Shown piece after piece: positions 1 through 64,000 of a DNA stretch of 64,000 bases. Position numbers and translations under genes: made by a program. The stretch is from Candidatus Omnitrophota bacterium. GTDB lineage: Bacteria > Omnitrophota > Gorgyraeia > Gygaellales > Profunditerraquicolaceae. Positions within the stretch are counted from its first letter, which is position 1. Each line of letters opens with the position of its first letter. The stretch covers positions 490,041 to 554,040 of the forward strand of contig JAKLGJ010000001.1 of assembly GCA_022710715.1 (NCBI GenBank). The letters run 5' to 3'. The notes below the pieces were generated by a model. The model was not told where the DNA came from, searched no databases, and saw nothing but the letters and a program-made list of their open reading frames with translations.

Positions 1-231
1 TTCTTTCAATACCAGCGTTTCTTCGTCGATCCAGTTGATGGTGATGTTATCCAGCTGTATCTTCCATCTGGTGCGGATGGTATTGTGGACTTTATGAATG
101 ATGCTGGCTTCTTTGATGCTGGGGATGTAGGCGGGGAAATCGGAAATTTTGGTGAGCAGTCTGATAACGCGCCATTTTTCGCTGGGAATGATGCGCCAGA
201 CTTTTACTTCCACCAGACCGTTATTCTGCAT
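1..231 (-). CDS. SRPBCC (polyketide cyclase/dehydrase, RatA/COQ10-like) family protein, N-terminal fragment; gene continues beyond window start
   Basis: Minus-strand translation from ATG ~231 gives MQNNGLVEVKVWRIIPSEKWRVIRLLTKISDFPAYIPS..., typical START/SRPBCC N-terminus; overlaps plsC stop. Confidence 0.45.
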   Translation of the reverse strand, partial: MQNNGLVEVKVWRIIPSEKWRVIRLLTKISDFPAYIPSIKEASIIHKVHNTIRTRWKIQLDNITINWIDEETLVLKE

Positions 232-814
232 TAAGCATCTCCGAGATGGTAGTTCTGACTCTGTTGATACCCTCCTGCAGCTTTATGTCATCAATTATAT
301 CATCAAATTCCTTCAAAAGATAGACCGGTTTTCCGATTTTCACCCTGATGCGCACCAGGCGAGGTATGCGCGCGCCGAAAGGAAGCGCCTGGAAGGTTCC
401 GCTTATGGCGCAGGGAACGATCGGGCGGCCGGTTTTATAAGCCAATACCGCCGCGCCGCTTCGGAATTCCTTGAGTTGTCCGTTGCGGCTGATCCCCCCT
501 TCCGGGAATAAACCGACATTTTTATTCTCGCGCAGAAGCTGGATGGCAATGGGAGCGGAACTTCCGCTGGGTAGAGCGTCAAGTTTGCGGAAAGCCCAGC
601 GAAAAAAACGATCCTTGAACAAGTCGCGAAGAGCGATGCAATAGATTTTGTGCGGGATGCAGGCGCCGATAACTACCGGATCAAGGAAACTGGTATGGTT
701 GGAGACAATGATGAAGTTCGTTTTTTTGGGCAGATATTCGATACCTTCCACCTTGAGGCGGAAAAATATCCGGAGGACGAAATTAGAGGTGAATCTAAAG
801 ATAAAATACCACAT
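221..814 (-). CDS. plsC: 1-acyl-sn-glycerol-3-phosphate acyltransferase
   Basis: NHTSFLD (HX4D) and FPEGG acyltransferase motifs; 197 aa. Confidence 0.85.
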   Translation of the reverse strand: MWYFIFRFTSNFVLRIFFRLKVEGIEYLPKKTNFIIVSNHTSFLDPVVIGACIPHKIYCIALRDLFKDRFFRWAFRKLDALPSGSSAPIAIQLLRENKNVGLFPEGGISRNGQLKEFRSGAAVLAYKTGRPIVPCAISGTFQALPFGARIPRLVRIRVKIGKPVYLLKEFDDIIDDIKLQEGINRVRTTISEMLNAE

Positions 815-836
815 GGGTATGATAGTAGCTTAGCTG

Positions 837-1838
837 TTAATCCGGAATCTCGATTTCAAACCCGTGCATGGCGGCCATATTGGCGATATCTTCCATTTTA
901 TCCATGTTGACGTTCTCTCCTAAAGAGAAATTCACGCATTTGTCTTCCAGCGCCAGCAGCATGGCTTCAGCCATGGGGGCGTAAATGGCGTGGTCCGGGA
1001 TCCCCTGATGCAGGCTGATTTTCTGGCCGAGCGGCAGCTTGATGATTCCGCAGTCAAGCACGGTCAGATCTTTGCGTTGTCTGGCTTTTTCCGCCACATG
1101 TTTGAATACCGCGGCGTCGCAGAGTATCGTTTCGGGTTTCACGTCGTTCATATTGAACAGCACACTGGGGCCATTATAAGAGTTCAGGATGATATCCGCC
1201 TGTTTGATCGCTTTGGGCGTGTCTTGCTCGATTTCTATGGGGATGGTATTCGTTTTTCTAAGCAGATCACGCAGGGAATCGAGTTTTTCCGTGGGACCTC
1301 CCGAGAGAATGATCTTGCCCACGTGGTCCGCGAGCTTTCTGGCGCAGAGCGAACTGATGGTGTTTGTCGGGCTGAAAATGGTCAGGGTCGCCGTTTTTAA
1401 ATGCAGATGCCTGTCTTTGGCCGTGCGATAAAGCGCTTCAAATATTGACCAGGCGCTGAAACTGCTGCCGCTGGTTATGGCGGTTTTGACATGTTTGTAG
1501 ATCATGGGTTTTTTATCGGTTGCAGCCGAAAAATAACCGGATACCCCCATGATCTGGGCTTCTAGCTTCCGCGCCAGGTATCCCGCGGAAACGATCTTAT
1601 CCAGTATGGTTTCTTCATCTGTTTCAAAAATCTGTTCCGGCGACATGGGGCAGCAGATCAGAAAACCCTGGATTTCCTTGCCGGAGGCGGATTTGAACTT
1701 TTTGATATGGAGTACTTTAAAATCTTTATTCTTGAGGAATGAGGGAACGACAGAATCCGGAAGTATGGTGGTGATCGGCCAGAAATGCTTTACCTGGCGC
1801 ATGCTGGTGGGGTGAAACAAGAAGGCAAATGTTTTCAT
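837..1838 (-). CDS. acyl-ACP reductase-like (COG5322/AAR family) NAD(P)-binding oxidoreductase homolog
   Basis: N-term FLFHPTS and C-term MAEAMLLALE...NFSLGENVNMDKMEDIANMAAMHGF closely mirror cyanobacterial AAR (GHLTS...[36 protein letters not shown].HGF); the AAR catalytic Cys position reads Pro (IYAPMAEA). Confidence 0.55.
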   Translation of the reverse strand: MKTFAFLFHPTSMRQVKHFWPITTILPDSVVPSFLKNKDFKVLHIKKFKSASGKEIQGFLICCPMSPEQIFETDEETILDKIVSAGYLARKLEAQIMGVSGYFSAATDKKPMIYKHVKTAITSGSSFSAWSIFEALYRTAKDRHLHLKTATLTIFSPTNTISSLCARKLADHVGKIILSGGPTEKLDSLRDLLRKTNTIPIEIEQDTPKAIKQADIILNSYNGPSVLFNMNDVKPETILCDAAVFKHVAEKARQRKDLTVLDCGIIKLPLGQKISLHQGIPDHAIYAPMAEAMLLALEDKCVNFSLGENVNMDKMEDIANMAAMHGFEIEIPD

Positions 1839-2078
1839 TTATCCTCTTGCCGCGCGGTTCCCAATAGATTCTTGCCCTGTTTTTTCGATTCCATGGTGTT
1901 AGAAGACACTTTTTGCTTGATCCAGGTTTCGATGTATTTCTTGTGGAATCTCCAGTCAGTTCCGATTTTAAAAGCAGGAATTCTTCCTTCGCGCGCATAG
2001 CGATGCACGGTAAGAGGGTGAATGTGCAGGTAATCGGCTACCTCTTTTGCTGTAAGAATCTCGTTGCTTTTGGACATA
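1835..2078 (-). CDS. excisionase-family (HTH_17/MerR-superfamily) DNA-binding protein
   Basis: LTAKEVADYLHIHPLTVHRYAREGRIPAFKIGTDWRF HTH. Start chosen at MSKSNEIL (ATG ~2078) with GGTGGTGA RBS; alternative upstream starts at 2098/2143. Confidence 0.6.
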
Positions 2079-2280
2079 CTCACCACCTTTTTTGACATGT
2101 CTACGATAATCATATGTATACAGATAAAATTATGATTTGTCAAGATAAATTTATCACAATAGTGGGCTTAAGAGGCTCCAGGAAAGACAAACCGGGTTCT
2201 GCAAGCTTGGGATGCGGCTTGAGAACCCGGCCTGTGCTACTTCTACCCTGAAGGTGCCGGGAAAGGGTTAAGAATGGTCT

Positions 2281-3252
2281 TTAGATCGCTTCCATTGTTG
2301 ATGGCGGTTTGTTGGTGATGTTGTAGGTAACACTCACCACGCCCGGAACTTCAGTGACCAGGCGGCTGGCCAGTTTTTCCAGGATTTCATAGGATATTCT
2401 GGTAGGTTTGGCTGTTCTGGCATCTACGCTGTCCCAGGAGCGGACTTCGATCTGGTAGCCGAACTCTCTCTTTCCATTGCGCATCCCTGTTACCTTGTCA
2501 TTATGCAGGATAGCCATGTGCTGGAAAGCGCCGGTGATGGTCAGTTCTTCTTCCACGATTACCGTGGCCAGGCGCACGGTTTCGATCTTTTCCGGGGTGA
2601 CTTCTCCGATGACCCGGGCTGCCAGAGCCGGGCCGGGGAAAGGCATGCGTTCGAAGATTTCTTTGGGCAGCCCTACTGCTTCCGCCAGTTTGCGCACCCC
2701 GTCTTTGCGCAGTTCTACCAGCGGTTCAATGATCTTATAACCAAAAGCTTCCTGGGGATCGATGCCCAGTTGCTCGAATACATTATGCTGGCGTTTGATG
2801 CCGGCGGCCGTTTCTTCAATATCGGTCAGAATAGTGCCTTGCAGAAGGAACTTCGCTTTGCTGTCTTTGACCAGCTTACTGAATACATCTTTGTAGAAGG
2901 TCTGGGTGATGGCTTCCCGTTTCTCTTCCGGGTCGGTAATGCCTTTGAGCGCGGCGAAGAACTTCTCTTTGGCGTCAATGATCTCGACTTTGACTCCGTG
3001 TTCCTTGAAAATCGCGGCGATACGCTGCGGTTCATCCTTGCGCATGATGCCGTTATCGATGAAGTACGTTTTGAGCCGGTTGCCCAGGGCTTTATGGCCG
3101 AGCATGGTGACGCAGGAAGAATCCACGCCGCCGGATAAGGCGTTGATGGCTGTCCCCTCCCCTACGTTTTTCGAGATATCTTTCGCTTTGGTTTCGATAA
3201 ATGATTTGGGGTCCAGTTCAGTAACTTTGATTTCCGGGTATTTCGCCATCAT
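2281..3252 (-). CDS. guaA: GMP synthase ATP-pyrophosphatase subunit (subunit B; archaeal-type split GuaA)
   Basis: SGGVDSS PP-loop motif and C-terminal GMP-synthase dimerisation region; 323 aa with no GATase domain in the ORF. Confidence 0.8.
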   Translation of the reverse strand: MMAKYPEIKVTELDPKSFIETKAKDISKNVGEGTAINALSGGVDSSCVTMLGHKALGNRLKTYFIDNGIMRKDEPQRIAAIFKEHGVKVEIIDAKEKFFAALKGITDPEEKREAITQTFYKDVFSKLVKDSKAKFLLQGTILTDIEETAAGIKRQHNVFEQLGIDPQEAFGYKIIEPLVELRKDGVRKLAEAVGLPKEIFERMPFPGPALAARVIGEVTPEKIETVRLATVIVEEELTITGAFQHMAILHNDKVTGMRNGKREFGYQIEVRSWDSVDARTAKPTRISYEILEKLASRLVTEVPGVVSVTYNITNKPPSTMEAI

Positions 3253-3277
3253 GTCCTCCGCATTTTCATCACAGGTG

Positions 3278-4018
3278 TTATTCCACGCCGTCGTGGATCA
3301 GCTTGAGTCCTTTCAGGGTCAGGTCCATATCTATGGTGGTAAAGCGCCGGCAATAGGGCGCGATCAGTTTGATGTTGCCGCCGGTGCCGATAACGGGTGC
3401 GGCGGTTCCCAGGAGTTTCCTGATCCGTGCGGTCAGTTCGTCTGTCAGAGCGGCGTAACCGTAGACGATCCCGCTTAACATGCTGTTGGCGGTGTCGCGG
3501 CCGATAAATTCTTCAGGTTTTTTAAGCAGGATCTTCGGCAGCAGAGCGGTTTTTTCTTCGAGGGTTTCCAGCGAGATGCGCATTCCGGGCAGGATCAACC
3601 CTCCGAGGTATTCTTTCCTGCGGGAGATCAGGTCGAAGGTGATCGCGGTGCCGAAATCGACTACTACTGCCGGCGCGCCATACAGCTTGACTGCGGCATA
3701 AGCGTTGACCAGGCGGTCCTGGCCGACCTGTTCGGGAAAACGGTAGTTGTTCTTGATCGGGACCTGAAGATTGCCGCCCAGGAAGTGCACTCTGGCGCCG
3801 GAGAAGTGTTTGAGCTCTTTTTTGAGGGCTTGCGTGGCGGCGGGCACTACGCTGGAGATGATGACCGCGTCAATGGGGCTACGGCGGAAAAGTTTGGCCA
3901 GGCACTGTCCGTAACGCAGCGGGTATGTGGGAGCGCTTGCGCGGGAAACCGGCCGGTTGTTTTTCTTGAAAATGCCGAAAGTAAGATTAGAGTTGCCTAC
4001 GTCAATCGCCAGTAGCAT
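3278..4018 (-). CDS. coaX: type III pantothenate kinase
   Basis: MLLAIDVGNS N-terminus and acetate/sugar kinase fold motifs (VVDFGTA, GTGG). Confidence 0.85.
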   Translation of the reverse strand: MLLAIDVGNSNLTFGIFKKNNRPVSRASAPTYPLRYGQCLAKLFRRSPIDAVIISSVVPAATQALKKELKHFSGARVHFLGGNLQVPIKNNYRFPEQVGQDRLVNAYAAVKLYGAPAVVVDFGTAITFDLISRRKEYLGGLILPGMRISLETLEEKTALLPKILLKKPEEFIGRDTANSMLSGIVYGYAALTDELTARIRKLLGTAAPVIGTGGNIKLIAPYCRRFTTIDMDLTLKGLKLIHDGVE

Positions 4019-4030
4019 AGATTAATTCTA

Positions 4031-6004
4031 TCACAGCAGGCGTTTTTGGGAAAGGGATTTGATGCGGTCGCGCAGGCCGGCCGCTTTCTCGAAGTCGAGA
4101 TTGCGGGCTGCGAGTTCCATCTCGTATTCCAGCTCGGCGATGTATTTTTTAAGTTCGTATTCATCTCTGGCTTCGCCGGTCAGTTCGGCCACGAATGTTT
4201 CGGCGTCAGCCATATCCTCTATCCCCTTTTTTATCTCTTTCTGTATACTGCGCGGGGTAATGTCGTTGGTCCGGTTGAATTGCAACTGGATGACCCGGCG
4301 CCGGTTGGATTCAGCGATGGCCTGTTTCATTGATCTGGTCACGGTGTCGGCGTACATGATTACCCGGCCGTTGAGATTGCGCGCGGCGCGGCCGGCGACC
4401 TGGATCAGGGATGTGGCCGAGCGCAGGAATCCTTCTTTATCCGCGTCCAGGATGGCGACCAGGGAGACTTCCGGGAGGTCCAGCCCCTCCCGCAGCAGGT
4501 TTATCCCGACCAGGCAGTCGAATTCTTTTTTGCGCAGGTCGCGCAGTATCTTCGAGCGTTCGATGGTTTCGATCTCGGAATGCAGATATTTGACTTTCAG
4601 TTTCTTCTCCTGGAGGAATGCGGTCAGGTCCTCGGCCATGCGTTTGGTCAGAGTGGTTACCAGCACGCGCTCATTTTTCTGCGCGCGGGATTTGATCTCT
4701 CCGGCCAGGTCGTGGATCTGTCCTTTGGACGGCCGGATGATTATTTCCGGATCGATCAGTCCGGTGGGACGGATGATCTGTTCGATGATTGTGCCCCGGC
4801 TTTTGGTTATCTCGAACTCCGCCGGCGTGGCGGAGACAAATACCGCCTGTTTGACGAGCGCTTCGAATTCGTCGAATTTCAAAGGGCGGTTATCCTGGCA
4901 GGAAGGCAGGCGGAACCCGTAGTCTATCAGGACGGCTTTGCGCGCCTTGTCTCCTTCGAACATGCCCCGGATCTGCGGGATGGTGACGTGAGATTCATCG
5001 ATAACGATGAGGAAATCCCGGGGGAAGTAGTCTATCAGGCAATAGGGGCGCGAACCGGGCGGTCGTCCGGAGAGATGGCGCGAGTAATTTTCGATGCCAT
5101 GGCAGTAGCCCAGCTCTTTGAGCATTTCCATGTCGTAGGTCGTGCGCTGCTCCAGTCGTTGCGCTTCCAGCAGTTTGTTCTCGCCGCGCAGGTACTTCAG
5201 GTGGTCCTGGAGTTCCGCCTGGATGGTTTTGATTGCGGCGTCTATGCTGTCCGGGGACGCCAGAAAGTGTTTTGCCGGGTAGATCGCGGTTTTTTCCAGC
5301 TGACGCAGGATGTCGCCGGATACCGGGTCGATCTCGCTGATCTTCTCTATGGTGTCGCCGAAGAAATCAATGCGCAGCGCGGTTTCTTTGTAGGCGGGAA
5401 AAACTTCCACGATGTCTCCCCTGACCCGGATGCGGCCGCGAATGAATTCATAGTCGTTGCGTTCATACTGGGTGGAGATCAGACGGGAGATACACTCGTC
5501 CCGGGCGACGCTCTGGCCTCGTTCCAGCACAACCAGCATGTTTTTGTAGTCATCGGGGGAGCCCAGATTATAAATGCAGGAAACCGAAGCCACGATAAGT
5601 ACGTCGTTGCGCGACATCAGCGAACTGGTAGCGGACAGGCGCAGCCGGTCCAGGCGGTCGTTGATGGAGGAATCCTTTTCGATATAGGTGTCGGTGGCGG
5701 GAATATAAGCTTCGGGCTGGTAATAGTCGTAATAGGAGACGAAATATTCTACGGCATTGTCGGGGAAGAATTCCTTGAATTCGGAGTAAAGCTGGGCGGC
5801 CAGGGTTTTGTTATGGGAGATGACCAGCGTCGGCCGGTTGATTGCCGCGATAGCGTTGGCCAGGGTGAAAGTTTTGCCGGAACCGGTGACTCCCAGAAGG
5901 GTCTGGAAGCGCCTGCCGGAAAGGATCGATTCCGTCAGCTGCCCGATCGCTCTCGGCTGGTCGCCGCACGGTTTGAATGAGGAAACGAGTTTGAACTTTT
6001 CCAT
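4031..6004 (-). CDS. uvrB: excinuclease ABC subunit B
   Basis: FKLVS..GDQP..I, GVTGSGKTFT Walker A, helicase motifs, C-terminal UvrB/UvrC interaction helix. ORF-caller start 6031 trimmed to MEKFKL. Confidence 0.95.
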   Translation of the reverse strand: MEKFKLVSSFKPCGDQPRAIGQLTESILSGRRFQTLLGVTGSGKTFTLANAIAAINRPTLVISHNKTLAAQLYSEFKEFFPDNAVEYFVSYYDYYQPEAYIPATDTYIEKDSSINDRLDRLRLSATSSLMSRNDVLIVASVSCIYNLGSPDDYKNMLVVLERGQSVARDECISRLISTQYERNDYEFIRGRIRVRGDIVEVFPAYKETALRIDFFGDTIEKISEIDPVSGDILRQLEKTAIYPAKHFLASPDSIDAAIKTIQAELQDHLKYLRGENKLLEAQRLEQRTTYDMEMLKELGYCHGIENYSRHLSGRPPGSRPYCLIDYFPRDFLIVIDESHVTIPQIRGMFEGDKARKAVLIDYGFRLPSCQDNRPLKFDEFEALVKQAVFVSATPAEFEITKSRGTIIEQIIRPTGLIDPEIIIRPSKGQIHDLAGEIKSRAQKNERVLVTTLTKRMAEDLTAFLQEKKLKVKYLHSEIETIERSKILRDLRKKEFDCLVGINLLREGLDLPEVSLVAILDADKEGFLRSATSLIQVAGRAARNLNGRVIMYADTVTRSMKQAIAESNRRRVIQLQFNRTNDITPRSIQKEIKKGIEDMADAETFVAELTGEARDEYELKKYIAELEYEMELAARNLDFEKAAGLRDRIKSLSQKRLL

Positions 6005-6073
6005 CCGGGACTCTCCCGCCATTCCTTTCATTCAGCCGCCGCGCGGGACTCCCTGCGGTCGCCTGTGGATAAC

Positions 6074-6958
6074 TTAAAGTACGTCCAGGCTGACGTCTAT
6101 CGAATCAACAGTGTGGGTCAGTTCGCCGATGGAGATGATGTCTACGCCGGTTTCCGCCACCTGGCGCACATTTTCTCTGGTGATGCCGCCCGAGGCTTCC
6201 AGCCGGGTCGTGGGGTGATGGCTTTTGGAGAAGTCGACGCCGTCGCGCAACTGGACCGCTTCTTTCATATCTTTCAGGTCCATATTGTCGAGCATGATCA
6301 CGTCCGGTTTGAATTGCAGCGCGTGCTTGAATTCTTCCAGGTTCTCCACCTCGATCTCGATCTTGAACCCTTTGGGCACGCTGGGCAATTTATTCAGACC
6401 CTCGGTGATTTTCATGTGGCTGTCTTTGATGAGGATCATTTCATCCAGGCTGATGCGGTGATTGTAGCCGTCGCCGATGCGCACGGCGTATTTCTGCAGT
6501 TCTCGTAACCCGGGCATGGTCTTACGCGTATCGGTGATTTTCGCTTTAAGCGGTTCGACCAGATCGACATACCCGCGGGTTTTGCTGGAGATGCCGGAGA
6601 GCATGCCCAGGAAATTCAAGGCGACCCGTTCGGCGTGCAGTATATGCCGGGCTTTTCCGGAAATCTCCGCCAGGACCTTGCCGCTTTTGACTTTCTGGCC
6701 GTCCTTAACTTTGGCGTCGAACTTGATCTCTTTGTCCACCAGGTTGAATACGCGCTCCGCGATCGGCATGCCGCAGACGACGCAATCTTCTTTTGCCACG
6801 ATCTGGGCTTTGATCGTTTTGCTTTCGGGAATGGTCAGCTGGGTGGTGATGTCCCCCTTGCCGATGTCTTCGATCAATGCGTGGCGGATGATTTGATCCA
6901 CGTTGTTCATATTCAATTCAGTTTTTTTCTCCGAGAGGAAATGTTTATTCGAGTGCAT
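6074..6958 (-). CDS. nadC: nicotinate-nucleotide pyrophosphorylase (quinolinate phosphoribosyltransferase)
   Basis: ALIEDIGKGDITT N-terminal motif and QPRTase TIM-barrel region; true start may be an internal Met. Confidence 0.85.
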   Translation of the reverse strand: MHSNKHFLSEKKTELNMNNVDQIIRHALIEDIGKGDITTQLTIPESKTIKAQIVAKEDCVVCGMPIAERVFNLVDKEIKFDAKVKDGQKVKSGKVLAEISGKARHILHAERVALNFLGMLSGISSKTRGYVDLVEPLKAKITDTRKTMPGLRELQKYAVRIGDGYNHRISLDEMILIKDSHMKITEGLNKLPSVPKGFKIEIEVENLEEFKHALQFKPDVIMLDNMDLKDMKEAVQLRDGVDFSKSHHPTTRLEASGGITRENVRQVAETGVDIISIGELTHTVDSIDVSLDVL

Positions 6959-9743
6959 GTTTCACCGCCTTTAGTTTGATGAGGGTTTCTTTCAGTTCCG
7001 CAAGCCGCTGACGCTCTTTTTCCACGACTTCCGCAGGCGCTCGCTCCACGAACGATGTATTGGCAAGGGTGTTCTCTTTGGCCTTGACGTCGGATTCCGC
7101 TTTTTTGATCTTTGCGTCGATCTTTGCCTTTTCTTTTTCCACGTCCACCACACCCTCCAGTGAAAGGGAAATATGCACATCGGATACGACGCTGGTGACA
7201 GTCGATTTCCGATGTTCCAGTTTTTCCTGCACGGCGAGAGTACCCAGCCGGCAGAGATAGCCGATGTGGCCTGATGCGTGTTCGATAAGTTCGCGCTTGG
7301 GTTTGGTGGCCGCAGCCACGACGGCATGTAAGTGCTGGGTGGGCAGGATTTCCAGGTCCGCGCGCATGTTCCTGATCGCGGTGATCACTTCAAGGATCAG
7401 CGCCATCCGCTGCTCGGTTTTCTTATCGATGAGCTGTTCCTGCAGATGCGGCCAGGATTGTTGCATGATCAATCCTTCCGACGGCTTCAGGCGCGACCAG
7501 ATTTCCTGGGTGATGAACGGCATGAACGGCTGGATTGCGCGCAGGAATTTCTCCAGCACCTTGAACATGATCAGCTGGTTTTCCGGCTGCTTGATCTCGG
7601 GCTTGATGATTTCCAGGTACCAGTCGCAGAATTCATGCCAGAAAAAGCGGTACAGCAGGTTTGCCGCTTCGTTGAATTTATAGGTCTCAAGGTTTTTGTT
7701 GACCTCTTTAAGCGTGGAGTAGAGCCGGCTGATGATCCAGCGATTGACCAGGCTCATCTGTTCATTTTTGAACGTCAGGCACAGGTCGCGGTTTACCTGG
7801 CTGTTGTCCAGGTTCATCATCACGAAACGCGAGGCGTTCCATATCTTGTTCGCGAAATTCCTGCCCTGCTCGAAACGCTCTTTGTTCAGGAAGACATCCT
7901 GGCCCTGCGCCGTGATCGAGATCAGGCTGAAACGCAGAGCGTCGGTGCCGTATTCATTGATGATCTCCAGCGGGTCGATAACGTTGCCCAGAGACTTGGA
8001 CATTTTTTTCCCTTCTATATCACGCACGGTGCCGTGAATATAGACGTCCTTGAAAGGAATATCGCCCATGAATTCGAATCCGGCCATGATCATGCGCGCC
8101 ACCCAGAAAAAGATGATTTCCGGCGCCGTGACCAGCGCTGAGGTGGGATAGAAGAATGCGAGTTCCTCCCGGACATCGTGATCGATCCCCTGCGCATCCT
8201 TGTGCGTTTGTTTCGGCCAGCCGAATGTGGCGAACGGCCAGAGCCAGGAGGAAAACCACGTGTCGAGCACGTCTTCATCCTGGTATATATCCGTCGCTCC
8301 GCAGTGCGGGCAGGCGGCGGGTTTGACCGCAGCTACGATCAGTCCGGGGATGTGTTGTTTTTCGTGCTTGATGTTTTTTTTGCCGGTTGCCGCTGTCTGC
8401 GCCGGGCTGTCCACGCTCGCCGGTTTATAACAGGCGCGGCAATAATAAACCGGGATGCGGTGTCCCCACCATATCTGGCGCGAAATGCACCAGTCCTGAA
8501 TATTGTTCATCCAGTTCAAGTAGACTTTGGTCCAGCGTTTGGGGTAAAAAGAGATGCGGCCGTCTTTGACCGCGGCGATTCCGGGGACAGCCAGCGGTTT
8601 CATACGCACGAACCATTGTTTGGAAAGATACGGTTCGATGATGGTGTGACAGCGGTAGCAATGCCCGGCGGATAATGCATGCGGTTCGATCTTTTCCAGC
8701 AACCCCTTTTCTTTCAGATCTTCGATGATCACTTCCCTGGCTTCGAAGCGGTCCATGTCTTTGTACTCGCCGCCGTTTTCATTGATCCGCGCGTCCGGAT
8801 GCAGCACGTTGATGAACGCCAGCGCGTGCTTTTTTCCGGTCACGTAATCGTTGGGATCGTGCGCGGGAGTGATTTTTACGCAGCCGGTGCCGAAAGCCGG
8901 ATCGACCATGTCGTCGGCGATCACCGGGATCTCCCGGTTCATCAGAGGCAGGAGCAGGGTTTTACCAACGATTTTCTTATAGCGCTTGTCTTTGGGGTTG
9001 ACCGCCACCGCGGTGTCGCCGAGCATGGTTTCGGGCCGCGTGGTGGCTACGATGACGTATTCATCGGGCGCGTCTTTAAAAGGATAACGCAGAAAATAAA
9101 GATTTCCCTGCAGGTCGCGATGCGGTGCTTCTTCGTCCGCCAGCGCGGTCTGGCAGCGGGGGCACCAGTTGATGATGTAATTGCCCTGATAGATCAAACC
9201 TTTTTCGAAGAGGCGGATGAAGACTTCCTTGACGGCTTGCGAATAATCTTCGTCCATGGTAAAGCGTACTCTGCGCCAATCGCAGGAGGCGCCGAGTTTC
9301 TTTAACTGCCGGATGATGGTCGAACCGTACTCTTCTTTCCACCGCCAGACTTCTTCCAGGAATTTGTCGCGGCCCAGGTCCTGGCGTTTCCTGCCTTCTT
9401 TGCCGAGCTTGCGTTCCACCACGTTCTGGGTGGCGATGCCGGCGTGATCGGTTCCGGGCATCCACAACGGCTCAAAGCCTTTCATGCGGTGGAAGCGGAT
9501 GAGGATATCCTGGATGGTGTTGTTCAGAGCGTGGCCCATGTGCAGGATGCCGGTGACATTGGGCGGCGGAATAACGATGGTGAACGGTTTCTTCCCCGGG
9601 GTAACGGTCGCGTTAAACGCGCCCGCGTCCGACCAGGCCTGGGACCACCTGTCTTCTGTTTCTTTGGGAGTATATGCTTTAGCGAGTTCGGTCAAGGTTG
9701 TGTTTTCCTGAATGTCGGTAAAGGGGACGTTTTTTTTCGCCAT
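6945..9743 (-). CDS. valS: valine--tRNA ligase
   Basis: HMGH (PPNVTGILHMGHALN) and KMSKS (KMSKSLGN) class I motifs plus C-terminal coiled coil. Start approx (MAKKNV; ORF-caller TTG at ~9773); 5' end overlaps cimA 3' end. Confidence 0.95.
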   Translation of the reverse strand: MAKKNVPFTDIQENTTLTELAKAYTPKETEDRWSQAWSDAGAFNATVTPGKKPFTIVIPPPNVTGILHMGHALNNTIQDILIRFHRMKGFEPLWMPGTDHAGIATQNVVERKLGKEGRKRQDLGRDKFLEEVWRWKEEYGSTIIRQLKKLGASCDWRRVRFTMDEDYSQAVKEVFIRLFEKGLIYQGNYIINWCPRCQTALADEEAPHRDLQGNLYFLRYPFKDAPDEYVIVATTRPETMLGDTAVAVNPKDKRYKKIVGKTLLLPLMNREIPVIADDMVDPAFGTGCVKITPAHDPNDYVTGKKHALAFINVLHPDARINENGGEYKDMDRFEAREVIIEDLKEKGLLEKIEPHALSAGHCYRCHTIIEPYLSKQWFVRMKPLAVPGIAAVKDGRISFYPKRWTKVYLNWMNNIQDWCISRQIWWGHRIPVYYCRACYKPASVDSPAQTAATGKKNIKHEKQHIPGLIVAAVKPAACPHCGATDIYQDEDVLDTWFSSWLWPFATFGWPKQTHKDAQGIDHDVREELAFFYPTSALVTAPEIIFFWVARMIMAGFEFMGDIPFKDVYIHGTVRDIEGKKMSKSLGNVIDPLEIINEYGTDALRFSLISITAQGQDVFLNKERFEQGRNFANKIWNASRFVMMNLDNSQVNRDLCLTFKNEQMSLVNRWIISRLYSTLKEVNKNLETYKFNEAANLLYRFFWHEFCDWYLEIIKPEIKQPENQLIMFKVLEKFLRAIQPFMPFITQEIWSRLKPSEGLIMQQSWPHLQEQLIDKKTEQRMALILEVITAIRNMRADLEILPTQHLHAVVAAATKPKRELIEHASGHIGYLCRLGTLAVQEKLEHRKSTVTSVVSDVHISLSLEGVVDVEKEKAKIDAKIKKAESDVKAKENTLANTSFVERAPAEVVEKERQRLAELKETLIKLKAVKHALE

Positions 9744-11298
9744 CTTTGAGGAGCTTGTATTCGATGCTGTCAAGCAGCGCCTGCCAGGAGGCTTCGATGA
9801 TATTTTCCGAGACGCCGATCGTGTTCCAGGAGTTTCTGCCGTCCTGGGACTGGACCAGTACGCGCACGCGCGCGGCGGTGCCGGGTTTGTCGTCCAGCAC
9901 GCGGACTTTGTAGTCCGATAACCGCATTTCTTTCAGCGACGGGTAGAATGCTTCCAGCGCTTTGCGCAGGGCGGTATCGAGCGCGTTGACCGGGCCGTCC
10001 CCGTCTGCCGCAGTGTGCTCGATTTTATCATTGACCTTGATCTTGATGATGGCTTCCGTGGTAACTTTGCGGTTTTTCTCCTTGTTGACCACTACCCTGA
10101 AATTCTGCAGGCTGAAGAACTCTTTGACCCCGGATAAGGCCCGCTTGAGGATCAATTCAAAAGAAGCTTCAGCGGCTTCGAAATGGTAGCCTTTCATCTC
10201 CAGCGATTGCAGGAGCGCGTGCGCCTTTCTGGTTTTGGGATCGTCCTTGGTCAGGTCAAGGTTCATATCTTTGGCCATGAGCAGGATACTGCTCTTTCCC
10301 CCTAATTCGGACAAGAGGATCCGGCGCTTATTACCGACCGCTTCAGGCTGGATATGTTCGTAGGAATCCGTGGCTTTCATTACCGCGTTGATATGCACGC
10401 CGCCTTTATGGGCAAAAGCGGAATCGCCGACATACGGCTGGTTGCTCATATGCCGGACGTTACTGATCTCACTGACGAAATAAGAAGCCGCGGACAATTT
10501 TTTCAGGTTTTCCGGCGGTATGCAACGCATGCCCAGTTTCAACTGTAGATTGGCGATGATCGGGATGAGGTCAGCGTTGCCGCAGCGTTCGCCGTAACCG
10601 TTCATCGTGCCCTGGACCATGTCGCAGCCGGCTTCCACGGCAGCGATGGAGCTGGCTACCGCCACTCCCGCGTCGTTGTGGCAATGGATGCCCAGCCTGA
10701 CCCGTAATTTTGTTTTGAGCTCTCTGACGATTGCGCTGATCTGGCCGGGCAGCGTGCCGCCGTTGGTGTCGCAAAGGATCAGGCAGTTTGCACCGGCTTC
10801 CTGCGCCGTCACCAGACATTCCAGAGCATACGCCGGGTTATCTTTGTACCCGTCGAAAAAGTGCTCTGCGTCATAAAAGACGGTAACACCGTTGGCTTTA
10901 AGGAAGCTCACGCTGTCTCCGATCATCTTCAGGTTTTCTTCAGGCGTGGTGCGCAGGACGTCTTTGACATGGTAGAGCCAGGATTTGCCGAATATGGTGA
11001 CGACTTTGGCTTTGGAAGCGATCAGTTCCTGTAAGTTCCTGTCTTTGGACGCGGCGATATCCGGCCGGCGGGTTGAACCGAAAGCGACGATAACGCTTCT
11101 ATTCAGGTTCTTTTTCGCCATTTTGGCGAAGAATTGAGCGTCTTTAGGATTTGACCCGGGCCATCCGCCTTCGATAAAAGCGACGCCCAGCTCATCGAGT
11201 TTTTCGGCGATCCGGATCTTATCCATCAGGGAATAGGCGATCCCTTCTCCCTGGCTTCCGTCACGTAATGTCGTATCGTAGGTAATGATCTGGCGCAT
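9679..11298 (-). CDS. cimA: (R)-citramalate synthase (LeuA/CimA family, Geobacter-type)
   Basis: YDTTLRDGSQ, IEGGWPGSNPKD motifs and C-terminal LeuA-dimer regulatory domain. Confidence 0.7.
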   Translation of the reverse strand: MRQIITYDTTLRDGSQGEGIAYSLMDKIRIAEKLDELGVAFIEGGWPGSNPKDAQFFAKMAKKNLNRSVIVAFGSTRRPDIAASKDRNLQELIASKAKVVTIFGKSWLYHVKDVLRTTPEENLKMIGDSVSFLKANGVTVFYDAEHFFDGYKDNPAYALECLVTAQEAGANCLILCDTNGGTLPGQISAIVRELKTKLRVRLGIHCHNDAGVAVASSIAAVEAGCDMVQGTMNGYGERCGNADLIPIIANLQLKLGMRCIPPENLKKLSAASYFVSEISNVRHMSNQPYVGDSAFAHKGGVHINAVMKATDSYEHIQPEAVGNKRRILLSELGGKSSILLMAKDMNLDLTKDDPKTRKAHALLQSLEMKGYHFEAAEASFELILKRALSGVKEFFSLQNFRVVVNKEKNRKVTTEAIIKIKVNDKIEHTAADGDGPVNALDTALRKALEAFYPSLKEMRLSDYKVRVLDDKPGTAARVRVLVQSQDGRNSWNTIGVSENIIEASWQALLDSIEYKLLKDGEKKRPLYRHSGKHNLDRTR

Positions 11299-11329
11299 GC
11301 GCGCCTCCTTCTGCTTGTCTGGCTGCGGG

Positions 11330-12547
11330 TCAGCCTAACCCGAATTCCTTATGCAGCATCTTGACTGCGGTTTCTCCGAATTTTTTCTTAATGATACAGG
11401 AAATACTGATGTCCGATGTCGAGATCATTTCGATATTGATTTTGTTGTCTGCCAGGGTGCCGAACATCTTGGCGGCAACGCCGGGATGGGATTTCATGCC
11501 GATACCGACAATGCCGACCCGTGAGATGTCGTCGTCAAGCACCACGTCTCCCGCGCCGATGTCACTGGCGATCTTCTGGGTGAGTTTCACCGCTTTGGCG
11601 CACTGCGCTTTTCCCACGGTGAATGAAATGTCGGTTTTCTTGGTATGGCTGACGTTCTGAACGATCATATCCACGTTCACGCCGCCGTCGGAAAGGTTCT
11701 GGAACAGGTCGGCTGCCACGCCGGGTTTATCCGGGACGTCGCAAACGGTGATCTTGGCTTCGTTTTTATTCAAAGTGACTCCGGTAATCAATGCCTCTTC
11801 CATTCTATTGACCTCCTTGACGATCATGGTTCCCGGGTTTGTGGAAATCGAAGAGCGGACGTGCAACGGAACATTGAATTTCTTTGCGACTTCGATGGAA
11901 CGCGCCTGCATGACCTGCGCGCCCAGCGAGGCCATTTCCAGCATTTCATCGAAGGTGATCGCTTTGAGTTTTTTTGCTCTGGGTTCGATGCGCGGGTCGG
12001 TGGAATAAATGCCTTCAACGTCCGTGTAGATCTCGCATTCGTTCGCCTGCAGCGCAGTGGCCAGCGCGACTGCGGTCAGGTCGCTGCCGCCGCGGCCGAG
12101 CGTGGTGATGTTGTGGTCCATGGTTACGCCCTGGAAGCCGGCAACGATCACGATTCTGCCTCTTTTGATCTGCTCGCGGATGCGTTCGGCGTTGATCTTG
12201 ATGATGCGCGCTTTGGTATAATTAGCGTCGGTAATGATGCCGACTTGCGCCCCGGTGAAAGAAATCGCCTCAAAACCGAGTTTGTGAATAGCCATGGCCA
12301 GCAGGGCCACGGAAATCTGCTCTCCGGTGGATAGGAGCATGTCCATTTCGCGCTCTTCCGGCTCGGGATTGATCTGATTCGCCAGCTCGAGTAGTTCGTC
12401 CGTGGTGTCTGCCATGGCTGAAACCACTACCACCAGATCATGCCCTTCTTTTTTATAACCGATCACGCGTTTGGCCACGTTCTGTATGCGTTCCACATTC
12501 GCTACCGATGAACCGCCGAATTTCTGAACAATGAGTTTCTTTGCCAT
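11330..12547 (-). CDS. lysC: aspartate kinase
   Basis: KFGGSSV nucleotide-binding N-terminus, tandem C-terminal ACT domains. Start trimmed to MAKKLIVQKFGG. Confidence 0.9.
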   Translation of the reverse strand: MAKKLIVQKFGGSSVANVERIQNVAKRVIGYKKEGHDLVVVVSAMADTTDELLELANQINPEPEEREMDMLLSTGEQISVALLAMAIHKLGFEAISFTGAQVGIITDANYTKARIIKINAERIREQIKRGRIVIVAGFQGVTMDHNITTLGRGGSDLTAVALATALQANECEIYTDVEGIYSTDPRIEPRAKKLKAITFDEMLEMASLGAQVMQARSIEVAKKFNVPLHVRSSISTNPGTMIVKEVNRMEEALITGVTLNKNEAKITVCDVPDKPGVAADLFQNLSDGGVNVDMIVQNVSHTKKTDISFTVGKAQCAKAVKLTQKIASDIGAGDVVLDDDISRVGIVGIGMKSHPGVAAKMFGTLADNKINIEMISTSDISISCIIKKKFGETAVKMLHKEFGLG

Positions 12548-12622
12548 TCCTTCTGTCGCTCCTTTGGCCACAGGGCCACACCAACGCAATTCCTTATTAG
12601 CGTTGGGTGTCTGCGAAATGCC

Positions 12623-13015
12623 CTACTTATTACGCATGTACGATATCCCGACGCGGTATCGTTCTTCAGTTTCCAGTTTCCTGCAGTATGCCACTTTGCC
12701 TTTGACTTTACCGGCTTCCTTGTAATCGGCGAAAGGGAATTTGATCAATAATCCCACGACGCCCTCAATCTGTTTGTTGCAGTTGAAGGCGATGCCCCCC
12801 ATATTGATATCATCGATGACATATTCGGTTTCGCCCGCAAGTTCCGCCGGCGAGGTGATTCTGCAGGTCATCTGCTTGTCTTGCGGAATCCTGATGCGCA
12901 GCCAGCGTCTTCTTTTGAGCCGCAGTTTTTTCTGCCATTCCTGCAGGAGCGTAAACAAAACAAGGCTTACCAGGATAGCTACCAGCACTCCCAACAGCAC
13001 AAGCACGTTTTTCAT
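12623..13015 (-). CDS. PilZ domain protein with N-terminal TM helix (c-di-GMP receptor-like)
   Basis: RRRWLRIR (RxxxR) and DDINMGGIAF (DxSxGG-like) PilZ motifs; hydrophobic N-terminus. Confidence 0.65.
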   Translation of the reverse strand: MKNVLVLLGVLVAILVSLVLFTLLQEWQKKLRLKRRRWLRIRIPQDKQMTCRITSPAELAGETEYVIDDINMGGIAFNCNKQIEGVVGLLIKFPFADYKEAGKVKGKVAYCRKLETEERYRVGISYMRNK

Positions 13016-13039
13016 GAACCTTTCCTCCGGATTGGTGTC

Positions 13040-14245
13040 TTAGGCGGAATCTGATTTAATGAAAAATTCCATCAGCTGGTGTCCCTGTTCGAATATCAAA
13101 TCGGATTTTTCTGCTTCTTTCTCGCTGTAACCGGCGAAACCCCGCCCCGTTATTCCTTTGCCGAATATCCCGAAACAGATCGGGTCGGCGGTGTGGGTTC
13201 TTAACGGGATCGGCGTCGCATGGTCGGGCAATACCAGAATCCTGAAATTGCGGTTGTTCTTAAAGGCTTCGAGTATCCCGCCGACTATATACTGGTCAAA
13301 ACGCTCTATAGCCAGGATCTTTTCGCGCAGGTCGCCGTTGTGCCCTGCTTCGTCCGGCGCTTCGACATGCACGAAAACGAAATCCTTCTTTTCGAGAGAT
13401 TTGATCGCGGCTATCGCTTTGCCTTCATAATTGGTATCGTAATACCCGGTTGCCCCGGGTACATTGATGACTTCGAGCCCGATCATTTTGCCAAACCCTT
13501 TGATCAGGTCTACCGCGGAAATAACGCTGCCGTTGAATCCGAATTTTTCCTGAAAGCTCGGTAATCGGGGTTTCTTCCCCTGTCCCCACAGCCAGATCAT
13601 ATTCGCGGGGTTTTCTTTCAGGTCCACGCGGACGTGATTGATCTCCTGCTCTTCCAGTACCGACCGGGAGGCCTGCATCAGGTCCAACAGCGTTTGCGCG
13701 TTCTTGCCCGCGGGTAAATGATCTTTGATCTTCTTCCCCAGGATATCGTGGGGCGCGGTGCAGGCTACCTGATCCAGCCCCTGCAGCACGCCGTTCTTAA
13801 CCAGCAGGAGATGCCGGTAGCTGATCCCCGGGTAAAATTTAAACCGCTCGTTGCCCAGTTTCTCGTCAATCGCTTTGATCAATTGCGCGGCTTCTTTCGA
13901 ACTGATGTGCCCGGCGCTGTAATCCTGCATGGCCTCGTCGGCGATCGTGACCAGGTTGCAGCGGAAAGCCACGTCATTCTCTTCCAGAACGACGCCGAGA
14001 TTCTCCGCTTCCAGCGGCCCGCGGCCCGAATAATACGTTCTGGGATCGTAGCCGAGAATAGACATATTGGCTACATCCGACGCCGGGGTCATCTTTTCCG
14101 GGACAGTGCGGATCTTGCCCAGGCGGCCGTTGCGGGCGATAAAGTCCATATGCGGGGTGCGCGCGGTCTCCAGCGGAGTCCTGCCTCCCAGTTCTTCTAT
14201 GGGGTAATCTGCCATCCCGTCGCCGACCAAGACGATATATTTCAT
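13040..14245 (-). CDS. apgM: 2,3-bisphosphoglycerate-independent phosphoglycerate mutase, archaeal-type
   Basis: MKYIVLVGDGMAD N-terminus and ApgM/metalloenzyme-superfamily pattern; 401 aa. Confidence 0.8.
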   Translation of the reverse strand: MKYIVLVGDGMADYPIEELGGRTPLETARTPHMDFIARNGRLGKIRTVPEKMTPASDVANMSILGYDPRTYYSGRGPLEAENLGVVLEENDVAFRCNLVTIADEAMQDYSAGHISSKEAAQLIKAIDEKLGNERFKFYPGISYRHLLLVKNGVLQGLDQVACTAPHDILGKKIKDHLPAGKNAQTLLDLMQASRSVLEEQEINHVRVDLKENPANMIWLWGQGKKPRLPSFQEKFGFNGSVISAVDLIKGFGKMIGLEVINVPGATGYYDTNYEGKAIAAIKSLEKKDFVFVHVEAPDEAGHNGDLREKILAIERFDQYIVGGILEAFKNNRNFRILVLPDHATPIPLRTHTADPICFGIFGKGITGRGFAGYSEKEAEKSDLIFEQGHQLMEFFIKSDSA

Positions 14246-14883
14246 AATCCCGTGACCGTTTGTACCAGCGCTTCTATAACCGCGTTTTTGGAATTCAGTT
14301 TTTCAGACACTCCTGAAATCGTCACCAGCCAGGCTGCGTACCGGCCTTTGTGCGCGGTATTCGCCACCACCATATCCAGTTCAGCTGTTTCGAGCAATTC
14401 CTGCGCCCGCTTGATCAGTATCGCTTGCGCGGCGCCCGGCTCGAATTTGAAGCCTACCGCGAAACTCTGGCTGGCGAAACGGCTGATACGCGCGATCAGC
14501 TTGGGCGTTCTCACCAGCCGCAGCGTCAACTCCGGGCGGTCGGATCTTATTTTATTCACCGCTGTCGCCGCAGGTTTGTAATCCGAAACCGCGGCGGTAT
14601 GGATTACCGCGTCGTACTTTTTCTTCAGCTCCGCGTCAAAGAGTCGGGCAAGCTCGTCAAAAAAACGGAATCGCCGCAGGGTAATACCGGCGAACGTCGC
14701 CGGGGGTTGCTGCGCAGCGGCCGGTCCGAGCAAGAGCGTCACCCGGCAACCGGTCTGCGCCAATCGGCGCGCCAGGGTTATCCCGGTTTCTCCGGATCCG
14801 GTGTTGCTGATGACGCGCACCGGATCAATGGCCACCCAGGTCGGCCCTGCGGTGATAAGGATTCTTTTCGCGCGTCGGTTCAT
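14242..14883 (-). CDS. coaB: phosphopantothenate--cysteine ligase (stand-alone CoaB domain)
   Basis: ILITAGPT...ISNTGSGETG CoaB signature; no CoaC flavoprotein domain in the ORF. Confidence 0.75.
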   Translation of the reverse strand: MNRRAKRILITAGPTWVAIDPVRVISNTGSGETGITLARRLAQTGCRVTLLLGPAAAQQPPATFAGITLRRFRFFDELARLFDAELKKKYDAVIHTAAVSDYKPAATAVNKIRSDRPELTLRLVRTPKLIARISRFASQSFAVGFKFEPGAAQAILIKRAQELLETAELDMVVANTAHKGRYAAWLVTISGVSEKLNSKNAVIEALVQTVTGL

Positions 14884-15951
14884 CTAAAGGCCGATTTCCG
14901 CCAGGATAGCCTTGAGTTCAGGCTTGACCACTTTCGGTTCCTGAACGGATTTGATCGCTCTATCCGGGTCTTTGAGCCCGTGGCCGGTCAGGATACAGAC
15001 GATTTTCCTGTTGCCGGGATCGCTGGAAGCGAAAAAACCTGTTTTGATCAATTTAAGCAGCCCGGCAATCGACGCGCAGGAAGCCGGCTCGGCGAATACG
15101 CCTTCTTTGACCGCCATAAGCTTATAGGCGTCGATAATTTCATTGTCTGAAACGCAGTCGATCAGGCCGCCGGATTCATCGCGGGCCGCCTCCGCCTGTT
15201 TCCAGCTGGCCGGATTGCCGATGCGTATGGCCGTAGCAATGGTCTCGGGATCCTTGATCGGGTGTCCCCGTACGATCGGAGCCGCTCCTTCCGCCTGAAA
15301 ACCCAGCATTCTCGGCAGATGTTTGATCCTGCCGGCCTGCTTATATTCTTTGTAGCCTTTCCAGTAGGCGGTGATGTTGCCGGCATTGCCGACAGGTATG
15401 ATATGGAATGACGGCGCGGTTTCCAGCGCGTCGCAAATTTCAAAGCTGCCGGTTTTTTGACCTTCGATGCGGAAAGGATTAAGCGAATTGACCAGCGTGA
15501 TCGGGTATTTTTGAGTGATTTCCTTTACCAGGTCCAGCGCCACGTCGAAATTTCCGTTAACCTGCAGCACGATTGCCCCGTGTATCAGCGCCTGGCTCAA
15601 TTTGCCCAGAGCGATGTGGCCGTTGGGGATCAGTACCACGCATTTAAGCCCGGCTTTAGCCGAATAGGCTGCCGCGGAGGCCGAGGTGTTTCCGGTAGAC
15701 GCGCAGATGACCACTTTGCTTTTTTCTTCGCAGGCTTTAGAGATAGCCATGGTCATCCCCCGGTCCTTGAATGAACCGGTGGGATTGAGTCCCTCGTATT
15801 TAAGATACACCTGCCATCCCGCGCCGACCAGGGAGCTCAAATGCGGCGCCAGGATCAGCGGGGTGTTGCCTTCGTTAAGGGTCACCACCGGCGTTGTATC
15901 GGTTACCGGCAGATACGTCCTGTAAGCGTTAATCAGTCCTGTGTAATGCAT
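14884..15951 (-). CDS. thrC: threonine synthase
   Basis: PLP-dependent fold type II; GNPTGSFKDRG Lys motif. Confidence 0.9.
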   Translation of the reverse strand: MHYTGLINAYRTYLPVTDTTPVVTLNEGNTPLILAPHLSSLVGAGWQVYLKYEGLNPTGSFKDRGMTMAISKACEEKSKVVICASTGNTSASAAAYSAKAGLKCVVLIPNGHIALGKLSQALIHGAIVLQVNGNFDVALDLVKEITQKYPITLVNSLNPFRIEGQKTGSFEICDALETAPSFHIIPVGNAGNITAYWKGYKEYKQAGRIKHLPRMLGFQAEGAAPIVRGHPIKDPETIATAIRIGNPASWKQAEAARDESGGLIDCVSDNEIIDAYKLMAVKEGVFAEPASCASIAGLLKLIKTGFFASSDPGNRKIVCILTGHGLKDPDRAIKSVQEPKVVKPELKAILAEIGL

Positions 15952-15953
15952 AG

Positions 15954-17249
15954 TTAAATATCTTCGATCCGTATCGCTACCGAGGGTTCGTGAATAATGT
16001 TCATCTTGTCGATAATCGCCAGCGCGGTGCGCAGGTCTTTTTCTTTCGCTTCGTGAATGACCATGACAATGGGCACGCTTTTGGCGCGGCGACGCTCTTT
16101 CTGGGTGACCGAAGCGATGCTGATCGAATACCTGGCCAGCACGCCGGCGATCTTGGCCAGCACGCCCGGTTTATCCTGCGCCATGAAACGGATGTAGTAA
16201 CGGGATTCGATCTCGTCGATCTTCCGCAGTTTCTTGACAGAAGTATCTTCTATGACATTCAACGTGGGACGAAACAGTCCGGCTTTGATGCCCTGGGTAA
16301 GATCGACCAGGTCCGAGACGACCGCCGAAGCCGCGGACAGCTGGCCTGCCCCCGGGCCGAAGAAAAGCAGGTTGCCGGCCAGGTCGGAAGCGACATGCAT
16401 GGCATTGTTGACGCCATTGACGGAAGCCAGCAAATGCTCCGTGGGTATCAGGGTGGGATGCACCCTGACTTCCAGGCTATCCTCCTCTTTCTTGGCGATC
16501 GCCAGCAGTTTTATCTCGAAGCCGAGCTCTTTAGCGTAGTTGATATCGTAGAGCGAAACCCGGGATATCCCTTCGATAAATACGTCGTCCAGGCTGATCA
16601 ACCTGCCGAATCCCAGGTAGGTCAGCAGGACCAGTTTATGCGCGGAATCGATCCCTTCGATATCCAGCGTGGGGTCTTTTTCGGCGAATCCTTTTGCCTG
16701 GGCTTCTTTCAGGGCTTCGTTGAACGAACAGTTGTCATCGGACATCTTGCTTAGCACGAAATTCGACGTGCCGTTGACGATGCCGAAAATGCTGGAAAAT
16801 TTATTGGCCACCAGACCTTCGCGCAAGGCTTTGATAATAGGGATGCCGCCGCCCACGGAAGCTTCGAAATAAATGCTCTTGCCGTTATCGATCGCGGTGG
16901 CGAACATCTCTTTACCGTGTTCGGCCAGCAGCGCTTTGTTGGCGGTGACGATGTGTTTGCCTTTTTTGAGCGCTTGGCTGATGAACTCTTTGGCCGGATG
17001 GATACCGCCGATAAGCTCTACGATCACATCGATCTGGGGATCGTTGATGACCGCAGCAACGTCTGCAGTGAGCAGTTCTTTGGGGACGGCGACGTTGCGG
17101 CGGGAGGCCAGATCCTTGTCGCAAATCTGCTTGATGATCAGTTCGGTGCCGATCTTGTCGGCAAGCATTTTCCTGCGTTCCCGCAGGATCCTGACCACGC
17201 CGGAACCGACCGTGCCGAATCCGATAATGCCGATATTGATCTTTTTCAT
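15954..17249 (-). CDS. hom: homoserine dehydrogenase
   Basis: IGIIGFGTVGSGV Rossmann motif, catalytic domain, C-terminal ACT domain. Confidence 0.9.
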   Translation of the reverse strand: MKKINIGIIGFGTVGSGVVRILRERRKMLADKIGTELIIKQICDKDLASRRNVAVPKELLTADVAAVINDPQIDVIVELIGGIHPAKEFISQALKKGKHIVTANKALLAEHGKEMFATAIDNGKSIYFEASVGGGIPIIKALREGLVANKFSSIFGIVNGTSNFVLSKMSDDNCSFNEALKEAQAKGFAEKDPTLDIEGIDSAHKLVLLTYLGFGRLISLDDVFIEGISRVSLYDINYAKELGFEIKLLAIAKKEEDSLEVRVHPTLIPTEHLLASVNGVNNAMHVASDLAGNLLFFGPGAGQLSAASAVVSDLVDLTQGIKAGLFRPTLNVIEDTSVKKLRKIDEIESRYYIRFMAQDKPGVLAKIAGVLARYSISIASVTQKERRRAKSVPIVMVIHEAKEKDLRTALAIIDKMNIIHEPSVAIRIEDI

Positions 17250-17614
17250 GACGTCGGCTTCTTGTCTTTGTTTACGTAATACCCGACCGTCTTGCTGATG
17301 ATGCTGCGATGATTTTCGTCGATCGCAAGGAATTCGAGCCGGGTATCATAGATGAGGTCTTTGGTGATCTCTGTCGATTCGATGACCTTGCCGATCATCA
17401 TGATGGGGTTGCGTTCGAACGGAAGGCGTATTTCGATGGCAAGGTGCATGCCCGATTCGAACTTGCGGCTGGTGGTCAACAACATACCTCCCAGGCTCAT
17501 GTTCTTTGTCTGGGTAATGTCGGTGTTGTTGATCTCGTCGAGAACGCGATAGGAAACAATGAAGTTAGCCCTTATTCGGTCGCTTTTGCGTCTTTCTACT
17601 CCCTGATAGCCCAT
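17246..17614 (-). CDS. PilZ domain protein
   Basis: RRKSDRIR (RxxxR) and DITQTKNMSLGGMLL (DxSxGG) motifs; 122 aa. Confidence 0.65.
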   Translation of the reverse strand: MGYQGVERRKSDRIRANFIVSYRVLDEINNTDITQTKNMSLGGMLLTTSRKFESGMHLAIEIRLPFERNPIMMIGKVIESTEITKDLIYDTRLEFLAIDENHRSIISKTVGYYVNKDKKPTS

Positions 17615-17975
17615 AATGCTCCTCCTTCTTGGTCAACACCCAGGCGATATATGTGCGCAGCATGCGTAGCGCTTTGTCTGTCACGTGTATGAAAGCTACT
17701 CCCGTCAGATGCGCTCCGGACAGCGTTTTTTGCGACGTTACCACGGTGCCCTGTAACTGCAGCGTCTTGCGGGGAGTATGAGAAAGAAATAACCGCATTC
17801 GAAGCGTTTGTTTGGCGGTAAGTTTTTTTTCCGTCAGGATGCAGATACCCGCTTCGCTTAAGTTCAGTATCGGTGAATCCATCCACGACGCCTTGAGTTC
17901 GTTCCCTCTGAAGGAACACACCGCGGTAATGGATTTTTTTATCCTGAATGATTCCCGTTTTTCCTTCTGCACCAT
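17565..17975 (-). CDS. PilZ-like domain protein
   Basis: KRESFRIKK...ILNLSEAGICIL PilZ-like motifs. ORF-caller N-terminus (MARALEWGSRGHRFKSCRPDH) is translated tRNA-Pro and was trimmed to MVQKEK. Confidence 0.5.
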   Translation of the reverse strand: MVQKEKRESFRIKKSITAVCSFRGNELKASWMDSPILNLSEAGICILTEKKLTAKQTLRMRLFLSHTPRKTLQLQGTVVTSQKTLSGAHLTGVAFIHVTDKALRMLRTYIAWVLTKKEEHYGLSGSRKTQKRPNKG

Positions 17976-18003
17976 CGGGTGATTTCCCGCCTGTAGTTGT
18001 ACA

Positions 18004-18081
18004 TGGTCGGGGCGACAGGACTTGAACCTGTGACCTCTTGAACCCCATTCAAGCGCTCTAGCCAAACTGAGCCACGCCCCG
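18004..18081 (-). tRNA. tRNA-Pro (anticodon GGG), CCA encoded
   Basis: Cloverleaf read directly: acceptor CGGGGCG/CGCCCCG, D-loop with GG, anticodon loop AUGGGGU, T-loop TTCAAGT, discriminator A + CCA. Confidence 0.9.
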
Positions 18082-18086
18082 TAAAT

Positions 18087-19088
18087 TTATTCCGCTTTTT
18101 TCTGCCGGGTCATCAGATCCACGACGGCGGCATGCGGAGATTTATTCTTATAAAGAACGAGATATACTTCGCGCGTGATCGGCATATCTACTTTGTGTTT
18201 GATGCTTAAAGCGTAGGCTGATTTTGCCGTCGGCACGCCTTCCGCGACCATATCCATATGGGAGAGCACTGTCCGGGGAGATTCCCCTTTGCCGATCTGC
18301 TCGCCCACGAACCGGTTGCGGCTGTGCGCGCTGAAACACGTGGTGACCAGGTCTCCCAGCCCGCTGATCCCGCTGAACGTTTTAGCTACGGCTCCCAGGG
18401 TGTGTCCCAGCCGGGAGATTTCCGCCAAACCCCTTGAAAGCAACGCCGCTTTAGTGTTGCTGCCGAAACCCAATCCGTCGGCAATCCCGCAGGCGATGGC
18501 GATTACGTTTTTCAGGCTGCCGCCGATTTCAGCCCCGATGACGTCGTCGGAGGTGTAGATCCTGAACCGGTCAGTCATGAATATATCCTGCAGGTGTTCC
18601 CGGACGCGCTTGTTGTGCGAAGCGATGACCGCGGTCGTCGGGATGCCTGCCGCCACTTCCGCGGCAATCGTCGGCCCGGATAAAACGCCCAGGTGCAGGG
18701 AACCCAGTTCTTCATGGATGATCTCGGAAATGCGCTTGAGCGATCCGATCTCTATTCCTTTGGTCACGCTGACAAACAACGCCTGTTTCGGATGCCCCGC
18801 TTTTTTCAGCCTGCGGAGAATCCCGCGGATATACTGCGACGGGATGGCGATGACGATGATGGTTTTACCGGCCACCGCACGGTCCAGATCCGCGGTTATA
18901 TCTATCTGCCCGGGTATGGCAAAGCCCGGCAGGAATTTAGCGTTGAATCGTTTCTTGTCCAGCACGCGGGCATACTCGGGAAACGCGCTCCAGAGGCTTA
19001 CCGAAAAACCTTTGCGCGCCAGCAGGATCGCCAGCGTCGTTCCCCACCCTCCGTCCCCTAATACGGCAATCGCGGTTTTCTTGGCCAT
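18087..19088 (-). CDS. gpsA: NAD(P)H-dependent glycerol-3-phosphate dehydrogenase
   Basis: IAVLGDGGWGTTLA Rossmann N-terminus and GpsA catalytic region. Confidence 0.9.
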   Translation of the reverse strand: MAKKTAIAVLGDGGWGTTLAILLARKGFSVSLWSAFPEYARVLDKKRFNAKFLPGFAIPGQIDITADLDRAVAGKTIIVIAIPSQYIRGILRRLKKAGHPKQALFVSVTKGIEIGSLKRISEIIHEELGSLHLGVLSGPTIAAEVAAGIPTTAVIASHNKRVREHLQDIFMTDRFRIYTSDDVIGAEIGGSLKNVIAIACGIADGLGFGSNTKAALLSRGLAEISRLGHTLGAVAKTFSGISGLGDLVTTCFSAHSRNRFVGEQIGKGESPRTVLSHMDMVAEGVPTAKSAYALSIKHKVDMPITREVYLVLYKNKSPHAAVVDLMTRQKKAE

Positions 19089-19091
19089 GGT

Positions 19092-19478
19092 TTAATGTTT
19101 ATCCATGAAATGGATCCTGGGGTAAATATTGGTCAGGTTCTTTTCTTCGCGCGTAATGATGTTGATGCCCACGTCGAATGTCCCGTCGTCTTTGCCTTCG
19201 ATGCGCACGACTTTGCCGACGATACCGTTCTGGTAGACGAAACTGGTTTTATCCATATCCTGGCAGAACGACAGGTCGCTCTTATTGAATGAGAGCCAGA
19301 GAATATCGTCCATGTTCACTTTGTCTTTGATGTTGCACAACAGGCCGTTCTGGCTGACATTGACCGTGTATCCCTCGAAAAGTTTGGTCAGGGTCTCCTT
19401 TTTGCAGATCTTGTACGCCAGCGGCGTGATCAAGGGCAGACGGGGGAATTCCCTGCGTTCGCTACCGTTTTTATCCAT
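19092..19478 (-). CDS. PilZ domain protein
   Basis: RREFPRLPL (RxxxR) and TVNVSQNGLL (DxSxGG-like); 128 aa. Confidence 0.6.
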   Translation of the reverse strand: MDKNGSERREFPRLPLITPLAYKICKKETLTKLFEGYTVNVSQNGLLCNIKDKVNMDDILWLSFNKSDLSFCQDMDKTSFVYQNGIVGKVVRIEGKDDGTFDVGINIITREEKNLTNIYPRIHFMDKH

Positions 19479-19491
19479 AGGTTACATCCAG

Positions 19492-20247
19492 TCAGACGAT
19501 CGTTTGGTGCGTCTTGTTGGTGCGCAATTTCGCCAGCTCCCAGCTGTATTCGTACAGGTGCAATCCTTTGCTCATTGCGACGATCTCGCCGTCCTCGACG
19601 CCGATTTCGTCAGCCATGTATTTCTTTACCAGCTGCAGCCCTCCCAGGTTGGACGGAAATCCTCCCCAGAGATCCCAGGAGCGGAAATAAAGATAGAAAT
19701 GCAATTTACCGTAGCGCACCCGGGTATCGATCAACCGCAGGCACGGCGGATCGGTCAGCTTGATGTCCGAGGGCATGCCGATCTCCATGATCGCCTGGTT
19801 GGTGCCGAAGCCCTGGGTTTTGTAAATCTTGATCACCTCTTCGACCTGGTTGCAGTCCAGGGGCATCTCCTGGATCATTTCTTTGCCTGCGGCATTCTTC
19901 TGCTTGATCCTGACTTTCGGCTCGACCAGCCGTTCGCCGTAGGTGTAATCTTCGGTTTCGGTCTTGGTTCCGGTGAGCAGATAACTTAAGTAGCCCTGGA
20001 TGTACTCCATGTCCGTAGGCGCCGGGATGTTCATGCCTTCAGGAATGATCGGGATGATCTGATGAGCGGGATGCTTGACGCGAATGACCGCCAGATCGAA
20101 TTCCAGGCGGCGCTGTCCCTCATAACTGCCCCGGGTAATGGTATAAACATGCCCCTTGTCCAGGATGCGGCTCAAGGTTTGGAACCAGGCGTCATCCAGG
20201 TCGAATGAATCGATAAAAACCGGTTCGAGGAACTCTTTTTCGGACAT
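19492..20247 (-). CDS. thyA: thymidylate synthase (ThyA) family protein, divergent/archaeal-like
   Basis: PPCLRLIDTRVRYGKLHFYLYFRSWDLWGGFPSNLGGLQL aligns to ThyA [41 protein letters not shown] including the catalytic Cys. ORF-caller N-terminus overlaps tRNA-Gly; start set to MSEKEF (alternative 20280). Confidence 0.55.
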   Translation of the reverse strand: MSEKEFLEPVFIDSFDLDDAWFQTLSRILDKGHVYTITRGSYEGQRRLEFDLAVIRVKHPAHQIIPIIPEGMNIPAPTDMEYIQGYLSYLLTGTKTETEDYTYGERLVEPKVRIKQKNAAGKEMIQEMPLDCNQVEEVIKIYKTQGFGTNQAIMEIGMPSDIKLTDPPCLRLIDTRVRYGKLHFYLYFRSWDLWGGFPSNLGGLQLVKKYMADEIGVEDGEIVAMSKGLHLYEYSWELAKLRTNKTHQTIV

Positions 20248-20292
20248 GGTCGCGGGTTGGATTTCCCTCCCTCTTTTCATTCCGAGTTGAAG

Positions 20293-20366
20293 TGGAGCGG
20301 GAGAAGGGAATCGAACCCTCATATATAGCTTGGAAGGCTATTGTTCTACCACTGAACTACTCCCGC
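20293..20366 (-). tRNA. tRNA-Gly (anticodon UCC), CCA encoded
   Basis: Acceptor GCGGGAG/CTCCCGC, D-loop AGTGGTA, anticodon loop CUUCCAA, T-loop TTCGATT. Confidence 0.9.
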
Positions 20367-20934
20367 AAACTTGTTCGCGCGCCGGCATAAAAAGCCGTTT
20401 CGCGTTGAAGAAAATTCTTATGAGCGCGATGCTCATCAGCTCCCAATAGGGCGTGGTAATCAGCGGTTTGGACCAGGCATATTCGATGAATAATGAGAGC
20501 GCGATTACCACCAGCCACAGGCAGATGCCCGCGATTCTATAGGTTTTTTCAACCGCCGGGCGTTGAGCTTTATTCACCAGGTACAGCAGCGCCGCCGCAG
20601 TTACGGGAGCAAACAGTAAATGGATCCAGAAACTGTTTGCCGGGCTGGAGGGCCTGACCGGTCCGAGTAAAAGCGCCATCGCGATCAAAAGGATGTACGG
20701 CCCGCGCAGTCGTTCCGATCTCGTTCTCACATACGCGAAATCAACTGCCATAAAAAGAAAGAGCGATGCGATTAACCATTCGCTGCCGTTAATCCAGATT
20801 CTGTTTATCTGGAACTTGTCGGCCCATGCTGCAATCGTGGGCCAGAGTTTGGTGAAGAAAAAACGCGCCAGGATCGCGTACAACGCCACGATAAAAGCGT
20901 AGTATGCAGCACGCACCCACAGGTCTTTTCTCAT
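20338..20934 (-). CDS. hypothetical polytopic membrane protein
   Basis: 198-aa ORF with about 6 hydrophobic segments, between tRNA-Gly and tRNA-Tyr; 3' end overlaps tRNA-Gly by ~29 nt. Confidence 0.4.
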   Translation of the reverse strand: MRKDLWVRAAYYAFIVALYAILARFFFTKLWPTIAAWADKFQINRIWINGSEWLIASLFLFMAVDFAYVRTRSERLRGPYILLIAMALLLGPVRPSSPANSFWIHLLFAPVTAAALLYLVNKAQRPAVEKTYRIAGICLWLVVIALSLFIEYAWSKPLITTPYWELMSIALIRIFFNAKRLFMPAREQVCGSSSVVEQ

Positions 20935-20961
20935 CGTGCTCTGCCTTGTTGTTGCAAAAAC

Positions 20962-21047
20962 TGGTGGACAGGGAGGGATTCGAACCCCCGAAGCGCAAGC
21001 GCAACAGATTTACAGTCTGTCCCCTTTAGCCACTTGGGTACCTGTCC
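20962..21047 (-). tRNA. tRNA-Tyr (anticodon GUA), long variable arm, CCA encoded
   Basis: Acceptor GGACAGG/CCTGTCC, U8, D-arm CCCA-AGTGGCTAA-AGGG, anticodon loop CUGUAAA, long variable arm, T-loop TTCGAAT. Confidence 0.9.
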
Positions 21048-21074
21048 ACTGAAAGTCAAATTTTCAAAGATTTA

Positions 21075-21147
21075 AGCCGGCTAGAGGAATCGAACCCCCG
21101 CCCCGCGGTTTACAAAACCGCTGCTCTACCGACTGAGCTAAGCCGGC
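21075..21147 (-). tRNA. tRNA-Thr (anticodon UGU), no encoded CCA
   Basis: Acceptor GCCGGCT/AGCCGGC, D-loop AGTCGGTA, anticodon loop UUUGUAA, T-loop TTCGATT. Confidence 0.9.
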
Positions 21148-21151
21148 ACGA

Positions 21152-22021
21152 CTATTTCCGCGACGCGCGTTGCAGCGCTTTCGGCAGATAATCAATTATA
21201 TCCGAAGCGATGAGGCTTAGCTGCCCTTTTGATCCGGCAGCCAGATCGCCGGCTAAACCGTGTACATACACGCCGTATTGCGCGGCTTCGAACGAATCCA
21301 GCCCCTGGCTTAAAAAAGCGGCAATAATTCCCGTAAGGACATCGCCGCTTCCAGCTGTGGCCATACCGGGGTTACCGGTCCTATTAATATAGAGTCGCTG
21401 CGCTCCATCAGAGACCACTGTCTGGTGGCCTTTCAGCACAGTTATACTATTATAATTAGACGCAAATGTTTTTGCAACTTTTTTTCTTAGCTTTTTTACC
21501 CCGGGTTTGGAGGTTCCCAGCAGGCGCGCCATCTCGCCCGGATGCGGGGTTACGATCGTCCCGTGCTTTACCCGCGTTTTCTTCGCTAAAAGATCAAGAT
21601 GTCCGCTCAAGGCATTCAGCCCGTCCGCGTCCAGAATCAGCTTGACCGCAGCCCGCTGCACCAGTTTACGTATCAGTTGCTGCGTAGATCTGTTCTGCGA
21701 CAATCCCGGACCGATAACCAGCACATTGATGTCTTCGAGAAAGCGCATCACCGGTCTGTACGCGCTCAAGCTCACCGTCCCCTCTTTTGTTTCCGGCAAC
21801 GGCAGGGTCATCACTTCCCTGGGTTTGATCCTGATCACCGGATTGTTGATGCTTTCCGGCAAAGCCAGTGTGACCAGCCCGGCGCCCGCACGCATTGCCG
21901 CCCCGGCGCACAAAACGCCTGCACCGGAAAAACGCTTGCTTCCGGCCAGGATAAGGATATGGCCGTAATCACCTTTGTGGGAATCAGGCTTTCTTCGTCG
22001 CAATAGCGTGGGCAACAGCAT
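21152..22021 (-). CDS. nnrD: ADP-dependent NAD(P)H-hydrate dehydratase (YjeF C-terminal domain)
   Basis: HKGDYGHILILAGS and GSGDVLTG motifs. Confidence 0.85.
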   Translation of the reverse strand: MLLPTLLRRRKPDSHKGDYGHILILAGSKRFSGAGVLCAGAAMRAGAGLVTLALPESINNPVIRIKPREVMTLPLPETKEGTVSLSAYRPVMRFLEDINVLVIGPGLSQNRSTQQLIRKLVQRAAVKLILDADGLNALSGHLDLLAKKTRVKHGTIVTPHPGEMARLLGTSKPGVKKLRKKVAKTFASNYNSITVLKGHQTVVSDGAQRLYINRTGNPGMATAGSGDVLTGIIAAFLSQGLDSFEAAQYGVYVHGLAGDLAAGSKGQLSLIASDIIDYLPKALQRASRK

Positions 22022-22340
22022 AGTTCTTGACGTGGGATATGGAAATGTGGATGATTATACCTTTTGCTTTGTTATTGAGCACTTTGCACGACGGCCTTCC
22101 GTGTTTGTCATTGGTGATGCAAATGTCCTTAAAACCGATCCGCTGGTTGCCGACCGCTTTGAATACCGCTTCTTTAGCGGCAAACCTTCCGGCGAGATTC
22201 TGGAATTTACTGACTTTCGCTTCGCAATACGCCAGTTCGTCAGCCGTGAATATGCGGTGGGAGAAATTCTTCCCCCATTTTTCGATGGACTGGCGCAGTC
22301 GTTTGACTTCCACTATGTCTATTCCGGTTCCGATAATGAT
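21984..22340 (-). CDS. acpS: holo-[acyl-carrier-protein] synthase
   Basis: IIGTGIDIVEVKRL N-terminus and AAKEAVFKA motif. Conserved N-terminus lies upstream of the first GTG/ATG; AGGAGG at 22347-22352 precedes in-frame ATC-ATT-ATC, suggesting a non-AUG start overlapping the pdxJ 3' end. Confidence 0.75.
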   Translation of the reverse strand: MIIGTGIDIVEVKRLRQSIEKWGKNFSHRIFTADELAYCEAKVSKFQNLAGRFAAKEAVFKAVGNQRIGFKDICITNDKHGRPSCKVLNNKAKGIIIHISISHVKNYAVAHAIATKKA

Positions 22341-23059
22341 GGCAACCCTCCTATGCTGCGTTTCATCTGGCGCACCGCTTTTTCCAGCCCCACAAAAAGA
22401 GCCCGGCAGATGATGGAATACCCGATGTTATACTCTTCGATCTCTTTGATCCGCTTGATCTGTTTGATATTGTCGTAATCCAGGCCGTGGCCGGCAAATA
22501 TCTCGAAGCCGGTCTTGCGCGCGTAGACCGCGGCGGCGCGCAGAATGCGCAGTTCTTTTGCGCGGCTTGCCGCGTTGTCAGCGAGCGCAAACGCTCCGGT
22601 GTGCAGCTCGATGCGTTGAGCGCCGATTTCTCTGGCCCTCTTGATCTGTTTGATGTCCGGATCGATAAAGATGCTCACCGGTATGCCGCCTGCTTCCAGG
22701 CTGCGAATGGTCTTCTGGACGCGAAGCGCCTGGCCGATAACGTCGAGCCCGCCTTCGGTAGTCAGCTCCTGCCTTCGTTCCGGAACCAGGGTGGCCTGAT
22801 CCGGTTTGATCCGGAGAGCGACGCGGACGATCTGCGGATCGATGGACATTTCCAGGTTAAGTTTTGTCCGTATCCCGGCGCGCAGTTTTTTGACATCGGC
22901 ATCGTTGATATGTCTGCGGTCTTCACGCAGATGCACGACAATGCTGTCTGCCCCTGCTTTGATGCAGGCGCGCGCGGCTTCCAGCGGATCGGGAGTTGTT
23001 CCTTTGCGCAGCTGGCGCACGCTGGCGATATGGTCGATATTGACTCCTAGGAGCGGCAT
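22319..23059 (-). CDS. pdxJ: pyridoxine 5'-phosphate synthase
   Basis: MPLLGVNIDHIA...HLREDRRHI PdxJ TIM-barrel signature; 246 aa. Confidence 0.9.
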   Translation of the reverse strand: MPLLGVNIDHIASVRQLRKGTTPDPLEAARACIKAGADSIVVHLREDRRHINDADVKKLRAGIRTKLNLEMSIDPQIVRVALRIKPDQATLVPERRQELTTEGGLDVIGQALRVQKTIRSLEAGGIPVSIFIDPDIKQIKRAREIGAQRIELHTGAFALADNAASRAKELRILRAAAVYARKTGFEIFAGHGLDYDNIKQIKRIKEIEEYNIGYSIICRALFVGLEKAVRQMKRSIGGLPSLSEPE

Positions 23060-23067
23060 AGATGTCA

Positions 23068-23223
23068 GGACGGGTTAAAAATGTTTTTCATTCCCCCGCC
23101 GATTTCCTCGTGGACATAGACCCAGGCCAGCACTGCCAGGATCAGAGCGATGATCTTAAGCCACGGATGATGCGTAAACCAGTGGGTAATGACGTGTTGT
23201 AGACTGATTTTTGTTTTAGTCAT
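23068..23223 (-). CDS. small membrane peptide resembling the N-terminal TM segment of CdaR/YbbR (51 aa)
   Basis: Not in supplied ORF track (<60 aa). ATG overlaps cdaA stop (TAATATG); MTKTKISLQHVITHWFTHHPWLKIIALILAVLAWVYV resembles CdaR N-terminal anchor. Confidence 0.35.
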
Positions 23224-23224
23224 A

Positions 23225-23974
23225 TTAGCCTTTTTCTTTCAGTATGTCTTTGAGCTTTACCAGCAGTTCTTCTTTGCTCAAGTCTTTATACAATTTTGAT
23301 TCAAAGACCAGGGAGATGTCATGGCGTTCTTCGGAAACGATAATGATCAGCGCGTCGGTTTCTTCGCTCAATCCGATGGCTGCCCGGTGTCTGGTGCCGA
23401 ACGCCCGGCTTAATTCCTGGTTCGCGGTTAAGGGGAACAGGCAGCCGGCTGCAGCGATCCTGCCGGCCTGGACGATCACCCCCCCGTCATGCAGTAAACT
23501 GTTGGGAGTGAAGATGGTCTGGATAAGATCGGACGAGACGTTGCTGTCGATAAGGTCCCCGGTTTCGATGTATGGTTTGAGCGGGTCGTTCTTTTCGATG
23601 GCGATGAGCGCGCCGACCCTGTTCTTGCTCAACGTTTCCACGGCAGAGCATAATTCAGTGAGTATCTGGTCGAGCTCCTGCTCTGCCAGCACCGTCTTGA
23701 AAAGGTGCTGTTGGCCCAGTCGAGCCAGCCCCTGACGGATTTCGGGTTGAAATAGGATCAGGAACGCCAGCATTGCCAGTGCGAAGAGTTTGGTCATCAG
23801 CCATTCCAGGACTCCCAGTTGCAGCTGTTGTATGACGAAAAAAGCCACCAGCAGGATGATCATGCCGCGCAATACCTGAATGGCGCGCGTGCCTTCGAAG
23901 AACAAAAGTATGTGGTAGATGACAAACCAGAGTATGCAGATTTCCAGCGCCGTTTTAAGATGCAATACCGTCAT
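23225..23974 (-). CDS. cdaA: diadenylate cyclase (c-di-AMP synthase), membrane-anchored
   Basis: N-terminal TM helices plus DAC-domain motifs DGGVIV and RHRAAIGLSE. Confidence 0.85.
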   Translation of the reverse strand: MTVLHLKTALEICILWFVIYHILLFFEGTRAIQVLRGMIILLVAFFVIQQLQLGVLEWLMTKLFALAMLAFLILFQPEIRQGLARLGQQHLFKTVLAEQELDQILTELCSAVETLSKNRVGALIAIEKNDPLKPYIETGDLIDSNVSSDLIQTIFTPNSLLHDGGVIVQAGRIAAAGCLFPLTANQELSRAFGTRHRAAIGLSEETDALIIIVSEERHDISLVFESKLYKDLSKEELLVKLKDILKEKG

Positions 23975-25188
23975 GATAAGTTATACCTCTTGGTTTGAAT
24001 GATCGCCCGGGTTATCTTGAGCGCCTGGGCAGTTTCTTTAACGTCGTGAACGCGCAGGATATGAGCGCCGCGGGAAGCGGCGACAACACAACTTGCCACA
24101 GAACCGATTATCCTTTCCTGCGGCTGGGTCCCCAGTATCTTCCCGATGAACGATTTGCGCGAAACGCCGACCAGTATGGGCAGACCGAGGATCTTGAATT
24201 CTTCCAGGCGGGAGAGGATTTCCAGGTTGTTTTCCAGGGTTTTGCCGAACCCGATGCCCGGATCGATGATCAATGCGTCCTCGGGTATGCCTGTTTCAAG
24301 CGCTTTGCCGATCGCTTGTCTGAAAAAAGCCATAAGGTCGACGATCAGCGAGGTATATACCGGTTGTTTTTGCATGGTGCGCGGAGTACCCCGCATGTGC
24401 ATGATCACTGCGCCGGCGCGGTATCGTCTTACCAACGCGCGCATGCGGCTGTTTTTCAATCCGGTGATATCGTTAACGATACTGGCGCCGTTTTCCAGAG
24501 CCGCGTGCGCGACTTCCGGTTTGCAGGTATCGATGGAAAGCGGGATTGCGCTGTGGCGGGCGAGAGCTTTGATCACGGGAATAGTGCGCCGGAGTTCTTC
24601 CCTGGCCGAAACCGCCCGCGCTCCCGGTCGGCTGGATTCTCCGCCGATATCCAGGATATCCGCTCCTTCGGCGGCCATGCGCAGCGCGAGTTCGCGCGCG
24701 GCATCAACCGCCCGGGGGCCGTATAACCCGTCGCCGCTGAATGAATCGGGCGTCAGGTTGATGATGCCCATGATCAGGGGTTTGGCTCCCAGCCGCAGGT
24801 TCTGCCGGGGCAAGCGCAGCACGAAATCCGGTTTTTCAAATCGCTTCAGGCTGTCGCGCAATTCCTGCCCTATGGTTGCCAGGCCGAACGGCTGCACGGC
24901 GAGTTTCTTGATCAGCGCTTCAAAATGAGCCCGCGAACCGATCAATAAGCAATCGGTTTTCCGGGAGCCGCCGGTCAATGCCTCTCTCGGCAGAGCGGCT
25001 TCGGCTCCCAGCGAGAGCATTTCCTGTTTTAAGATCGTTGCGGCAATGCAGGAGATCCCCCGGGCGCGGATGAGATAATGAATGGCTTTGGGCAGCATGA
25101 TCTCGATGCCGTACGGGTCGACCTTGAGTTCGGTAAAGGCCTGATGGAGGCTATGCCTGTCCTTGATTGCGAGTATCTGTAGCGCCAC
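23971..25188 (-). CDS. folP: dihydropteroate synthase with ~130-aa N-terminal extension
   Basis: INLTPDSFSGDG, DIGGESSRPGA, GFGKT pterin-binding motifs begin near residue 135; N-terminal domain unassigned. Confidence 0.8.
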   Translation of the reverse strand: MALQILAIKDRHSLHQAFTELKVDPYGIEIMLPKAIHYLIRARGISCIAATILKQEMLSLGAEAALPREALTGGSRKTDCLLIGSRAHFEALIKKLAVQPFGLATIGQELRDSLKRFEKPDFVLRLPRQNLRLGAKPLIMGIINLTPDSFSGDGLYGPRAVDAARELALRMAAEGADILDIGGESSRPGARAVSAREELRRTIPVIKALARHSAIPLSIDTCKPEVAHAALENGASIVNDITGLKNSRMRALVRRYRAGAVIMHMRGTPRTMQKQPVYTSLIVDLMAFFRQAIGKALETGIPEDALIIDPGIGFGKTLENNLEILSRLEEFKILGLPILVGVSRKSFIGKILGTQPQERIIGSVASCVVAASRGAHILRVHDVKETAQALKITRAIIQTKRYNLS

Positions 25189-27055
25189 TGTCGGTTTCTT
25201 CCTTTTTCTCCATCCCCAGCAGTTTTTTCACTTCTTCGCCGTCTAGGATTTCTTTTTCCAGCAGGGTAACTGACAGAAGTTTCAATTTATCGATGTGCTG
25301 CGTGAGCATTTCTTTGGCGCGCGCGTAACAGTCGTCGACGATGCTTTTAATTTCCTCGTCTATCAACTTGGCGGTATGGTCGCTGTAGTTGCGTTCTTCC
25401 ACGATATCCCGCCCCAGGAATACCAGACCGTCGCGTTTACCCAGCGTAAGGTTGCCGAGTTTCTCCGACATCCCGAATTGAGTGACCATACGCCGGGCCA
25501 TGGTAGTGGCGGTTTCCAGGTCGTTCTGCGCGCCGGTGGTGACTTCGTTGAGGTTGATCTCTTCGGATGCGCGTCCGCCGAGCATCATGGTTATTTCGGA
25601 TAAAAGCTCGCGTTTTGTCCAATAATGCCGGTCTTCCAGCGGCGGCGTAAAGGTGTATCCGCCCGCCATGCCGCGGGGAATAATAGACACTTTCTTCAGG
25701 GGATTGACTTCCGGCAGAAGCAGCGACAGCAAGGAGTGTCCCGATTCGTGCAGAGAGGTGATCTCTTTTTCCTTCTTGGACATGATCCGGTGCTTCTTTT
25801 CCGGCCCCATCAGCACGCGTTCGATCGATTTTTCCATGTCGATCGTTTCCACGACTTCTTTGTTGTACCGCGCCGCCAGTAATGCCGCTTCATTGCACAG
25901 ATTCGCCAGGTCGGCTCCCGAAAATCCCGGAGTCTGGCTGGCCAGTGATTTCAGGTCCACATTGGGAGCGATCTTGATTTTACGCGTGTGCACCTTGAGG
26001 ATCTCTTCTCTGCCTTTGATATCCGGAAGGTTGACTACGATGTGGCGGTCGAATCTGCCCGGCCGCAGCAGCGCCGGATCAAGGGTATCCGGCCGGTTGG
26101 TGGCGGCAACCAGGATCAATCCCTTGGTGGTGTCAAACCCGTCCATTTCCACCAGAAGCGCGTTCAAGGTCTGTTCGCGTTCGTCATGACCTCCGCCTAT
26201 GCCGGAGAAACGCAGCCGGCCCACCGCGTCGATCTCGTCGATAAAGATGATCGCGCCTTTACCTGAAGTGCTGGCTGCCCTCCGGCCCTGCTCGAAAAGA
26301 TCCCGCACGCGGCTGGCGCCTACTCCGACGAACATCTCCACAAAATCCGAACCCGACAGGCTGAAAAAAGGCACGCCCGCTTCCCCGGAAACCGCTTTGG
26401 CGATAAGGGTTTTGCCGCAGCCCGGAGGTCCGACCAGCAATACGCCTTTGGGAATTTTTCCGCCGAGTTTCTGGAATTTTTTGGGGTCTTTCAGGAATTC
26501 AATGACTTCTTTCAACTCTTCTTTGGCTTCATCCACGCCGGCCACGTCGTTAAAGGTGACTTTTTCGTCGCGTTCCGAATTAAGCTTTGCGCGGATTTTG
26601 CCGAAAGACATGATCCGGCTCCCCAATTGTTCTCCCCGGGAAGCCATCATCCACCAGAACAGGATCAATAACAGCACCGGGCCGAGCGTATAAAACACGC
26701 TTGCCCAGAGCGTTTGCGCGGGTTTGACATTGAACAGTTTCAGGTTCTTGCGCATGAGATCAAGAAGGTCGGGGTCATTATCCGGGATCTGCAGCCGGAA
26801 TTTTCCCACGGCTTTCGATTCGCCTTCGACCCTGTTCTCGGTTTTGAACAGCGTGACCGAGGTCAGGTCGTCGGGGCTGTCTTTTAACCGGCCGTAAAAT
26901 TCCGTGTAGGTCATTTCTTTAGGGAATCCTCCCGGTACCGGCGCGCTGAATTGATTCAAGAGCGCCAGGAACGCCAGGATAGCTAACATCCATCCCCAGG
27001 GAAAATTCTTAACTAGCTTATTTCGCTTTGGTTTATGTTGTTTATTGCTTGCCAT
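25151..27055 (-). CDS. ftsH: ATP-dependent zinc metalloprotease FtsH
   Basis: N-terminal TMs, AAA+ Walker A GPPGCGKT, second region of homology, HEXGH zinc site (HESGH). Confidence 0.95.
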
Positions 27056-27164
27056 CGTATTCTCCGTGATAAGCTGTTTGGCCTCGGCTAACAGCGACTG
27101 ACCCCTCTTATGCTCTCAAGAGTAACATATTATTATAGTTAGGTTTATCGTTAAAATCAAGGAT

Positions 27165-28133
27165 TTATTGCCGTCGACGGATTGCGAGGCGGGTTTTCGC
27201 TTTGACCGCGTAAATGTTGCGAGGCAAATGCACAATGGCATTATCCGGACGGTTGCGGATAAGGTCTTCGATTTCCCGGATATGTTTGAAGGTGATTCTG
27301 CGCATATCCCCCTGGGTCCGGGCGATCGCCTGTCGCAGGACCAGCCGTTGCATGGCCGGATGCATCTTGAGCCAGACGGGGATCGCGATCGTCCTTCCCA
27401 TCCGCTTCAGCAGTGCGTCGGCTTGTTGAAGAAGATAATCGTAGTCTTGACCGGCGCTCTCCGCGGTGTGGCTCATGATTTCTTTGACGTTGCGGTTATA
27501 CTCTTTCTCCAGCAGCGGCAGTAAACGGTTGCGGATGCGATTGCGCAGATATATATCCTGCGCGTTGGACGAATCGCGCCGTGCGACAATTTTTTTCTTG
27601 CGCAGATAGGATTCGATTTCCCGGCGGCGAGTCTCGAGCAGAGGGCGGATGATGGTGTAACCGTCAATGACGCGCCTGGTCGAGATCGCTGATAAACCGG
27701 ATAATCCGCTTCCCCGGAGCAGCCGCATTAACACGGTTTCCGCTTGATCGTCGAGAGTATGGCCCAGGGCGATCGCGGATGCTTTGATCGATCGGGCGAT
27801 GCGGAAAAAAAACGCGTGCCGGGCCTTTCGGGCGTTGTCTTCCAGCGAACCGGGTCGCTGGAGTCGTTCCGGATTGAGTCGTTCGATGTGGATCGGGATG
27901 TTCAACTGTTCGCATACGCGGTTCACAAAAGCGGCGTCTGCGCGGGACGCCCGGCGTAAGCCGTGATCCAGATGCGCCACATGCAGGTTAAGGGCATAGT
28001 CTCTGCGCAGGGCATACAGACAGAAGAGCAATGTCAGGGAATCCGGCCCGCCGGAAACGCCGATGAGTACCGTCTGCTTTTTTTTAAGCAGCGCATGATC
28101 CTTGATCGTTTTTCTGACCTGGGTAATCAGCAC
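27165..28133 (-). CDS. tilS: tRNA(Ile)-lysidine synthase
   Basis: SGGPDSLTLL PP-loop motif; immediately upstream of ftsH. Confidence 0.85.
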   Translation of the reverse strand: MLITQVRKTIKDHALLKKKQTVLIGVSGGPDSLTLLFCLYALRRDYALNLHVAHLDHGLRRASRADAAFVNRVCEQLNIPIHIERLNPERLQRPGSLEDNARKARHAFFFRIARSIKASAIALGHTLDDQAETVLMRLLRGSGLSGLSAISTRRVIDGYTIIRPLLETRRREIESYLRKKKIVARRDSSNAQDIYLRNRIRNRLLPLLEKEYNRNVKEIMSHTAESAGQDYDYLLQQADALLKRMGRTIAIPVWLKMHPAMQRLVLRQAIARTQGDMRRITFKHIREIEDLIRNRPDNAIVHLPRNIYAVKAKTRLAIRRRQ

Positions 28134-28156
28134 GGGTAGATGGGGTTAGCGGAGGA

Positions 28157-28606
28157 TTATGACAGTTTGTTCAGGAACTCTTCCATCCGTCTGCGGTGAT
28201 CTTTTGTCGCCTCGGCAAGATTATACAACACTTCTTTCAGTTCCGGAGAATCGGTCTGGAAGATGGTAAAAAATTCTTTTTCCAGGAGTAAACTCTCGAT
28301 CTTCAAGCTGTTGGTCAGCGCGTCTTTCACTGTTTTTGACTGTTCCTGGAACTGGGCCAGAATGGTTTCCAGCCGGCTGTAGAGCTCCTGGAGGCTTTCT
28401 TTGTTGAACCGTTTATCGTTGAACGACACCAGTCCCTGCTCTGCCTTGGCGTGCAGGTCGCGGATCCAGCGGGCATGGTCGATCTCTTCGGCGCCGATCT
28501 TGCCCCAGAATTCCCTGTGCTCCGGGAATTTTCGGGCATAGGCAAAATAGTGCCGGCTGATCATTTCTTCCATCCCGGACATGATTTCAGCGATATTCGA
28601 TTCCAT
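28157..28606 (-). CDS. ferritin-like/rubrerythrin-like four-helix protein (hypothetical)
   Basis: ExxH-type motifs (EEIDHARW, ATKDHRRR) in predicted helices; 149 aa. Confidence 0.4.
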   Translation of the reverse strand: MESNIAEIMSGMEEMISRHYFAYARKFPEHREFWGKIGAEEIDHARWIRDLHAKAEQGLVSFNDKRFNKESLQELYSRLETILAQFQEQSKTVKDALTNSLKIESLLLEKEFFTIFQTDSPELKEVLYNLAEATKDHRRRMEEFLNKLS

Positions 28607-28846
28607 GCAACCGCTCCTTTAAAGGGTTAGTTCAGTTTCATAAAGAAAACAGGATACGCGACGATGAGCAGCACCAGTATCACGCCGATAACGACAAAAA
28701 GAATCGCCCACCATTCGCCTTGGTCCAGCGCTGCCGCTATCAGTCGAGCGACGCGGCTGCTGAAGAAGCCACTCATCTTGCGTATTATTGAACGCGGCGG
28801 ATGCGCACGGATAAATCGCGCGCTTCCGCCGCGTCTATCGCCTGTC

Positions 28847-29560
28847 TTAGAACGACCAGTTCACGATGACCATGAATTCCAGCGGTTTCTTATTGCCGTT
28901 GTAGTTGGCAAGACCGACTTGCAGGCCGTCAAGGGATTTGGTATAGTTGACCAGGCCCAGCTGCAACCCGTGCATTTCTTGCGCGTAGTTGACAAAGCCG
29001 CCCTGGAACCCTTTGAACGTCCCTTTGGCGTAGTTCACCACGCCCAGGTTGGCGCCGCTGGTTGCCCCTTCAGATACGTTCAACAGGCCGCTCTGCAGGC
29101 CGACGAATCTGCCTACGGTATAATTGAACGCTCCATGCTGCCAGCCGTGAAAATATCCTTCAGTCCAGTTGACCAGACCCAGTTGCACGCCGGTCAGGTC
29201 GCCTTTGGTGATATTCAGCCAGCCGCTCTGCAGGCCGACAAAACGGTCGCCGCACAGGTTGGCGATACCGGATTGCAATCCATGGACATAGCCGTCATTG
29301 ACCCAGTTGCCCAGGCCCCACTGTACGCCTGCGGCATTGCCGGTGGCTTTATTCACGCCCAAAAACGACAGCGCGAATCCGGTGAAATCGGCGTTGACCG
29401 TGTAAAAGAGGTCGAGGCTCACGCCCTTGATGGATGTATCTTCGGGCACCATCTGGATGGGATTGAAGAGCGATAACTGTAAAGGTTTGGTGTCCTGCGC
29501 GCAAGCCGCCCCGGCCATAGCCAGAACCAGAAGCGTAACCACTAAAATTCTCTTACTCAT
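28847..29560 (-). CDS. secreted short-repeat (beta-solenoid-like) protein
   Basis: Signal peptide MSKRILVVTLLVLAMAGAACA, then about ten ~15-aa repeats G-x-Q-x-G-x-x-N-[WY] (e.g. GLQLGLVNYTKSLDGLQVGLANY). Start set at M32 with AAGGAGGG RBS. Confidence 0.55.
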   Translation of the reverse strand: MSKRILVVTLLVLAMAGAACAQDTKPLQLSLFNPIQMVPEDTSIKGVSLDLFYTVNADFTGFALSFLGVNKATGNAAGVQWGLGNWVNDGYVHGLQSGIANLCGDRFVGLQSGWLNITKGDLTGVQLGLVNWTEGYFHGWQHGAFNYTVGRFVGLQSGLLNVSEGATSGANLGVVNYAKGTFKGFQGGFVNYAQEMHGLQLGLVNYTKSLDGLQVGLANYNGNKKPLEFMVIVNWSF

Positions 29561-29692
29561 GCCCCCTCCTTGTTGATGGTTTTTTTTACGCATCTCCACA
29601 CGCGATGTTTCTTGAGCCGGCCTCCTTTCTTTGCTTTTGATCTCTGAACCCAAAGCATGTTGAAGTCCGCTGATGCGATGGCAATTAGAAAT

Positions 29693-30307
29693 TTATCGCA
29701 GGCTGCCGAGCAATTCGGAACATTTGGGAATATATTCCTTATCCATATCGCTGATCCACAGGCCGGTCTCATTACAATGGTCCAGATACGTTTCGAGAAG
29801 AACAACCGCCAGTTTTTCCTGCCCTGTTTTTATATACGATAAACCGAGATAATAGTGCGCCCGGGCATGCTCCGGTCGTATTCGTATCGCATTCTGCAAC
29901 GGAGCTATCGCTTCTTTATACTTCCCCTGATCGTGATATGCCTGTCCTTGAGCGGCGAAAAAGTTGGATTCCGTTATTTTTCCGAGATCCGGACCGGATG
30001 AGCTTTTAATAGCGGGAGTCGGCGCTGGCGGTTGACTGCTTGAGTCCGGGAAAGAGGTCGTAACCGGTTTACTGACTTCGCGCGACGCTACCTCCGCTTT
30101 TTGAACCCTTTTTACCAGTTTACCATTGCGAAGAGGGATTTCGAGCAGGATAGTATCCGCCTCTTCGCCGATGATGTTCCCCTGTAAGGCGTTCCCGTCT
30201 TTCAGAAGAATAGTATCAGCGCGACAGGAAGCCGCCCAGCATACAAAGGCCAGCATGAACACAAGGAGACTTCCTGTCGGGCGGATATACAATCTACGCA
30301 ATTTCAA
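29693..30307 (-). CDS. secreted TPR-repeat protein
   Basis: Signal peptide then TPR-like helices (AQGQAYHDQGKYKEAIAPLQNAIRIRPEHARAHYYLGLSYIKTG). Confidence 0.55.
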   Translation of the reverse strand: MKLRRLYIRPTGSLLVFMLAFVCWAASCRADTILLKDGNALQGNIIGEEADTILLEIPLRNGKLVKRVQKAEVASREVSKPVTTSFPDSSSQPPAPTPAIKSSSGPDLGKITESNFFAAQGQAYHDQGKYKEAIAPLQNAIRIRPEHARAHYYLGLSYIKTGQEKLAVVLLETYLDHCNETGLWISDMDKEYIPKCSELLGSLR

Positions 30308-30828
30308 TATTTCACGAGAGGATCATTGGGGAATTGTTGTTTCAAATCCACAACGCCCACGTCGTACATGCCGCAACCGACGACATACGGTTTGCCGTCG
30401 ATCATAGCCTTTTTCACAAATGCTATTTTAGAGTATTCTCCCGTTTTTCCGGGTTTTGGCCACAGGTACGCTACCCACCCTTCATTCTTTTCCATGACCA
30501 GTTTGTTCATCGCAACAATAAACTGGAATCCCCGCGAATCCTGCAGGCCGATAGTCATGGTATTCTCAAGATGCGGTTGGGTGGGGTGAACGATCATCAT
30601 CCCGTCAAGATCGTGGATCCAGATATATCCCTGGCCGTTACCGAACCTGAACTCGCCGTCGGGATCCTTTATTTTAGCGAAGCCGCTTTTACCTTCTGCG
30701 GCCAGCATGCTCACCGCGTCATTAACTTTTTGTTTCACCAGTGTCATCGACATTTCTTCCGCCCAGCACCGGCTTAGTGAAAAAAACAAAACGGCACACA
30801 CTACACACAGCAGCACTTTCCTAACCAT
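30304..30828 (-). CDS. periplasmic Cache-domain protein (stand-alone sensor-like domain)
   Basis: Signal peptide; GYIWIHDLDGMMIVHP is a Cache-domain hallmark. Confidence 0.5.
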   Translation of the reverse strand: MVRKVLLCVVCAVLFFSLSRCWAEEMSMTLVKQKVNDAVSMLAAEGKSGFAKIKDPDGEFRFGNGQGYIWIHDLDGMMIVHPTQPHLENTMTIGLQDSRGFQFIVAMNKLVMEKNEGWVAYLWPKPGKTGEYSKIAFVKKAMIDGKPYVVGCGMYDVGVVDLKQQFPNDPLVKY

Positions 30829-30914
30829 GTATACCTCCCGTTTTATGATTATAAACTATTTTACAACCAGACGCGTTATTCTTCAAGACTTATTCTATGA
30901 AGGCGAAAGAAAAG

Positions 30915-30988
30915 TGGCGGAGAGTGGATTTAAACCACCGACCAAGCGGGTATGAGCCGCGTGCTCTATCAGGCTGAGCTACTCCGCC
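30915..30988 (-). tRNA. tRNA-like gene with CAU anticodon (Met or Ile2), atypical D/T loops
   Basis: Perfect 7-bp acceptor GGCGGAG/CTCCGCC, anticodon loop CUCAUAC. D-loop AGCCTGAT lacks G18G19 and T-loop is TTTAAAT (no C56); not initiator-like (G1-C72). Confidence 0.6.
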
Positions 30989-31047
30989 ATAAAATTTGGT
31001 GAGATAAATATAGTACCACAAATTTCCCAAATTGCAAGGCCGCGCCG

Positions 31048-31509
31048 TCACTTTTTGGCCGGAGTCTCTGCTTTCTGCTCTTCCAGGATGATGTTGCCTT
31101 GCGCGTCGTAGTCGTGATATTTCATCATGCTGCCGTGCGGCGAGGAACCTGCGGGTGAACCCATCATGCCGGCCTGGGGATCGGCCATCATTTCGCTTCC
31201 ATCCGATTCGCAGAAGGTTCTGGGGCAGCCCGGCATCATCGGCCCGCCCTGCATCCAGGGATGATGCGCTTTCCAGGCGCTCTTGCCTTTCATCAGGTGA
31301 AAAACCGATTTTCCGCTGACGGTCAGGTATAAGCCGGTAGATAGAACGATGGCCGCCGAAAGCCACAGGCAAACCAGCACGAATCTGCCGAAACGTTTGA
31401 GCGTTTTGTTGCCTGCTTTGACTTGCGCAAAGAGGACGAAATAGCTGATGGTCAAAAGAATCGTCGCAGGCACGATGCACAATAATCCGGTCCAGTTATA
31501 GTATCCCAT
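31048..31509 (-). CDS. Met/His-rich membrane protein (possible copper/metal-binding)
   Basis: Two N-terminal TM helices then HHPWMQGGPMMPGCP...MMADPQAGMMGSPAGSSPHGSMM Met-rich motifs. Confidence 0.5.
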   Translation of the reverse strand: MGYYNWTGLLCIVPATILLTISYFVLFAQVKAGNKTLKRFGRFVLVCLWLSAAIVLSTGLYLTVSGKSVFHLMKGKSAWKAHHPWMQGGPMMPGCPRTFCESDGSEMMADPQAGMMGSPAGSSPHGSMMKYHDYDAQGNIILEEQKAETPAKK

Positions 31510-31597
31510 TAGATCCTCCCTTTTTTCATAAGGTCATACATAGTATTATACTTCAAACATATATTTTATGAAGATTTTTTTGTGCTATAATACTGCC

Positions 31598-32176
31598 ATG
31601 AGAAAATTAATGCTGGTTGGTTTGATGCTGGTTTGTTCATGCGGATGCGCTTATCTGGGTTATGTCAAAGACCCTTTTGTGGACATCCCGGTATTCACCC
31701 GGGTGGACAGCCGGATATACCGCGGCGGCAGGCTGAAAGCCAAAGGCTGGGAGCAGCTTTCTGCCGCAGGCATCAAGAGTATTATCAGCCTGCAGGGCGC
31801 GAGCCCGAAGGTCAGCCGGGAAGAACGTCTGGCTCTGGAGCGCGGCATGCGTTTCTACCATCTGCCCATGACAGTCTTCAAGCAGCCGACACAGGAACAG
31901 GCTGTACGTTTCCTGGAAATCGTGCTGGATAAGGCCAATCAGCCGGTATTTGTGCATTGCGACAGCGGCCGGGACCGCACCGGCGCCATGATCGCTTTTT
32001 ACCGGGTGGTAGTCGATGGCTGGACGATCAAACGCGCTTATCATGAAGCGCGTCAATTCGGCTTCTTCCCCTATCACGGAGACGAAGCGGAGTTGAAAAT
32101 GTTCATCCATCAGCTTAAAGACAAGCAGGTTTATTTTGAGAAAGCGCAAGAGTTACTCGCCGCGGAAAATCGGTAG
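31598..32176 (+). CDS. protein-tyrosine/dual-specificity phosphatase family lipoprotein
   Basis: CX5R active site HCDSGRDRTG; signal/lipobox-like LVCSCGC; start trimmed to MRKLML. Confidence 0.7.
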   Translation: MRKLMLVGLMLVCSCGCAYLGYVKDPFVDIPVFTRVDSRIYRGGRLKAKGWEQLSAAGIKSIISLQGASPKVSREERLALERGMRFYHLPMTVFKQPTQEQAVRFLEIVLDKANQPVFVHCDSGRDRTGAMIAFYRVVVDGWTIKRAYHEARQFGFFPYHGDEAELKMFIHQLKDKQVYFEKAQELLAAENR

Positions 32177-32522
32177 TTGTCTGGCGTGCGCCTGTCTGTT
32201 GATCGCGCTGGGCGCGGGTCCTGCCTGTGCCCGCACCACGGAACACCATCTGATCAATATGGGCCGCGACGTGTTGAACGTAATCGCCTCCCCGGTAAAA
32301 GCTCTGCTGATCAAAGGGCCGCAAGCGGTCAAACGCATGTATGCCTATGAAGTCTATGAGCGCGAAAAACCCGAGGACCGGGGCTTGCTGCGTTATAAAT
32401 TATTCGCCATCTTGAGCGCTCCTGCCGTGGAAGTAAAATCTCTCATTGATGGATTGGTGGAAAGCGTGAATTACGGCGGAAAATTCGGCAAAGAATTTCT
32501 CTCAATTCCCTTCAGCGACTAA
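32136..32522 (+). CDS. hypothetical small secreted protein
   Basis: Signal-peptide-like CLACACLLIALGAGPACA; 128 aa; overlaps phosphatase 3' end. Confidence 0.35.
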   Translation: MRKRKSYSPRKIGSCLACACLLIALGAGPACARTTEHHLINMGRDVLNVIASPVKALLIKGPQAVKRMYAYEVYEREKPEDRGLLRYKLFAILSAPAVEVKSLIDGLVESVNYGGKFGKEFLSIPFSD

Positions 32523-32722
32523 AATTATTTTTCCCTGCCCGCTACTTTATAATGCCCTTTTTAAAACCTCTTTCTAACTCATTTATCAGCATACTGTTAC
32601 CATGTGCATCCTTGCAAAGTTACACTTTTTAAAACAGGTTTAATAAGTCTTAACCTATTGGAAATAAAATAATTTATATGCTATACTTATAGTGATGAAA
32701 GAGATGAACAAAGAGGCCAAAT

Positions 32723-33169
32723 ATGTTTACGTTCAACAAGGTGTTGACAATATTTTGCGTCTTGATGATGGGGCTAACGCCTCTTCTCGCCTCTTTTTCC
32801 CACGCTCAAGAAGCGGATTCCATCTTCAACGATAAATACCTCGCCCAGCAGAAACCCGTCGAAAAAGGGCAGCATATCACCCGCTCGATCACTACGCCTT
32901 TGAAACAGGAACGCAAAAATTTCCTGCTGCGCTGGTTCACTTCCAAAGCCTACGCCGAAGCGAATAACGTGAATATGGACAGGAAGCGTATCCGTCAGGA
33001 ATGGCAGCGCGTTCTCGGGCTGGATATATTCTATCCCTATTTTAAAGCGCAGGAAATCAAGGAAGTCGTTCAGGAAAAAACCCACGTTCAATTCTTCAAC
33101 ATGAAGGGCCGCGCCGAATTCGATGAATCAAAGCGCCAGGTCCGCTACATCTTCAAGAGAAAGTTCTAA
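32723..33169 (+). CDS. hypothetical secreted protein
   Basis: Signal peptide MFTFNKVLTIFCVLMMGLTPLLASFSHA; preceded by 200-bp AT-rich intergenic region. Confidence 0.45.
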   Translation: MFTFNKVLTIFCVLMMGLTPLLASFSHAQEADSIFNDKYLAQQKPVEKGQHITRSITTPLKQERKNFLLRWFTSKAYAEANNVNMDRKRIRQEWQRVLGLDIFYPYFKAQEIKEVVQEKTHVQFFNMKGRAEFDESKRQVRYIFKRKF

Positions 33170-33183
33170 TCTCGCCGTATTTA

Positions 33184-33606
33184 TTACTTAAGAGATAACA
33201 GGGTGTGCCACACAGGCAGGGAGACGATTTTTCTTCCGAAGAGGATCACCCCGACTGCGATCGCGTTGAGGGACGCGATCAGTACCACCGCAGCCGCGAT
33301 GTCCTTGACCAGTTTGATCAGGATTTTGTATTTACGGGTGAACATGTCGATGGTCATTTCTATGGCGGTATTGAACATTTCGGCCATGAAGACCATGGTG
33401 ATGGTCAGGCAGAGCGTTACCAGTTCCAGTCCGGTTAATGCGCAGTAAATGCCCAGCAGGAATGCGGCGATGCCGCAGAGAAAAATGATGCGCATGTTGC
33501 GGTGATACAGGAACAGATAGAGTAAGCCGTTAAAAGCCAGCCGGAGGCTTTCCCAGAAGCCATGGAACTGGAATATTCGACGGAATATCCGGTAACGTTT
33601 TGGCAT
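33184..33606 (-). CDS. dgkA: diacylglycerol kinase (DgkA family) membrane protein
   Basis: AEMFNTAIE motif and three TM helices. Confidence 0.75.
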   Translation of the reverse strand: MPKRYRIFRRIFQFHGFWESLRLAFNGLLYLFLYHRNMRIIFLCGIAAFLLGIYCALTGLELVTLCLTITMVFMAEMFNTAIEMTIDMFTRKYKILIKLVKDIAAAVVLIASLNAIAVGVILFGRKIVSLPVWHTLLSLK

Positions 33607-33608
33607 AG

Positions 33609-33908
33609 TTATTTTTTGAAGATCACGTAGAGCAGCGCGAGAATCAAGAGGAACGAAACGAGATAAAAATCGTTGAAGTAGATGAAATCGAACAGCTTGT
33701 CCTTCAAAGTGTATTCCTCTGTCCGCGCCGGCACGGTCTTGTTGTGTTTCTTGAATTCCTCGACCTGGTGCTGTTTGAAACGGATATACACTCCCCCGAC
33801 ATTATAGGCCGGGATAGCTCCGGATTCGGCCAGGTCGATGACTTCTTTCTCGGTGATGTTCAACACGTGGGCTACTTCTCTGACCGTCAAGAGCTTGTCT
33901 TCCGCCAT
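33609..33908 (-). CDS. excisionase-family HTH DNA-binding protein with C-terminal transmembrane anchor
   Basis: LTVREVAHVLNITEKEVIDLAESGAIPAYNVGGVYIRF HTH_17 domain plus C-terminal hydrophobic helix FYLVSFLLILALLYVIF. Confidence 0.55.
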   Translation of the reverse strand: MAEDKLLTVREVAHVLNITEKEVIDLAESGAIPAYNVGGVYIRFKQHQVEEFKKHNKTVPARTEEYTLKDKLFDFIYFNDFYLVSFLLILALLYVIFKK

Positions 33909-33910
33909 TC

Positions 33911-34417
33911 TTATCTGCCTATTTTTCCTTCAGCAATCCAGGCGTCGATCGCTTTGCGTTCGAACGTCCAATCGTTGCCCTGTTTGAGCGCGGGGATCCG
34001 TCCGGCATTGGCCCATTCCAGGATGGAATTCATCTCTACTTCCAGATACCGAGCGAGCTCTTCGGCATTAAGCACTTCCGCCAGCATAGAGCATTTTCCT
34101 TCGAATATCGCGCCGGATTCGATACTCAAGCGGACCGGGGAGATATCCCCTTCCACGATGGCGCCCGATTGGAGCAGTAATTCCTGTTTCGCGGTAATCC
34201 TGCCTTTGACCTTGCCGCCGATTACGACTGAATCGCCGCGAATATCGCCCAGAACGACCGCGCCCGGTCCGATAGTCAGGTTGCCTTTTGTTTCGAGATT
34301 CCCTTCAAACTTTCCATTGATGCGCAGGTTGACCGGGTCTTTGAAGGTGAGGTTGCCTTGCATGGAAGCGTCGACATCGAGTATTTTCCCTTCTTCTTTC
34401 TTCGCTTTAAAGGCCAT
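33911..34417 (-). CDS. bactofilin-domain protein fused to C-terminal excisionase-type HTH
   Basis: Beta-helical G-x-V/I repeats (GNLTIGPGAVVLGDIRGDSVVIGGKVKGRITAKQELLLQSGAIVEGDI) then LNAEELARYLEVEMNSILEWANAGRIPALKQGNDWTF HTH. Confidence 0.65.
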   Translation of the reverse strand: MAFKAKKEEGKILDVDASMQGNLTFKDPVNLRINGKFEGNLETKGNLTIGPGAVVLGDIRGDSVVIGGKVKGRITAKQELLLQSGAIVEGDISPVRLSIESGAIFEGKCSMLAEVLNAEELARYLEVEMNSILEWANAGRIPALKQGNDWTFERKAIDAWIAEGKIGR

Positions 34418-34893
34418 TATCTCTTCCCCTCCTTATCTTGTTTCTCACAATCGTTTTTGAATACCGCAGACTCGAATCTGCGCAGAACGAATAAGACGAT
34501 GAGAGTCAGAAGAGTTGTGGTGAGACTGGCGCTGTAAAAACCGCATCCGACCGCTAACCCGATAGCCGAGACAACCCACAGGCATGCCGCGGTGGTCAAT
34601 CCCCGGACTTCAATGGTATCTCTTTCCCGGATGATGGCGCCGGCGCCCAGGAAACCTATGCCGGTGATGACCCCTGCTGCTATCCGGCTCGGGTCGAGGT
34701 TGGCGACATGCCGATACATTTCATATACGTACATCGAGGTGAGCATGATCAGGCATGAACCCATGCAGACCAGGATATTGGTGCGTAACCCGGCGTTCCT
34801 GCGGTTCATCTGGCGTTCGAGACCGATAAGTCCTCCCAATACTACGGAAAGGATCAGTCTGATGCTGACATCGGAATCAGTGAGCATGATCAT
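34417..34893 (-). CDS. mgtC: MgtC/SapB family membrane protein
   Basis: GGLIGLERQ motif and 4-5 TM helices. Confidence 0.75.
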   Translation of the reverse strand: MIMLTDSDVSIRLILSVVLGGLIGLERQMNRRNAGLRTNILVCMGSCLIMLTSMYVYEMYRHVANLDPSRIAAGVITGIGFLGAGAIIRERDTIEVRGLTTAACLWVVSAIGLAVGCGFYSASLTTTLLTLIVLFVLRRFESAVFKNDCEKQDKEGKR

Positions 34894-35854
34894 GTCCTCG
34901 TTTGCGCGCGAGTTTATACAGATGATACCCCAGGCCTGCGACCATAGCGGCGTTATCCATGCACAGGGGTTTATCGGGGAACAGTACCCGGATGCCCCGG
35001 CGGCGCGCTTGTTCCTCGAATTTTTCCCGCAGCACGGTATTGGCTGCGACTCCCCCGCCGACAGCCAGCGTATCCGTTTTCTTTATTGTACAGGCTAATA
35101 GCGACTTGTCAACCAAAGTGTTGAGCGCGGCGTCCTGAAAAGAAGCGCAGATATCGGCAATGCGTCGGCGTTCAGCCGGGTGTTTCTGCGTATAATAGAG
35201 CACGGCGGTTTTAATGCCGCTGAAGCTGAAATCCAGAGGCGCTTTGGTATTTGAGCAGCTGAAGCGGATAGCCCGGGGATCGCCGGCGCGCGCGCGTTTT
35301 TCGATGACCGGTCCTCCGGGATATCCCAGTTGCAGGATTTTTGCGACTTTGTCGAACGCTTCGCCGCAGGCGTCATCCTGGGTAGAGCCGAGCAGCTTGA
35401 GGTCCAGGTAATCTTTCAGGTAGTACAGGCTGGTATGTCCGCCGGAAACGATCAGGCCGACGCAGGGGAACCGGACCGTGTTTTTTTTACCCAGAAAACA
35501 GGCGTAGATATGGCTGTACAGATGGTCGACCGGGACCACCGGGATGCCCAGGGCCAGCCCAAGGGCCCTGGCAAACGATATGCCGACCAGAAGCGAGCCC
35601 AGCAGCCCGGGTTTTTCGGTGAAAGCAATGGCGGCGATATCCCCGCGGCGCACCCCTGCTTCGTGGAAAGCGCATTCCGCCACTTCGCTGATGGTCTCGA
35701 GTTGTTTGCGAAAGGCTATCTCCGGCACGATGCCGCCGTATTTCCGGTGAAAGGCGACGCTTGATGAGACCACGCTCGAGCGGATCAGCTTGCCGTCGCT
35801 TACCACGGCGCATGCCGTTTCGTCGCAGGAAGTTTCGATGCCGAGTATATGCAT
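34877..35854 (-). CDS. tsaD: tRNA N6-adenosine threonylcarbamoyltransferase
   Basis: MHILGIETSCDETA N-terminus and Kae1/TsaD ASKHA fold. Confidence 0.9.
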   Translation of the reverse strand: MHILGIETSCDETACAVVSDGKLIRSSVVSSSVAFHRKYGGIVPEIAFRKQLETISEVAECAFHEAGVRRGDIAAIAFTEKPGLLGSLLVGISFARALGLALGIPVVPVDHLYSHIYACFLGKKNTVRFPCVGLIVSGGHTSLYYLKDYLDLKLLGSTQDDACGEAFDKVAKILQLGYPGGPVIEKRARAGDPRAIRFSCSNTKAPLDFSFSGIKTAVLYYTQKHPAERRRIADICASFQDAALNTLVDKSLLACTIKKTDTLAVGGGVAANTVLREKFEEQARRRGIRVLFPDKPLCMDNAAMVAGLGYHLYKLARKRGHDHAH

Positions 35855-35857
35855 AGT

Positions 35858-37129
35858 TTATTTCTGGCTGATCTTTTTGTAGATCTGCACGGCTTTGAGA
35901 ATATCCACAGCGCGCATCAATTGCGTGTCGGATTTGAGATCGTCCTGCGGTTTTACCTGCGGCTGTTTGTTTTTGTCGTCAATGCGGTCGAAGACCTCTT
36001 CGCCCTTCGCCTCTTCTTTCTCGTCATCTTCGGTCGCGGGTTGCTGTTCTTCAACGACGATATCGGGAATGACCCCGTTGCCGTGGATGACTTTCCCCGA
36101 AGGCGTGAAATATTTGCTGGTGGTCAGGCGCAGCGCCGAACCGTCGCTTAACGGGATAACGGTTTGAACCGAGCCTTTACCGAATGATTTAGTCCCGACG
36201 ATGATCGCCCGTTTGTAATCCTGCAATGCGCCGGCGACGATCTCGCTGCCCGAAGCCGATCCTTCGTTGATGAGTATGACCATGGGCAGGTCCAGCAGCG
36301 GCGACGCCTCCCGGCCGGTGAATTCCATGTTCTGCTGGGATTTCCGTCCCTTGGTGGAAACGATCAGTTTGCCGCGCTCGACGAATTTTTCGGCCACGCC
36401 GATGGCGGAATCCAGCAGACCGCCGGGATTATTGCGCAGGTCGATGATCAGCGCGACCATCCCTTCTTTTTTGAGCTTCTGCAGGGTTGTCGTCAGGTCG
36501 GCGACCGTGTTTTCCCGGAATTCCACCAGCCGGACATACCCGATCCCGTCGGAGAGTATGCGCGGGTTTTTTATATCCTGGATCTTGATCACGTCGCGGA
36601 CGATTTTGATATCCAGCAGTTTATGTTCCGATTCTCTAAGGATGGTGACGGTCACCGGCTCGCCGGGTTTTCCGCGCAGCTTCTTGACCGCGTCGGTAAG
36701 AGTGATATCGCGGGTCAATTCTCCGTTTATCTTGACGATCCGGTCTTTGGCCTTGAGCCCGGCTTTCCACGCCGGCGTATCCTGTATCGGGGTGACCACG
36801 GTCAGCAAACCGTCTTTGATCGTGATCTCGATGCCCAGACCGCCGAATTTGCCTTCCGTATCGACTTTCAGCTCATTGTAGGTGTCCGGATCCATGAACT
36901 GGCTGTGCGGATCCAGCGCGGAGAGCATGCCTTTGAGCGCTCCGTAGATCAGATCTTTGGGTTTAACTTCGTCGACATATTCGGTCTGGACAATGGCCAG
37001 GGAGTCGGAAAACAGCTCTACCTGTTTGAAAAGGTCGGTTTTTCCTTTTTCCATGGCCGGTATGGTAATGGTGGAGATGCCCAGAGCGATTGCGATCAAA
37101 AGCGAGCCGACGAGGATCTTCCTAAGCAT
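35858..37129 (-). CDS. ctpA: carboxyl-terminal processing protease (S41 family, PDZ-containing)
   Basis: Signal/TM N-terminus, PDZ domain, GSASGSEI...KSFGKGSVQT S41 catalytic region. Confidence 0.85.
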   Translation of the reverse strand: MLRKILVGSLLIAIALGISTITIPAMEKGKTDLFKQVELFSDSLAIVQTEYVDEVKPKDLIYGALKGMLSALDPHSQFMDPDTYNELKVDTEGKFGGLGIEITIKDGLLTVVTPIQDTPAWKAGLKAKDRIVKINGELTRDITLTDAVKKLRGKPGEPVTVTILRESEHKLLDIKIVRDVIKIQDIKNPRILSDGIGYVRLVEFRENTVADLTTTLQKLKKEGMVALIIDLRNNPGGLLDSAIGVAEKFVERGKLIVSTKGRKSQQNMEFTGREASPLLDLPMVILINEGSASGSEIVAGALQDYKRAIIVGTKSFGKGSVQTVIPLSDGSALRLTTSKYFTPSGKVIHGNGVIPDIVVEEQQPATEDDEKEEAKGEEVFDRIDDKNKQPQVKPQDDLKSDTQLMRAVDILKAVQIYKKISQK

Positions 37130-38561
37130 CAGTCAACCTCCGTTTTAGAATATCCTGTAGAATTTTGGGATTAGCCTTACCTTTGGTTTTTTTCATTACC
37201 TGGCCCACTAAAAACATCAGCGCGTTATCTTTGCCGGCTTTGAAGTCGGCCACGGACTTGGGATTCTCATTGATCGCTTCCGCGATCGGCCCGTCAAGCG
37301 AACTCTCGTCCGATACCTGGACAAGATTTTTCTCCTGGATGATCTGCGCCGGTGTTTTTCCGGACCGGACTACTTCTTCCAGCACGGTTTTGCCTGCCAG
37401 ATTCGAAAGCGCCTGTTTCTTTTCCACCAATTCGATGATTTCCAGGAACGCTTTGGAAGAAATGGGCAATTCGTACGTTTGCAGATTGAGCGTGCCGGCG
37501 GTAGCAGTCAAAGCGCCGATATACCAGTTAGCCACCGGTTTTTTGTTTTTGTCCGGCCAGAGCTTGAATTTTTCTTCGCTATCGTCTGCCTTACGTTTAT
37601 CGGCTACGAGAATTTCCGCATCTTTTTCAGTCAAGCCGGCATATTCTTTGAGGAAACGCAGCTTTTTCTCCTGCGGCAGCTCCGGAATGCTTTTCTTAAG
37701 CTCCTGGATCTGTTGCTGCGAGATGACGAATGGCGGCAGGTCGGGCTCGGGGAAATACCGGTAGTCTTTGGCTTCCTCTTTGGAACGCATCGCGATAGTC
37801 CTGCCGCTTTTTTCGTCCCAGAGCCGGGTTTCCTGAACGATCTGTTCATTGTTACCCAGCGTTTCTTTATGCCGCTCGATCTCGTACTGCAGCGCGTCTT
37901 TCACCGCTTTAAACGAGTTGAGGTTTTTGAGCTCGGATTTAGTGCCTAAACCCGTGCTGCCCTCCGGGCGGACGGAAATATTCGCGTCGCAGCGCAACGT
38001 GCCTTTTTCCATATCGCAGTCAGATACCCCGACGTACTGGATAATGCTTTTAAGTGCGGTGAGGTAAGCGTAGGCTTCTTCCGGCGTGTGGATATCCGGT
38101 TCGGTAACGATTTCCAGCAGCGGCTGGCCGGTGCGATTCAAATCAACGAGGCTTTTGTCTTCTTTGTGGATGAGTTTGCCGGCGTCTTCTTCCAGATGCG
38201 CCCGGCGGATCCCGATGCGCCGCGTCCGGTCTGCGACCGCGATATCCAGATACCCGTCCTTGGAAACAGGCAGATCATACTGCGAAATCTGGAAGTTCTT
38301 GGGTAGATCGGGATAATAGTAATGCTTGCGGTCGAATTTGGTGAATTCCTGCACAGTGCAGTTCAAAGCGATGCCCACTTTAATGGAATATTCCAGCGCC
38401 GTTTTGTTGAGCACCGGCAAAGCCCCGGGAAAACCCAGGCAGACCGGGCAAACCTGGGAGTTGGGTTCCATCCCGAATTCGGTGCTGCAGCCGCAAAAAA
38501 CCTTGGTTCGGGTTTTCAGCTGCACATGCACTTCCAGTCCTATGACAGGTTCGTAGTTCAT
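37122..38561 (-). CDS. gatB: Asp-tRNA(Asn)/Glu-tRNA(Gln) amidotransferase subunit B
   Basis: VIGLEVHVQL...CGCS N-terminal GatB motifs and C-terminal YqeY-like domain. Confidence 0.95.
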   Translation of the reverse strand: MNYEPVIGLEVHVQLKTRTKVFCGCSTEFGMEPNSQVCPVCLGFPGALPVLNKTALEYSIKVGIALNCTVQEFTKFDRKHYYYPDLPKNFQISQYDLPVSKDGYLDIAVADRTRRIGIRRAHLEEDAGKLIHKEDKSLVDLNRTGQPLLEIVTEPDIHTPEEAYAYLTALKSIIQYVGVSDCDMEKGTLRCDANISVRPEGSTGLGTKSELKNLNSFKAVKDALQYEIERHKETLGNNEQIVQETRLWDEKSGRTIAMRSKEEAKDYRYFPEPDLPPFVISQQQIQELKKSIPELPQEKKLRFLKEYAGLTEKDAEILVADKRKADDSEEKFKLWPDKNKKPVANWYIGALTATAGTLNLQTYELPISSKAFLEIIELVEKKQALSNLAGKTVLEEVVRSGKTPAQIIQEKNLVQVSDESSLDGPIAEAINENPKSVADFKAGKDNALMFLVGQVMKKTKGKANPKILQDILKRRLTDA

Positions 38562-38564
38562 CGT

Positions 38565-40001
38565 TTAAAGCGCCGGTTTACGGGTATGCCAGTCCGTGCT
38601 CTGTTCGTAGGTATAGGCTACCCGGAAAAGCGTCTCTTCGGCAAAAGGCCTGGCCATGATCTGCAATCCTACCGGCAATCCTCCGGCGAATCCGCAGGGT
38701 ACTGAAATCGCCGGTATTCCGGCCAGGTTGGCGGAAATAGTGTAAACATCCGAAAGATACATCTGCAACGGGTTCTCGGCTTTTTCTCCGATCTTGAAAG
38801 CCGGGGTCGGCGCAGTCGGGGTAATGATGCAATCGCAATCAGCGAATGCCCGGTCAAAATCCTGTTTGATCAACGTGCGGACTTTCAGCGCCCGCAGATA
38901 ATAAGCGTCGTAATACCCGTGCGACAGGGCGAATGTGCCCAGCAGTATCCTGCGTTTCGCTTCTTCCCCGAATCCTTCCCCCCTGGTTTTTTTGTACATG
39001 TCGATCAATTTTGCGGATGTCGCCCGGAAACCGTACTGCACGCCGTCAAAACGCGCCAGGTTCGAGCTGGCTTCGGCGGTGGCCAGGATATAATAAACCG
39101 GTACCGAGAAATCGGTGTGCGGCAGGGAAATTTCCCTGGTTTGCGCGCCGAGGTCTTTGAGCGTTTTTATCGCTTCCAGAACGCTTGTCTTTACCTGCGT
39201 GTCCATGCCTTCGACGAAGAATTCTTTGGGTATGCCTATTTTCAGGTTCTTGACGTCTTTGGCCAGGGCTCCGGTATAATCCGGCACCGGCATGTCCACG
39301 GAAGTGGCGTCCATCGGGTCATGGCCGGCGATCGTATTAAGCAGCAGGGCATTGTCGCGCACATCCTTACTGATCGGGCCGATCTGGTCCAGGCTGGAAG
39401 CGAATGCGATCAATCCGTAGCGTGAGACGCGGCCATACGTGGGTTTAAGGCCTACTACGCCGCAGAGCGCCGCCGGCTGGCGAATGGACCCGCCGGTGTC
39501 CGAACCCAGCGCCACGATCGCCTCATCGGCGGCCACGCAGGCGGCTGAACCGCCGGACGATCCGCCCGGTACGCATTGCAGGTCCCAGGGGTTATGCGTG
39601 GCTCCGAAATAAGAGTTTTCCGTGGATGAGCCGAAAGCGAACTCATCCATATTCGCTTTTACCGGCAGGATCCGCGCGCCGGCTTCTTTGAGTTTGCGGA
39701 TGACCGTGGCGTCATACGGCGGACGGAATCCCTCCAGTATCCGGGAACAGCATTCGGTGGGAATGCCTTCAGTGCAAATATTGTCTTTAATGGTGATCGG
39801 GATGCCGGCTAAGGGCGCCGGCGATGATGCGGACGCTGCCGGTTCGAAGTCCGTGCGGTCAAAGCGGACATAGGCTTTGACTCTGGCGTCGACGGTCTGG
39901 ATGCGCTGTTTCAGCGAAGCGGTAATGTCGGAAGCTTTGATCGTTCCCTGCTCAAGCAACGCTTTGAGTTGATGAGCCGTGTTTTTGAAGAGTTCCATGA
40001 T
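38565..40001 (-). CDS. gatA: Glu-tRNA(Gln) amidotransferase subunit A (amidase signature)
   Basis: [12 protein letters not shown] amidase-signature motif. ORF-caller start (MCCGRTSRL) trimmed to MELFKN, 2 nt after gatC stop. Confidence 0.95.
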
Positions 40002-40002
40002 T

Positions 40003-40290
40003 TTATTCGATGACTTTGGGTACTCCGAAGAAATTGCCCTGCCGGTCAGGGGCATTGCGCAGGGCTTTATCCACCGGCAGAGACGCAGCCGGGACGTCCG
40101 GCCGCAGCACATTCTGCAGCGGCAGAATATGGCTGGTCGGCGGAATTTTTGAGACGTCCAGGGAGCTAAGGCGGTCGATGTGCTCCAGCACCGCCTCCAG
40201 CTGTTTGGAAAGTTTTTCCAGTTCGGCCGGGGTCAGTTCTATCCGGCTTAAATGCGCCACATAATCAACGGTTTCTTTGGATAAGGCCAT
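40003..40290 (-). CDS. gatC: Asp-tRNA(Asn)/Glu-tRNA(Gln) amidotransferase subunit C
   Basis: [26 protein letters not shown] GatC N-terminus; start trimmed to MALSKE. Confidence 0.85.
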
Positions 40291-40374
40291 AGGATTCTTT
40301 CGGGTAGTGATGAAAATCAATCATAGCATCGTTTACCCGGAAAGTCAAAAGAAAGATGGGCGTGCAGCAGGTGA

Positions 40375-40995
40375 TCACTGCGGGACGCCGGTTTCTCCGA
40401 TAAACAGCGTGGCTAAACCCAGGCCGCCGCAGCTGGGGAAAAGCGTGTTCATGCTGCCGCGCAGTCCCAGGAACCCGGTGCCGTCGAAAACCTGGTCGAG
40501 CTTGGTGATTTCGCTCGCGCTGGAAAGACCGTAAACGGAAACGCTGATGCCGTCGCGGATTTCATAGGTACCGTCTCCCTGCATGTCGAAATAACATGAA
40601 TAGGTCCCGCTGGAAGCGAGATTCCACCAGACATAGTAATACCCGAATATGGGGCAGCCTGACGTTCCCGATGGTTTTGCCATCGGGCTCATGGCGAGTT
40701 TTTCCAGGTACGGGCCGTTCCAGCCGGTTACCCCGGGGTTGGTCATCATCGGAGAAGCGGCGGTGTTGATGTAATGGCAGGCAGGCCAACTGCCGACGTC
40801 GGCGTAATAACTCAACACCGCGGTTTTGATCGATTTCATATCCGATGCAGTCCGGGAAATTTTGGCTTTTTCGATGGCGCGGAAAGCGTTGGGAGCCACT
40901 ACCGCGGCGAGAATGGCGATAATGGCTATAACCACGATAAGCTCGACCAGAGTAAAACCGCGTTGGTCAAAACAGTTCCTTTTTGCAGAGCGCAT
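40375..40995 (-). CDS. prepilin-type N-terminal cleavage/methylation domain protein (type IV pilin / T2SS pseudopilin-like)
   Basis: Canonical leader ...QRG|FTLVELIVVIAIIAILAAVV with Glu+5, followed by Cys-containing globular domain. Confidence 0.75.
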   Translation of the reverse strand: MRSAKRNCFDQRGFTLVELIVVIAIIAILAAVVAPNAFRAIEKAKISRTASDMKSIKTAVLSYYADVGSWPACHYINTAASPMMTNPGVTGWNGPYLEKLAMSPMAKPSGTSGCPIFGYYYVWWNLASSGTYSCYFDMQGDGTYEIRDGISVSVYGLSSASEITKLDQVFDGTGFLGLRGSMNTLFPSCGGLGLATLFIGETGVPQ

Positions 40996-41120
40996 ACTAT
41001 CCCTCCTTGTAAAAGTATTGTATCGGCGATTGGGGAGTAAGTCAAGTCAAGAAATTAGTGGACAAATCGGGCAGAATAGGTACAATAACATCATTGATTT
41101 TACGAAAGGAGCAATGCGCA

Positions 41121-44100
41121 ATGAGCAAAGGTTCTCTCTATACTAATAAGATTAACTACCACCTTAACAAAGACGGTGAATTTATTATCGAAAATTACAA
41201 TTACGCCAAGCCTCTGGCGAACTTCTTTCCCGGCATTGCCGGGAAATACGGCATTCCCATGTGGGTTTTTTACGTCAACCGCGGGCAGGCGATCAACAGT
41301 TTCGGCACGGACGGTAAAGACTCCGCGATCCTGGAATTCCAGCCTGCCAATAAAGCCTGGCAGACGACTTCTCTCAACGGGTTCCGCACTTTCATCAAGC
41401 TTTCTCAAGCGAACAATGAAATCTTCTATGAGCCGTTCCACGACGGTATCGTTAACCGGTCTTTTGCGATCGCCAATCAGATGGCCATGTCTTCCTGCGA
41501 GCTGCGCCTGGAAGAATCCAACGCTACGCTGGGCTTAAAGACCACGGTAGAATATTTCACTATCCCGCAGGAGTGTTTCGCCGCCCTGGTCAGGATCGTC
41601 ACCATTACCAATACCGCCCGGAAACGCCGTTCGCTGCAGGTGCTTGACGGCTTGCCGCAGATCATTCCCTACGGGATCGCGAATCTCTTTTTGAAGAAGC
41701 TAAGCCGCACCATCGAAGCCTGGATGGGCGTGGAGAATCTCGATACCGGCGTGCCGTTCTACAAGGTTGACGTGGATCCCATCGACCGACCCCAGGTACT
41801 GCATATCAAAGGCGGCAATTTCTATTTGAGTTTTGTCCGGGAAGGCAAGAAAGCCAGAATCATCAAACCCATCGTCGATCCGGATGCGATTTTCGGGCAG
41901 ATCAGCGATTTTTCCTGTCCGCGCGCGTTCCTGGACAAGAAACGCTTTACCTATCCGGCCGGGCAGCAGACTCAATGCAAGACGCCCTGCGGCTTTACTC
42001 CCCTTTCCCTGGATCTGGCGCCGGGAGCATCGCAAACTTTTTGTACGGTGATCGGCCACGCCCGCAATGTCAGGGTAATGAACGCGTCGGTGAAACGCAT
42101 TATCGCTCCCGGGTATCTGGAAGCGAAAAATCAGGCTAACAAACGTTTGATCGCCGAGTTGCAGTCGGATGTCGAGACCGGAAGCAGTTCCTGGGAGTTC
42201 GATTATTACTGCAAACAGACCTATCTGGATAATATCATGCGCGGCGGATACCCGGCGTTGTTCGGTTCCGGCGCCGACGCCAAGGTTTTTTACCTCTACT
42301 CCCGCAAGCACGGAGACCTGGAGCGCGATTATAATAAGTTCCAGATACAGCCGACCTATTTCTCGCAGGGCAACGGTAATTACCGCGACATGAACCAGAA
42401 CCGCAGGTGCGATGTCTGGTTCAATCCCGGTATCAAGGATTTCAACATTATCACGTTTTTCAACCTGCTGCAGTCCGACGGTTTCAATCCTCTGGTGGTC
42501 AAAGGCGCGACGTTCAGCCTGAAAAATAAGGACGCATTCGCCGAACAGCTGCGCCTGATCGCCGCCGAAAAGGATATCGCGTTGATCCTGGGCTTACTGG
42601 AAAAACCGTTTACTCCCGGCCAGGTGATCATGGACATCGAGGAGCATAACTGTAAGCTCAAACTCTCCCACGACGACTTCCTCACCCTGCTCTTCAGCCA
42701 TTCAGTCAAGAATCCGGAGGCTGATCACGGCGAGGGTTTCTGGATCGACCACTGGCATTATAATCTTGATCTGATCGAAAATTTCCTGGCGGTGTATCCG
42801 GAGAAGCTCAAAGAACTGGTCTTCGAGAAGAAAGTATTTACCTTCTACGATAACGATTCGGTAGTCCGGCCGCGCAGCGAAAAATACATACTGCTGGACG
42901 GTCATCCGAAGCAATTACATTCCGTAGCGCATAGTCCGGAAAAGAAAGAGTTGATCGGCGCGAGGCTTTCTTCGCCGCATACCCTGCGCACCGAATACGG
43001 CAAAGGCGATGTTTATACCTGCACCCTGATCAACAAGCTTTTCTGTCTGCTGGTGAACAAACTCGCTTCTTTTGACCCGGCCGGCGCAGGCATCGAAATG
43101 GAAGCGGATAAGCCCAACTGGTTCGACGCGTTGAACGGTTTGCCCGCGCTTTTCGGTTCATCCGCCTGTGAAACATTCGAACTCAAACGGCTGATCCTCT
43201 TTATCCGGGACGCGTTACGCGTTTCCGGGGTACAACAGTTCAGCCTGACCGAAGAAATATACGATTTCCTGCAGGGGCTGACTGCCGCATTGCGCGATTG
43301 GGAGCGCTCCAACGATAAGAATCGGGATATGCTGTATTGGGATGCCAGCGCCACCCTGAAAGAGGAATACCGGGCCAGGACTACCTTCGGCTTCAAGGGC
43401 GGTGAAAAACAGGTTTTTGCCGGAGATATGCCGGCGGTGCTCGAACTCGCTTTGAAAAAGACCGACAGCGGCATAGCTAAAGCGCGGGACGAAAAGAAAA
43501 GCCTTTATTACGGCTATTTCATCAATGAAGTCACGGCTTTCGAGAACATCGACGCAACCCGCATCCGGCCGACTCAATTCGCGCAAAAACGCGTTCCTTT
43601 GTTCCTGGAAGGGCTGATGCACGCCATGCGCCTGACCGAAGACAAAGAACACGCGCATGCCATTTACAAAGCGGTTAAAACCAGCGAGCTGTACGATAAG
43701 GAATTGCAGATGTACCGGGTTACCGCCTCCCTCGCTTCCATGCCGGAAGAAATCGGCCGGTGCACCGCTTTTACCCCGGGCTGGCTGGAGAATCAGTCGA
43801 TCTGGCTGCATATGGAGTATAAATACCTGCTGGAGTTGTTGCGTCAGGGAATCTATGAGGATTTCTTCGCGGATTTCCGGAAAGTGCTTATTCCTTTCCT
43901 GAAACCCGAGCGTTACGGCCGCAGTATCCTGGAGAATTCTTCTTTTCTGGTAAGCAGCGCTTTTCCGTATAAACAATTGCATGGCAACGGTTTCGTTGCC
44001 CGGCTGTCCGGTTCGACCGTAGAATTCTTGAGCATGTGGTTATTGATGAATCTCGGCAGGCAGCCGTTCTTCCTTAATGATAAGCAGGAATTGAACCTGC

Positions 44101-44363
44101 GTTTCGCTCCGGCTTTGCCCGGATGGCTTTTCGACAAAAAAGGCAAAACGTACCGCTTCACCCTGCTGGGCCGCATTCCGGTGGTCTATCATAACCCGCT
44201 GTTGAAGGATGCCTTCGGCAGCCAGGGGGTAAAACCGGTTAAAATCACCCTTAACTATAAGGATAATAAGAGCGTAACTATCCTTTCCGATACCTTATCT
44301 GTCTCGTACGCGCATCAAGTGCGTAACCTGGAAGTTACCTCCATCAAAGTTGATTTGGCTTGA
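41121..44363 (+). CDS. large cytoplasmic (alpha/alpha)6 glycoside phosphorylase/hydrolase-like protein (GH94/cellobiose-phosphorylase-like, tentative)
   Basis: 1080 aa, no signal peptide; NWFDALNG resembles GH94 DWNDGLN general-acid motif; other candidate catalytic stretches GNGNYRDMNQN and GFWIDHWHYNLD. Start set at MSKGSL with AAAGGAG RBS. Confidence 0.35.
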   Translation: MSKGSLYTNKINYHLNKDGEFIIENYNYAKPLANFFPGIAGKYGIPMWVFYVNRGQAINSFGTDGKDSAILEFQPANKAWQTTSLNGFRTFIKLSQANNEIFYEPFHDGIVNRSFAIANQMAMSSCELRLEESNATLGLKTTVEYFTIPQECFAALVRIVTITNTARKRRSLQVLDGLPQIIPYGIANLFLKKLSRTIEAWMGVENLDTGVPFYKVDVDPIDRPQVLHIKGGNFYLSFVREGKKARIIKPIVDPDAIFGQISDFSCPRAFLDKKRFTYPAGQQTQCKTPCGFTPLSLDLAPGASQTFCTVIGHARNVRVMNASVKRIIAPGYLEAKNQANKRLIAELQSDVETGSSSWEFDYYCKQTYLDNIMRGGYPALFGSGADAKVFYLYSRKHGDLERDYNKFQIQPTYFSQGNGNYRDMNQNRRCDVWFNPGIKDFNIITFFNLLQSDGFNPLVVKGATFSLKNKDAFAEQLRLIAAEKDIALILGLLEKPFTPGQVIMDIEEHNCKLKLSHDDFLTLLFSHSVKNPEADHGEGFWIDHWHYNLDLIENFLAVYPEKLKELVFEKKVFTFYDNDSVVRPRSEKYILLDGHPKQLHSVAHSPEKKELIGARLSSPHTLRTEYGKGDVYTCTLINKLFCLLVNKLASFDPAGAGIEMEADKPNWFDALNGLPALFGSSACETFELKRLILFIRDALRVSGVQQFSLTEEIYDFLQGLTAALRDWERSNDKNRDMLYWDASATLKEEYRARTTFGFKGGEKQVFAGDMPAVLELALKKTDSGIAKARDEKKSLYYGYFINEVTAFENIDATRIRPTQFAQKRVPLFLEGLMHAMRLTEDKEHAHAIYKAVKTSELYDKELQMYRVTASLASMPEEIGRCTAFTPGWLENQSIWLHMEYKYLLELLRQGIYEDFFADFRKVLIPFLKPERYGRSILENSSFLVSSAFPYKQLHGNGFVARLSGSTVEFLSMWLLMNLGRQPFFLNDKQELNLRFAPALPGWLFDKKGKTYRFTLLGRIPVVYHNPLLKDAFGSQGVKPVKITLNYKDNKSVTILSDTLSVSYAHQVRNLEVTSIKVDLA

Positions 44364-44368
44364 TTTAT

Positions 44369-44428
44369 AGGGACGTTCCCCAAGGTACCACCCCTGTAAC
44401 CAGGGGTGGTACCTTGGGGAACGTCCCT
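44369..44428. repeat. perfect 28-bp inverted repeat (hairpin, 4-nt loop TAAC) 5 nt after the stop of the 1080-aa gene; arms are copies of a 27-nt element also at 53022-53050
   Basis: AGGGACGTTCCCCAAGGTACCACCCCTG-TAAC-CAGGGGTGGTACCTTGGGGAACGTCCCT read directly; no T-tract follows. Confidence 0.9.
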
Positions 44429-44612
44429 AATATATATACCCGTGGGCTTGAAATCTGTACATTTTGTGTTATACTTAAAGTGTAATAAGCGAACTTTGAC
44501 AGATCAGTTCCTACTGATAAAGGCTAACTAGCAGTAATGCTGGGGCGCAAAGCGACAGTTCTTCTGTTTGTGCAGAAGAAGGCTGCGTTACCAAAGAGGA
44601 CGTATTCCTGAA

Positions 44613-44641
44613 CCCAAGGATATCTCTCTTGGGTTTTTTTG
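44613..44641 (+). terminator. intrinsic terminator-like hairpin (CCCAAG..CTTGGG + T8)
   Basis: Stem cccaag/cttggg followed by ttttttt. Confidence 0.6.
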
Positions 44642-44648
44642 TTCTCTA

Positions 44649-44708
44649 CCCCGGTATTCTGCCTGTCTGCCCATTCGGGCAGACAGAACCTGTTGCCGGG
44701 GTTTTTTA
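44649..44708 (+). terminator. second intrinsic terminator-like hairpin immediately upstream of the small ORF RBS
   Basis: Nested stem CCCCGG...CTGTCTGCCC-ATTC-GGGCAGACAG...CCGGGG followed by TTTTTT. Confidence 0.6.
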
Positions 44709-44721
44709 TTGAGAGGTTGCA

Positions 44722-44988
44722 ATGAACGAACATGACGAAAAAAATCAGCGCGTGGTGACTTTTTTGAACCGGGATGAGGTCGATTTCCTGGATAAACTGG
44801 GCAAAGACGCTCTGTTTTCCAGCGGCTCCAAGCTCTCCCGCGCCAAGCTGATCGCCTGGTTGATCGATATGCTTAAAGGTTTGGGGATTGACGGCAAGGA
44901 TCTTAAGTCGGAAAAAGATCTGGAAGCTCGGGTCCTGGGGGTGTTGAAACAGATTTCCGAACAAAAAGAAAGCTACCCGCCACGGTAG
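44722..44988 (+). CDS. small hypothetical protein, possibly ribbon-helix-helix-like DNA-binding
   Basis: GAGAGG RBS 5 nt before ATG; QRVVTFLNRDEVDFLDKLGK resembles an RHH beta-strand/helix start; 88 aa, Lys-rich C-terminus. Confidence 0.4.
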   Translation: MNEHDEKNQRVVTFLNRDEVDFLDKLGKDALFSSGSKLSRAKLIAWLIDMLKGLGIDGKDLKSEKDLEARVLGVLKQISEQKESYPPR

Positions 44989-45193
44989 ATGCGTAAGAAA
45001 GTCGAGGCCCTGGGGAGGGGAATATTTGGGGTCACTGGATTACCAGGGGTCAGCCTGGGATTGATTCAGGGGGCAGTAGATTTAAGCGTTACGGGGATGG
45101 GGTCCCCGACCACACCAGCCACGGTTAGCAATGCATGATGGACAGCCCGGAGGTAGGGCTCAAACTTGCAACGCCACCAGCCACGGTAGAGTT

Positions 45194-45220
45194 TCATTGT
45201 GCGAGAGCCATCGAAAGGTG
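45194..45220 (+). terminator. intrinsic terminator-like hairpin upstream of the 45256 gene
   Basis: AGAGCCA-tcgaaagg-TGGCTCT followed by TTTTTA. Confidence 0.5.
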
Positions 45221-45255
45221 GCTCTTTTTATCACTCAACTAAGGAGGAATGACTG

Positions 45256-46182
45256 ATGCGTAACGTACTTCTGGCCGCAGTCCTGGCAAGTGTTTTGTGT
45301 TCTTGCGTATACGCTGAACAAGCCACTAAAATGCTGGTAGAAACACCGCCGCAGGAAACGATATTCGTCGCTGAAAACGAAGCGCAGGTGCCTGCTGCCC
45401 GCTATCCCAAATTCGCTGAATTTTCCGGGGATAATCCTAACTGCGAGGCGTATTTACAGACCGATTATTCCGGTTCGGGTGATGAAGCCGACGGAATCGC
45501 CCAGAACGGTTTGAGCCAGGCTCCCTTGAACCTGCGCAGCAAGATGGGGTCGGGATCCGCTACCGGCTCAAAGATGCAGTTTGTCTCGATTAGCGAACAG
45601 GGCAGCAACAAGCCGTTCGCCGTCGACAATTACCAGATCCCTGCGGAGTATCGCAAGACCGCCAAGCTGCTGATCAGCTGGACGGTGCGTATCGAAGGAT
45701 GGGAAACTCCCGGCATGAACATCAGCCCGGGATTATGCAGCAACTGGTATGGAACGTCCATACAGGAATTCCCTGCCAACGACGTCAAGCTGGGGTTGTT
45801 CATTACCGATCATAATCAAGAAGTCCGCAAAGGCGCGGAAGGTTCTTTGACCATTCCTCCCGGCCCGCCGCAGGAGATTATTCAGGTTCCTCCTCCTCCG
45901 CCAAGCCCAAACGTGCCAAGCAATGATGGAAGCTCTCAACCCGCGAATTCTGACTGGGGACCGAACAACGGCGCGCCTCCCTTCGATCTCTCGGATCCGG
46001 TTATCAGCGGCAGTTACCTGTTGAGCCCTTCAGATTTCGAAAACGGGGAATTTCCCGAGGTCATCAGGCGTATAGAGATCAAATGGCAGAATCAGACGTC
46101 GCAGATTCTGGTTTCTCCGGCAAAAATGCGCACCCTTACGATCATGCTTATGCCGACGGGCAAGGAGAGTTCGGGGAATTAG
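45256..46182 (+). CDS. secreted Pro-rich hypothetical protein
   Basis: AAGGAGG RBS; signal peptide MRNVLLAAVLASVLCSCVYA; PPGPPQEIIQVPPPPPSPNVPS linker. Confidence 0.55.
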   Translation: MRNVLLAAVLASVLCSCVYAEQATKMLVETPPQETIFVAENEAQVPAARYPKFAEFSGDNPNCEAYLQTDYSGSGDEADGIAQNGLSQAPLNLRSKMGSGSATGSKMQFVSISEQGSNKPFAVDNYQIPAEYRKTAKLLISWTVRIEGWETPGMNISPGLCSNWYGTSIQEFPANDVKLGLFITDHNQEVRKGAEGSLTIPPGPPQEIIQVPPPPPSPNVPSNDGSSQPANSDWGPNNGAPPFDLSDPVISGSYLLSPSDFENGEFPEVIRRIEIKWQNQTSQILVSPAKMRTLTIMLMPTGKESSGN

Positions 46183-46245
46183 GCGTGTAGCGGGGTTATC
46201 CGACCGCAATGCGAAAGAGCCGTCCTTAGCGACGGCTCTTTCATT

Positions 46246-46560
46246 TTATTCTATTTTTACATCCGTGGAGAAACTGGCATTGTCCGGCGCAAGATTAACC
46301 GTGAAGGACAGGTTGCTGTAGGCGGAGTTCTTGTGCTTGCGCACGTGGCCCAGCTCAACGGTCTGGGTAATGTTGCGGTCCCATAACGTTTTGGACCTGA
46401 CTCCCAACTGTCCCCATTCCAGGCTATGCATAACGGCATTGCCGGTGACCGTGTTCCTGAAATCCGTTTCCACCAGGCTGTGCACGTGGCTGATCGAAAG
46501 GAAAAATGCCACTATGATTGAAGAAATAATGGTTAATATGCCTAAGAGTAATCCGATCAT
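46246..46560 (-). CDS. small membrane protein, last gene of pilin-like operon
   Basis: Hydrophobic N-terminus MIGLLLGILTIISSIIVAFFL; 4-nt start/stop overlap with upstream pseudopilin gene. Confidence 0.4.
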   Translation of the reverse strand: MIGLLLGILTIISSIIVAFFLSISHVHSLVETDFRNTVTGNAVMHSLEWGQLGVRSKTLWDRNITQTVELGHVRKHKNSAYSNLSFTVNLAPDNASFSTDVKIE

Positions 46561-47204
46561 TTGACCACATCGGTAAACCAGAGCCGAAAACCGTCGATTT
46601 TGGCGATCTTTTTCGGCAATCCCGGTACCGCCTTTTTGCCCGTACTTTCAGCAGAAATAGTGACGACCAGAAAATCAGGCTCATTCTCGATCTCAGCCTC
46701 GAATTTCCTGCGGAAATATATTCTGGGTTTGAATTTGCCTTCTACCAGGATGAAATCAATAGATTGTCGTCCGGTCGAACTCACCACCGTGCTTAGCGGT
46801 CCGTCTGATTTGCGCAAGATCAGGTTGCCGCCGGTATCGATGCAATACCGGTAGAGAGCGTTATCAGTGCGGGTGTCGGGCGTAACGGCATTGATATTGT
46901 TTTCGCCTTCGAAAGCGAATTCGGTTTTCATTTCAGTTTCTTGATCCGCGGAGAATACCGAATCAGGGGCGATGGCGATGGCGCTGACACAGCGGCGCTG
47001 AATGTCGTCCAGTGCGTTGTTGATCTGCAGGTACATATTGTAGCGCTCCGCATAGACAGTAATCTGCCTGGAAGCAAAATTCAGCAGCGTGAAGACAGCG
47101 CCGACAACCACGACCCCCATGATCATCCCGATGATCAGCTCGATGAGGGTGAACGCTTTACGGTTTGTAGTCCCTGGCAGTCTTGGATTCATAGGCGACC
47201 GCAT
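46557..47204 (-). CDS. pseudopilin-like protein with prepilin-type N-terminus (Ala at -1)
   Basis: NRKA|FTLIELIIGMIMGVVVVGAVF: T4P/T2SS class III leader with Glu+5 but Ala instead of Gly at -1. Confidence 0.6.
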   Translation of the reverse strand: MRSPMNPRLPGTTNRKAFTLIELIIGMIMGVVVVGAVFTLLNFASRQITVYAERYNMYLQINNALDDIQRRCVSAIAIAPDSVFSADQETEMKTEFAFEGENNINAVTPDTRTDNALYRYCIDTGGNLILRKSDGPLSTVVSSTGRQSIDFILVEGKFKPRIYFRRKFEAEIENEPDFLVVTISAESTGKKAVPGLPKKIAKIDGFRLWFTDVVK

Positions 47205-48141
47205 TTATGGAGATCTCCTTGAGTGTTACTTTGCCTTCCACGAGATATTTGTCCGCATAGAACCTGTTCACTGTGTTGATATCTTTGCACCATTGCACCG
47301 TCATCGTATGCGGGCCCGGCGGGACAGTATCCATTCCGAAACTGACGCTGATAAACGGCTGGGTTAAGATCGGGGTGCGGCTGACCGGCCCTACGGGAAC
47401 GCCGTCAAGCAGAAAACGGGTCCAGATCGTAGCATGCGGCAGCGCCTGTTCGATGGTGGTTTTACTCGCTTTGACCACAAGATTGACCATGATCAGTAAA
47501 TCCTTGGGGACTTTAAAATCAAACGTCAGCGCAGCCGGAGGAATTATTTCATAATCGCCGTTTCCGGGGACTGTACTGTCAGGCAGATTGAGCTGGGTGC
47601 GGGTCGCCTGAGAGAGCGCGAATTCGTTTATCCAGGCCCCCGCAGGCACTGCCGGGGTCGATGCGTCATCGGGGTCATATTCTTTATTGACCGATTCGGT
47701 ATGGATATAGGGATACGGCATGGTGTTTTTCAGGCGGATTTCTTTCCGCGCACCGCCAGGATCGGCATAAGAAACATTAAGGGTCAGGTTTTTATAGGGG
47801 ATTTCAACCGGGGTGGTGGGATTTTTCAAGGTGCCCGGGGTGACGTCCATGGTCCAGCTGAAAACCAGCGCGTCGCTATAGTCCGGTTCATTGAACTGCC
47901 ATTGTCCCTGATACGTCCCCGGTTCCAGGGCCGCATCGTAATAGGACCTGGCCATGTATTGTTTCATCTTGAGGGCTGCAAAGCTGACGGCGCGGGATTT
48001 ATACTCTGCCTGTTTGAGGTTGGTAAACCCCCCCACCAGCGCGGATACGACAAAAACTGCCACCAGGGAGAAGATCACCACTACGACGATGATCTCCAGA
48101 AAGGTCATAGCTTTTGTACGGGATGAAAGGCGCATGCTCAT
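47158..48141 (-). CDS. pseudopilin-like protein with prepilin-type N-terminus (Ala at -1), 327 aa
   Basis: RTKA|MTFLEIIVVVVIFSLVAVFVV leader-like segment with Glu+5; large C-terminal domain. Confidence 0.55.
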   Translation of the reverse strand: MSMRLSSRTKAMTFLEIIVVVVIFSLVAVFVVSALVGGFTNLKQAEYKSRAVSFAALKMKQYMARSYYDAALEPGTYQGQWQFNEPDYSDALVFSWTMDVTPGTLKNPTTPVEIPYKNLTLNVSYADPGGARKEIRLKNTMPYPYIHTESVNKEYDPDDASTPAVPAGAWINEFALSQATRTQLNLPDSTVPGNGDYEIIPPAALTFDFKVPKDLLIMVNLVVKASKTTIEQALPHATIWTRFLLDGVPVGPVSRTPILTQPFISVSFGMDTVPPGPHTMTVQWCKDINTVNRFYADKYLVEGKVTLKEISINAVAYESKTARDYKP

Positions 48142-49502
48142 TGCCTGTTGCGCAGGATGATAAGTTCCGCCCAGCTTAATTCCATATGCATATTCTGGTA
48201 GTCTGACGGCGGGATAAAGTAATAGACGACAACGGTGTATTTTCTGCTGCTTTTAAGTTTATCTTTCGGCACGCTGGTCAATCCGTTGATGGAGAAGCTC
48301 GAACGCATCGAGCGGGCATGGAACGGGCTTTGATGAATAAGCGTCCTGCTCGTATCAGAGTCCGGGTCTCCTTCGAAGACTTTAATCATCGAATAAAAGA
48401 GGATATCCTTGAGCGGGTCGATCTCGTTGCGCAGAGGGCATTCGGCCTGCAATTGCCAGATGATCGATACTTTTTCGTTGCTCTTGGCTACGAAAGAGTA
48501 CGTCAGTGCGGTCTCATCGATAGGTTCAAAACAGTGTTTGGCGGTATCCGCATTGGTAATGAACTCATTATATTGCCTGATAGTTTCCTGGCATCCGGGA
48601 AGCGTGAAATTGCGGCACTGTGTGTTATTGATACGGGTTTCGCAACTGAGGCATACCTGTATGCCCATGCCGTTGCACAGGTCTCTGCGGCAGCAATCCA
48701 CTCCTCTGCGGCATTCTTCCCATTGTGTGGTGTAGTCGTGGCACGCCTGGACGTACTGACGGAAGTTCGCAGTCGGGGAATATTTAAAACATAAAGGTGG
48801 TTGGCAGTATTCCACGTCAGGGTCGATCGGCTCAGTCGGTTTAGCCGGCGGCGGATCTTTGGGATCGGGCGGCGGCGGCGGTGGATCCAGCTTATCGATG
48901 TCGTAATACGGTTCGACAGGACAGCTGCCTACGGTTGCGCAATTGATGTGGCAGAAGGGTTGCGGTTCGTAATCGTCTTCCGGGCAATACCAGAACCCGT
49001 CACGGCTTTCGCACGAGCCGTTGGGTGCCGGAGGGTTAGCCGGGCAACCGCGCTGCTGGCAGTGCGGTATACCTTCAGCGCAGGGATTGGTGATCGCTGC
49101 CGGACAGGTGACGGCCGGGCAGTCGTTGACGTTGAACGGCACATCCGCGCAGTCATATATGCTGTTTTCGAACTTTGTGCAACGCCGGTACATCGAACCG
49201 TCGGGATAGAAAACCAGGCAGCAATCAGGGCAGGACCGCCACAGCTGCATGCAGTAATTACAGTTCTGCATATCGATCAGGAACTGGTTTTTGCAGGCGG
49301 TCGATTCGTAGAGCTTTAACGGCGGGGAAAAATTCTTTCGCACGGTTTGCATCGAATGATCGCGGGGGATATATTTGATGGTGGTTTCTGATTTTTTTTC
49401 TGCCAGCGCATCATGAGCGCCTGCCAGGCATGCGCAAAAGAAAACAACCGCCATCGTGAGTCTCCGACCTGCGATAGCGGCTGTAGGTTTTCTCATCAAC
49501 AT
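48138..49502 (-). CDS. secreted cysteine-rich protein with poly-proline linker (candidate tip adhesin)
   Basis: Signal peptide; ~50 Cys in first ~300 residues (CNYCMQLWRSCPDCC, CPAVTCPAAITNPCAEGIPHCQQRGCP); DPPPPPPDPKDPPPAKPTEP linker; 4-nt overlap with downstream pseudopilin. Confidence 0.55.
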   Translation of the reverse strand: MLMRKPTAAIAGRRLTMAVVFFCACLAGAHDALAEKKSETTIKYIPRDHSMQTVRKNFSPPLKLYESTACKNQFLIDMQNCNYCMQLWRSCPDCCLVFYPDGSMYRRCTKFENSIYDCADVPFNVNDCPAVTCPAAITNPCAEGIPHCQQRGCPANPPAPNGSCESRDGFWYCPEDDYEPQPFCHINCATVGSCPVEPYYDIDKLDPPPPPPDPKDPPPAKPTEPIDPDVEYCQPPLCFKYSPTANFRQYVQACHDYTTQWEECRRGVDCCRRDLCNGMGIQVCLSCETRINNTQCRNFTLPGCQETIRQYNEFITNADTAKHCFEPIDETALTYSFVAKSNEKVSIIWQLQAECPLRNEIDPLKDILFYSMIKVFEGDPDSDTSRTLIHQSPFHARSMRSSFSINGLTSVPKDKLKSSRKYTVVVYYFIPPSDYQNMHMELSWAELIILRNRQ

Positions 49503-49716
49503 GAACCCTCGGTGTGCGTTACGAGTATCTTCAATAAAGTACGCTGGTGGACTGCTGTTGATGAAAAAATTCTATCATAACCTTTCTCTTTTGCAAGCAA
49601 TTAATTGAAAGTAAGCGTGTTATTTGTTGATCTTTATGTCCGAAGTCAGGCTGGTGTTGCGGAAATCCTGCTCTACCAGCCCCTGCACGTGCGATATGGC
49701 GAAGGTGCAACAATTT

Positions 49717-52700
49717 TCAGTTAATGATGATCGCGTTGGTGAACGCGGTCTGCTTGCCCTGTTTGTCGAACCCGAAGAAGCGTATGCGCAGTCTCTTGGC
49801 GATGAACTCGGAATTAAAGGTCATGGACAGGTAGGTGCCGTCCGCGGAGATCATCAGCGGGTCCAGGTCCCAGAACTCTGTTTTATCGTCATAGGTCACT
49901 TCCGCCCAGAAATCGTTGAGTTGTCCGGGATACAGGTGTCCCCCGCCCACAAAGTCGATCTTTACGTAGCCGGTAGAGTCCAGAGTCGCGGTGGCCGGGA
50001 TCACGGGCATGGTCACCAGGGCCGGCGGGTTGTTCACGGTGATGGCGATGAGGTTGGACATGCCGGTTTGCACATTGCTGGTGTCGAACGCGTAGAAACG
50101 CATCTGCACTGTTTTATTGTGGAATTCCGGTCCGAATTCCATGGAGATCGACCTGCCGTCCGCCGCAAGCATTCCCGGATTGAGGTCCCAGTAATAGGTT
50201 TGATTATCGTAGGTCACCTGCGCCCAGAGGTCGCTGATCTGGCTGGCCAGGAGCGTGCCGTTGGAGAACGCGATCGATATCTTGCCGTTGACGTCCGTAG
50301 TCCCAGCGGAGGGTATCTGCGGGATGGCCAGGACGGTGGTCAGCGAGTGCACGGTGATGGCGATGGGATTGGAGAACCCGGTCTGCACGTTGTTCGCGTC
50401 GAAGGCGTAGAATTCCATGGTCACTGTTTTTCCGTTGAAATCGGGGGTGAACTCCATGGTCAGGGAATGCCCGTCTTCGGCGATCATCCCCGGATCGAGG
50501 TCCCAGTAAAGCGTCCGGCCGTCATAGGTCACCCGCGCCCAGAGATCCCGGATCTGTCCGGCGTCGAGCGTTCCGCTGGAAAACGGGATGACGATCTTTC
50601 CCTGATTGTCGGTGGTCCCGGTGGACGGGATGACCGGCATGGTTACACTCTGGGGGTTGGAATGTACGGTGATGGCGATGGGATTGGTGAATCCGGTCTG
50701 GACGTTGTTGGTGTCGAAGGCGTAAAACTGCATGGTCACGGTCTTGCCGTCGAATTCAGGCGTGAATTCCATGGTTACCGATTTTCCGTCCGCGGCGAGC
50801 ATTCCCGGGTTAAGATCCCAGTAACGCGTCTGGCCGTCGTAGGTCACCTGCGCCCAGAGGTCGCTGATCTGGCTGGCCAGGAGCGTGCCGTTGGAGAACG
50901 GGATGACGATCTTTCCCTGGTTGTCGGTAGTTCCGGTAGACGGGATCACCGGCATACTGATATTCTGCGGGTTGGAATGCACGGTGATGGTGATGGCATT
51001 GGAGAATCCGGTCTGCACGTTGTTGGTGTCGAAGGCGTAGAATTTCATGGATACGGTTTTGCCGTCAAATTCCGAGCCGAATGCCACGGTCACGGACTTT
51101 CCGTCCGCGGCGAGCATCTCCGGATTGAGGTCCCAGTAATGCGGTTCGCCGTCGTAGGTCACTTCTGCCCAGAGGTCGTTGATCTGGCTGGCCAGGAGCG
51201 TGCCTTCATTGAACGGGATGACGATCGTGCCTTGAGTGTCGGTAGTCCCGGTGGCGGGAATGACCGGCATGGTCAGGCCCGTAGAGCTTGAATGCACGGT
51301 GATGGCAATGGGATTGGAGAATCCGGTCTGCACGTTGCTCTTGTCGAACGCGTAGAATTCCATGGAGACGGTTTTACCGTCGAACTCGGAGCCGAATTCC
51401 ATGGTCAGGGATTTACCGTCCGCGGCGAGCATCGCCGGGTCGAGATCCCAGTAGTAGGTTTTACCGTCGTAGGTCACCTGGGCCCAGAGATCGTTGATCT
51501 GACTGGCTAAGAGCGTGCCGCTGGTAAATGAAACGACGATCTTGCCGGTCGGATCGGTGTTGCCGGTTGCCTGTACGGTCGGCATGGTCACTATCGAAGT
51601 CGACGGCGTCACTTTGAAGGTGAGCTGGTTGCCTACGGTGGTTTGCGCGCCGGTGGAAGCGGAATAACCGTACAATTGCATGGTTATCTGCTTGTTGTTG
51701 AATGCGCTGTCAAAGACCATGGAAAAGGTTCTTCCGTCCGAGGAAATCATCGATGCGTCCAGGTCCCAGTACTCGGTTTTGCCGTCATAGGAAACGATGG
51801 CCCAGAGGTCGGATAACTGCGACGGCAGCATCGGGCTGCTGAAGGTCGCGGTGATCTTGCCGTTGAGGTCGGTTTCCGCCGGAACGGTAGCCGAAGGCAT
51901 GGTCAGGCTGCCGGATGATGAAACGGTGAACGTCACCGGGTTGCTGTAATTGGTCTGCGCGCCGTCGCCGGCAGCGTAGCCGTACAGTTCCATGGTCACC
52001 TGCTTGCCGTTGAATTTGGGGTCGAATTTCATGCTGAACGTTTTTCCATCCGGCGCGATCATCCCGGGAGCGAGCTTCCAGTACTCGGTTTTGCCGTCAT
52101 AGGAGATCTTGGCCCAGAGCGCGTTCAATTGTTCGGGCAGTATCGTTTGAGAAAAAGTGACGGTGATCCGGCCGGCTTCGTTGGTTTGCGCCGGGGCCGT
52201 GCTTGCGGGCATGGTTACGGTGGAGGGTACATTGATTTTGAAGGTGACGTTATTGCTGAAATTGGTCTGCTCGTTCGTCCCCGCGCTGAAGCCGTAGAGC
52301 GCCATCTGGAACGTCGTGCCGTTGAATGAGGGATTGAACTGCATGGAAAATGATTTTCCGTCCGCGGCGATCATCGCCGGGTCGAGCTTCCAGTATTCGG
52401 TTTTGCCGTTATAGGTGACCCGCGCCCACAGCTGGCTTAGATCCGCGGGTAACAACGTGCCCTGGAATGTCAGTACGATCGTGCCGTTGGTGGTGGTAGT
52501 GTCGGGCGCGCTGACTGCCGGGATCGCGGCGTCGGCCGCTGCGGCAGCCGCCAACTCCTGGTTTTTCGTATCTACGGCGTTCTGATTGGCTGCTTCCAGT
52601 TCCGGGCTGTAAACGCCCATTTCTTTCTGGTCCTCCTGCTCCTGCGGCGTCGGGGCTGATTGGGCGAATACCGGTCCGGCGCTAAGGAATAGAGAGATGG

Positions 52701-52737
52701 AAACGCAGGTGAGAATGTGCATGGATAGTTTTTTCAT
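49717..52737 (-). CDS. large secreted tandem-repeat protein (candidate adhesin; ~9 x ~105-aa repeats)
   Basis: Signal peptide MKKLSMHILTCVSISLFLSAGPVFA; repeats with conserved DLWAxVTYDGKTxYWDLxPxMLAADGKSxTMEFxxEFDGKTVxMxFYAFD; middle repeats near-identical. Confidence 0.7.
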   Translation of the reverse strand: MKKLSMHILTCVSISLFLSAGPVFAQSAPTPQEQEDQKEMGVYSPELEAANQNAVDTKNQELAAAAAADAAIPAVSAPDTTTTNGTIVLTFQGTLLPADLSQLWARVTYNGKTEYWKLDPAMIAADGKSFSMQFNPSFNGTTFQMALYGFSAGTNEQTNFSNNVTFKINVPSTVTMPASTAPAQTNEAGRITVTFSQTILPEQLNALWAKISYDGKTEYWKLAPGMIAPDGKTFSMKFDPKFNGKQVTMELYGYAAGDGAQTNYSNPVTFTVSSSGSLTMPSATVPAETDLNGKITATFSSPMLPSQLSDLWAIVSYDGKTEYWDLDASMISSDGRTFSMVFDSAFNNKQITMQLYGYSASTGAQTTVGNQLTFKVTPSTSIVTMPTVQATGNTDPTGKIVVSFTSGTLLASQINDLWAQVTYDGKTYYWDLDPAMLAADGKSLTMEFGSEFDGKTVSMEFYAFDKSNVQTGFSNPIAITVHSSSTGLTMPVIPATGTTDTQGTIVIPFNEGTLLASQINDLWAEVTYDGEPHYWDLNPEMLAADGKSVTVAFGSEFDGKTVSMKFYAFDTNNVQTGFSNAITITVHSNPQNISMPVIPSTGTTDNQGKIVIPFSNGTLLASQISDLWAQVTYDGQTRYWDLNPGMLAADGKSVTMEFTPEFDGKTVTMQFYAFDTNNVQTGFTNPIAITVHSNPQSVTMPVIPSTGTTDNQGKIVIPFSSGTLDAGQIRDLWARVTYDGRTLYWDLDPGMIAEDGHSLTMEFTPDFNGKTVTMEFYAFDANNVQTGFSNPIAITVHSLTTVLAIPQIPSAGTTDVNGKISIAFSNGTLLASQISDLWAQVTYDNQTYYWDLNPGMLAADGRSISMEFGPEFHNKTVQMRFYAFDTSNVQTGMSNLIAITVNNPPALVTMPVIPATATLDSTGYVKIDFVGGGHLYPGQLNDFWAEVTYDDKTEFWDLDPLMISADGTYLSMTFNSEFIAKRLRIRFFGFDKQGKQTAFTNAIIIN
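49950..52600. repeat. tandem coding repeats, period ~315 bp (about 9 copies), inside the 49717-52737 gene
   Basis: Protein repeats of ~105 aa read directly; adjacent middle copies nearly identical. Approximate boundaries. Confidence 0.7.
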
Positions 52738-52774
52738 GGGGCCCCCTTTTTTGACTTGTACACGCGATACTTTA

Positions 52775-52795
52775 CAGGTACTATTATACCACTTT
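52775..52795 (-). promoter_or_regulatory. extended -10 promoter (TGgTATAAT) for the repeat-protein gene
   Basis: Minus-strand GTGGTATAAT ~40 nt upstream of ATG 52737; AAGGGGG RBS before ATG. Confidence 0.45.
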
Positions 52796-52809
52796 TTTAA
52801 ACAAGTGAT

Positions 52810-52851
52810 TAATAAAATAAAAAACCAGAACGACCCTTGGTCATTCTGGTT
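52810..52851 (-). terminator. intrinsic terminator (minus strand) between OM-protein gene and repeat-protein promoter
   Basis: Stem AACCAGAA/TTCTGGTT with 13-nt loop, followed on the minus strand by TTTTATTTTATT. Confidence 0.55.
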
Positions 52852-52974
52852 TAACGGCTGGTAACCTCCTTACCAGTTAATCAAGTATAGCATATTTCAG
52901 GGGCGGATGCCAGCAAGCGCGTCTTCCCGGCGGCATGAGAGCGTATCCGGCGGTTCTGTGCGCTCTCCCCTTGC

Positions 52975-53009
52975 ATAAAACAACAGGGGCGCATCGTACG
53001 ATGCGCCCC
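52975..53009 (-). terminator. GC-rich perfect palindrome GGGGCGCATCGTACGATGCGCCCC directly after the OM-protein gene stop
   Basis: 24-nt perfect palindrome followed on the minus strand by TGTTGTTTTATG. Confidence 0.5.
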
Positions 53010-53021
53010 GAAAAAATCTAT

Positions 53022-53050
53022 CAGGGGTGGTACCTTGGGGAACGTCCCCT
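53022..53050. repeat. third copy of the 27-nt element CAGGGGTGGTACCTTGGGGAACGTCCC (single arm)
   Basis: Identical over 27 nt to the right arm at 44401-44427; 4 nt after stop of the 53054-55867 gene. Confidence 0.85.
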
Positions 53051-53053
53051 CTT

Positions 53054-55867
53054 TTAGAACTTGTTGCGGTAGAACAAGCGGACGATGTGCTGGGTGTCGA
53101 TGACGTCCTGGCTGCCGCCGTACGGATCTTCCGACTGGCTCCAGAAGAGCTGCTTTCCGGAAATGCCGTATTGCAGGATCAGCTTGCTGTTCTCGGTGGG
53201 CAGATAATACAATTCCGCGAAGAAATTGTGATGATCGCGCAGATCGGTGTACCCGTCTTGCAGACGCTGTACGTCTTTCCAGAGAGAATAGACGTATTTG
53301 GTATTCATTCCCCACTTCTTGTTGATCTGGTAGGTGATCTCGATGCCGGCGTGGTTCATGTTGCCGTCAAGCTGGCCGGCGCTCTCGAATTCATTGCGGG
53401 TATAATCCAGATAAATATTGAGTCTGTCCGTAGGATTGAGATCCACTCCCACCCGGAAAATATCGTAGAACGGATACGGCGGTTGCGGGAACAGTTGCTG
53501 GTCATAGACGAAGGGATTTTCGTCGCGGAACCAGGTGCCGTAAGCGTTATAGAGATATGAGGGCTGGGAGGAATTGAAAACCGCGCGCGGGAAATTTTCA
53601 TAGGCCATGGTGTAATCGTTGGTGTGTTCCCAGATGCCGTGCGTGGTCAGCCAGTCGGTCCAGGCGTATTCCAGCCCCACGGATCCGGTTTTGAGATCGA
53701 TATCCTTGCCGTCGTCGATGGGATCGGAAGACCAGTCGTTCAGCGGCCGGCCGCTGACGGAATCATAGAGGAACGGATCGATCCCCCCCTTGCTTTTGGG
53801 CATATCCTGGTAAATACCGAGCAACTTGGAAGTGAGGCGGTCGGTAATATGCCAGGTGACTTCGTCGCGTCCCACGCTCTCGATGTATTTTCCGTTGACG
53901 CTGTGCACGTTGCGCGCGTCAAAAAGGTTTTCCAGCCGGTCGACCCAGTTCGCTTCCAGGCGGAAACCCGCCGCGTCGCGTCCGGCGTCGATGCCGTCGC
54001 CGATAGCGAATGGCGCGATGCTGTCCCAGCTCAATGTGGGCTCGGACAGGCCGCGGTAGGTGTAGGGGAACGGCTTGCGGAAATGCAGATGCCTGGCCCA
54101 GAAAGCGTCGTCGCGGGTCTGGCGATACGAAGCTACTCCCGGTGAAAAGCCTTCGTCCATATGCGCGCCGTAGAAGCGGAATTTCGCCAGGAAATCGTCG
54201 CCTTTTTCCGGTTTGATCTGATTATATCCGTATTCCAGGTCGATGATGCTGTCCATGGGGAATCGCCCGACCAGGGAGAAATAATACGCGTTGCCTCTCT
54301 CTTTTGTTTTGAACTGATTGCTGGTTATGTCGAAGGTGTTTTGCGCATGCGCCACTTCCGCGGAAGCCATCAGGCCGTCCATGAACTCGTATTTTGCGTC
54401 TACGCCGGCAGTATGATTGCGGGCGTCGGTTTCGTCGTTCCGGTCCGGGTTGAATCCCATGCGATAGGTGTAGGTCGCGCCTACGCCGAGATTATCCGTG
54501 ATCTTGGTTTTTGCCCGGGCGGCGGACGTAATATTGTCCACCTCGCTGTATTCCTGCCAGGGATTCTTGGGCGAAGCCACGGTCCAGGCGATGGATGAGG
54601 TATCGGTAGGTTTGAGCGTGGCGGAAAATCCGCGTAACAAAGTCAGCACCGTGGAATCGCTGTCTTGCGCTAAAGAAGCCAGGGAATCATCCCAGTACCC
54701 GCGGGTAAAATCATGGTTCGGGGTGCCGGAATTGTAATTGCCGTGCGTCCATTGCGATACCCAGGGGCTGACCTGCCACCAGTCGCGGTGATTGGACAGG
54801 CCCAGAGGATCGTCCGTGCTTAAGGCCTGGCTTTGATAAGCCAGCGGAAATACCCGCAGGTTGAAATTCTCGGTGGCGTATTCCACCCACAATTCGCGTA
54901 ACGGCATGAAGGTGCGTTCGATTTCCGTTTCCGGGATGGTAAACGTGTTGCCCCAGGTGGACGTGATGGTCGTGGCCCGGACTTTACCGTCATGGACTTC
55001 GAGTTCGGGTATATTGAAAGAATCGCCGTTCTGCGTGGTGTGAACCGTCTGATTGACGATGCGGTTGGTGTTTCCCCAGTACTTTAATTCGATCTCGGCG
55101 GAATCCCCGGTGCTGCCGACCACGGTGAATTTTTTGCTCGTGCCGGTATAGCTCCAGGGGTCAAGGGTGACGTTGGTGTGGAACTTGAAGCCGAACTCGC
55201 TGGTGGAGTCGAGATTGAGGCGCAGCCGGTCGAAAATATACGGATCGTACGTATTAAAACGGTTATCATAAGCGGAATTGCTAAGCATGCGCCAGTTCAG
55301 TTCGCTTAAATTCTTGTTCGCCCGGTTCCAGATAGCTTCGCCGGAAGTTGCAGCGGCTGCCAGTTGCACTTCTCCGCTTAATTTGATCGCGGGTTGGGCT
55401 TGTTCGGTAGCGCGTCCTGCGAACGCTTCTTCTTCCCGGGGTTGATAACCGGCTGCAGGAGCGGCAGCTGCGGCGCCGGCAGTGTATGAAGGTTCGTAGG
55501 CAACTTGCCGGCGGGTCGCAGGAGCGGTGTACGAAGGCTCATAGTCTATTTCCGGGGTAGTTTCATGCGTTGTCGCGCGGGATACGTATTGTTTTTTAGG
55601 GTAAGCCGTACTGCTGGAAGTGGCATGAGTAGAGCTGCAGCGCTGGATGGCAGCGATATACTCCAGGGCGGTCTCATTATGCGGATCGACGATCAGTGCT
55701 TTCTTGAATTCGTGTAACGCCTCCGCGAAATTGCCTTTTTCATAGTATTCAATGGCTATTTCGCAGAGATAATCCGCGCCCAGAGAGCTGGCATAAGCTT
55801 TCTGGCCTAACGCCATTGGCAAGAGAAGAACGGTCAGGACTAGAACTGAAAATCTGCGGATATTCAT
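53054..55867 (-). CDS. large outer-membrane protein: N-terminal TPR region plus C-terminal beta-barrel-like domain (hypothetical)
   Basis: Signal peptide, TPR-like helices (YYEKGNFAEALHEFKKALIVDPHNETALEYIAAIQ), long Y/G/N/D-rich region, C-terminal aromatic end ...LFYRNKF; no secretin motif seen. Confidence 0.5.
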   Translation of the reverse strand: MNIRRFSVLVLTVLLLPMALGQKAYASSLGADYLCEIAIEYYEKGNFAEALHEFKKALIVDPHNETALEYIAAIQRCSSTHATSSSTAYPKKQYVSRATTHETTPEIDYEPSYTAPATRRQVAYEPSYTAGAAAAAPAAGYQPREEEAFAGRATEQAQPAIKLSGEVQLAAAATSGEAIWNRANKNLSELNWRMLSNSAYDNRFNTYDPYIFDRLRLNLDSTSEFGFKFHTNVTLDPWSYTGTSKKFTVVGSTGDSAEIELKYWGNTNRIVNQTVHTTQNGDSFNIPELEVHDGKVRATTITSTWGNTFTIPETEIERTFMPLRELWVEYATENFNLRVFPLAYQSQALSTDDPLGLSNHRDWWQVSPWVSQWTHGNYNSGTPNHDFTRGYWDDSLASLAQDSDSTVLTLLRGFSATLKPTDTSSIAWTVASPKNPWQEYSEVDNITSAARAKTKITDNLGVGATYTYRMGFNPDRNDETDARNHTAGVDAKYEFMDGLMASAEVAHAQNTFDITSNQFKTKERGNAYYFSLVGRFPMDSIIDLEYGYNQIKPEKGDDFLAKFRFYGAHMDEGFSPGVASYRQTRDDAFWARHLHFRKPFPYTYRGLSEPTLSWDSIAPFAIGDGIDAGRDAAGFRLEANWVDRLENLFDARNVHSVNGKYIESVGRDEVTWHITDRLTSKLLGIYQDMPKSKGGIDPFLYDSVSGRPLNDWSSDPIDDGKDIDLKTGSVGLEYAWTDWLTTHGIWEHTNDYTMAYENFPRAVFNSSQPSYLYNAYGTWFRDENPFVYDQQLFPQPPYPFYDIFRVGVDLNPTDRLNIYLDYTRNEFESAGQLDGNMNHAGIEITYQINKKWGMNTKYVYSLWKDVQRLQDGYTDLRDHHNFFAELYYLPTENSKLILQYGISGKQLFWSQSEDPYGGSQDVIDTQHIVRLFYRNKF

Positions 55868-56091
55868 TTGATAAACTCCTTTGCGCAGTAAGCGCCTGGC
55901 GGCGCGCAGTGTCTTTGCTTTTAAAAATCAAAAAACCGGTTGACCCAAGTTTAGTTCGAACCGGTTAAGGTGTTCCGTGGCGTGCCTGAATTTGTCCTCA
56001 TCAGACTAACAACTTACCGAGGTTTATAGTAAAGTATAACCTATGAACTCTCCTTTGTCAATATTGTAACCGGTTGTGAATAAATAACTTA

Positions 56092-56436
56092 TCACTCTTC
56101 TGTATATTTCATCAAGCCTTCCGGAAGAGCGGTCAGATTTATCTTGAGCGTATGCATGAAATTTATGAGATAAATACGGTTCTGGTATACTGCGTATACG
56201 CTTCCTCTCATCTTGCAGAAGAAATGTTCCCTTTTTTCCAGGGAGTTGCGCTCTTTGAGAATGTGTAAAGAAGGCGCTGTGGTCTCTTTGGGTTTTGACG
56301 GCACTTCCCGCACCACATAGATAAAATGTCGACGGATGATGGTCCTTAACCCGCTTTTATCCACCACTTCGGAGCAGGAAAGGACCTTTCTTTTCCGGTC
56401 CGTGGAAGTCAGATTTTTGAAGAGTAGGTCGCGCAT
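56092..56436 (-). pseudogene. possible degraded DDE transposase (IS4/IS5-like) C-terminal remnant in AT-rich island
   Basis: 114-aa ORF; REHFFCKMRGSVYAVYQNRIYLINFMHTL loosely resembles IS4/IS5 C-terminal E...K/R region; flanked by palindromes. Confidence 0.25.
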
Positions 56437-56702
56437 GTCTTTTTTAGAAATGGGCCATGCAACCTTTCGGTCCCATGGCCCGCTTGAATTCCCCTTACCT
56501 GTTTACCGGAAATAACCATTATTTCCGGGTAGCTGATGGGGAACATTAAATACTTTATTAAAGATTTAACTTAAGTCTCAAAAAAAATTGGTTTTACAAG
56601 AAAAGTATACCCTATATTTTCGTAATTTCAAGAAAATCAATGGGTTAGATGAAAGCGCTTTCAAAATGGCAGGTAAAATTGTGCAGGTTATAAAATGAAA
56701 GT

Positions 56703-57338
56703 TTAGGATTTTTTGAAAATCAACGGCTTCTCTTCTCCCCGGATCAATCTGCGGAAATTGAGGGAATGACGCAAGAGAACGAAAATGGTGAGAATGAATC
56801 CTGCGGTTAATATAACTTTGGATTGTTTGAAAACGATCAGATAAACCGGTAAGCTCAAAGCGGCGATGATCGAAGCCAGAGAAACAATCCTGCTCGCGGC
56901 AAAAACCACGATCCAGGTACCCAGAAGCAGGAGTATGATCACGCGTAAGCCGGTTATCGCAGTGGCCAGGCCGATCAATACGCCCAGGGTAGTGGCGATG
57001 CCTTTGCCGCCTTTGAAATTTAAAAAACAGGTCCAGTTGTGGCCGATAATGCCGCTGATGCCTAAAAGGATCAAGATAAGATCCGGGTGGGCGGCGTGGG
57101 TACGATGAATCAAGGGTTGTGCGATCATCACGATAGGAATTATCCCCTTGATCACGTCCAGCAGCAGAACGATGATGCCGGGAACGGTTCCTAATGTGCG
57201 CAGGGCATTGGTGGCTCCCACATTGCCCGAACCGTGTTGACGAATGTCGATGCCTTTGAGCAGACGGCCGAAAATAAACGCGGTCGGGATGGAGCCGATC
57301 AGATAACTAACGATGATTCCGGGCAGTATCGAGAGCAT
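56703..57338 (-). CDS. plsY: glycerol-3-phosphate acyltransferase (acyl-phosphate dependent)
   Basis: GSGNVGATNALR motif; polytopic. Confidence 0.9.
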   Translation of the reverse strand: MLSILPGIIVSYLIGSIPTAFIFGRLLKGIDIRQHGSGNVGATNALRTLGTVPGIIVLLLDVIKGIIPIVMIAQPLIHRTHAAHPDLILILLGISGIIGHNWTCFLNFKGGKGIATTLGVLIGLATAITGLRVIILLLLGTWIVVFAASRIVSLASIIAALSLPVYLIVFKQSKVILTAGFILTIFVLLRHSLNFRRLIRGEEKPLIFKKS

Positions 57339-57876
57339 AGAGTATCTTGAATCCTTTTTGGATGTAATCGATCCCTGAAATCAAGGTGAACCCGACTGCG
57401 GTCCACCAGAGCGCGAACGAATAGTTCCACTGCAGCAGCACCGCGATAACCGAGAGCATCTGGAAGGTCGTGGTCAATTTTCCCCATTTCGTCGGGATCA
57501 CATCGATCTTCTGTTTAACGATAAAAATGACCACTGCGCCCAGAAGGATCAACAGGTCCCTGCTGATCACGATCAGGATAACCGGCAAAGGGAAATGCAC
57601 GGGCAGTTTGATCAGGTGCAGGCAGATAAAAGCGCTCATCAGCAGCAGCTTGTCTCCCAGCGGGTCGAGAATCAGCCCTGCCTGCGATTGTTCTTTGGAT
57701 TTTCTGGCCAGATAACCGTCTACTGCGTCGGAGATCACTCCCAGGATGAACAGGCCCAGGGCCAGGAAACGCAGATGGTTATTGCGGACGGTGTCGAGCG
57801 AAAAATAGACCAGGCAGGCGATGAAAAACGGGACGATCAGAATCCTGAACGTGGAAACTTTGTTGGCGATGTTCAT
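57307..57876 (-). CDS. pgsA: CDP-diacylglycerol--glycerol-3-phosphate 3-phosphatidyltransferase
   Basis: CDP-alcohol phosphatidyltransferase motif DAVDGYLARK...GLILDPLGDK. Confidence 0.85.
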   Translation of the reverse strand: MNIANKVSTFRILIVPFFIACLVYFSLDTVRNNHLRFLALGLFILGVISDAVDGYLARKSKEQSQAGLILDPLGDKLLLMSAFICLHLIKLPVHFPLPVILIVISRDLLILLGAVVIFIVKQKIDVIPTKWGKLTTTFQMLSVIAVLLQWNYSFALWWTAVGFTLISGIDYIQKGFKILYALDTARNHR

Positions 57877-58484
57877 CGTATCAATCGTATCCGCTGCGGC
57901 GGCCAGTAGATTACCAGGGCTTTGCCGAGCATATTGGCGTGCGGCACAAAACCCCAGTATCGGCTGTCCTGGGATGAGGCTGAATTGTCTCCTAAGACGA
58001 AATAGCTGTCCGGCGGTACAGTGATCTTTTTCCCGGGCTCCTTGAATTCGGCTTGATTATAGTAGTAACGTTTGCTGAATCCTTCTTCGATGAGGGGCTC
58101 GTCGTTCACGTACACCGTCCCGTTCTTGATCTCGACGGTATCTCCGGGCAGGCCGATCAGGCGCTTGATGAAGTCTTTTTTGGGCTCGAGCGGAAAGATG
58201 AAAACAACCACGTCCCCCCTTTTGGGCTGTCTGACCGCCGGTAAACGCAGAGAGGTAAAGGGTACCTTTGCCCCGTAAAGGAATTTGTTCACCAGGATGG
58301 CGTCGCCTTCAATCAGCGTCGGCCGCATTGAGCCGGTGGGGATTTTGAATGCCTGAATGAAGAACGTCCGTATGAACATCGCCAGGACAAAAGCGATCAG
58401 GATGGATTCGATCCATTCCATGATTACGGATTTGCGCTTTCCCGTTTTTTCGACGGTTGACTGCTGCACGTTATTTTTAGCCAT
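57873..58484 (-). CDS. lepB: signal peptidase I
   Basis: IPTGSMRPTL Ser box, GDNSASSQDSRYWGF box E. Confidence 0.9.
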   Translation of the reverse strand: MAKNNVQQSTVEKTGKRKSVIMEWIESILIAFVLAMFIRTFFIQAFKIPTGSMRPTLIEGDAILVNKFLYGAKVPFTSLRLPAVRQPKRGDVVVFIFPLEPKKDFIKRLIGLPGDTVEIKNGTVYVNDEPLIEEGFSKRYYYNQAEFKEPGKKITVPPDSYFVLGDNSASSQDSRYWGFVPHANMLGKALVIYWPPQRIRLIR

Positions 58485-60283
58485 TACAGTTTTAGTACCT
58501 CCAGAAATGCCTCTTGGGGAATCTCGACTTTGCCGAATTGCTTGAGACGTCTCTTCGACTGTTTCTGATGTTCCCAGAGTTTGCGTTTACGGGTTATGTC
58601 TCCTCCGGAACAGCGGGCAGTTACATTCTTGCCCACCGGGCGGACTTTTTCCGATGAAAGTATCTGGCTGCCTACCGTGGCCTGGATAGATACTTCGAAT
58701 AACTGCCGGGGAATGAGCTCGCGCAGTTTCTTCGTCAATGCGTGCGCTTTGGTGTAGGCTTTTTCTTTCGGAAGCAGGGTCGAAAAAGCGTCGCAGACCA
58801 CACCGTTCAACATTATATCAAGTTTTACCAGTTTTGTGGGAAAATAATCGCTGAACTCGTAATCGATGGAACCGTAACCCCGGGTCAGGGATTTAACCCG
58901 GTCGTAAAAATCGACGATGATCTCCGAAAGAGGGATATCGAAGGTCAGTTTGACCCTGTCCTCGCCCAGATGTTCGCGCGAGCTGAATACCCCGCGGCGC
59001 GATTTGACCATTTCGCAGACCGGTTCGATGGTATCTACCGGGATAATGATCAACAGCTTGACCATCGGTTCGAACGCTTCTTCGATTTCTCCGGGCGAGG
59101 GGAATTTCATGGGCGTGTCCACGTCGATCAACTCCTGCGCCCCCATTTTTTTGATGCGGTAGACCACGTTGGGCACGGTCAGAATGAGATTGAGGTCGTA
59201 TTCGCGTTCCAGTCTCTCCTGCACTATCTCCATATGCAAAAGCCCCAGGAATCCGCAGCGGAATCCCGTGCCGAACGACTGGCTGTTTTCCGGTTCGAAC
59301 ACGAATGACGCGTCCGACAATTTCAATTTGTCCATGGCGTCGCGCAGGTTCGGGAAATCCGCGGGATTCACCGGATAGATGCCGCAGAATACCAGGGGTT
59401 TGAGCGTGCGGTACCCGGGCAGGGGTTTGTCGCAGGGGTTTTTCGGGTCGGTGATGGTATCGCCGATGATGATCTCGCGGGGATCGCGGATGTTCGCGGT
59501 GAAATAACCGACTTCCCCGCAGGTCAAAGCGTCCACTTCCGAGTATTTCAGGTCTTTGAACACGCCCAGCTCTTCGATCTTGTACAGGGCGTTGGAATGC
59601 ATCAGCCGGATCTGGGATCTCGCGGAGAGTTTCCCGTCCATGATCCTGACATACACCACTACGCCCTTGTAGACATCGTAGCGGCAGTCGAAGACCAGGG
59701 CTTTCAACGGATGGTCCGTTTCTCCCGGCGGCGCCGGAAGCGCTTTGATGATGCGCTCCAGGATATCCTTGACCCCGATGCCCTGTTTGGCAGACGCCAG
59801 AATGATGTCCTCTTCGCGGAATCCCAGCACGGAAACGATCTGGGCTTTGATCCGTTCGATATCGATGCTGGGCAGGTCGATCTTATTGATTACCGGAATG
59901 ATCTCGAGGTTGTTCTCCAGGGCGAGGTAATAATTCGCTACGGTCTGGGCTTCGATCCCCTGGCCGGCGTCGATCACCAGGATTGCGCCTTCGCAGGCTG
60001 CCAGCGATTTCGAGACCTCGTACGTAAAATCCACATGGCCGGGAGTGTCGATCAGGTTCAGGACATACTCTTTCCCGTCAGCGGCGGCATAATCGATCCT
60101 CACGGTCGACGCTTTAATGGTGATGCCGCGTTCCCGCTCCAGGTCCATATCGTCGAGCACCTGGTCTTTGACATGGCGGCGGTCAAGCGCGCCGGTAATC
60201 TCCAGGATGCGGTCAGCCAGCGTCGATTTGCCGTGGTCGATGTGCGCGATGATCGAAAAGTTGCGAATGAGTGTTTTATCCAT
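58484..60283 (-). CDS. lepA: elongation factor 4 (LepA)
   Basis: IRNFSIIAHIDHGKSTLADR G1 motif, EF-G-like domains, LepA C-terminal domain. Confidence 0.95.
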   Translation of the reverse strand: MDKTLIRNFSIIAHIDHGKSTLADRILEITGALDRRHVKDQVLDDMDLERERGITIKASTVRIDYAAADGKEYVLNLIDTPGHVDFTYEVSKSLAACEGAILVIDAGQGIEAQTVANYYLALENNLEIIPVINKIDLPSIDIERIKAQIVSVLGFREEDIILASAKQGIGVKDILERIIKALPAPPGETDHPLKALVFDCRYDVYKGVVVYVRIMDGKLSARSQIRLMHSNALYKIEELGVFKDLKYSEVDALTCGEVGYFTANIRDPREIIIGDTITDPKNPCDKPLPGYRTLKPLVFCGIYPVNPADFPNLRDAMDKLKLSDASFVFEPENSQSFGTGFRCGFLGLLHMEIVQERLEREYDLNLILTVPNVVYRIKKMGAQELIDVDTPMKFPSPGEIEEAFEPMVKLLIIIPVDTIEPVCEMVKSRRGVFSSREHLGEDRVKLTFDIPLSEIIVDFYDRVKSLTRGYGSIDYEFSDYFPTKLVKLDIMLNGVVCDAFSTLLPKEKAYTKAHALTKKLRELIPRQLFEVSIQATVGSQILSSEKVRPVGKNVTARCSGGDITRKRKLWEHQKQSKRRLKQFGKVEIPQEAFLEVLKL

Positions 60284-60349
60284 CTTTAGTTATCCACAGG
60301 CGACCGAAGGGAGTCCGGGACTCCCTTCGGTCGCCTGTGTCTAAGTCGG

Positions 60350-61006
60350 TTAGCGGATTGTGCGGAGCATGGTTTCGACTACCTGGTCGATGCTCAACGT
60401 GGTTGTGTCGATGTACACAGCGTCTTCAGCTTTGCGCAAAGGCGCGCATTCCCGTGTGGAATCAATGGTATCTCTGTTCTTGAGGTCCGCGGCTACCTCT
60501 TCGCGGGAAACCCCTTTGATATTCAGGTTGATCAGATCTTTGAACCTGCGGTTTACCCGTTCGTCGAAGGTAGCGTCGATAAAGAACTTTTTTTGCGCTT
60601 GAGGAAAAACCGTCGTTCCGATGTCCCTGCCGTCCATGATGCAATCGTGCTCGGCGCCGAGTTTGCGCTGGAGGATCAGCATTACCTGCCGGACGCCTTT
60701 GATCTTGGCTACGTCGGAAACATGCTGGGTTACCGCCGGCTCGCGGATAGCCAGGGATACGTCTTTGCCGTCAAGCAGCACGGTGATCGGACCGTCCGGG
60801 TTGGGGATCAATTCGATAGCGGTTTTCTGCGCCAGCGCGGTCATCGCGGTTTCATCGCCGATGGCGACGCGTTGATCCAGCGCTTTGCGGGTCAATGCCC
60901 GGTACATCGCTCCGGTATCGATATAAAGAAAACCCAGCTTTTTGGCCAGGATTTTGGCGACCGTGCTTTTTCCACCACCTGCTGGGCCGTCAACGGCGAT
61001 TATCAT
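60350..61006 (-). CDS. cmk: cytidylate kinase
   Basis: IAVDGPAGGGKST P-loop, CMP-binding region. Confidence 0.9.
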   Translation of the reverse strand: MIIAVDGPAGGGKSTVAKILAKKLGFLYIDTGAMYRALTRKALDQRVAIGDETAMTALAQKTAIELIPNPDGPITVLLDGKDVSLAIREPAVTQHVSDVAKIKGVRQVMLILQRKLGAEHDCIMDGRDIGTTVFPQAQKKFFIDATFDERVNRRFKDLINLNIKGVSREEVAADLKNRDTIDSTRECAPLRKAEDAVYIDTTTLSIDQVVETMLRTIR

Positions 61007-61833
61007 GCGAGGCGCTGCCTTTTCTGTTGCGCCTGCACGAGCAGGCGGCGCAGGGTTTTAGTGTCTGCGCGGGCAATTGCCAGCTTGAACGCCCGCAGCT
61101 GTCTCTCCATTGCGCCGATCGCGCGCACAATCGCGGATTTATTCGTGCACAGGATCTCTTCCCACACTTTGCTGTCCGATGCGGCGATGCGGGTCATATC
61201 CCGCAAGCCGCTGCCGGCATAAGCAAGCCATGCTGCTGGAACGGCGTTTATCAGCGCGAAAGCCAGACAATGCGGCATGTGGCTGACCGAAGCCAGTATC
61301 GTGTCATGTGCAACCGGCGTCAGCGTGCAGGTGCGGGCGCCCAGCGTTTCGAAGAAGCGTTTTACTTTTTTCAGCGCTGCGCGGTCAGTGGTGCGCACCG
61401 GGGTAATGATACATAATGCGCCTTTGAATAAATCGGCGCGGGCATTGGCTATGCCGCGTTTTTCCGAACCGGCGATGGGATGGCAGCCGACGAACAAGGG
61501 GAAAGTCCTGCTCAACGCGCGGACGATTGCCTCTTTGGTGCTGCCGGTATCTATGACGATACATCCGGGTTTGAGAACAGCTTTAAGTTTGTCCGCAATG
61601 CGGATAATCGTTTCCACCGGCGCAGCCAGGATTACCAGATCGGCATCGCCCATGATCGACAGGTTCAAGCTGCCGTTATCGATGGCTTTCATGCGCCGGG
61701 CGCGGGTAATGCTGTCGGCATGCCGGCTGACGCCGATCACTCTCCTGGCCAGTCCGGCGCGCTTTATCGCCAGTCCCAGAGAACCGCCGATGAGCCCGGT
61801 GCCGATAATGCCTATAGTGTCGAATGGTTTCAT
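61003..61833 (-). CDS. tyrA: prephenate (arogenate) dehydrogenase
   Basis: IGIIGTGLIGGSLG Rossmann motif, PDH catalytic region. Confidence 0.85.
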   Translation of the reverse strand: MKPFDTIGIIGTGLIGGSLGLAIKRAGLARRVIGVSRHADSITRARRMKAIDNGSLNLSIMGDADLVILAAPVETIIRIADKLKAVLKPGCIVIDTGSTKEAIVRALSRTFPLFVGCHPIAGSEKRGIANARADLFKGALCIITPVRTTDRAALKKVKRFFETLGARTCTLTPVAHDTILASVSHMPHCLAFALINAVPAAWLAYAGSGLRDMTRIAASDSKVWEEILCTNKSAIVRAIGAMERQLRAFKLAIARADTKTLRRLLVQAQQKRQRLA

Positions 61834-62849
61834 CAGATCGCTCTGTTGATTGCTCTGGCCACGGCAGCCAGGTCCTGCATCAACTCGGAAAACGTCGAGG
61901 GTTTCAGCGATTGAGCTCCGTCGGAAAAAGCGTCCTCCGGGTGGTTATGCACTTCGATGATCAAGCCGTCGGCGCCGGCGGCTATCGCGGCTTTGGAAAG
62001 CGCAGGCACCAGTCCCCATTTGCCTGCGGCGTGGCTGGGATCCACAATAATGGGAAGATGCGCCAGTTGCTTGACTACCGGCACGGCGCTCAAGTCCAGC
62101 GTGTTCCGGGTGGCGTCTTCAAAGGTGCGGATGCCGCGCTCGCAGAGAATAACGTTGAAATTCCCTCCGGAAAGGACGTATTCCGCGGACATGAGCCATT
62201 CTTTGATGGTGGAGGACAGTCCCCTTTTCAGGAGGACCGGCTTCTTGGTGTTCCCCACTTCTTTGAGCAGATTGAAATTCTGCATATTCCTGGCGCCGAT
62301 CTGCAGGATGTCTGCATAGCGCGCCACCAGATCGACGTCCCGGGTGTCCATTACCTCGCTGACCGTGACCAGTTGCAATTCGTCGCCGACCTCTTTGAGA
62401 TATTTCAACCCTTCTTCCCCGATCCCCTGGAAACTGTAGGGCGAAGAGCGGGGTTTGAATGCTCCGCCGCGCAAGACCGTGGCTCCGGCTTTTTTCACTT
62501 CTCTGCCGATTTCATAGAGCATATCCAGGTTTTCGATCGAGCACGGGCCGGCCATGATCGTCAGCCGGTCGCCGCCGATCCGGATCCCTTTGCCCACGTC
62601 TATAATCGAATCCTCGCGGTGCATCTCCCGGGAAACCAGTTTGAAGGGCGAAAGCACCGGCATGACTTTCTCGACGCCGGGGAAAACTTCCAGCGGGGTG
62701 ACCTGCAGTATTTCCTCGGGGCCGATAACGCCGATAATCGTGCGTTCGGTTCCTTTGGAGATATGCGGTTTCAAGCCCAGCTTCTGGACTTTTTCGATAA
62801 TATGCTCGATTTGCGCATCGGTTGCTCCGGGACGTAAGACTATGATCAT
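61833..62849 (-). CDS. aroF: 3-deoxy-7-phosphoheptulonate (DAHP) synthase, type I-beta with N-terminal ferredoxin-like regulatory domain
   Basis: N-terminal ~70-aa domain [18 protein letters not shown] then KDO8PS/DAHPS-like barrel ([18 protein letters not shown]). Confidence 0.85.
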
Positions 62850-62852
62850 GGG

Positions 62853-63950
62853 TTACCTCGAATGTTGCCGGCCGATGATCCGGGTCAATGTTCTTACAAA
62901 ACGTTTGTTTTCCGCTTCAGTGCCGATAGTTACCCTGATGAACGTATCCAGGTGGTACTGTTTCATATCCCGCACGATCACTCCCTGCTTGAGCAGGGCT
63001 TTAAAAACCTCCCGGCAGTCGCGCTTGACGTCGATAAGCACGAAGTTGGTCACCGACGGCACATACGGCAGCCCGAGCGCGGTGCAGGAGTCGTAAAGGA
63101 ATCGTTTGCCCTTGAGGGTTTCCCTGCGGATCCGGGCGAGAAAAGCGGTGTCGTCAAGCGCGGCTTGAGCTGCGGCTTGAGCTACCAGATTGATGTTGAA
63201 CGGTTGCCGGGTGCGTTCAAGATAAGGGGTCCATCGCGCATCGGCGATAGCGTATCCGACCCGCGCTCCTGCCAGCCCGTAGGCCTTGGAGAAGGTTTTC
63301 ATGGCGATCACGTTCTTTTTTCCGAGGTAAGCGATGCCGCGGGGATAATCTTTGACGTCGATGAACGTATCGTAGGCTTCGTCAAGCACGATGATCGTGG
63401 TGCGCGGCAGTCCGGATAAGAACGCGTCGAACGCTTTTTTGCCGACGTAGGTTCCGGTCGGGTTGTTGGGATTGGCAATAAAAACGAGCTTGGTCTTTGC
63501 CGTGATCTTTCTCTTGAGCGCGGCCAGGTCGTAGCGGAAATCCTTGAGCGGCACCGTCAGCAGTTTCTTGTTGTTGATCCGCGCGATGATCGCGTATTCC
63601 ACGAAGGTGTTCTCGCTGGTGAGTATCGTCTCGTCGTCCTCGACAAATGTCTTGATCAGGATGTCGATAAGTTCATCGGAGCCGTTGCCCAGCACGATGT
63701 TCTCGGGTTTGATCCGCAACGCGAGCGCCAGCTTTTTTTTGAGGTAAAAACTCTGGCTGTCCGGGTAGCGGTTTACCTCTCCTATGGCTTTCTTCATCGC
63801 TGCCAGCGCTTTAGGCGACGGGCCGAAAGGATTCTCGTTGGAGGCCAGCTTGATCACGCTGGACAGCCCCAGCTCGCGCTTGGTCTCTTCTATGGGTTTA
63901 CCCGCGACATACGCCTCTACGCTGCGGATATTCTTTCTTACCAGTTCCAT
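62853..63950 (-). CDS. hisC: histidinol-phosphate / aromatic aminotransferase (class II aminotransferase)
   Basis: KLASNENPFGPSP N-terminal motif and PLP-lysine region (TFSKAYGLAGARVG). Confidence 0.85.
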   Translation of the reverse strand: MELVRKNIRSVEAYVAGKPIEETKRELGLSSVIKLASNENPFGPSPKALAAMKKAIGEVNRYPDSQSFYLKKKLALALRIKPENIVLGNGSDELIDILIKTFVEDDETILTSENTFVEYAIIARINNKKLLTVPLKDFRYDLAALKRKITAKTKLVFIANPNNPTGTYVGKKAFDAFLSGLPRTTIIVLDEAYDTFIDVKDYPRGIAYLGKKNVIAMKTFSKAYGLAGARVGYAIADARWTPYLERTRQPFNINLVAQAAAQAALDDTAFLARIRRETLKGKRFLYDSCTALGLPYVPSVTNFVLIDVKRDCREVFKALLKQGVIVRDMKQYHLDTFIRVTIGTEAENKRFVRTLTRIIGRQHSR

Positions 63951-64000
63951 TTTATTCTCCTATCGGGTATGAGCCGAGAATTTTGAGAAACGTACAGTTC

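Follow-up and report, generated by a model that had tools for sequence, protein, structure and literature searches.

The DNA analyzed here, referred to as the window, is a stretch of 64,000 nucleotides from contig JAKLGJ010000001.1 of a Candidatus Omnitrophota bacterium. The minus strand carries three open reading frames that encode, in the order of transcription, a DNA-binding protein of the HTH_17 family, a homolog of the cyanobacterial acyl-ACP reductase (AAR), and an acyltransferase of the PlsC type. The positions of these genes and of the associated features are presented in Table 1. The HTH_17 stop codon and the AAR-like start codon share the sequence ATGA (1835–1838), the AAR-like and PlsC genes are 22 nt apart, and the PlsC gene overlaps the SRPBCC-AAR gene by 11 nt. 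The latter was identified by matching the translation of its first 77 codons to positions 7611–9173 of a related locus (L001). The JGI contig stops at this same left edge of the window. The three-gene order is that of the original prediction, in which the coordinates of the AAR-like and PlsC-type genes were exact; the HTH gene was found where it had been placed, but its start had been put at 2078, one base off. The start codon of this gene was determined to be the ATG at 2077–2075, on the basis of the GGTGGTG ribosome-binding sequence (2087–2081) that just precedes it and of the tblastn matches to its orthologs, which end at 2077. A longer HTH reading frame starting with the TTG at 2143 is spurious, since this start falls inside the −35 box. 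No FabG/KS/ACP module was found elsewhere in the window.

Table 1. Positions of the genes and sequence features at the pseudo-AAR locus
Feature	Position	Strand	Description and basis
SRPBCC(Polyketide_cyc/START-like)-AAR fusion gene, first 77 codons	1..231	-	runs off the window
PlsC/LPLAT-family acyltransferase gene	221..814	-	197 aa; NHxxxxD and FPEG motifs
AAR-like gene (pseudo-AAR)	837..1838	-	333 aa; AAR fold, without the Cys and the cofactor site (from sequence)
Codon CCC for Pro288, in the column of AAR Cys294	975..977	-	HMMER alignment to 6JZQ, MAFFT column analysis, sequence read
Codons for S156-P-T-N-T-I-S162, degenerate AAR dinucleotide-recognition loop	1353..1373	-	0 of 3 glycines kept
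HTH_17 (excisionase/MerR-like) DNA-binding protein gene	1835..2077	-	80 aa
Conserved sigma-70-type promoter and leader	2094..2143	-	sequence; alignment of 15 distinct loci

The HTH_17 protein was matched to PF12728 with an E-value of 1e-15 (57.9 bits; gathering threshold 27) and to TIGR01764 with a score of 45.6 bits (cut-off 28.8). Its homologs fall into 618 clusters, each made up of stand-alone proteins of 69–110 aa, and the identity across loci is 67–95%. The promoter consists of a −35 box, TTGACA (2143–2138), a spacer of 17 nt, and a −10 box, TATACA (2120–2115), which is followed by the conserved leader ATGATTATCGTAGACATGTC (2114–2094); the ribosome-binding sequence lies just beyond. The mean column identity of the promoter and leader in the aligned loci was determined to be 74%, with TTGACA, GTATA, and TATC invariant. 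The same element is present in loci without an AAR-like gene, and it is probably the operator or leader of the operon. A search of the conserved leader against Rfam gave no match at E ≤ 1, and further copies of the leader core within the window were found only at the 3-mismatch limit, as expected by chance. The 12-bp palindrome GATAAATTTATC (2155–2144) was considered as the operator and rejected, since it is not conserved in the other loci.

The homology of the AAR-like protein to AAR is far beyond chance, and the three-domain fold of AAR is kept. The protein was matched to TIGR04058 with an E-value of 1e-22 and a score of 80.9 bits, which does not reach the equivalog cut-off of 449.7. Its best NCBIfam match is the N-domain of PigE (E = 1e-28), and residues 49–328 can be aligned with PDB entries 6JZQ, 6JZU, and 6JZZ at E-values of ∼2–3e-14. 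The AlphaFold (AF2) model has a pLDDT of 91.7, and its top match with Foldseek is AAR (6JZY/6JZQ) with a TM score of 0.84, followed by the TAD of CarI with a TM score of 0.76. The membership in the AAR family that had been proposed originally is upheld by these searches. The protein has both the profile homology and the three-domain fold of the AAR/PigE-N/TAD superfamily (COG5322-type), but not the invariant active-site cysteine. At an E-value of ≤1e-3, 3,286 relatives were found. The AAR of Synechococcus elongatus (PDB 6JZQ/6JZU/6JZY; EC 1.2.1.80) and the window protein have in common the glycine of the TTG junction, the AEAMLL helix, and the C-terminal HGF motif, at an overall identity of ∼24%. 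The two differ in the residues described below and in genomic setting. The neighbors here are the HTH_17 and PlsC-type genes, and no adjacent ADO gene was found in these neighborhoods, either in the window or in ∼30 related loci.

The dinucleotide-recognition loop of AAR, GATGDIG, and the role of Cys294 have been defined previously (PMC7089970), and the cysteine is invariant in all characterized relatives of the AAR family. The segment that reads MFAC294FAEAMLL in AAR reads IYAP288MAEAMLL in the window protein, and since both proteins have the flanking motif, the replacement of Cys by Pro is beyond ambiguity. This replacement had been noted in the original prediction, and the HMMER alignment to 6JZQ and the MAFFT columns agree with it. 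The loop 162-GATGDIG-168 is replaced by SPTNTIS, with Ser, Asn, and Ser in place of G162, G165, and G168. The 2′-phosphate of NADPH is held in AAR by a pocket composed of R189, R193, and R314. In the window protein these positions are occupied by G181, K185, and E308, respectively, and the charge is reversed at the last of them. The conserved Pro248 of AAR is replaced by Phe.

The column of Cys294 was found to contain Ser, Ala, Pro, Tyr, His, Gln, Arg, Trp, and still other residues, even between close orthologs, and this variability looks like drift. Analysis of the alignment columns revealed no invariant cysteine or other nucleophile (Cys, Ser, or His) in the clade to which the protein belongs. 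It had been suggested that the LICCPMS motif might supply an alternative nucleophile; this proposal was dropped, since the relatives have Val, Ile, or Met at C62, and a cysteine is present at C63 in only 39 of 93. The further suggestion that the AAR-like protein supplies a fatty aldehyde or alcohol is not supported, given the loss of the cysteine, the GATGDIG loop, R189, R314, and Pro248. The AAR-like gene almost certainly encodes a conserved but inactive copy of an acyl-ACP reductase.

The losses are not confined to the window. Approximately 90 sequence clusters from Omnitrophota lack both the cysteine and the middle glycine, and in a neighbor-joining tree the window protein falls within a clade of 93 tips, 91 of which are Cys-less. 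Among 173 sequences, the cysteine and the three glycines occur together in 62 and are both absent from 99, with only 12 mixed cases; the Fisher p-value of ∼1e-32 for this co-loss ignores phylogeny. The loss of the middle glycine alone is no proof of lost nucleotide binding, because it is also absent from 7 of the 69 Cys-bearing paralogs. At the R314 column, 74 of the 93 members have Glu or Asp, and at least 12 positions that are 81–100% conserved in the Cys-bearing relatives, catalytic and cofactor-binding residues included, have been lost jointly across the clade, as is characteristic of pseudoenzymes. Other residues have been gained: W130 (100%), E134 (99%), L164, K168, K267, and a C-terminal N-x-D-K-L-E-x-I-A helix. 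The values of dN/dS for the AAR-like gene are 0.13–0.18, compared with 0.04–0.10 for the neighboring genes, and it is the fastest-evolving gene of its cluster. The Cys-less clade is essentially specific to Omnitrophota and is under purifying selection, which, together with the confidently predicted fold and clade-specific residues such as W130 and E134, is the second hallmark of a pseudoenzyme. A decaying pseudogene is ruled out by the intact and constant length across the clade and by a dN/dS of ∼0.15. In the literature that was searched, no account was found of Cys-less AAR homologs or of COG5322 in Omnitrophota.

The PlsC-type protein was matched to PF01553 with an E-value of 2e-27 (95.9 bits; threshold 23), and its translation contains the motifs NHTSFLD (HX4D) and FPEGG. 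Its identity as a housekeeping PlsC is not established, because the score with TIGR00530 (73.4 bits) is under the cut-off of 102.95; the best NCBIfam match is the acyltransferase domain of the Aas-type acyl-ACP phospholipid enzymes. In the related loci this gene is always paired with SRPBCC-AAR, which is an intact copy of AAR that lies two genes downstream of the pseudo-AAR and directly after plsC. Its orthologs of ∼520 aa keep Cys294, a GGGGDIG loop, R189, P248, and R314, are matched to TIGR04058 with an E-value of 1e-47, and make up at least 535 clusters in Omnitrophota. The original idea that an AAR cooperates with the acyltransferase is consistent with this operon to the extent that a complete AAR is encoded there, but that AAR is not the 837–1838 protein.

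The cluster is a lipid operon that occurs throughout Omnitrophota, with the inactive AAR as its first structural gene. The HTH_17 gene and the inactive AAR open the cluster behind the conserved promoter and leader in ∼30 related loci, and the pair was found at the head of the cluster in ∼23 of the 25 loci that could be assessed. The genes that follow are either PlsC and SRPBCC-AAR or a set of FabG/FabF/ACP/FabZ-like genes, and they specify ACP-linked chemistry in every case. Inactive and intact copies of AAR are found in one operon in the window and in 11 other loci (L001, L007, L008, L009, L013, L018, L021, L023, L025, L026, and L029). In ∼13 loci a FabG/KS/ACP module comes directly after the inactive AAR, and a Cys-bearing AAR is absent within 10 kb. 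An assignment of the cluster to the aryl-polyene type was rejected, since the KR, the DH, and one KS pass the FabG, FabZ, and FabF models.

A similar setting is found for the thioester-reductase domains of COG5322, such as the N-domain of PigE in prodigiosin biosynthesis and the reductase-aminotransferase of the koreenceine pathway, which also occur amid stand-alone KS/ACP/KR/DH genes; the window family does so in many genomes. However, proteins of the PigE type keep the cysteine (Cys296 in PigE) and are fused to an aminotransferase, whereas the window protein is stand-alone, Cys-less, and without the cofactor site. The TAD of the carmabin pathway (CarI; PDB 9E4U) has an invariant cysteine and binds NAD(H), and phosphopantetheine can enter its NAD tunnel as well. 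In the TAD the AAR scaffold has been put to other chemistry; the window protein, judged from its residues, appears to have neither the invariant cysteine nor an NAD(H)-binding feature.

We propose, tentatively and at somewhat less than an even chance, that the pseudo-reductase has been kept as a non-redox accessory protein that binds acyl-ACP or an acyl chain, and that any aldehyde chemistry is carried out by the fused paralog. The inactive copy would dock acyl-ACP, or the acyl-phosphopantetheine arm, through the cleft and acyl tunnel of AAR with no turnover. It would then hold, select, or present the acyl chain to the enzymes encoded downstream. In this genome these would be the true reductase and the acyltransferase, and in others the FabG/FabF/FabZ-like enzymes. 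Any fatty aldehyde made by the operon would come from the SRPBCC-AAR paralog and not from the 837–1838 protein. The binding of acyl-ACP is suggested by the fold and the gene context, and sequence by itself separates such an accessory poorly from a regulator or a heterodimer partner. The C294S mutant of AAR no longer forms the thioester but still binds stearoyl-CoA non-covalently (PMC7089970), and this is a precedent for the binding of substrate by a Cys-less AAR.

The inactive AAR may instead be a ligand sensor for the HTH_17 protein, responding to acyl-ACP or another lipid intermediate and modulating the binding of the HTH protein at the leader. NmrA, an inactive SDR that controls a transcription factor, follows a similar logic, as do FapR and the acyl-ACP-responsive FabT. 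The 80-aa HTH protein has no effector domain, and the inactive AAR is translationally coupled to it, the two genes sharing ATGA in the window and being spaced by −4 to +41 nt in ∼23 loci. The HTH_17 gene is directly upstream nearly everywhere as the downstream modules vary, the highly conserved promoter and leader suggest a dedicated operator, and fast yet constrained evolution is typical of binding proteins. However, cluster L036/L037 retains the HTH gene and the conserved leader with no AAR-like gene within 10 kb, and the AAR-like protein is not indispensable because it is absent from this otherwise similar cluster. Two genes separate the pair in L008, a 7TM-GAF histidine kinase and a response regulator are already encoded in the cluster, and no HTH-AAR fusion was found among the 618 HTH homolog clusters or the top 150 AAR-like representatives. 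We consider a sensor to be unlikely.

It is doubtful to a similar degree that the AAR scaffold has given rise to a non-redox enzyme of a new kind, acting on acyl-ACP either as an off-loading transacylase or thioesterase or as a PlsX-like acyl-ACP:phosphate transacylase that feeds the PlsC pathway. In the fapR-plsX-fabD-fabG-acpA operons of Firmicutes, PlsX is a soluble acyl-ACP-handling protein of ∼330 aa that directly follows the regulator, and the AAR-like gene occupies the same slot. The resemblance to PlsX is one of position alone, with no relationship in sequence or fold. Many of the clusters with a FabG/KS/ACP-type module have no thioesterase or off-loading enzyme, and the invariant charged residues of the clade (E134, E291, K168, and K267) and the low dN/dS also speak for an enzyme. 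A search of 440 kb of Omnitrophota DNA turned up no canonical plsX, fabH, or fabD, a result that says little about whole genomes because the sample is biased toward this locus. Against catalysis are the hypervariable Cys294 column, the lack of any invariant Cys, Ser, or His, and a rate of evolution that is unusual for a core enzyme.

It is quite improbable that the inactive copy is a non-catalytic partner of the Cys-bearing paralog in a heterodimer, where the true reductase would have its chain length or specificity tuned by this partner. The co-occurrence of both copies in one operon and the dimerization of the related TAD through its N-terminal domain argue for such a partner; the ∼13 loci with no Cys-bearing AAR nearby, and the description of the cyanobacterial AAR as non-dimeric, argue against it. 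The chain-length factor (KS-beta) of type II PKS is a ketosynthase paralog without the active-site cysteine that is kept in the same cluster. This case is alike in logic alone, since the fold is unrelated, the active paralog of the inactive AAR is often not adjacent, and the heterodimer is hypothetical here. ApeO-ApeC of the aryl-polyene systems is a reported parallel of the chain-length-factor type. Continued function as a thioester reductase, via another nucleophile or direct hydride transfer, is very improbable. The fold persists, as do E291 and the motif at the TTG junction (G124), but the protein has lost the cysteine and the dinucleotide loop as well as P248, R189, and R314, with the charge reversed at R314, the LICCPMS cysteines are unconserved, and the C294S substitution by itself abolishes thioester formation in AAR (PMC7089970).

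Beyond the proposed role as an acyl-chain-binding accessory, it is conceivable, if unlikely, that the Cys-less clade has a new acyl-ACP-handling function, either as an off-loading or PlsX-like transacylase or as an acyl-ACP sensor, that gates a phylum-specific pathway to a novel class of membrane lipids in Omnitrophota, possibly polyunsaturated or ether-type. Such a pathway would comprise FabF-like ketosynthases, CrtI-like desaturases, a dedicated acyltransferase, and the aldehyde-forming reductase that is fused to SRPBCC. The gene composition of this putative pathway overlaps that of candidate ladderane clusters of anammox Planctomycetes.

All characterized members of this fold family (AAR, the reductase domain of PigE, TAD, and GluTR) depend on the cysteine, and a large clade under purifying selection without it and without the nicotinamide cofactor site points to a second, non-redox use of the scaffold. 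Some proteins of this clade are annotated by JGI as "fatty aldehyde-generating acyl-ACP reductase". This label would wrongly credit Omnitrophota with a capacity for aldehydes, alkanes, or ether lipids from the inactive AAR gene; such an inference should be drawn from the SRPBCC-AAR fusion instead. The analysis defines a conserved lipid gene cluster, from promoter to kinase, in an uncultured and often ultra-small phylum of the PVC group, and this cluster provides concrete targets for heterologous expression.

Both fold and profile assign the AAR-like protein to the AAR/PigE-N/TAD superfamily. It matches TIGR04058, the model for cyanobacterial acyl-ACP reductase (AAR), with E=1e-22 and the N-terminal reductase domain of PigE with E=1e-28, both far under the equivalog cut-offs, and the sequences of the AAR crystal structures align with residues 49-328 (E about 2-3e-14). 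An AlphaFold model with 17 homologues as input (pLDDT 91.7) returned AAR as the first structural match (TM 0.84) and the carmabin TAD domain as the second (TM 0.76); the remaining matches were generic Rossmann dehydrogenases (TM ≤0.45). The homology to AAR proposed in the original prediction was therefore borne out, as was the replacement of the catalytic cysteine. Profile and structure-sequence alignments place proline in the column of AAR Cys294 (IYAP-MAEAMLL), and the assignment is unambiguous because the residues that follow (AEAMLL) are common to both proteins.

The equivalent of Cys294 is invariant in PigE, TAD, and GluTR. In AAR, the C294S substitution alone blocks thioester formation and retains the non-covalent binding of stearoyl-CoA (PMC7089970). 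AAR contacts NADPH through a dinucleotide loop (162-GATGDIG-168), a second loop (222-VASM-225), and a phosphate pocket formed by R189, R193, and R314 (PMC7089970). In the window protein the dinucleotide loop has become SPTNTIS and all three glycines are gone; Gly replaces R189, Glu replaces R314, and Phe replaces the conserved Pro248.

An exhaustive profile search (E≤1e-3) returned 3,286 family representatives, and the best 150 of these were aligned with word-index matches, AAR, and two paralogues from the related locus L001. In this set, 62 proteins have both the Cys and the full Gly-x-x-Gly-x-x-Gly motif, 99 have neither, and 12 are mixed (Fisher p about 1e-32, a statistic that ignores phylogeny). 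The neighbor-joining tree places the window protein inside a clade of 93 tips, 91 of which lack the Cys and only 4 of which have all three glycines. The clade has jointly lost at least 12 positions with 81-100% conservation among the Cys-bearing relatives (His9, Gly100, Gly107, Gly110, Thr158, Gly159, Ile161, Gly236, Pro245, Gly263, Cys288, and Glu302), and the R314 column is acidic in 74 of the 93 members. Conserved residues gained by the clade are Trp130 (100%), Glu134 (99%), Leu164, Lys168, and Lys267, together with a C-terminal helix, N-x-D-K-L-E-x-I-A. The Cys column is occupied by S, A, P, Y, H, Q, R, W, D, F, G, or E and varies even among orthologues that are 60% identical; this looks like drift, since a new catalytic residue would be expected to be conserved. 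The N-terminal LICCPMS motif, suggested earlier as an alternative nucleophile, is not conserved, and the clade has no invariant cysteine. Every named member of the clade, even the most divergent, is an Omnitrophota "hypothetical protein", and homologue names identify the source organism itself as a Candidatus Omnitrophota bacterium. A separate Cys-to-Ala case is found in one Syntrophothermus protein. Judged from these alignments, the loss of the Cys and of the cofactor site is a property of the clade and not an accident of one gene.

Among genome pairs, the AAR-like gene evolves the fastest in its cluster, with a mean identity of ~42% versus 52-76% for its neighbors and 65% for the Cys-bearing paralogue. 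For pairs with unsaturated dS, dN/dS is 0.13-0.18, compared with 0.04-0.10 for the enzymatic neighbors. By these rates, selection on the gene is relaxed yet clearly purifying, and the gene remains functional.

The operon is a compact string of genes on the minus strand that spans positions 1-2143 of the window (see the table). The stop codon of HTH_17 overlaps the start of the AAR-like gene (ATGA), and the acyltransferase and SRPBCC-AAR genes overlap by 11 nt. The gene boundaries first proposed stand, except that the HTH gene was given as 1835-2078, one base off: the tabulated ATG is preceded by a GGTGGTG ribosome-binding site, and tblastn alignments of orthologues stop at 2077. A longer HTH reading frame from TTG-2143 is spurious, its start falling within the -35 box.

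Coordinates of the features discussed (L-numbers denote related loci compared with the window)
Feature	Location	Strand	Basis
Promoter/leader upstream of HTH gene	window 2143-2094	minus	alignment of 15 distinct loci
HTH_17 gene	window 1835-2077	minus	start ATG 2077-2075
AAR-like gene, 333 aa	window 837-1838	minus	ORF
Acyltransferase PF01553, 197 aa	window 221-814	minus	Pfam family
First 77 codons of SRPBCC-AAR fusion, continuing beyond the window	window 1-231	minus	ORF
SRPBCC(START-like)-AAR orthologue	L001 7611-9173		
Palindrome	window 2144-2155	minus	
Imperfect hairpin	window 2191-2236	minus	
guaA-like gene, 323 aa	window 2281-3252	minus	
Two HTH_17 paralogue matches	window 33693-34078	minus	
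Large ORFs without significant Pfam domain	window 41058-44363, 45256-46182	plus	
Large ORFs without significant Pfam domain	window 47158-49502, 49717-52737, 53054-55867	minus	
Wider cluster examples	L025 13061-20800; L032 10229-20225; L034 10231-20231; L014 11024-20999		
AbiEii/AbiEi pairs	L003 4190-5435; L011 16337-17780		
HTH/KS-ACP-KS string	L036/L037 10001-16500		

In the leader upstream of the HTH gene, 15 distinct loci share TTGACA followed by a 17-nt spacer rich in TAGTTTTAcTAG and by TATAyA, after which come ATGATTATCGTAaATATGC, a stretch rich in A, and the SD. Its mean column identity is 74%, versus 30-50% identity for the AAR-like proteins encoded there. This non-coding element is conserved across the phylum and occurs in the window, L001, L003-L005, L007, L008, L011, L014-L022, L025, L030, L032, L034, and L036. 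An Rfam search of the element matched no family; it is a probable operator or 5' leader. A perfect 12-bp palindrome, GATAAATTTATC, abuts the -35 box in this genome only. An imperfect hairpin of ~14 bp (ACAGGCCGGGTTCT ... AGAACCCGGTTTGT), with no T-run following, separates the guaA-like gene from the operon promoter and may be a transcript boundary. The guaA-like gene, found at this place only in the window, encodes a stand-alone ATP-pyrophosphatase subunit of GMP synthase (C-terminal half only) between coaX and the HTH gene; no glutamine amidotransferase subunit adjoins it.

Genomic context was collected from seven protein-anchored look-ups, a scan of species-representative genomes (24 loci), and three HTH-anchored look-ups, and was annotated by BLAST against Pfam-labelled references and with Pfam/NCBIfam. 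In ~23 of the 25 loci that could be assessed, HTH_17 lies immediately upstream of the AAR-like gene, the gap ranging from -4 to +41 nt. Downstream is either module A, PlsC and SRPBCC-AAR (window, L001, L007, L013, L018, L019, L023, L025, L026, L029), or module B, KR-KS-ACP-DH-KS-KS (L003-L005, L011, L014-L017, L020, L028, L030, L032, L034); L025 carries A then B in a single string, with a 7TM-GAF histidine kinase and a response regulator between them. In module B the KR scores above the FabG equivalog cut-off, the DH passes the FabZ model, and a FabF subfamily model recognizes one KS; the ACP and two KS are divergent. Other recurrent genes encode two or three CrtI-like amine-oxidase flavoproteins, a GMC oxidoreductase, an NAD_binding_4 thioester reductase, a nitroreductase, a PilZ-thioesterase, glycosyl- and lipid A-type acyltransferases, and HD-GYP. 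Neither the cluster nor 440 kb of Omnitrophota DNA, a sample biased toward the locus, contained an enoyl reductase, plsX, fabD, or fabH. AbiEii/AbiEi toxin-antitoxin pairs lie within or beside the cluster in L003, L011, and one further locus.

The SRPBCC-AAR fusion retains G162/G165/G168, R189, P248, C294, and R314 and matches the AAR model with E=1e-47. It is an abundant, uncharacterized family of at least 535 Omnitrophota clusters; among the matches listed, it is very uniform in length (520-530 aa, identity ~60-65%), and the named members are restricted to Omnitrophota. Its lipid-binding domain is joined to the N-terminal domain, the part that cyanobacterial AAR uses for docking of ADO and hand-over of the aldehyde.

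The AAR-like gene is thus the first structural gene of an ACP-centered lipid operon with an intact AAR elsewhere in the operon, and its product is an AAR-fold protein, conserved and under selection, with no predicted means for acyl-enzyme formation or NADPH binding. Our tentative reading is that this pseudo-reductase would still dock acyl-ACP or an acyl chain without redox turnover and assist the enzymes encoded downstream as a non-redox accessory, while SRPBCC-AAR, beside the PlsC-type acyltransferase, would carry out any aldehyde-forming step. It is unlikely that the protein is a sensor partner of HTH_17. The loci L036 and L037 retain the leader and the HTH gene, with KS-ACP-KS directly after the HTH, and tblastn found no AAR-like gene there; the HTH/operator unit therefore belongs to the whole cluster and can work without the AAR-like protein. 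(This string also has an aspartic-protease-like gene and a PEMT/ICMT-type methyltransferase.) No HTH-AAR fusion occurs among 618 HTH homologues, and locus L008 also counts against a sensor. A PlsX-like transacylase, or another novel non-redox enzyme that acts on acyl-ACP, is equally improbable; a conserved nucleophile is absent, although such chemistry may not require one. A CLF-like role, in a heterodimer with the intact AAR, is more doubtful still, the intact paralogue frequently not being adjacent, and residual reductase activity is very improbable.

Elsewhere in the window, the two matches to HTH_17 paralogues share 36-44% identity with the operon HTH and lie in a low-GC patch at ~32-34 kb (GC down to 0.48), in which one ORF of 238 aa lacks a Pfam match; the patch may be a small segment of mobile or foreign origin. 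The run of large ORFs, the longest of 1,101 aa, has as its sole matches a borderline phage Gp30.7 and one TPR.

The window protein lacks the score, cysteine, dinucleotide loop, and phosphate pocket of an AAR, and the pairing with ADO is absent from the neighborhoods in the window and the related loci. Proteins of this kind, which some JGI entries label as fatty-aldehyde-forming reductase, should not be so annotated. The Omnitrophota cluster overlaps in part with the composition of the candidate ladderane clusters of Kuenenia (FabF, non-canonical FabF, FabZ, ACP, CrtI-like); unlike those clusters, no radical-SAM genes were seen in the Omnitrophota loci, and the resemblance may serve as a lead. 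The literature searched contained no account of AAR homologues that lack the Cys. The AAR-like proteins form a pseudoenzyme branch within a family that is small and has a well-defined mechanism, in a conserved and uncharacterized lipid cluster of the Omnitrophota.

Follow-up and report, generated by a model that had tools for sequence, protein, structure and literature searches.

What are four genes for small PilZ-domain proteins doing among the threonine, glycerol-3-phosphate and thymidylate genes of a Candidatus Omnitrophota bacterium? They lie within the 64,000-nucleotide stretch of DNA that we analyzed (the window), in which a first-pass annotation had recognized four single-domain PilZ reading frames within a same-strand biosynthesis block. 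We recovered the four frames, here called P1 to P4, at the same coordinates and all on the minus strand, together with the block as it had been named, of which thyA proved to be divergent:

11330–12547, minus strand: lysC, aspartate kinase with ACT domains (NF005155, 604.6 bits; ATG start giving 405 aa)
12623–13015, minus strand: P1, divergent membrane-anchored PilZ, 130 aa, between the apgM-like gene and lysC
13040–14245, minus strand: apgM-like gene (TIGR02535, 561 bits, cut-off 446.3; NF003242, 576 bits)
14242–14883, minus strand: CoaB-like stand-alone gene (DFP C-terminal domain; PF04127, 143 bits)
14884–15951, minus strand: thrC, threonine synthase (TIGR00260, 334 bits)
15954–17249, minus strand: hom, homoserine dehydrogenase with C-terminal ACT domain (NF004976, 533.6 bits; Pfam domains)
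17246–17614, minus strand: P2, core single-domain PilZ, 122 aa (PF07238, 36.0 bits, E 9.5e-9)
17565–17975, minus strand: P3, additional PilZ paralog, fast-evolving, 136 aa (PF07238, 45.5 bits, E 9.8e-12)
18004–18081, minus strand: tRNA-Pro (GGG) (ARAGORN and Rfam)
18087–19088, minus strand: gpsA, NAD(P)H-dependent glycerol-3-phosphate dehydrogenase (NF000942, 416.5 bits)
19092–19478, minus strand: P4, core single-domain PilZ, 128 aa, between thyA and gpsA (PF07238, 31.5 bits, E 2.4e-7)
19492–20247, minus strand: thyA-like gene, divergent thymidylate synthase (PF00303, 41.3 bits; TIGR03283, 97.6 bits, under the cut-off of 174.55)

As the test for PilZ we used Pfam PF07238 with its gathering score of 22.5 bits, which P2, P3 and P4 pass and which P1 alone slightly misses (20.0 bits, E 9e-4). 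We nevertheless assign P1 to PilZ because further evidence supports its sub-threshold score: of the 18 proteins in its family, 14 have a PilZ match at E ≤ 0.01 (the best at 3.8e-10), its family aligns with that of P2 in hhalign (probability 93%, E 3.5e-7), and its AlphaFold model (AF2, pLDDT 91.9) combines an N-terminal helix at residues 2–35, which agrees with the transmembrane helix predicted in the first pass, with a six-strand barrel whose best Foldseek matches in the PDB are the PilZ domains of BcsA, PlzA, Alg44 and MotI. The PilZ fold was also found in the model of P2, which is of moderate confidence (pLDDT 66.8) and shows strands and a helix at residues 100–116, with a disordered stretch at residues 1–17, the RxxxR loop (pLDDT < 50). 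When searched against PDB sequences, the P2 profile returned nothing at E < 0.1. The top Foldseek hits of the model are PilZ domains throughout (5vx6 at E 7e-6, 5y6g, 4rt0 and 4xrn among them), nearly all of the top 40 are PilZ structures, and the fold matches the PilZ domains of MotI, YcgR and Alg44. None of the four reaches TIGR02266, a Myxococcus paralogous PilZ family with an NCBIfam cut-off of 68.7 bits (P2, 28.9; P3, 28.5; P1 and P4, no match).

Of all Pfam families in the window (63 ORFs), PilZ is the commonest; its four members all fall inside 7 kb, and no further PilZ genes were found in the 10-kb flanks on both sides. Chance ORFs, or a single PilZ gene that was recently amplified in place or inserted as a mobile element, would offer an explanation that appeals to the behavior of P3, which has no homolog besides itself in a search of 5.8 billion proteins and is absent from the NCBI annotation of the same locus, and to the total number of PilZ copies at the P2/upstream position, which varies from 1 to 3 among related loci. 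However, P3 has the highest Pfam score of the four and has positional counterparts in relatives, hundreds of P2 and P4 orthologs occupy fixed positions, and the PilZ region shows no composition anomaly. Furthermore, pairwise identity among P1–P4 does not exceed 26% (BLAST E > 0.1), which rules out a recent local burst. We consider this explanation barely credible, and for P1, P2 and P4 it is already contradicted. Taken together, these results show that P1–P4 are genuine single-domain PilZ proteins of four old, distinct families that have become mutually unrecognizable.

Conservation among relatives differs between these families, with median identities to the window proteins of 68% for P2, 60% for P4, 45.5% for P1 and 30% for P3, compared with 72% for Hom and 66.5% for GpsA. 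P1 is present at 9 of 26 related loci, and we conclude that it is a membrane-tethered variant that a sub-clade carries as an insertion between lysC and the apgM-like gene. The counterparts of P3 show 22–37% identity and a copy number of 0 to 2, which makes P3 one of 0–2 rapidly diverging additional copies upstream of P2. P3 begins 29 nt past tRNA-Pro, and its C-terminal tail extends into P2 in a different frame over exactly 50 nt (17565–17614), which matches the overlap of about 50 nt described in the first pass. In relatives, the counterparts of P3 and P2 have an ATGA stop/start overlap instead. A DNA alignment (A4) shows that the stop of P3 was lost by a change of TGA to TGG, so that reading continues to the next stop, and from this alignment we read the 50-nt overlap as a species-specific accident.

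The positions of P2 and P4 are far more stable. Homologs of P2 fall into 720 clusters, the top 120 of which are 66–86% identical, and P2 stands directly upstream of hom in all 86 related loci, with a gap of ≤4 nt in 63 and a 4-nt ATGA overlap in 21. This order spans 58 lineages at 95% Hom identity, or 23 at 80%, with GC contents from 35 to 58%, and it is retained in one relative (L104) that has an entirely different upstream context. In the window, the TGA stop of P2 and the ATG of hom likewise overlap as ATGA, and the ATG of P2 is preceded by a strong AAGGAGG Shine-Dalgarno sequence; the spacing between the two genes, whether an overlap or a gap of a few nucleotides, is consistent with translational coupling. 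P2 evolves about as slowly as Hom, and its alignment with 20 orthologs contains 43 invariant columns over 122 aa, which indicates that more than the ligand site is conserved. The tightly packed PilZ-hom-thrC unit ends with the CoaB-like gene, whose junction with thrC is uninterrupted in 46 loci; its TIGR00521 match is limited to the CoaB half, and all of its NCBIfam matches are below cut-off. P4, whose homologs form 192 clusters at 58–73% identity, is flanked by thyA and gpsA in nearly all related loci and is missing from 2. The thyA-like gene ends 13 nt ahead of P4, and gpsA starts 3 nt beyond the P4 stop; in relatives, P4 and gpsA mostly have a stop/start overlap, and this packing is likewise consistent with translational coupling. 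tRNA-Pro lies between this unit and the PilZ-hom unit, and of 59 related loci 58 have it there, with gpsA on one side and PilZ genes on the other. Across related loci, insertions were seen at the junctions nnrD/thyA, DFP/apgM, apgM/lysC and gpsA/PilZ, and none at PilZ/hom, thyA/P4 or P4/gpsA. Based on these findings, we conclude that P2 and P4 have long been established, each as one copy, in operons that are conserved across a large Omnitrophota clade.

In architecture, these proteins resemble MapZ (PA4608), HapZ and N5MapZ (XAC3402), which are about 110–135 aa long and comprise a PilZ barrel only, with an N-terminal RxxxR loop, a C-terminal helix and both motifs canonical. MapZ with CheR1, HapZ with SagS and N5MapZ with HemK are adaptors that dock in a c-di-GMP-dependent manner onto an enzyme or a kinase (PMC11250160). 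The model of P2 can be superposed (TM about 0.62–0.74) on a c-di-GMP-bound PilZ domain from P. aeruginosa (4xrn), although no sequence relationship to the three adaptors is detectable beyond the domain, and unlike them, P2 and P4 are fixed within biosynthetic operons clade-wide. Omnitrophota are reported to have GGDEF domains and numerous small pilZ genes, the latter including small stand-alone ORFs associated with giant genes and sometimes arranged several in a row (10.1101/2023.11.21.568195). P1–P4 are like these in phylum and ORF type, whereas the giant-gene pilZ follow genes for giant secreted proteins and sugar transporters. MotI (DgrA; 5vx6) and YcgR (5y6g and 5y6f) both rank near the top of the structural matches of P2. 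We rejected assignment to the YcgR-type flagellar brake (two domains, about 230–250 aa): YcgR and MotI have two domains in about 210–250 aa, with an N-terminal PilZN (YcgR_N), whereas P1–P4 show a single PilZ match in 122–136 aa with no second domain. Orthologs of P2 and P4 measure 116–139 aa, start-codon miscalls aside. JGI names many of them as YcgR flagellar brakes, a name that the single-domain architecture marks as an over-annotation.

The motifs from which c-di-GMP binding is predicted are RRWLR and DINMGG in P1, RKSDR and NMSLGG in P2, RESFR and NLSEAG in P3, and REFPR and NVSQNG in P4. We counted residues in 120 orthologs each of P2 and P4. In the P2 family, R9 and R13, and hence RxxxR, are present in 120/120, as are N/D38, G42 and G43, and position 40 is Ser in 70, Cys in 27 and Gly in 22. 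In the P4 family, RxxxR is present in 117/120, R9 is invariant or nearly so, R13 is present in 119/120, and N/D40, S42 and G45 are each present in 120/120. Furthermore, an Arg or Lys immediately precedes RxxxR in all four proteins, a position that decides between monomeric and dimeric c-di-GMP according to a rule cited in 10.1101/2020.02.11.943704.

The first-pass annotation had raised the idea of PilZ paralogs repurposed as generic adaptors, and P1–P4 could accordingly have kept the fold and lost ligand binding, as in PA2960 and XAC1133. PA2960, the founding pilZ gene of P. aeruginosa, lacks the c-di-GMP-binding motifs, and its product is not known to bind the ligand. The second-motif Ser is indeed replaced by Asn in P1 and its close relatives, whose distant family members carry DISPGG, and by Cys or Gly in 50 of the 120 P2 orthologs, replacements that could lower affinity. 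Single-domain PilZ proteins that do not bind the ligand are also known to form large clusters, and no diguanylate cyclase or phosphodiesterase gene was found in about 84 kb, the window and its 10-kb flanks. However, the known non-binders are marked by defective RxxxR or D/NxSxxG motifs (10.1101/2020.02.11.943704), whereas here RxxxR and the second-motif Gly are essentially invariant. Unlike PA2960, P1–P4 retain the binding motifs, and we rejected assignment to the non-canonical PA2960/XAC1133 type. RxxxR falls in a disordered part of the P2 model, and invariance there would be difficult to account for if no ligand were bound; furthermore, the P4 family keeps the full N/D-x-S-x-x-G in 120/120, P3 carries both motifs in canonical form, and the genome contains a c-di-GMP riboswitch:

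44512–44596, plus strand: c-di-GMP-I (GEMM-I) riboswitch aptamer (RF01051, 63.1 bits, gathering score 35; clan alignment)

This aptamer lies outside the PilZ block and shows that the organism uses c-di-GMP. We regard adaptors blind to c-di-GMP as improbable. The essentially invariant motifs and the presence of the riboswitch make it likely that the PilZ proteins bind c-di-GMP, and the intact motifs make P1–P4 credible receptor candidates. In that respect the dense group of c-di-GMP receptor candidates proposed in the first pass stands, though not as a cluster of similar paralogs.

The same annotation had also suggested heavy cyclic-dinucleotide control, in part from a membrane-bound c-di-AMP synthase gene, which we found where it had been placed:

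23225–23974, minus strand: cdaA, membrane-bound diadenylate cyclase (TIGR00159, 242 bits)

This gene belongs to a conserved housekeeping run of its own (ftsH-folP-cdaA-pdxJ-acpS-nnrD), which shows no connection with the PilZ genes, and no GGDEF, EAL or HD-GYP genes were found in the window and its 10-kb flanks; in relative L104, an HD-GYP-like gene lies close to P2-hom. The suggestion of heavy control is not supported by these results, and the PilZ genes here do not form a signaling island.

The fixed positions of P2 and P4 raise the question of whether the neighboring enzymes are their partners. P2, and perhaps P3 and P1, could be dedicated regulators, dependent on c-di-GMP, either of homoserine dehydrogenase or of the threonine branch (lysC, hom, the proposed homoserine kinase and thrC), with P4 acting on GpsA or ThyA. 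All of the PilZ genes except P4 flank genes of the threonine pathway, of which lysC, hom and thrC are clear; asd is absent from this block, and the candidate homoserine kinase is the apgM-like gene, whose product fits the TIGR02535 "proposed homoserine kinase" model and cofactor-independent phosphoglycerate mutase models alike. The unbroken and mostly tight P2-hom adjacency, its survival of the rearrangement in L104, the Hom-like rate of P2 and the precedent of N5MapZ-HemK, in which an enzyme is under the control of a PilZ adaptor, all favor such partnerships. In a crude mirror-tree analysis of 28 loci, residual covariation of P2 was highest with Hom (partial r 0.40; other genes, −0.06 to 0.21), and that of P4 was highest with GpsA (0.35). 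However, unrelated pairs equaled or exceeded these values (Hom-GpsA, 0.51; ThrC-GpsA, 0.47). Junctions between unrelated genes of the block are equally tight and conserved, and tight packing is also common to functionally unrelated neighbors such as thrC-coaB-like, pdxJ-acpS-nnrD and lysC-cimA-valS, so packing carries little information on PilZ partners. In L015, a more remote member of the Omnitrophota whose Hom is 57% identical, hom-thrC is preceded by an NYN-domain ORF and has no PilZ, and our search for a PilZ-Hom fusion or a literature link found none. The pilZ gene for PA2960 likewise is a small PilZ gene in an operon of unrelated core genes, the tmk-holB housekeeping operon, and yet its product acts on the pilus ATPase PilB, which illustrates that operon position need not indicate the target. 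Dedicated metabolic regulation is a narrower version of, and compatible with, the explanation that we prefer, and we consider it possible but unlikely.

Our preferred explanation, in which we are fairly confident, is that P1–P4 are genuine single-domain PilZ proteins, likely c-di-GMP-binding adaptors, in fixed housekeeping operons. The data show domain identity, fold, motif conservation, gene order, the close stop/start spacing and the riboswitch; ligand binding and the adaptor mode are what we infer. P1–P4 would bind c-di-GMP and hold it with the D/N-x-S-x-x-G strand and a flexible (R/K)RxxxR loop at the N terminus. The ligand would probably be an intercalated dimer, given the Arg or Lys found ahead of RxxxR in each of the proteins. 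They would then act in trans as small adaptors that dock onto partner proteins via conserved C-terminal surfaces. P2 opens a PilZ-hom-thrC-coaB-like operon, and P4 is the middle gene of thyA-PilZ-gpsA. Because both arrangements are fixed and tightly packed, the receptors would be made constitutively, in step with the housekeeping enzymes. That the partners are the co-translated enzymes themselves is a tentative proposition; it is more probable that they are encoded elsewhere, with operon membership serving expression only. Because of the fixed placement of P2 and P4, a connection between c-di-GMP and core metabolism can be tested, though it is not demonstrated, and if these proteins do regulate their neighbors, c-di-GMP would gate the supply of amino acids and phospholipid precursors in this bacterium.

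Between 12.6 and 19.5 kb of the window lies a single run of minus-strand genes that extends from a thyA-like gene through lysC, with cimA and valS next. The first-pass annotation had placed four PilZ-domain ORFs, designated here P1 to P4, within this biosynthesis block, and our analysis confirmed the PilZ assignment, the coordinates and the gene order.

Genes of the minus-strand block in transcription order, with bit scores against the Pfam PilZ model
19492-20247, minus: thyA-like gene, first in transcription order
19092-19478, minus: P4, PilZ (31.5 bits)
18087-19088, minus: gpsA (NCBIfam/Pfam)
18004-18081, minus: tRNA-Pro, between gpsA and P3
17565-17975, minus: P3, PilZ (45.5 bits)
17246-17614, minus: P2, PilZ (36.0 bits)
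15954-17249, minus: hom, homoserine dehydrogenase (NCBIfam/Pfam)
14884-15951, minus: thrC, threonine synthase (NCBIfam/Pfam)
14242-14883, minus: stand-alone CoaB-like gene
13040-14245, minus: apgM-like gene
12623-13015, minus: P1, PilZ (20.0 bits)
11330-12547, minus: lysC, aspartate kinase (NCBIfam/Pfam)

NCBIfam and Pfam together identify the neighboring products as aspartate kinase, homoserine dehydrogenase, threonine synthase, GpsA, citramalate synthase, CdaA and a divergent ThyA. Scans of the 9-24.5 kb interval for promoters and terminators revealed no excess over shuffled sequences (7 promoters versus 10.9 and 28 terminators versus 20.4), and transcription units were therefore defined by spacing alone. 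Long ORFs antisense to real genes (up to 287 aa) are numerous on both strands of positions 9000-26000, such as 13718-14581 (plus) and 14350-15150 (plus); these are unsupported and seem to stem from composition and codon usage.

P2, P3 and P4 exceed the Pfam PilZ gathering score of 22.5 bits, and P1 falls just under it. The RxxxR motif is present in all four proteins, in each case directly preceded by Arg or Lys, and the N-x-S-x-x-G motif is canonical in P2, P3 and P4; P1 encodes DINMGG, in which Asn replaces Ser. An exhaustive search recovered 21 representatives of the P1 family, the more distant of which feature the canonical DISPGG, and 14 of the 18 aligned members match Pfam PilZ (best E value 3.8e-10). 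Profile-profile comparison of the P1 and P2 families returned a probability of 93%. The AlphaFold model of P1 (pLDDT 91.9) comprises a six-strand barrel behind an N-terminal helix at residues 2-35, a hydrophobic anchor that bears out the transmembrane helix predicted earlier, and its best PDB matches are the PilZ domains of BcsA, PlzA, Alg44 and MotI. Based on the family matches, the profile comparison, the model and its PDB matches, we conclude that P1 is a divergent PilZ protein tethered to the membrane. The P2 model, which is less confident (pLDDT 66.8), shows a barrel with a C-terminal helix, and nearly all of its best PDB matches are PilZ domains; a sequence search of the PDB with the P2 family profile yielded nothing at E < 0.1, so that a fold search was needed. 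P1-P4 display every PilZ-family feature that could be tested.

The names attached to these genes vary among databases. NCBI already calls P2 and P4 "PilZ domain-containing protein," and NCBIfam offers a specific family for none of the four. Many single-domain P2 and P4 orthologs of 117-139 aa are named "c-di-GMP-binding flagellar brake protein YcgR" by JGI. Judged from domain content, this label is an over-annotation, because the N-terminal YcgR domain is absent; P1-P4 are likewise single-domain proteins of 122-136 aa, which rules out a YcgR identity. GenBank annotation omits P3 (L002, the locus from GCA_035453765.1, 9633-9776; 17565-17975 of the window), the highest-scoring PilZ protein of the four, and instead predicts an antisense ORF of 47 aa; P3 is present in the gene sets of JGI and ENA.

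We next compared gene order across 92 related loci, of which eight come from genomes, four from context look-ups and 80 from scanning metagenomes with an alignment of the P2 family. Anaerobic-digester metagenomes (JGI 3300010429) and GCA_035453765.1 contain identical copies of the locus, and the nearest genomes as judged by Hom (70-76% identity) are MAGs assigned to Candidatus Omnitrophota. Clustering by Hom yields 58 groups at 95% identity and 23 at 80%, and the GC contents of the loci span 35-58%. A P2 ortholog is followed by hom in all 86 loci with sufficient downstream DNA, the other six ending less than 160 nt after P2. The intervening gap is at most 4 nt in 63 loci, and 21 loci feature the 4-nt ATGA overlap by which the P2 stop and hom start codons also overlap in the window. 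P4 occupies the thyA/gpsA interval in 45-50 loci, where it mostly overlaps the gpsA start, and is absent from L072 and L106. One, two or three PilZ genes lie between gpsA and hom in 40, 12 and seven loci, respectively, and tRNA-Pro separates gpsA from these PilZ genes in 58 of 59. Of the 26 loci with both lysC and the apgM-like gene, nine contain P1.

Taken as a whole, the block is flexible, and insertions are common at nnrD|thyA (29/30 loci), DFP|apgM (13/35; DFP is the CoaB-like gene), apgM|lysC (13/26) and gpsA|PilZ (9/63); among the same loci, none was found at PilZ|hom, thyA|P4, P4|gpsA, hom|thrC or thrC|DFP. The P2-hom pair is intact even in L104, where the upstream context is wholly different, with an ExeA-like ATPase gene on the other strand and neither gpsA nor tRNA-Pro. 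In L015, an Omnitrophota MAG further removed (Hom 57% identical), hom is preceded by an NYN-domain ORF and no PilZ gene, and hom loci outside the Omnitrophota have no PilZ gene upstream, which indicates that the arrangement is clade-specific; the clade is large. The nnrD/thyA interval is an insertion hot spot that holds a PAS histidine kinase and a response regulator in L025 (1654-3505, plus); L023 and L026 have a PDDEXK_5 gene there, and the window has three tRNA genes together with a 198-aa multi-pass membrane ORF lacking a Pfam match (20338-20934, minus).

The four PilZ genes differ in how fast they evolve. Median identity to the window protein is 68% for P2 and 60% for P4, alongside 72% for Hom, 66.5% for GpsA and 67% for CimA; the values for P1 and P3 are 45.5% and 30%. 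In L027, P3 and its positional counterpart are 35% identical and the P2 proteins 83%. P2 has 720 homolog clusters, the best 120 of which are 66-86% identical and 116-125 aa long (of those that a source names, nearly all are labeled Omnitrophota or Omnitrophica and one Deltaproteobacteria), and P4 has 192 clusters at 58-73% identity. A search of 5.8 billion proteins with P3 returned only itself, and its relatives were found by position in the related loci. Among themselves, P1-P4 share at most 26% identity (BLAST E > 0.1), which rules out recent tandem or local amplification; a mobile or foreign island is ruled out by the flat composition and by the collinearity of the whole block in relatives. 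Taken together, these rates and relationships indicate that P2 and P4 are strongly constrained core genes, P3 is a rapidly evolving accessory copy and P1 is an addition within a sub-clade.

The roughly 50-nt overlap of P3 and P2 in different frames, as first described, is exactly 50 nt (17565-17614), and a strong P2 ribosome-binding site (AAGGAGG) lies inside the 3' end of P3. In close relatives, the terminal TGA of the P3-like gene overlaps the P2 ATG (...GGAGGAACTCCATGACC). The corresponding junction in the window (...GGAGGAGCATTATGGGC) has TGG in place of TGA and a 1-nt difference just upstream, and P3 therefore runs 50 nt to the next stop codon, about 15 residues past the end of its domain. 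On this reading, the 50-nt overlap derives from an ancestral overlap of 4 nt as an accident of this species and is no designed feature.

We also considered whether these proteins are equipped to sense c-di-GMP. Across 120 P2 orthologs, R9, R13, G42 and G43 never vary, position 38 is always N or D, and the Ser position is Ser in 70 sequences, Cys in 27 and Gly in 22; across 120 P4 orthologs, R13 is conserved in 119 and N/D40, S42 and G45 in all. The P2 model leaves the RxxxR loop (residues 1-17) disordered, and ligand binding is the best explanation for the invariance of this loop. An Arg or Lys ahead of RxxxR is associated with dimeric c-di-GMP binding (rule cited in 10.1101/2020.02.11.943704). 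We placed P1-P4 outside the motif-defective, non-binding PilZ class. In an alignment of P2 (122 aa) with 20 orthologs, the 43 invariant columns reach past the ligand site, and the P4 family conserves a C-terminal TREEKNLT-IYP stretch; both patterns would fit a partner-binding surface.

The same genome encodes a c-di-GMP-I (GEMM-I) riboswitch aptamer (44512-44596, plus; 63.1 bits, gathering score 35), which precedes an 88-aa ORF (44722-44988) and a 308-aa signal-peptide protein (45256-46182), neither of which has a Pfam match. Neither the window, searched by regular expression and, for the large unknown proteins, with Pfam, nor its 10-kb flanks hold a GGDEF, EAL or HD-GYP gene, a search that covers about 84 kb of the 1.62-Mb contig, and the flanks hold no further PilZ genes. 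The earlier proposal of heavy cyclic-dinucleotide control therefore exceeds the evidence. Its appeal to cdaA likewise fails, since cdaA belongs to another conserved run with a variable region between; on this ground a functional link to the PilZ genes was rejected and their proximity taken as coincidental. GGDEF domains and frequent small pilZ genes adjoining giant genes have been described in Omnitrophota (10.1101/2023.11.21.568195). In L104, a GAF and HD-GYP-like protein (HHHEKYDGTGYP; 1950-3032, plus), read from sequence 5 kb upstream of P2-hom, is a candidate c-di-GMP phosphodiesterase of the clade. Elsewhere in the window, three pseudopilin-like genes with an N-terminal methylation motif lie among very large proteins (1101, 1006 and 937 aa; region 40375-40995, 46557-48141, 41058-44363, 49717-55867) that have almost no domain matches, apart from an odd match of the 1006-aa protein to phage T4 Gp30.7 (34 bits); a type II secretion-like or pilus locus has been described for Omnitrophota, and this region may be it.

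Three of the enzyme genes have their own ambiguities. No canonical thrB is present in the block, and the apgM-like protein passes both the "proposed homoserine kinase" model TIGR02535 (561 bits) and a cofactor-independent phosphoglycerate mutase model (576 bits); it may be the absent homoserine kinase. The ThyA protein (19492-20247, minus) is highly divergent, with 41 bits to PF00303 and 97.6 bits to the methanogen-type TIGR03283 (cut-off 174.55), and lies under the cut-off of all NCBIfam thymidylate synthase models; even so, across relatives no other gene in the block is as well conserved as thyA (median identity 82%). In relatives, thrC is invariably adjoined by the CoaB-like gene (14242-14883, minus), which is fast-evolving (median identity 45%) and lies under the cut-off of every NCBIfam CoaB/CoaBC model; any CoaB activity is putative.

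In the PilZ-hom-thrC-coaB-like and thyA-PilZ-gpsA units, PilZ is fixed as a closely spaced cistron, with a stop/start overlap or a gap of a few nucleotides. P1-P4, which have the PilZ fold and conserved ligand-site motifs, would most likely bind c-di-GMP and would relay the signal by docking onto a partner protein, by analogy with MapZ, HapZ and N5MapZ, which pass it on through such docking (PMC11250160). The neighboring enzymes are candidate partners with some support: the P2-hom linkage is perfect and survives rearrangement, three PilZ genes are positioned around threonine-pathway genes, and mirror-tree analysis gave a weak signal for P2-Hom (partial r 0.40) and P4-GpsA (0.35). However, the unrelated Hom-GpsA pair gave a partial r of 0.51, no lower than that of P2-Hom, and junctions just as tight join unrelated genes of the block. 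Furthermore, founding-member pilZ of P. aeruginosa is part of the tmk-holB housekeeping operon and acts elsewhere, on the pilus motor. We consider direct control of the neighboring enzymes unlikely, and it is doubtful that P2 serves as a c-di-GMP-sensing regulatory subunit of Hom or the hom-thrC branch, with P4 likewise controlling GpsA or ThyA.

Among c-di-GMP receptors, single-domain PilZ proteins are the most numerous, and most of them have no known partner because gene context is seldom informative. Here, the genomic association of PilZ with an enzyme is unusually clean and testable. Our analysis corrects the database names of P1-P4, which are not YcgR, recovers the P3 gene call missed by GenBank, and defines two new orthologous PilZ families whose evolutionary rates are about as low as those of housekeeping enzymes. 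In no fewer than 58 lineages of an uncultured, frequently host-dependent phylum, P2 is joined to homoserine dehydrogenase and P4 to glycerol-3-phosphate dehydrogenase through overlapping stop and start codons. Literature searches on PilZ with homoserine dehydrogenase, and on Omnitrophota with c-di-GMP, PilZ or diguanylate, returned no report of this arrangement, and none of PilZ genes coupled to hom or gpsA was found in the searchable literature. Control of central biosynthesis by c-di-GMP in this way would, to our knowledge, be undescribed to date. If P2-Hom or P4-GpsA interact and c-di-GMP alters activity, signaling would reach amino-acid and lipid-precursor supply; if not, the case joins Pseudomonas pilZ as a warning that PilZ genes can reside in housekeeping operons for expression only. 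Were the regulatory reading true, a second messenger of biofilm and lifestyle would directly throttle aspartate-family amino-acid synthesis and phospholipid-precursor supply in this clade, through operon-encoded, translationally coupled PilZ adaptors.

Follow-up and report, generated by a model that had tools for sequence, protein, structure and literature searches.

Bactofilins are widespread and poorly understood scaffolds, and to our knowledge both their choice of clients and their connection to the chromosome are open questions. Two adjacent genes of a Candidatus Omnitrophota bacterium, on the minus strand of the 64,000-nucleotide stretch of DNA analysed here (the window), raise both at once. 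Gene A (33911..34417, 168 aa) encodes a bactofilin fused to a wHTH domain, and gene B (33609..33908, 99 aa), whose start codon lies 2 nt past the stop codon of A, encodes a membrane protein with an N-terminal wHTH. Does this pair hold DNA at the membrane, as an initial annotation had proposed, or are its wHTH domains used in another way? The reading that we favour, with a probability of roughly 35%, is that A and B together make up a membrane-bound cytoskeletal module of two proteins, conserved across Omnitrophota, in which a wHTH-coupled bactofilin scaffold works with a dedicated tail-anchored partner and DNA tethering is a possible output. The coordinates and strand given for both genes by the initial annotation are right, and an antisense open reading frame that covers the two genes (33744..34460, plus strand, 238 aa) was rejected as spurious, the conserved products being encoded on the minus strand.

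The product of A matches the Pfam Bactofilin family (PF04519) over residues 12-109 (E 1.5e-25, 89.8 bits against a cutoff of 27.9), and a protein database search returned a 100% identical entry, P0001, named 'polymer-forming cytoskeletal protein [Candidatus Omnitrophota bacterium]'. In the AlphaFold2 model (mean pLDDT 83.5) an all-beta domain extends from residue 12 to 106 with a pLDDT of about 90. This beta-helix core (residues 12-109; 34091..34384) matches Caulobacter crescentus BacA (2n3d) with an E value of 1.8e-10 and the Thermus bactofilin (6ria) with 3.9e-8 by sequence, and Foldseek matches it to 2n3d and 6rib with TM-scores on the target of 0.77-0.82. Phe105 of A (34103-34105) aligns with BacA Phe130 and Thermus Phe105, residues whose replacement by Arg blocks polymerisation (PMC12448750). 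Among the 79 orthologs in which this position was located by pattern, it is occupied by Leu in 41, Phe in 33, Met in three and Ile in two. Codons 1-7 (MAFKAKK; 34397..34417) were marked as a candidate membrane-targeting sequence from the ortholog pattern and their likeness to the consensus: 40 of 80 loci encode a protein that starts with MAFKKK, nearly all others show an M-x-F/L plus Lys/Arg pattern, and residues 1-10 are disordered in the AlphaFold2 model of A. The bactofilin membrane-targeting consensus is MFSKKKK, and in BacA Phe2 and Lys4/Lys7 are critical (PMC12448750). The N-terminus of A resembles this peptide, which suggests that A may bind the membrane. With its profile match, its hydrophobic residue at the polymerisation position and its N-terminal peptide likeness, A can be classed from sequence as a bactofilin, and by homology it probably polymerises, binds the membrane and adopts the corresponding topology.

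A conserved short linker of about six residues (C-x-M-L-H-D-F-L-N in orthologs) leads from the beta-helix to the wHTH (residues 115-164; 33926..34075). Pfam assigns residues 116-164 to HTH_17 (PF12728; E 2.5e-11, 44.1 bits against a cutoff of 27), and the NCBIfam 'excise' model (TIGR01764, cutoff 28.8) is passed both by A, with 30.7 bits, and by B, with 37.2 bits. The predicted topology is strand-helix-helix-strand-strand-helix. Foldseek places RdfS, BldC, Pukovnik Xis and RacA at rmsd values of 1.5-2.1 Å, with CbpM and Rpp also among the structural neighbours, and a profile match to BldC has an E value of 0.0025. Compared with canonical bactofilins (C. crescentus BacA and that of Thermus thermophilus), A shares the right-handed beta-helix, the hydrophobic residue at the Phe130/Phe105 position, a short N-terminal peptide with Phe and Lys, and a membrane-protein gene as neighbour. 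It differs from them in that a folded wHTH on the short linker takes the place of the C-terminal tail and in that its obligatory partner is a tail-anchored wHTH protein rather than an enzyme with a cytoplasmic tail.

That partner, B, matches HTH_17 over residues 6-54 (33747..33893; E 1e-9, 38.9 bits), and its AlphaFold2 model has a mean pLDDT of 83.0 with helices at residues 68-78 and 80-98. Its wHTH superposes on BldC with an rmsd of 1.1-1.2 Å over 50 residues, followed by Xis and RacA, so that the AlphaFold2 topologies of A and B together fall within 1.1-2.1 Å of BldC, Xis, RdfS and RacA. The two wHTH domains of the pair are related to each other with 97.6% probability at 23% identity in a profile-profile comparison. 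The wHTH of B is followed by a basic linker (residues 55-73) and a juxtamembrane motif, D74-F-x-Y-F-N-D-F-Y82 (linker and motif together, 33663..33746). Averaged over 79 orthologs, this linker is about 20 residues long and carries a net charge of +2.4, and in 35 homologs D74, F75, Y77, D80 and F81 of the motif are invariant. A transmembrane helix (residues 83-97; 33618..33662) closes the protein, with just 1-3 residues past its end. In 79 of 80 orthologs the hydrophobicity peak (Kyte-Doolittle over 19 residues, 1.9-2.9) lies at the C-terminus, the remaining one being cut by a contig end. These data bear out the membrane anchor that the initial annotation had assigned to B, as well as its division of A into bactofilin and HTH, its HTH plus transmembrane helix for B and the MerR/excisionase-type fold of both HTH domains. 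Homology strongly supports B as a tail-anchored inner-membrane protein with its wHTH in the cytoplasm.

The fusion in A is not an isolated event. At least 383 stretches in a species-representative genome collection encode relatives of A, and 2576 database clusters match it; both domains are present in all of the best 120 of these 2576, which places the observation far beyond chance. Across the phylum the fusion is about 70% identical. B lies directly downstream of A in all 80 species loci examined, with gaps of mostly 1-40 nt. The pairing also recurs in three relatives with 37-48% identity and differing surrounding genes (L083, L085 and L087), where B has the same architecture and scores 30.6-34.8 bits against HTH_17. 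The initial annotation had named a failed HTH profile search and a lack of conserved pairing as grounds for abandoning its proposal, and neither applies. Its remark that such fusions are little described also stands: the literature searched yielded no paper on a bactofilin-HTH fusion or on the A-B module. The persistent pairing argues for joint action of both products.

Both genes belong to a tight housekeeping operon, gatB-ctp-tsaD-mgtC-A-B-dgkA with gatCAB at its start, and the 80 species-representative loci examined keep this order. An mgtC-family membrane protein gene (34417..34893, minus strand; Pfam MgtC, E 7e-43) precedes A, its stop overlapping the A start codon (TAATG), and a dgkA-type diacylglycerol kinase gene (33184..33606, minus strand; DAGK_prokar, E 2e-26) ends the operon, starting 2 nt past the B stop. 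A scan for promoters and terminators over 32.5-41.5 kb gave counts not above those of shuffled controls, hence the transcription unit is defined by gene packing only. An identity of about 70% within a housekeeping operon across a candidate phylum suggests a core cellular function.

We then considered whether this function could be the attachment of DNA. If both wHTH domains bound chromosomal DNA directly, the bactofilin polymer and B would make up a minimal chromosome-membrane anchor or positioner, comparable to RacA-DivIVA or BacNOP-PadC-ParB. Both domains score above the HTH_17 and 'excise' thresholds, the nearest solved relatives of both by sequence are all true DNA binders, and the nearest structures are DNA-bound BldC, Xis and RdfS and the chromosome-anchoring RacA. 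Conservation in a housekeeping operon would also fit a core role in the cell cycle. To compare the DNA-binding faces, we summed the charge over the ten positions at which BldC contacts DNA, with BldC, Xis, RacA and a third HTH_17 protein as controls. The proven binders BldC, Xis and RacA sum to +4 to +6, A to between -1 and +1, and B to between 0 and +3. Arg30 of BldC is essential for DNA binding, which R30A abolishes, and RacA uses the equivalent Arg (PMC5859096). At this position the orthologs of A have Glu (67) or Asp (14), i.e., an acidic residue in 81 of 81, and Asp, Asn or Glu is found in 80 of 82 orthologs of B. Lys33 is likewise lost, to Asn in A and to Glu in B, and the recognition helix of B carries an acidic stripe of Glu, Asp and Glu at the Thr27, Arg30 and Lys33 equivalents. 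The A wHTH has a net charge of -2 to -5 among the best 120 homologs, and in the wider family the fused wHTH domains are also acidic, down to -11. The basic contact surface that BldC forms with K26, R30, K33, R41, H46, R47 and R48 is thus absent from A.

Not every contact residue has gone. A retains Ser131 (equivalent to Thr27), Trp135 (Trp31), Lys145 (Arg41) and Lys/Arg151 (Arg48), and B retains the equivalents of Lys26, Arg41 and Arg48, keeping Lys21, Lys36, Arg10 and Arg43, of which Arg10 and Arg43 are invariant. Weak sites could be enough if polymer avidity compensates, as is the case for the weak membrane-targeting sequence of bactofilins (PMC12448750). Two distant fusions, P0133 and P0140, have Arg/Lys at the recognition positions and canonical basic recognition helices, which makes it possible that DNA binding is an ancestral function and perhaps a current one. 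For A itself, DNA binding by the wHTH is not supported at the residue level. The term 'DNA-binding' in the initial annotation came from the family name only; more generally, the label 'HTH/excisionase family DNA-binding protein' can mask domains that have no DNA-binding face.

The third HTH_17 protein shows what a basic face looks like in the same genomes. It is a stand-alone protein of 80 aa encoded at 1835..2077 on the minus strand (58.7 bits against HTH_17); the initial annotation had noticed this paralog and placed its end one base too far, at 2078. Apart from the orthologs of A and B and this protein, no HTH_17 protein was found in 0.97 Mb of Omnitrophota DNA, so its family, built from a protein database search, served as the internal control for contact charge. 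Of its 618 homologs, the 120 compared share 69-95% identity, and all of these 120 have a contact sum of +5. The phylum therefore preserves a basic face where one is required, which speaks against direct DNA binding by A and B. Their obligatory pairing would also go unexplained if either protein alone could join DNA to the membrane. We regard direct anchoring of DNA by both domains as rather unlikely; chromosome anchoring by A and B in some form is possible and unproven, given a fused domain that has no basic residues to hold DNA, and other readings exist that are perhaps better.

The pair was also compared with known systems. RacA of Bacillus subtilis likewise combines a MerR-like wHTH with a self-associating domain and a link to the membrane, and it is a structural neighbour of both wHTH domains. 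It uses a coiled coil and DivIVA, where A and B have a bactofilin and a transmembrane partner instead, and it reads DNA with an Arg where A has Glu/Asp and B Asp/Asn/Glu. A thus has the fold of a RacA-like anchor and lacks both its Arg and a coiled coil. BldC, RdfS and Pukovnik Xis, the closest solved relatives of both domains at rmsd values of 1.1-1.5 Å, are small MerR-like wHTH proteins without a coiled coil; they stand alone, are basic, with contact charges of +4 to +6, and form head-to-tail oligomers. The contact positions of A and B, in contrast, sum to near-neutral or acidic values; A is tied to a polymer and B to the membrane, and both occur outside a recombinase context. In Myxococcus xanthus, BacNOP-PadC-ParB/ParA joins a bactofilin scaffold to DNA-associated proteins (PMC5703909). 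The analogy to that system drawn by the initial annotation holds at a conceptual level only, because A and B have no PadC or ParB-like domain and the link would be direct, through the fused wHTH and with no adaptor. No ParA, ParB or PadC gene occurs among the Pfam-annotated genes within 10 kb either side of the pair, nor were families of the PadC/ParA/ParB type found in the distant loci L083, L085 and L087.

In the scaffold model that we prefer, A would polymerise on the cytoplasmic face of the membrane and thereby present a regular array of wHTH modules. As bactofilin filaments are non-polar, these modules would emerge as pairs at each tail-to-tail junction. Because it is acidic and has no basic DNA-contact residues, the A wHTH is proposed to serve mainly as a docking module, for the wHTH of B, the basic linker of B or another partner, and not as a DNA reader. 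B would be the integral membrane anchor or nucleator of the A polymer, and with Arg10, Lys21, Lys36, Arg43 and its basic linker kept it would also be the more plausible site of a weak nucleic-acid contact. Clustering of B by the A polymer could then yield a multivalent, low-affinity attachment of the nucleoid, another polyanionic client or a protein client to the membrane. The strict adjacency in 80 of 80 loci and in the distant lineages agrees with such a model, as do the wHTH charge data, and CbpM and Rpp provide precedents for wHTH/HTH domains that make protein contacts. A further precedent comes from B. subtilis, whose bactofilins contact the HTH regulator BacR close to its HTH (PMC13649987). 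Also in favour, this class of wHTH typically forms head-to-tail oligomers, as in BldC (PMC5859096) and RdfS (PMC11963761).

Several observations weigh against the scaffold model. The salt bridge Arg22-Glu16' of the head-to-tail interface in BldC would become Glu-Glu/Asp if the head of A met the tail of B, so that a BldC-like contact is not simply transferable to A and B. Covariation between A and B (mutual information with APC, 79 pairs) reached top z values of 4-5, a range that control pairs of A with MgtC and with TsaD also reached. Being so short, the stretch that joins beta-helix and wHTH might also disturb the tail-to-tail interface, and the DNA-binding record of the closest solved relatives, together with the basic P0133 and P0140, counts against a docking role.

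If, on the other hand, no nucleic acid is involved, the wHTH domains would be pure protein-protein adaptors in an envelope or morphogenesis scaffold like BacA-PbpC, BacA-LmdC or CcmA-Csd5/7, with B and perhaps MgtC as membrane partners for lipid or envelope functions or for division in very small cells. The acidic wHTH surfaces and the invariant aromatic and acidic juxtamembrane motif of B fit such a role, and links between bactofilins and integral membrane clients recur in the literature (PMC12448750; PMC13649987). The gene neighbours point the same way: MgtC, whose gene overlaps A, DgkA and the Ctp protease are envelope or membrane proteins, a polysaccharide deacetylase gene flanks the pair in L083, and SPOR and PDZ proteins adjoin it in L087. 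Most of the 80 loci have mgtC immediately before A, and the order mgtC-A-B is kept in L085 even though other synteny has changed. Against this reading, MgtC gave no match in four of the 80 loci (L014, L027, L029 and L030; L063 begins too near A to tell) and is absent in L083 and L087, and dgkA directly follows B in 14 of 80 loci only. B would furthermore be an atypical client, having no periplasmic or enzymatic domain, and two wHTH domains with above-threshold family scores would be unusual for a purely protein-binding role. We find a scaffold of this kind rather doubtful.

A further possibility is suggested by B. subtilis, in which the HTH protein BacR (YhbD) is encoded beside the bactofilin genes bacE and bacF (PMC13649987). 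BacR is a soluble DUF4004 dimer of about 29 kDa as a tagged Geobacillus protein and binds DNA; BacE and BacF attach to it close to the HTH, keep it from binding DNA and bring it to the membrane (PMC13649987). By analogy, one wHTH of the pair, most likely that of B, could be a transcription factor gated by tethering and sequestration on the polymer, with the acidic wHTH of A masking the DNA face of B. The acidity of A, the several basic contact residues of B and the tight packing of the two genes, which suggests co-translation, are in line with such a switch. The pair differs from the BacR system in having one HTH within the bactofilin chain and the other on a tail-anchored protein, and neither A nor B matches DUF4004 in Pfam at E values up to 1. 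As the tail anchor of B is permanent and lacks an obvious signal for cleavage or release, and as intergenic gaps of 1-2 nt provide no separate promoter or operator region by the pair, where the promoter scan did not rise above chance, we consider a regulatory switch quite improbable.

The family names also bring a mobile element or a defence system to mind, in which the pair would be a remnant of an excisionase or recombination directionality factor, or the Mad1 component of a MADS system. The matches concerned (TIGR01764 'excise', NCBIfam MADS1, PADLOC mad1 and PHROG excisionase families) are matches at the level of names, and the defence-system and phage libraries return generic wHTH hits. 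They reflect the fold and do not distinguish between the three HTH_17 proteins of the window, with PADLOC mad1 scoring each at about 26-30 bits. The excisionase identity was rejected on the conserved housekeeping operon and the lack of an integrase within 10 kb either side of the pair. Mad1 was rejected on a score of 45.4 bits against a cutoff of 80 with no methyltransferase or other MADS genes nearby. With conserved operon order in place of an integrase, methyltransferase or att-like context, synteny effectively refutes these identities, which we deem extremely improbable.

The module is of interest beyond its assignment, because A is a bactofilin whose own chain includes a folded client-type domain and B is a strictly co-inherited minimal membrane partner. 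It poses a clean question, namely whether polymer-borne wHTH domains bind DNA through avidity or have been turned to coupling proteins, and its small size (168 and 99 aa) should suit study in heterologous hosts and in vitro. It is tempting to speculate, though we think it unlikely, that the pair is a phylum-wide, nucleotide-independent coupler of chromosome and membrane, in which a filament with paired, fixed-spacing wHTH domains locked to B would hold the nucleoid or a specific locus in very small cells without ParABS-type adaptors. In a variant of this idea the acidic A wHTH would imitate DNA and so control whether B can bind DNA; if true, the assembly of filaments would act as a switch for DNA attachment or transcription.

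A magnetosome link, suggested by a faint match of B to MamR (E 0.0078) and by MamF_MmsF and actin-like genes close to a 29%-identical paralog (L086), was set aside as not relevant to the pair in the window. NCBIfam yields just a weak match to the MamK family there (21 bits, cutoff 400), and the gene downstream of that paralog does not encode an HTH protein.

The bactofilin-winged HTH (wHTH) fusion A (33911..34417, minus strand; 168 aa) and the second wHTH protein B (33609..33908, minus strand; 99 aa) are neighbouring ORFs lying exactly where the initial annotation placed them, in a packed operon with near-zero spacers. The tsaD gene (34877..35854, minus strand) overlaps the start of mgtC (34417..34893, minus strand), the mgtC stop codon overlaps the A start codon within TAATG (34415-34419, minus strand), B starts 2 nt past the A stop, and a dgkA-type kinase gene (33184..33606, minus strand) starts 2 nt past the B stop. 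A sigma-70-like site (35085-35112, minus strand) inside tsaD, ~190 nt upstream of mgtC, agrees with the consensus at 11/12 positions (TTGACA, 16 nt spacer, TACAAT) and could be a candidate internal promoter for mgtC-A-B-dgkA; promoter matches in the region overall were not above chance in number. Pfam assigned A residues 12-109 to Bactofilin (E 1.5e-25) and 116-164 to HTH_17 (E 2.5e-11), and B residues 6-54 to HTH_17 (E 1e-9), all over curated cutoffs, and both proteins exceeded the cutoff of the excisionase-type domain TIGR01764 (NCBIfam), which bears out the architecture first proposed. We found no bactofilin gene besides A in the 64-kb window.

The AlphaFold2 model of A (24-sequence alignment, mean pLDDT 83.5) comprises a disordered N-terminus (residues 1-10), a beta-helix (12-106), a short linker and a predicted wHTH (115-162; strand-helix-helix-strand-strand-helix). 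In Foldseek searches against the PDB, the first domain matched BacA (2n3d) and the Thermus bactofilin filament (6rib), and the second matched RdfS, BldC, Pukovnik Xis and RacA as well as the protein-binding relatives CbpM and Rpp. Phe105 of A aligns with BacA Phe130 and Thermus Phe105, where Arg mutants block polymerisation (PMC12448750), and all 79 orthologs in which this position could be located have Leu, Phe, Met or Ile there. The N-terminus reads MAFKAKK in the window protein, and half of the orthologs have MAFKKK; it is similar to the bactofilin membrane-targeting consensus MFSKKKK, in which Phe and two Lys are critical (PMC12448750). From the fold matches, the hydrophobic Phe105 position and this N-terminus, it is a well-founded inference that A polymerises and binds the membrane peripherally; in every bactofilin feature that sequence or fold can test, A agrees with the family.

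B was modelled from 35 sequences (AlphaFold2, mean pLDDT 83.0) as a wHTH (6-55), a flexible linker and two helices (68-78 and 80-98). The linker, of ~20 residues, is basic across orthologs (mean +2.4), and an invariant or nearly invariant D-F-x-Y-F-N-D-F-Y motif directly precedes the hydrophobic helix. Since just 1-3 residues follow this helix, which corresponds to the C-terminal transmembrane helix claimed initially, B is predicted to be tail-anchored with its whole soluble part, including the wHTH, facing the cytoplasm. The B wHTH superimposes on BldC at 1.1-1.2 Å, and hhalign related it to the A wHTH with 97.6% probability at 23% identity, which marks the two as homologous by sequence and not as a recent copy.

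The pairing of the two genes is clearly conserved. Scanning a single genome for each GTDB species revealed at least 383 stretches encoding a relative, and in the best 80 of these a B ortholog (48-64% identical) lies directly 3' of A on the same strand (80/80), mostly at gaps of 1-40 nt. The order gatB-ctp-(x)-tsaD-mgtC-A-B is kept across these loci, with MgtC unmatched in 4/80 and one locus (L063) starting too near A to tell. Most of them carry an extra gene of ~0.8 kb between ctp and tsaD, which abut in the window; in the distant locus L083 the gene in this gap (L083:4084-4929) encodes a Polysacc_deac_2 family protein. Three distant loci also retain the pair, in the orders TsaD-A-B (L083, 44% identity), BatD-TPR-MgtC-A-B-PDZ (L085, 48%) and SPOR-TPR/PDZ-A-B (L087, 37%), and in each the protein after A scores over the HTH_17 threshold and has a hydrophobic helix at its C-terminal end. 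MgtC is absent from L083 and L087 and adjoins the pair even in L085, whose synteny is otherwise different; together with the TAATG overlap, its retention in L085 gives a hint that MgtC, A and B may form a functional trio. We rejected an origin of the pair in a mobile element or a defence system, given the synteny and the generic nature of the library matches.

A itself is a 100% match to a protein annotated in a Candidatus Omnitrophota MAG, where it lies on a contig of 1.62 Mb. A word-indexed database search gave 2576 clusters; in the best 120 of them the protein always contains the two Pfam domains, at a length of ~167 aa and an identity of 66-73%. The best 80 loci come essentially all from Omnitrophota bins, some with pipeline labels; records labelled 'Margulisiibacteriota' or 'uncultured Planctomycetales' despite an Omnitrophota-type operon (L036, L001, L006, L010, L015, L016 and others) are probably labelling or binning artefacts. 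When 1.84 billion cluster representatives were searched exhaustively with HMMER, 20 had E < 1e-30, and ~20 of the representatives that we aligned were full-length fusions, 29-56% identical and usually with a longer linker between bactofilin and wHTH. One bactofilin of the same subfamily (P0151) bears its N-terminal signature xDVxAxMQG...PVNLRI and has PilZ in place of the wHTH (86 bits for Bactofilin and 39.6 bits for PilZ in Pfam), which suggests that adaptor domains are exchanged at the C-terminus within this subfamily. The bactofilin-HTH_17 paralog at 29% identity has a different downstream neighbour, a membrane protein without an HTH, and is clustered with genes of positioning or cytoskeletal type (L086:1-6850). 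These encode an actin-like protein (Volactin in Pfam, with a weak match to the MamK family), a ParA-type ATPase with a fused AMPK1_CBM glycogen-binding domain and a membrane protein of the MamF_MmsF family.

The initial annotation had called A and its partner DNA-binding, as the family name implies, a claim with which the contact residues of the two wHTHs do not clearly agree. BldC contacts phosphates through Ala15 (backbone), Thr27, Thr29, Lys33 and Trp31 and bases through Lys26 and Arg30, with His46, Arg47 and Arg48 in the wing; its R30A and H46E mutants lose binding, and RacA uses an arginine equivalent to Arg30 (PMC5859096). We summed the charges at these positions without Trp31 and with wing Arg41, a basic position of our choice, as placed by HMMER and MAFFT alignments of these short domains. 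The sum was +6 for BldC and +4 for both Pukovnik Xis and RacA, and -1 to +1 for A across 81 orthologs from the loci and 120 database homologs, with a net domain charge of -2 to -5. At the Arg30 equivalent of A, 67 orthologs have Glu and 14 have Asp, and its Lys26 and Lys33 equivalents are mostly Asn. Acidic wHTHs, down to -11, also prevail in the wider fusion family, with Arg/Lys at the recognition positions in a few members (P0133, P0140). As an internal control served the third HTH_17 of the window, a stand-alone 80-aa protein whose existence had been noted correctly, though it ends at 2077 rather than 2078 (1835-2077, minus strand). It has a canonical basic DNA-contact face, with a sum of +5 and a net charge of +2 to +5 in 120/120 homologs listed. 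Canonical DNA reading by the A wHTH therefore appears unlikely in this clade. For B, with sums of 0 to +3 and net charges of -3 to +2, the residues leave DNA binding ambiguous: Lys is retained at the Lys26 and Arg41 positions, and Arg is invariant at the Arg48 position and at Arg10 at the helix-1 N-terminus, but the Thr27/Arg30/Lys33 equivalents are Glu/Asp/Glu, whose i, i+3, i+6 spacing places them on the side of the recognition helix that faces DNA. Weak, avidity-dependent DNA binding by these wHTHs is possible, and direct DNA tethering by A and B, as proposed initially, seems an unlikely explanation, with the basic residues of B on its side and the acidic face of A against it.

Strict co-inheritance, although each protein alone could reach the membrane, argues that A and B act on each other; inter-protein covariation gave no usable signal. 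We favour, at a probability of roughly 0.35, a model in which A would polymerise on the membrane and display its wHTH modules, two per tail-to-tail junction because bactofilin filaments are non-polar (PMC12448750). The acidic modules would dock onto B, through its wHTH or basic linker, or onto a different partner; B would act as integral anchor or nucleator and be the more plausible weak DNA contact, and its clustering by the A polymer would provide multivalency. Both halves of this model have precedent, as this class of wHTH functions in head-to-tail oligomers, as seen in BldC (PMC5859096) and RdfS (PMC11963761), and in Bacillus subtilis the HTH regulator BacR is bound close to its HTH by bactofilins, which suppress its binding to DNA and keep it at the membrane (PMC13649987). 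The BacR precedent would also fit a BacR-like regulatory switch, which we regard as quite improbable; A-B is not a BacR system, neither protein matching DUF4004 (Pfam). A purely protein or envelope scaffold, to which the acidic wHTH surfaces would be suited, is about as unlikely as direct DNA tethering. The favoured model and its rivals overlap.

A may work like RacA or BacNOP-PadC-ParB, the latter likeness having been drawn initially, but belongs to neither: it shares the wHTH fold of RacA and lacks its DNA-reading arginine and coiled coil, and no PadC, ParB or ParA gene lies within 10 kb on either side of A-B. The fusions had been called not well described, and our full-text literature searches likewise found no description of a bactofilin-HTH fusion or of the pair; the database names, 'polymer-forming cytoskeletal protein' and 'excisionase family DNA binding protein', are automatic.

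Homologs of the third HTH_17 form 618 database clusters and are typically 74 aa; the 120 listed are 69-95% identical and come from bins of Omnitrophota and some others. This protein is about the size of BldC and may be a small conserved regulator or a nucleoid-associated protein. Elsewhere in the window, a 1101-codon ORF (41058..44363), for whose called product Pfam gave no match, is closely followed by a c-di-GMP-I riboswitch aptamer (44512-44595, plus strand; Rfam RF01051, 63.1 bits, gathering score 35), which lies upstream of ORF 45256..46182.
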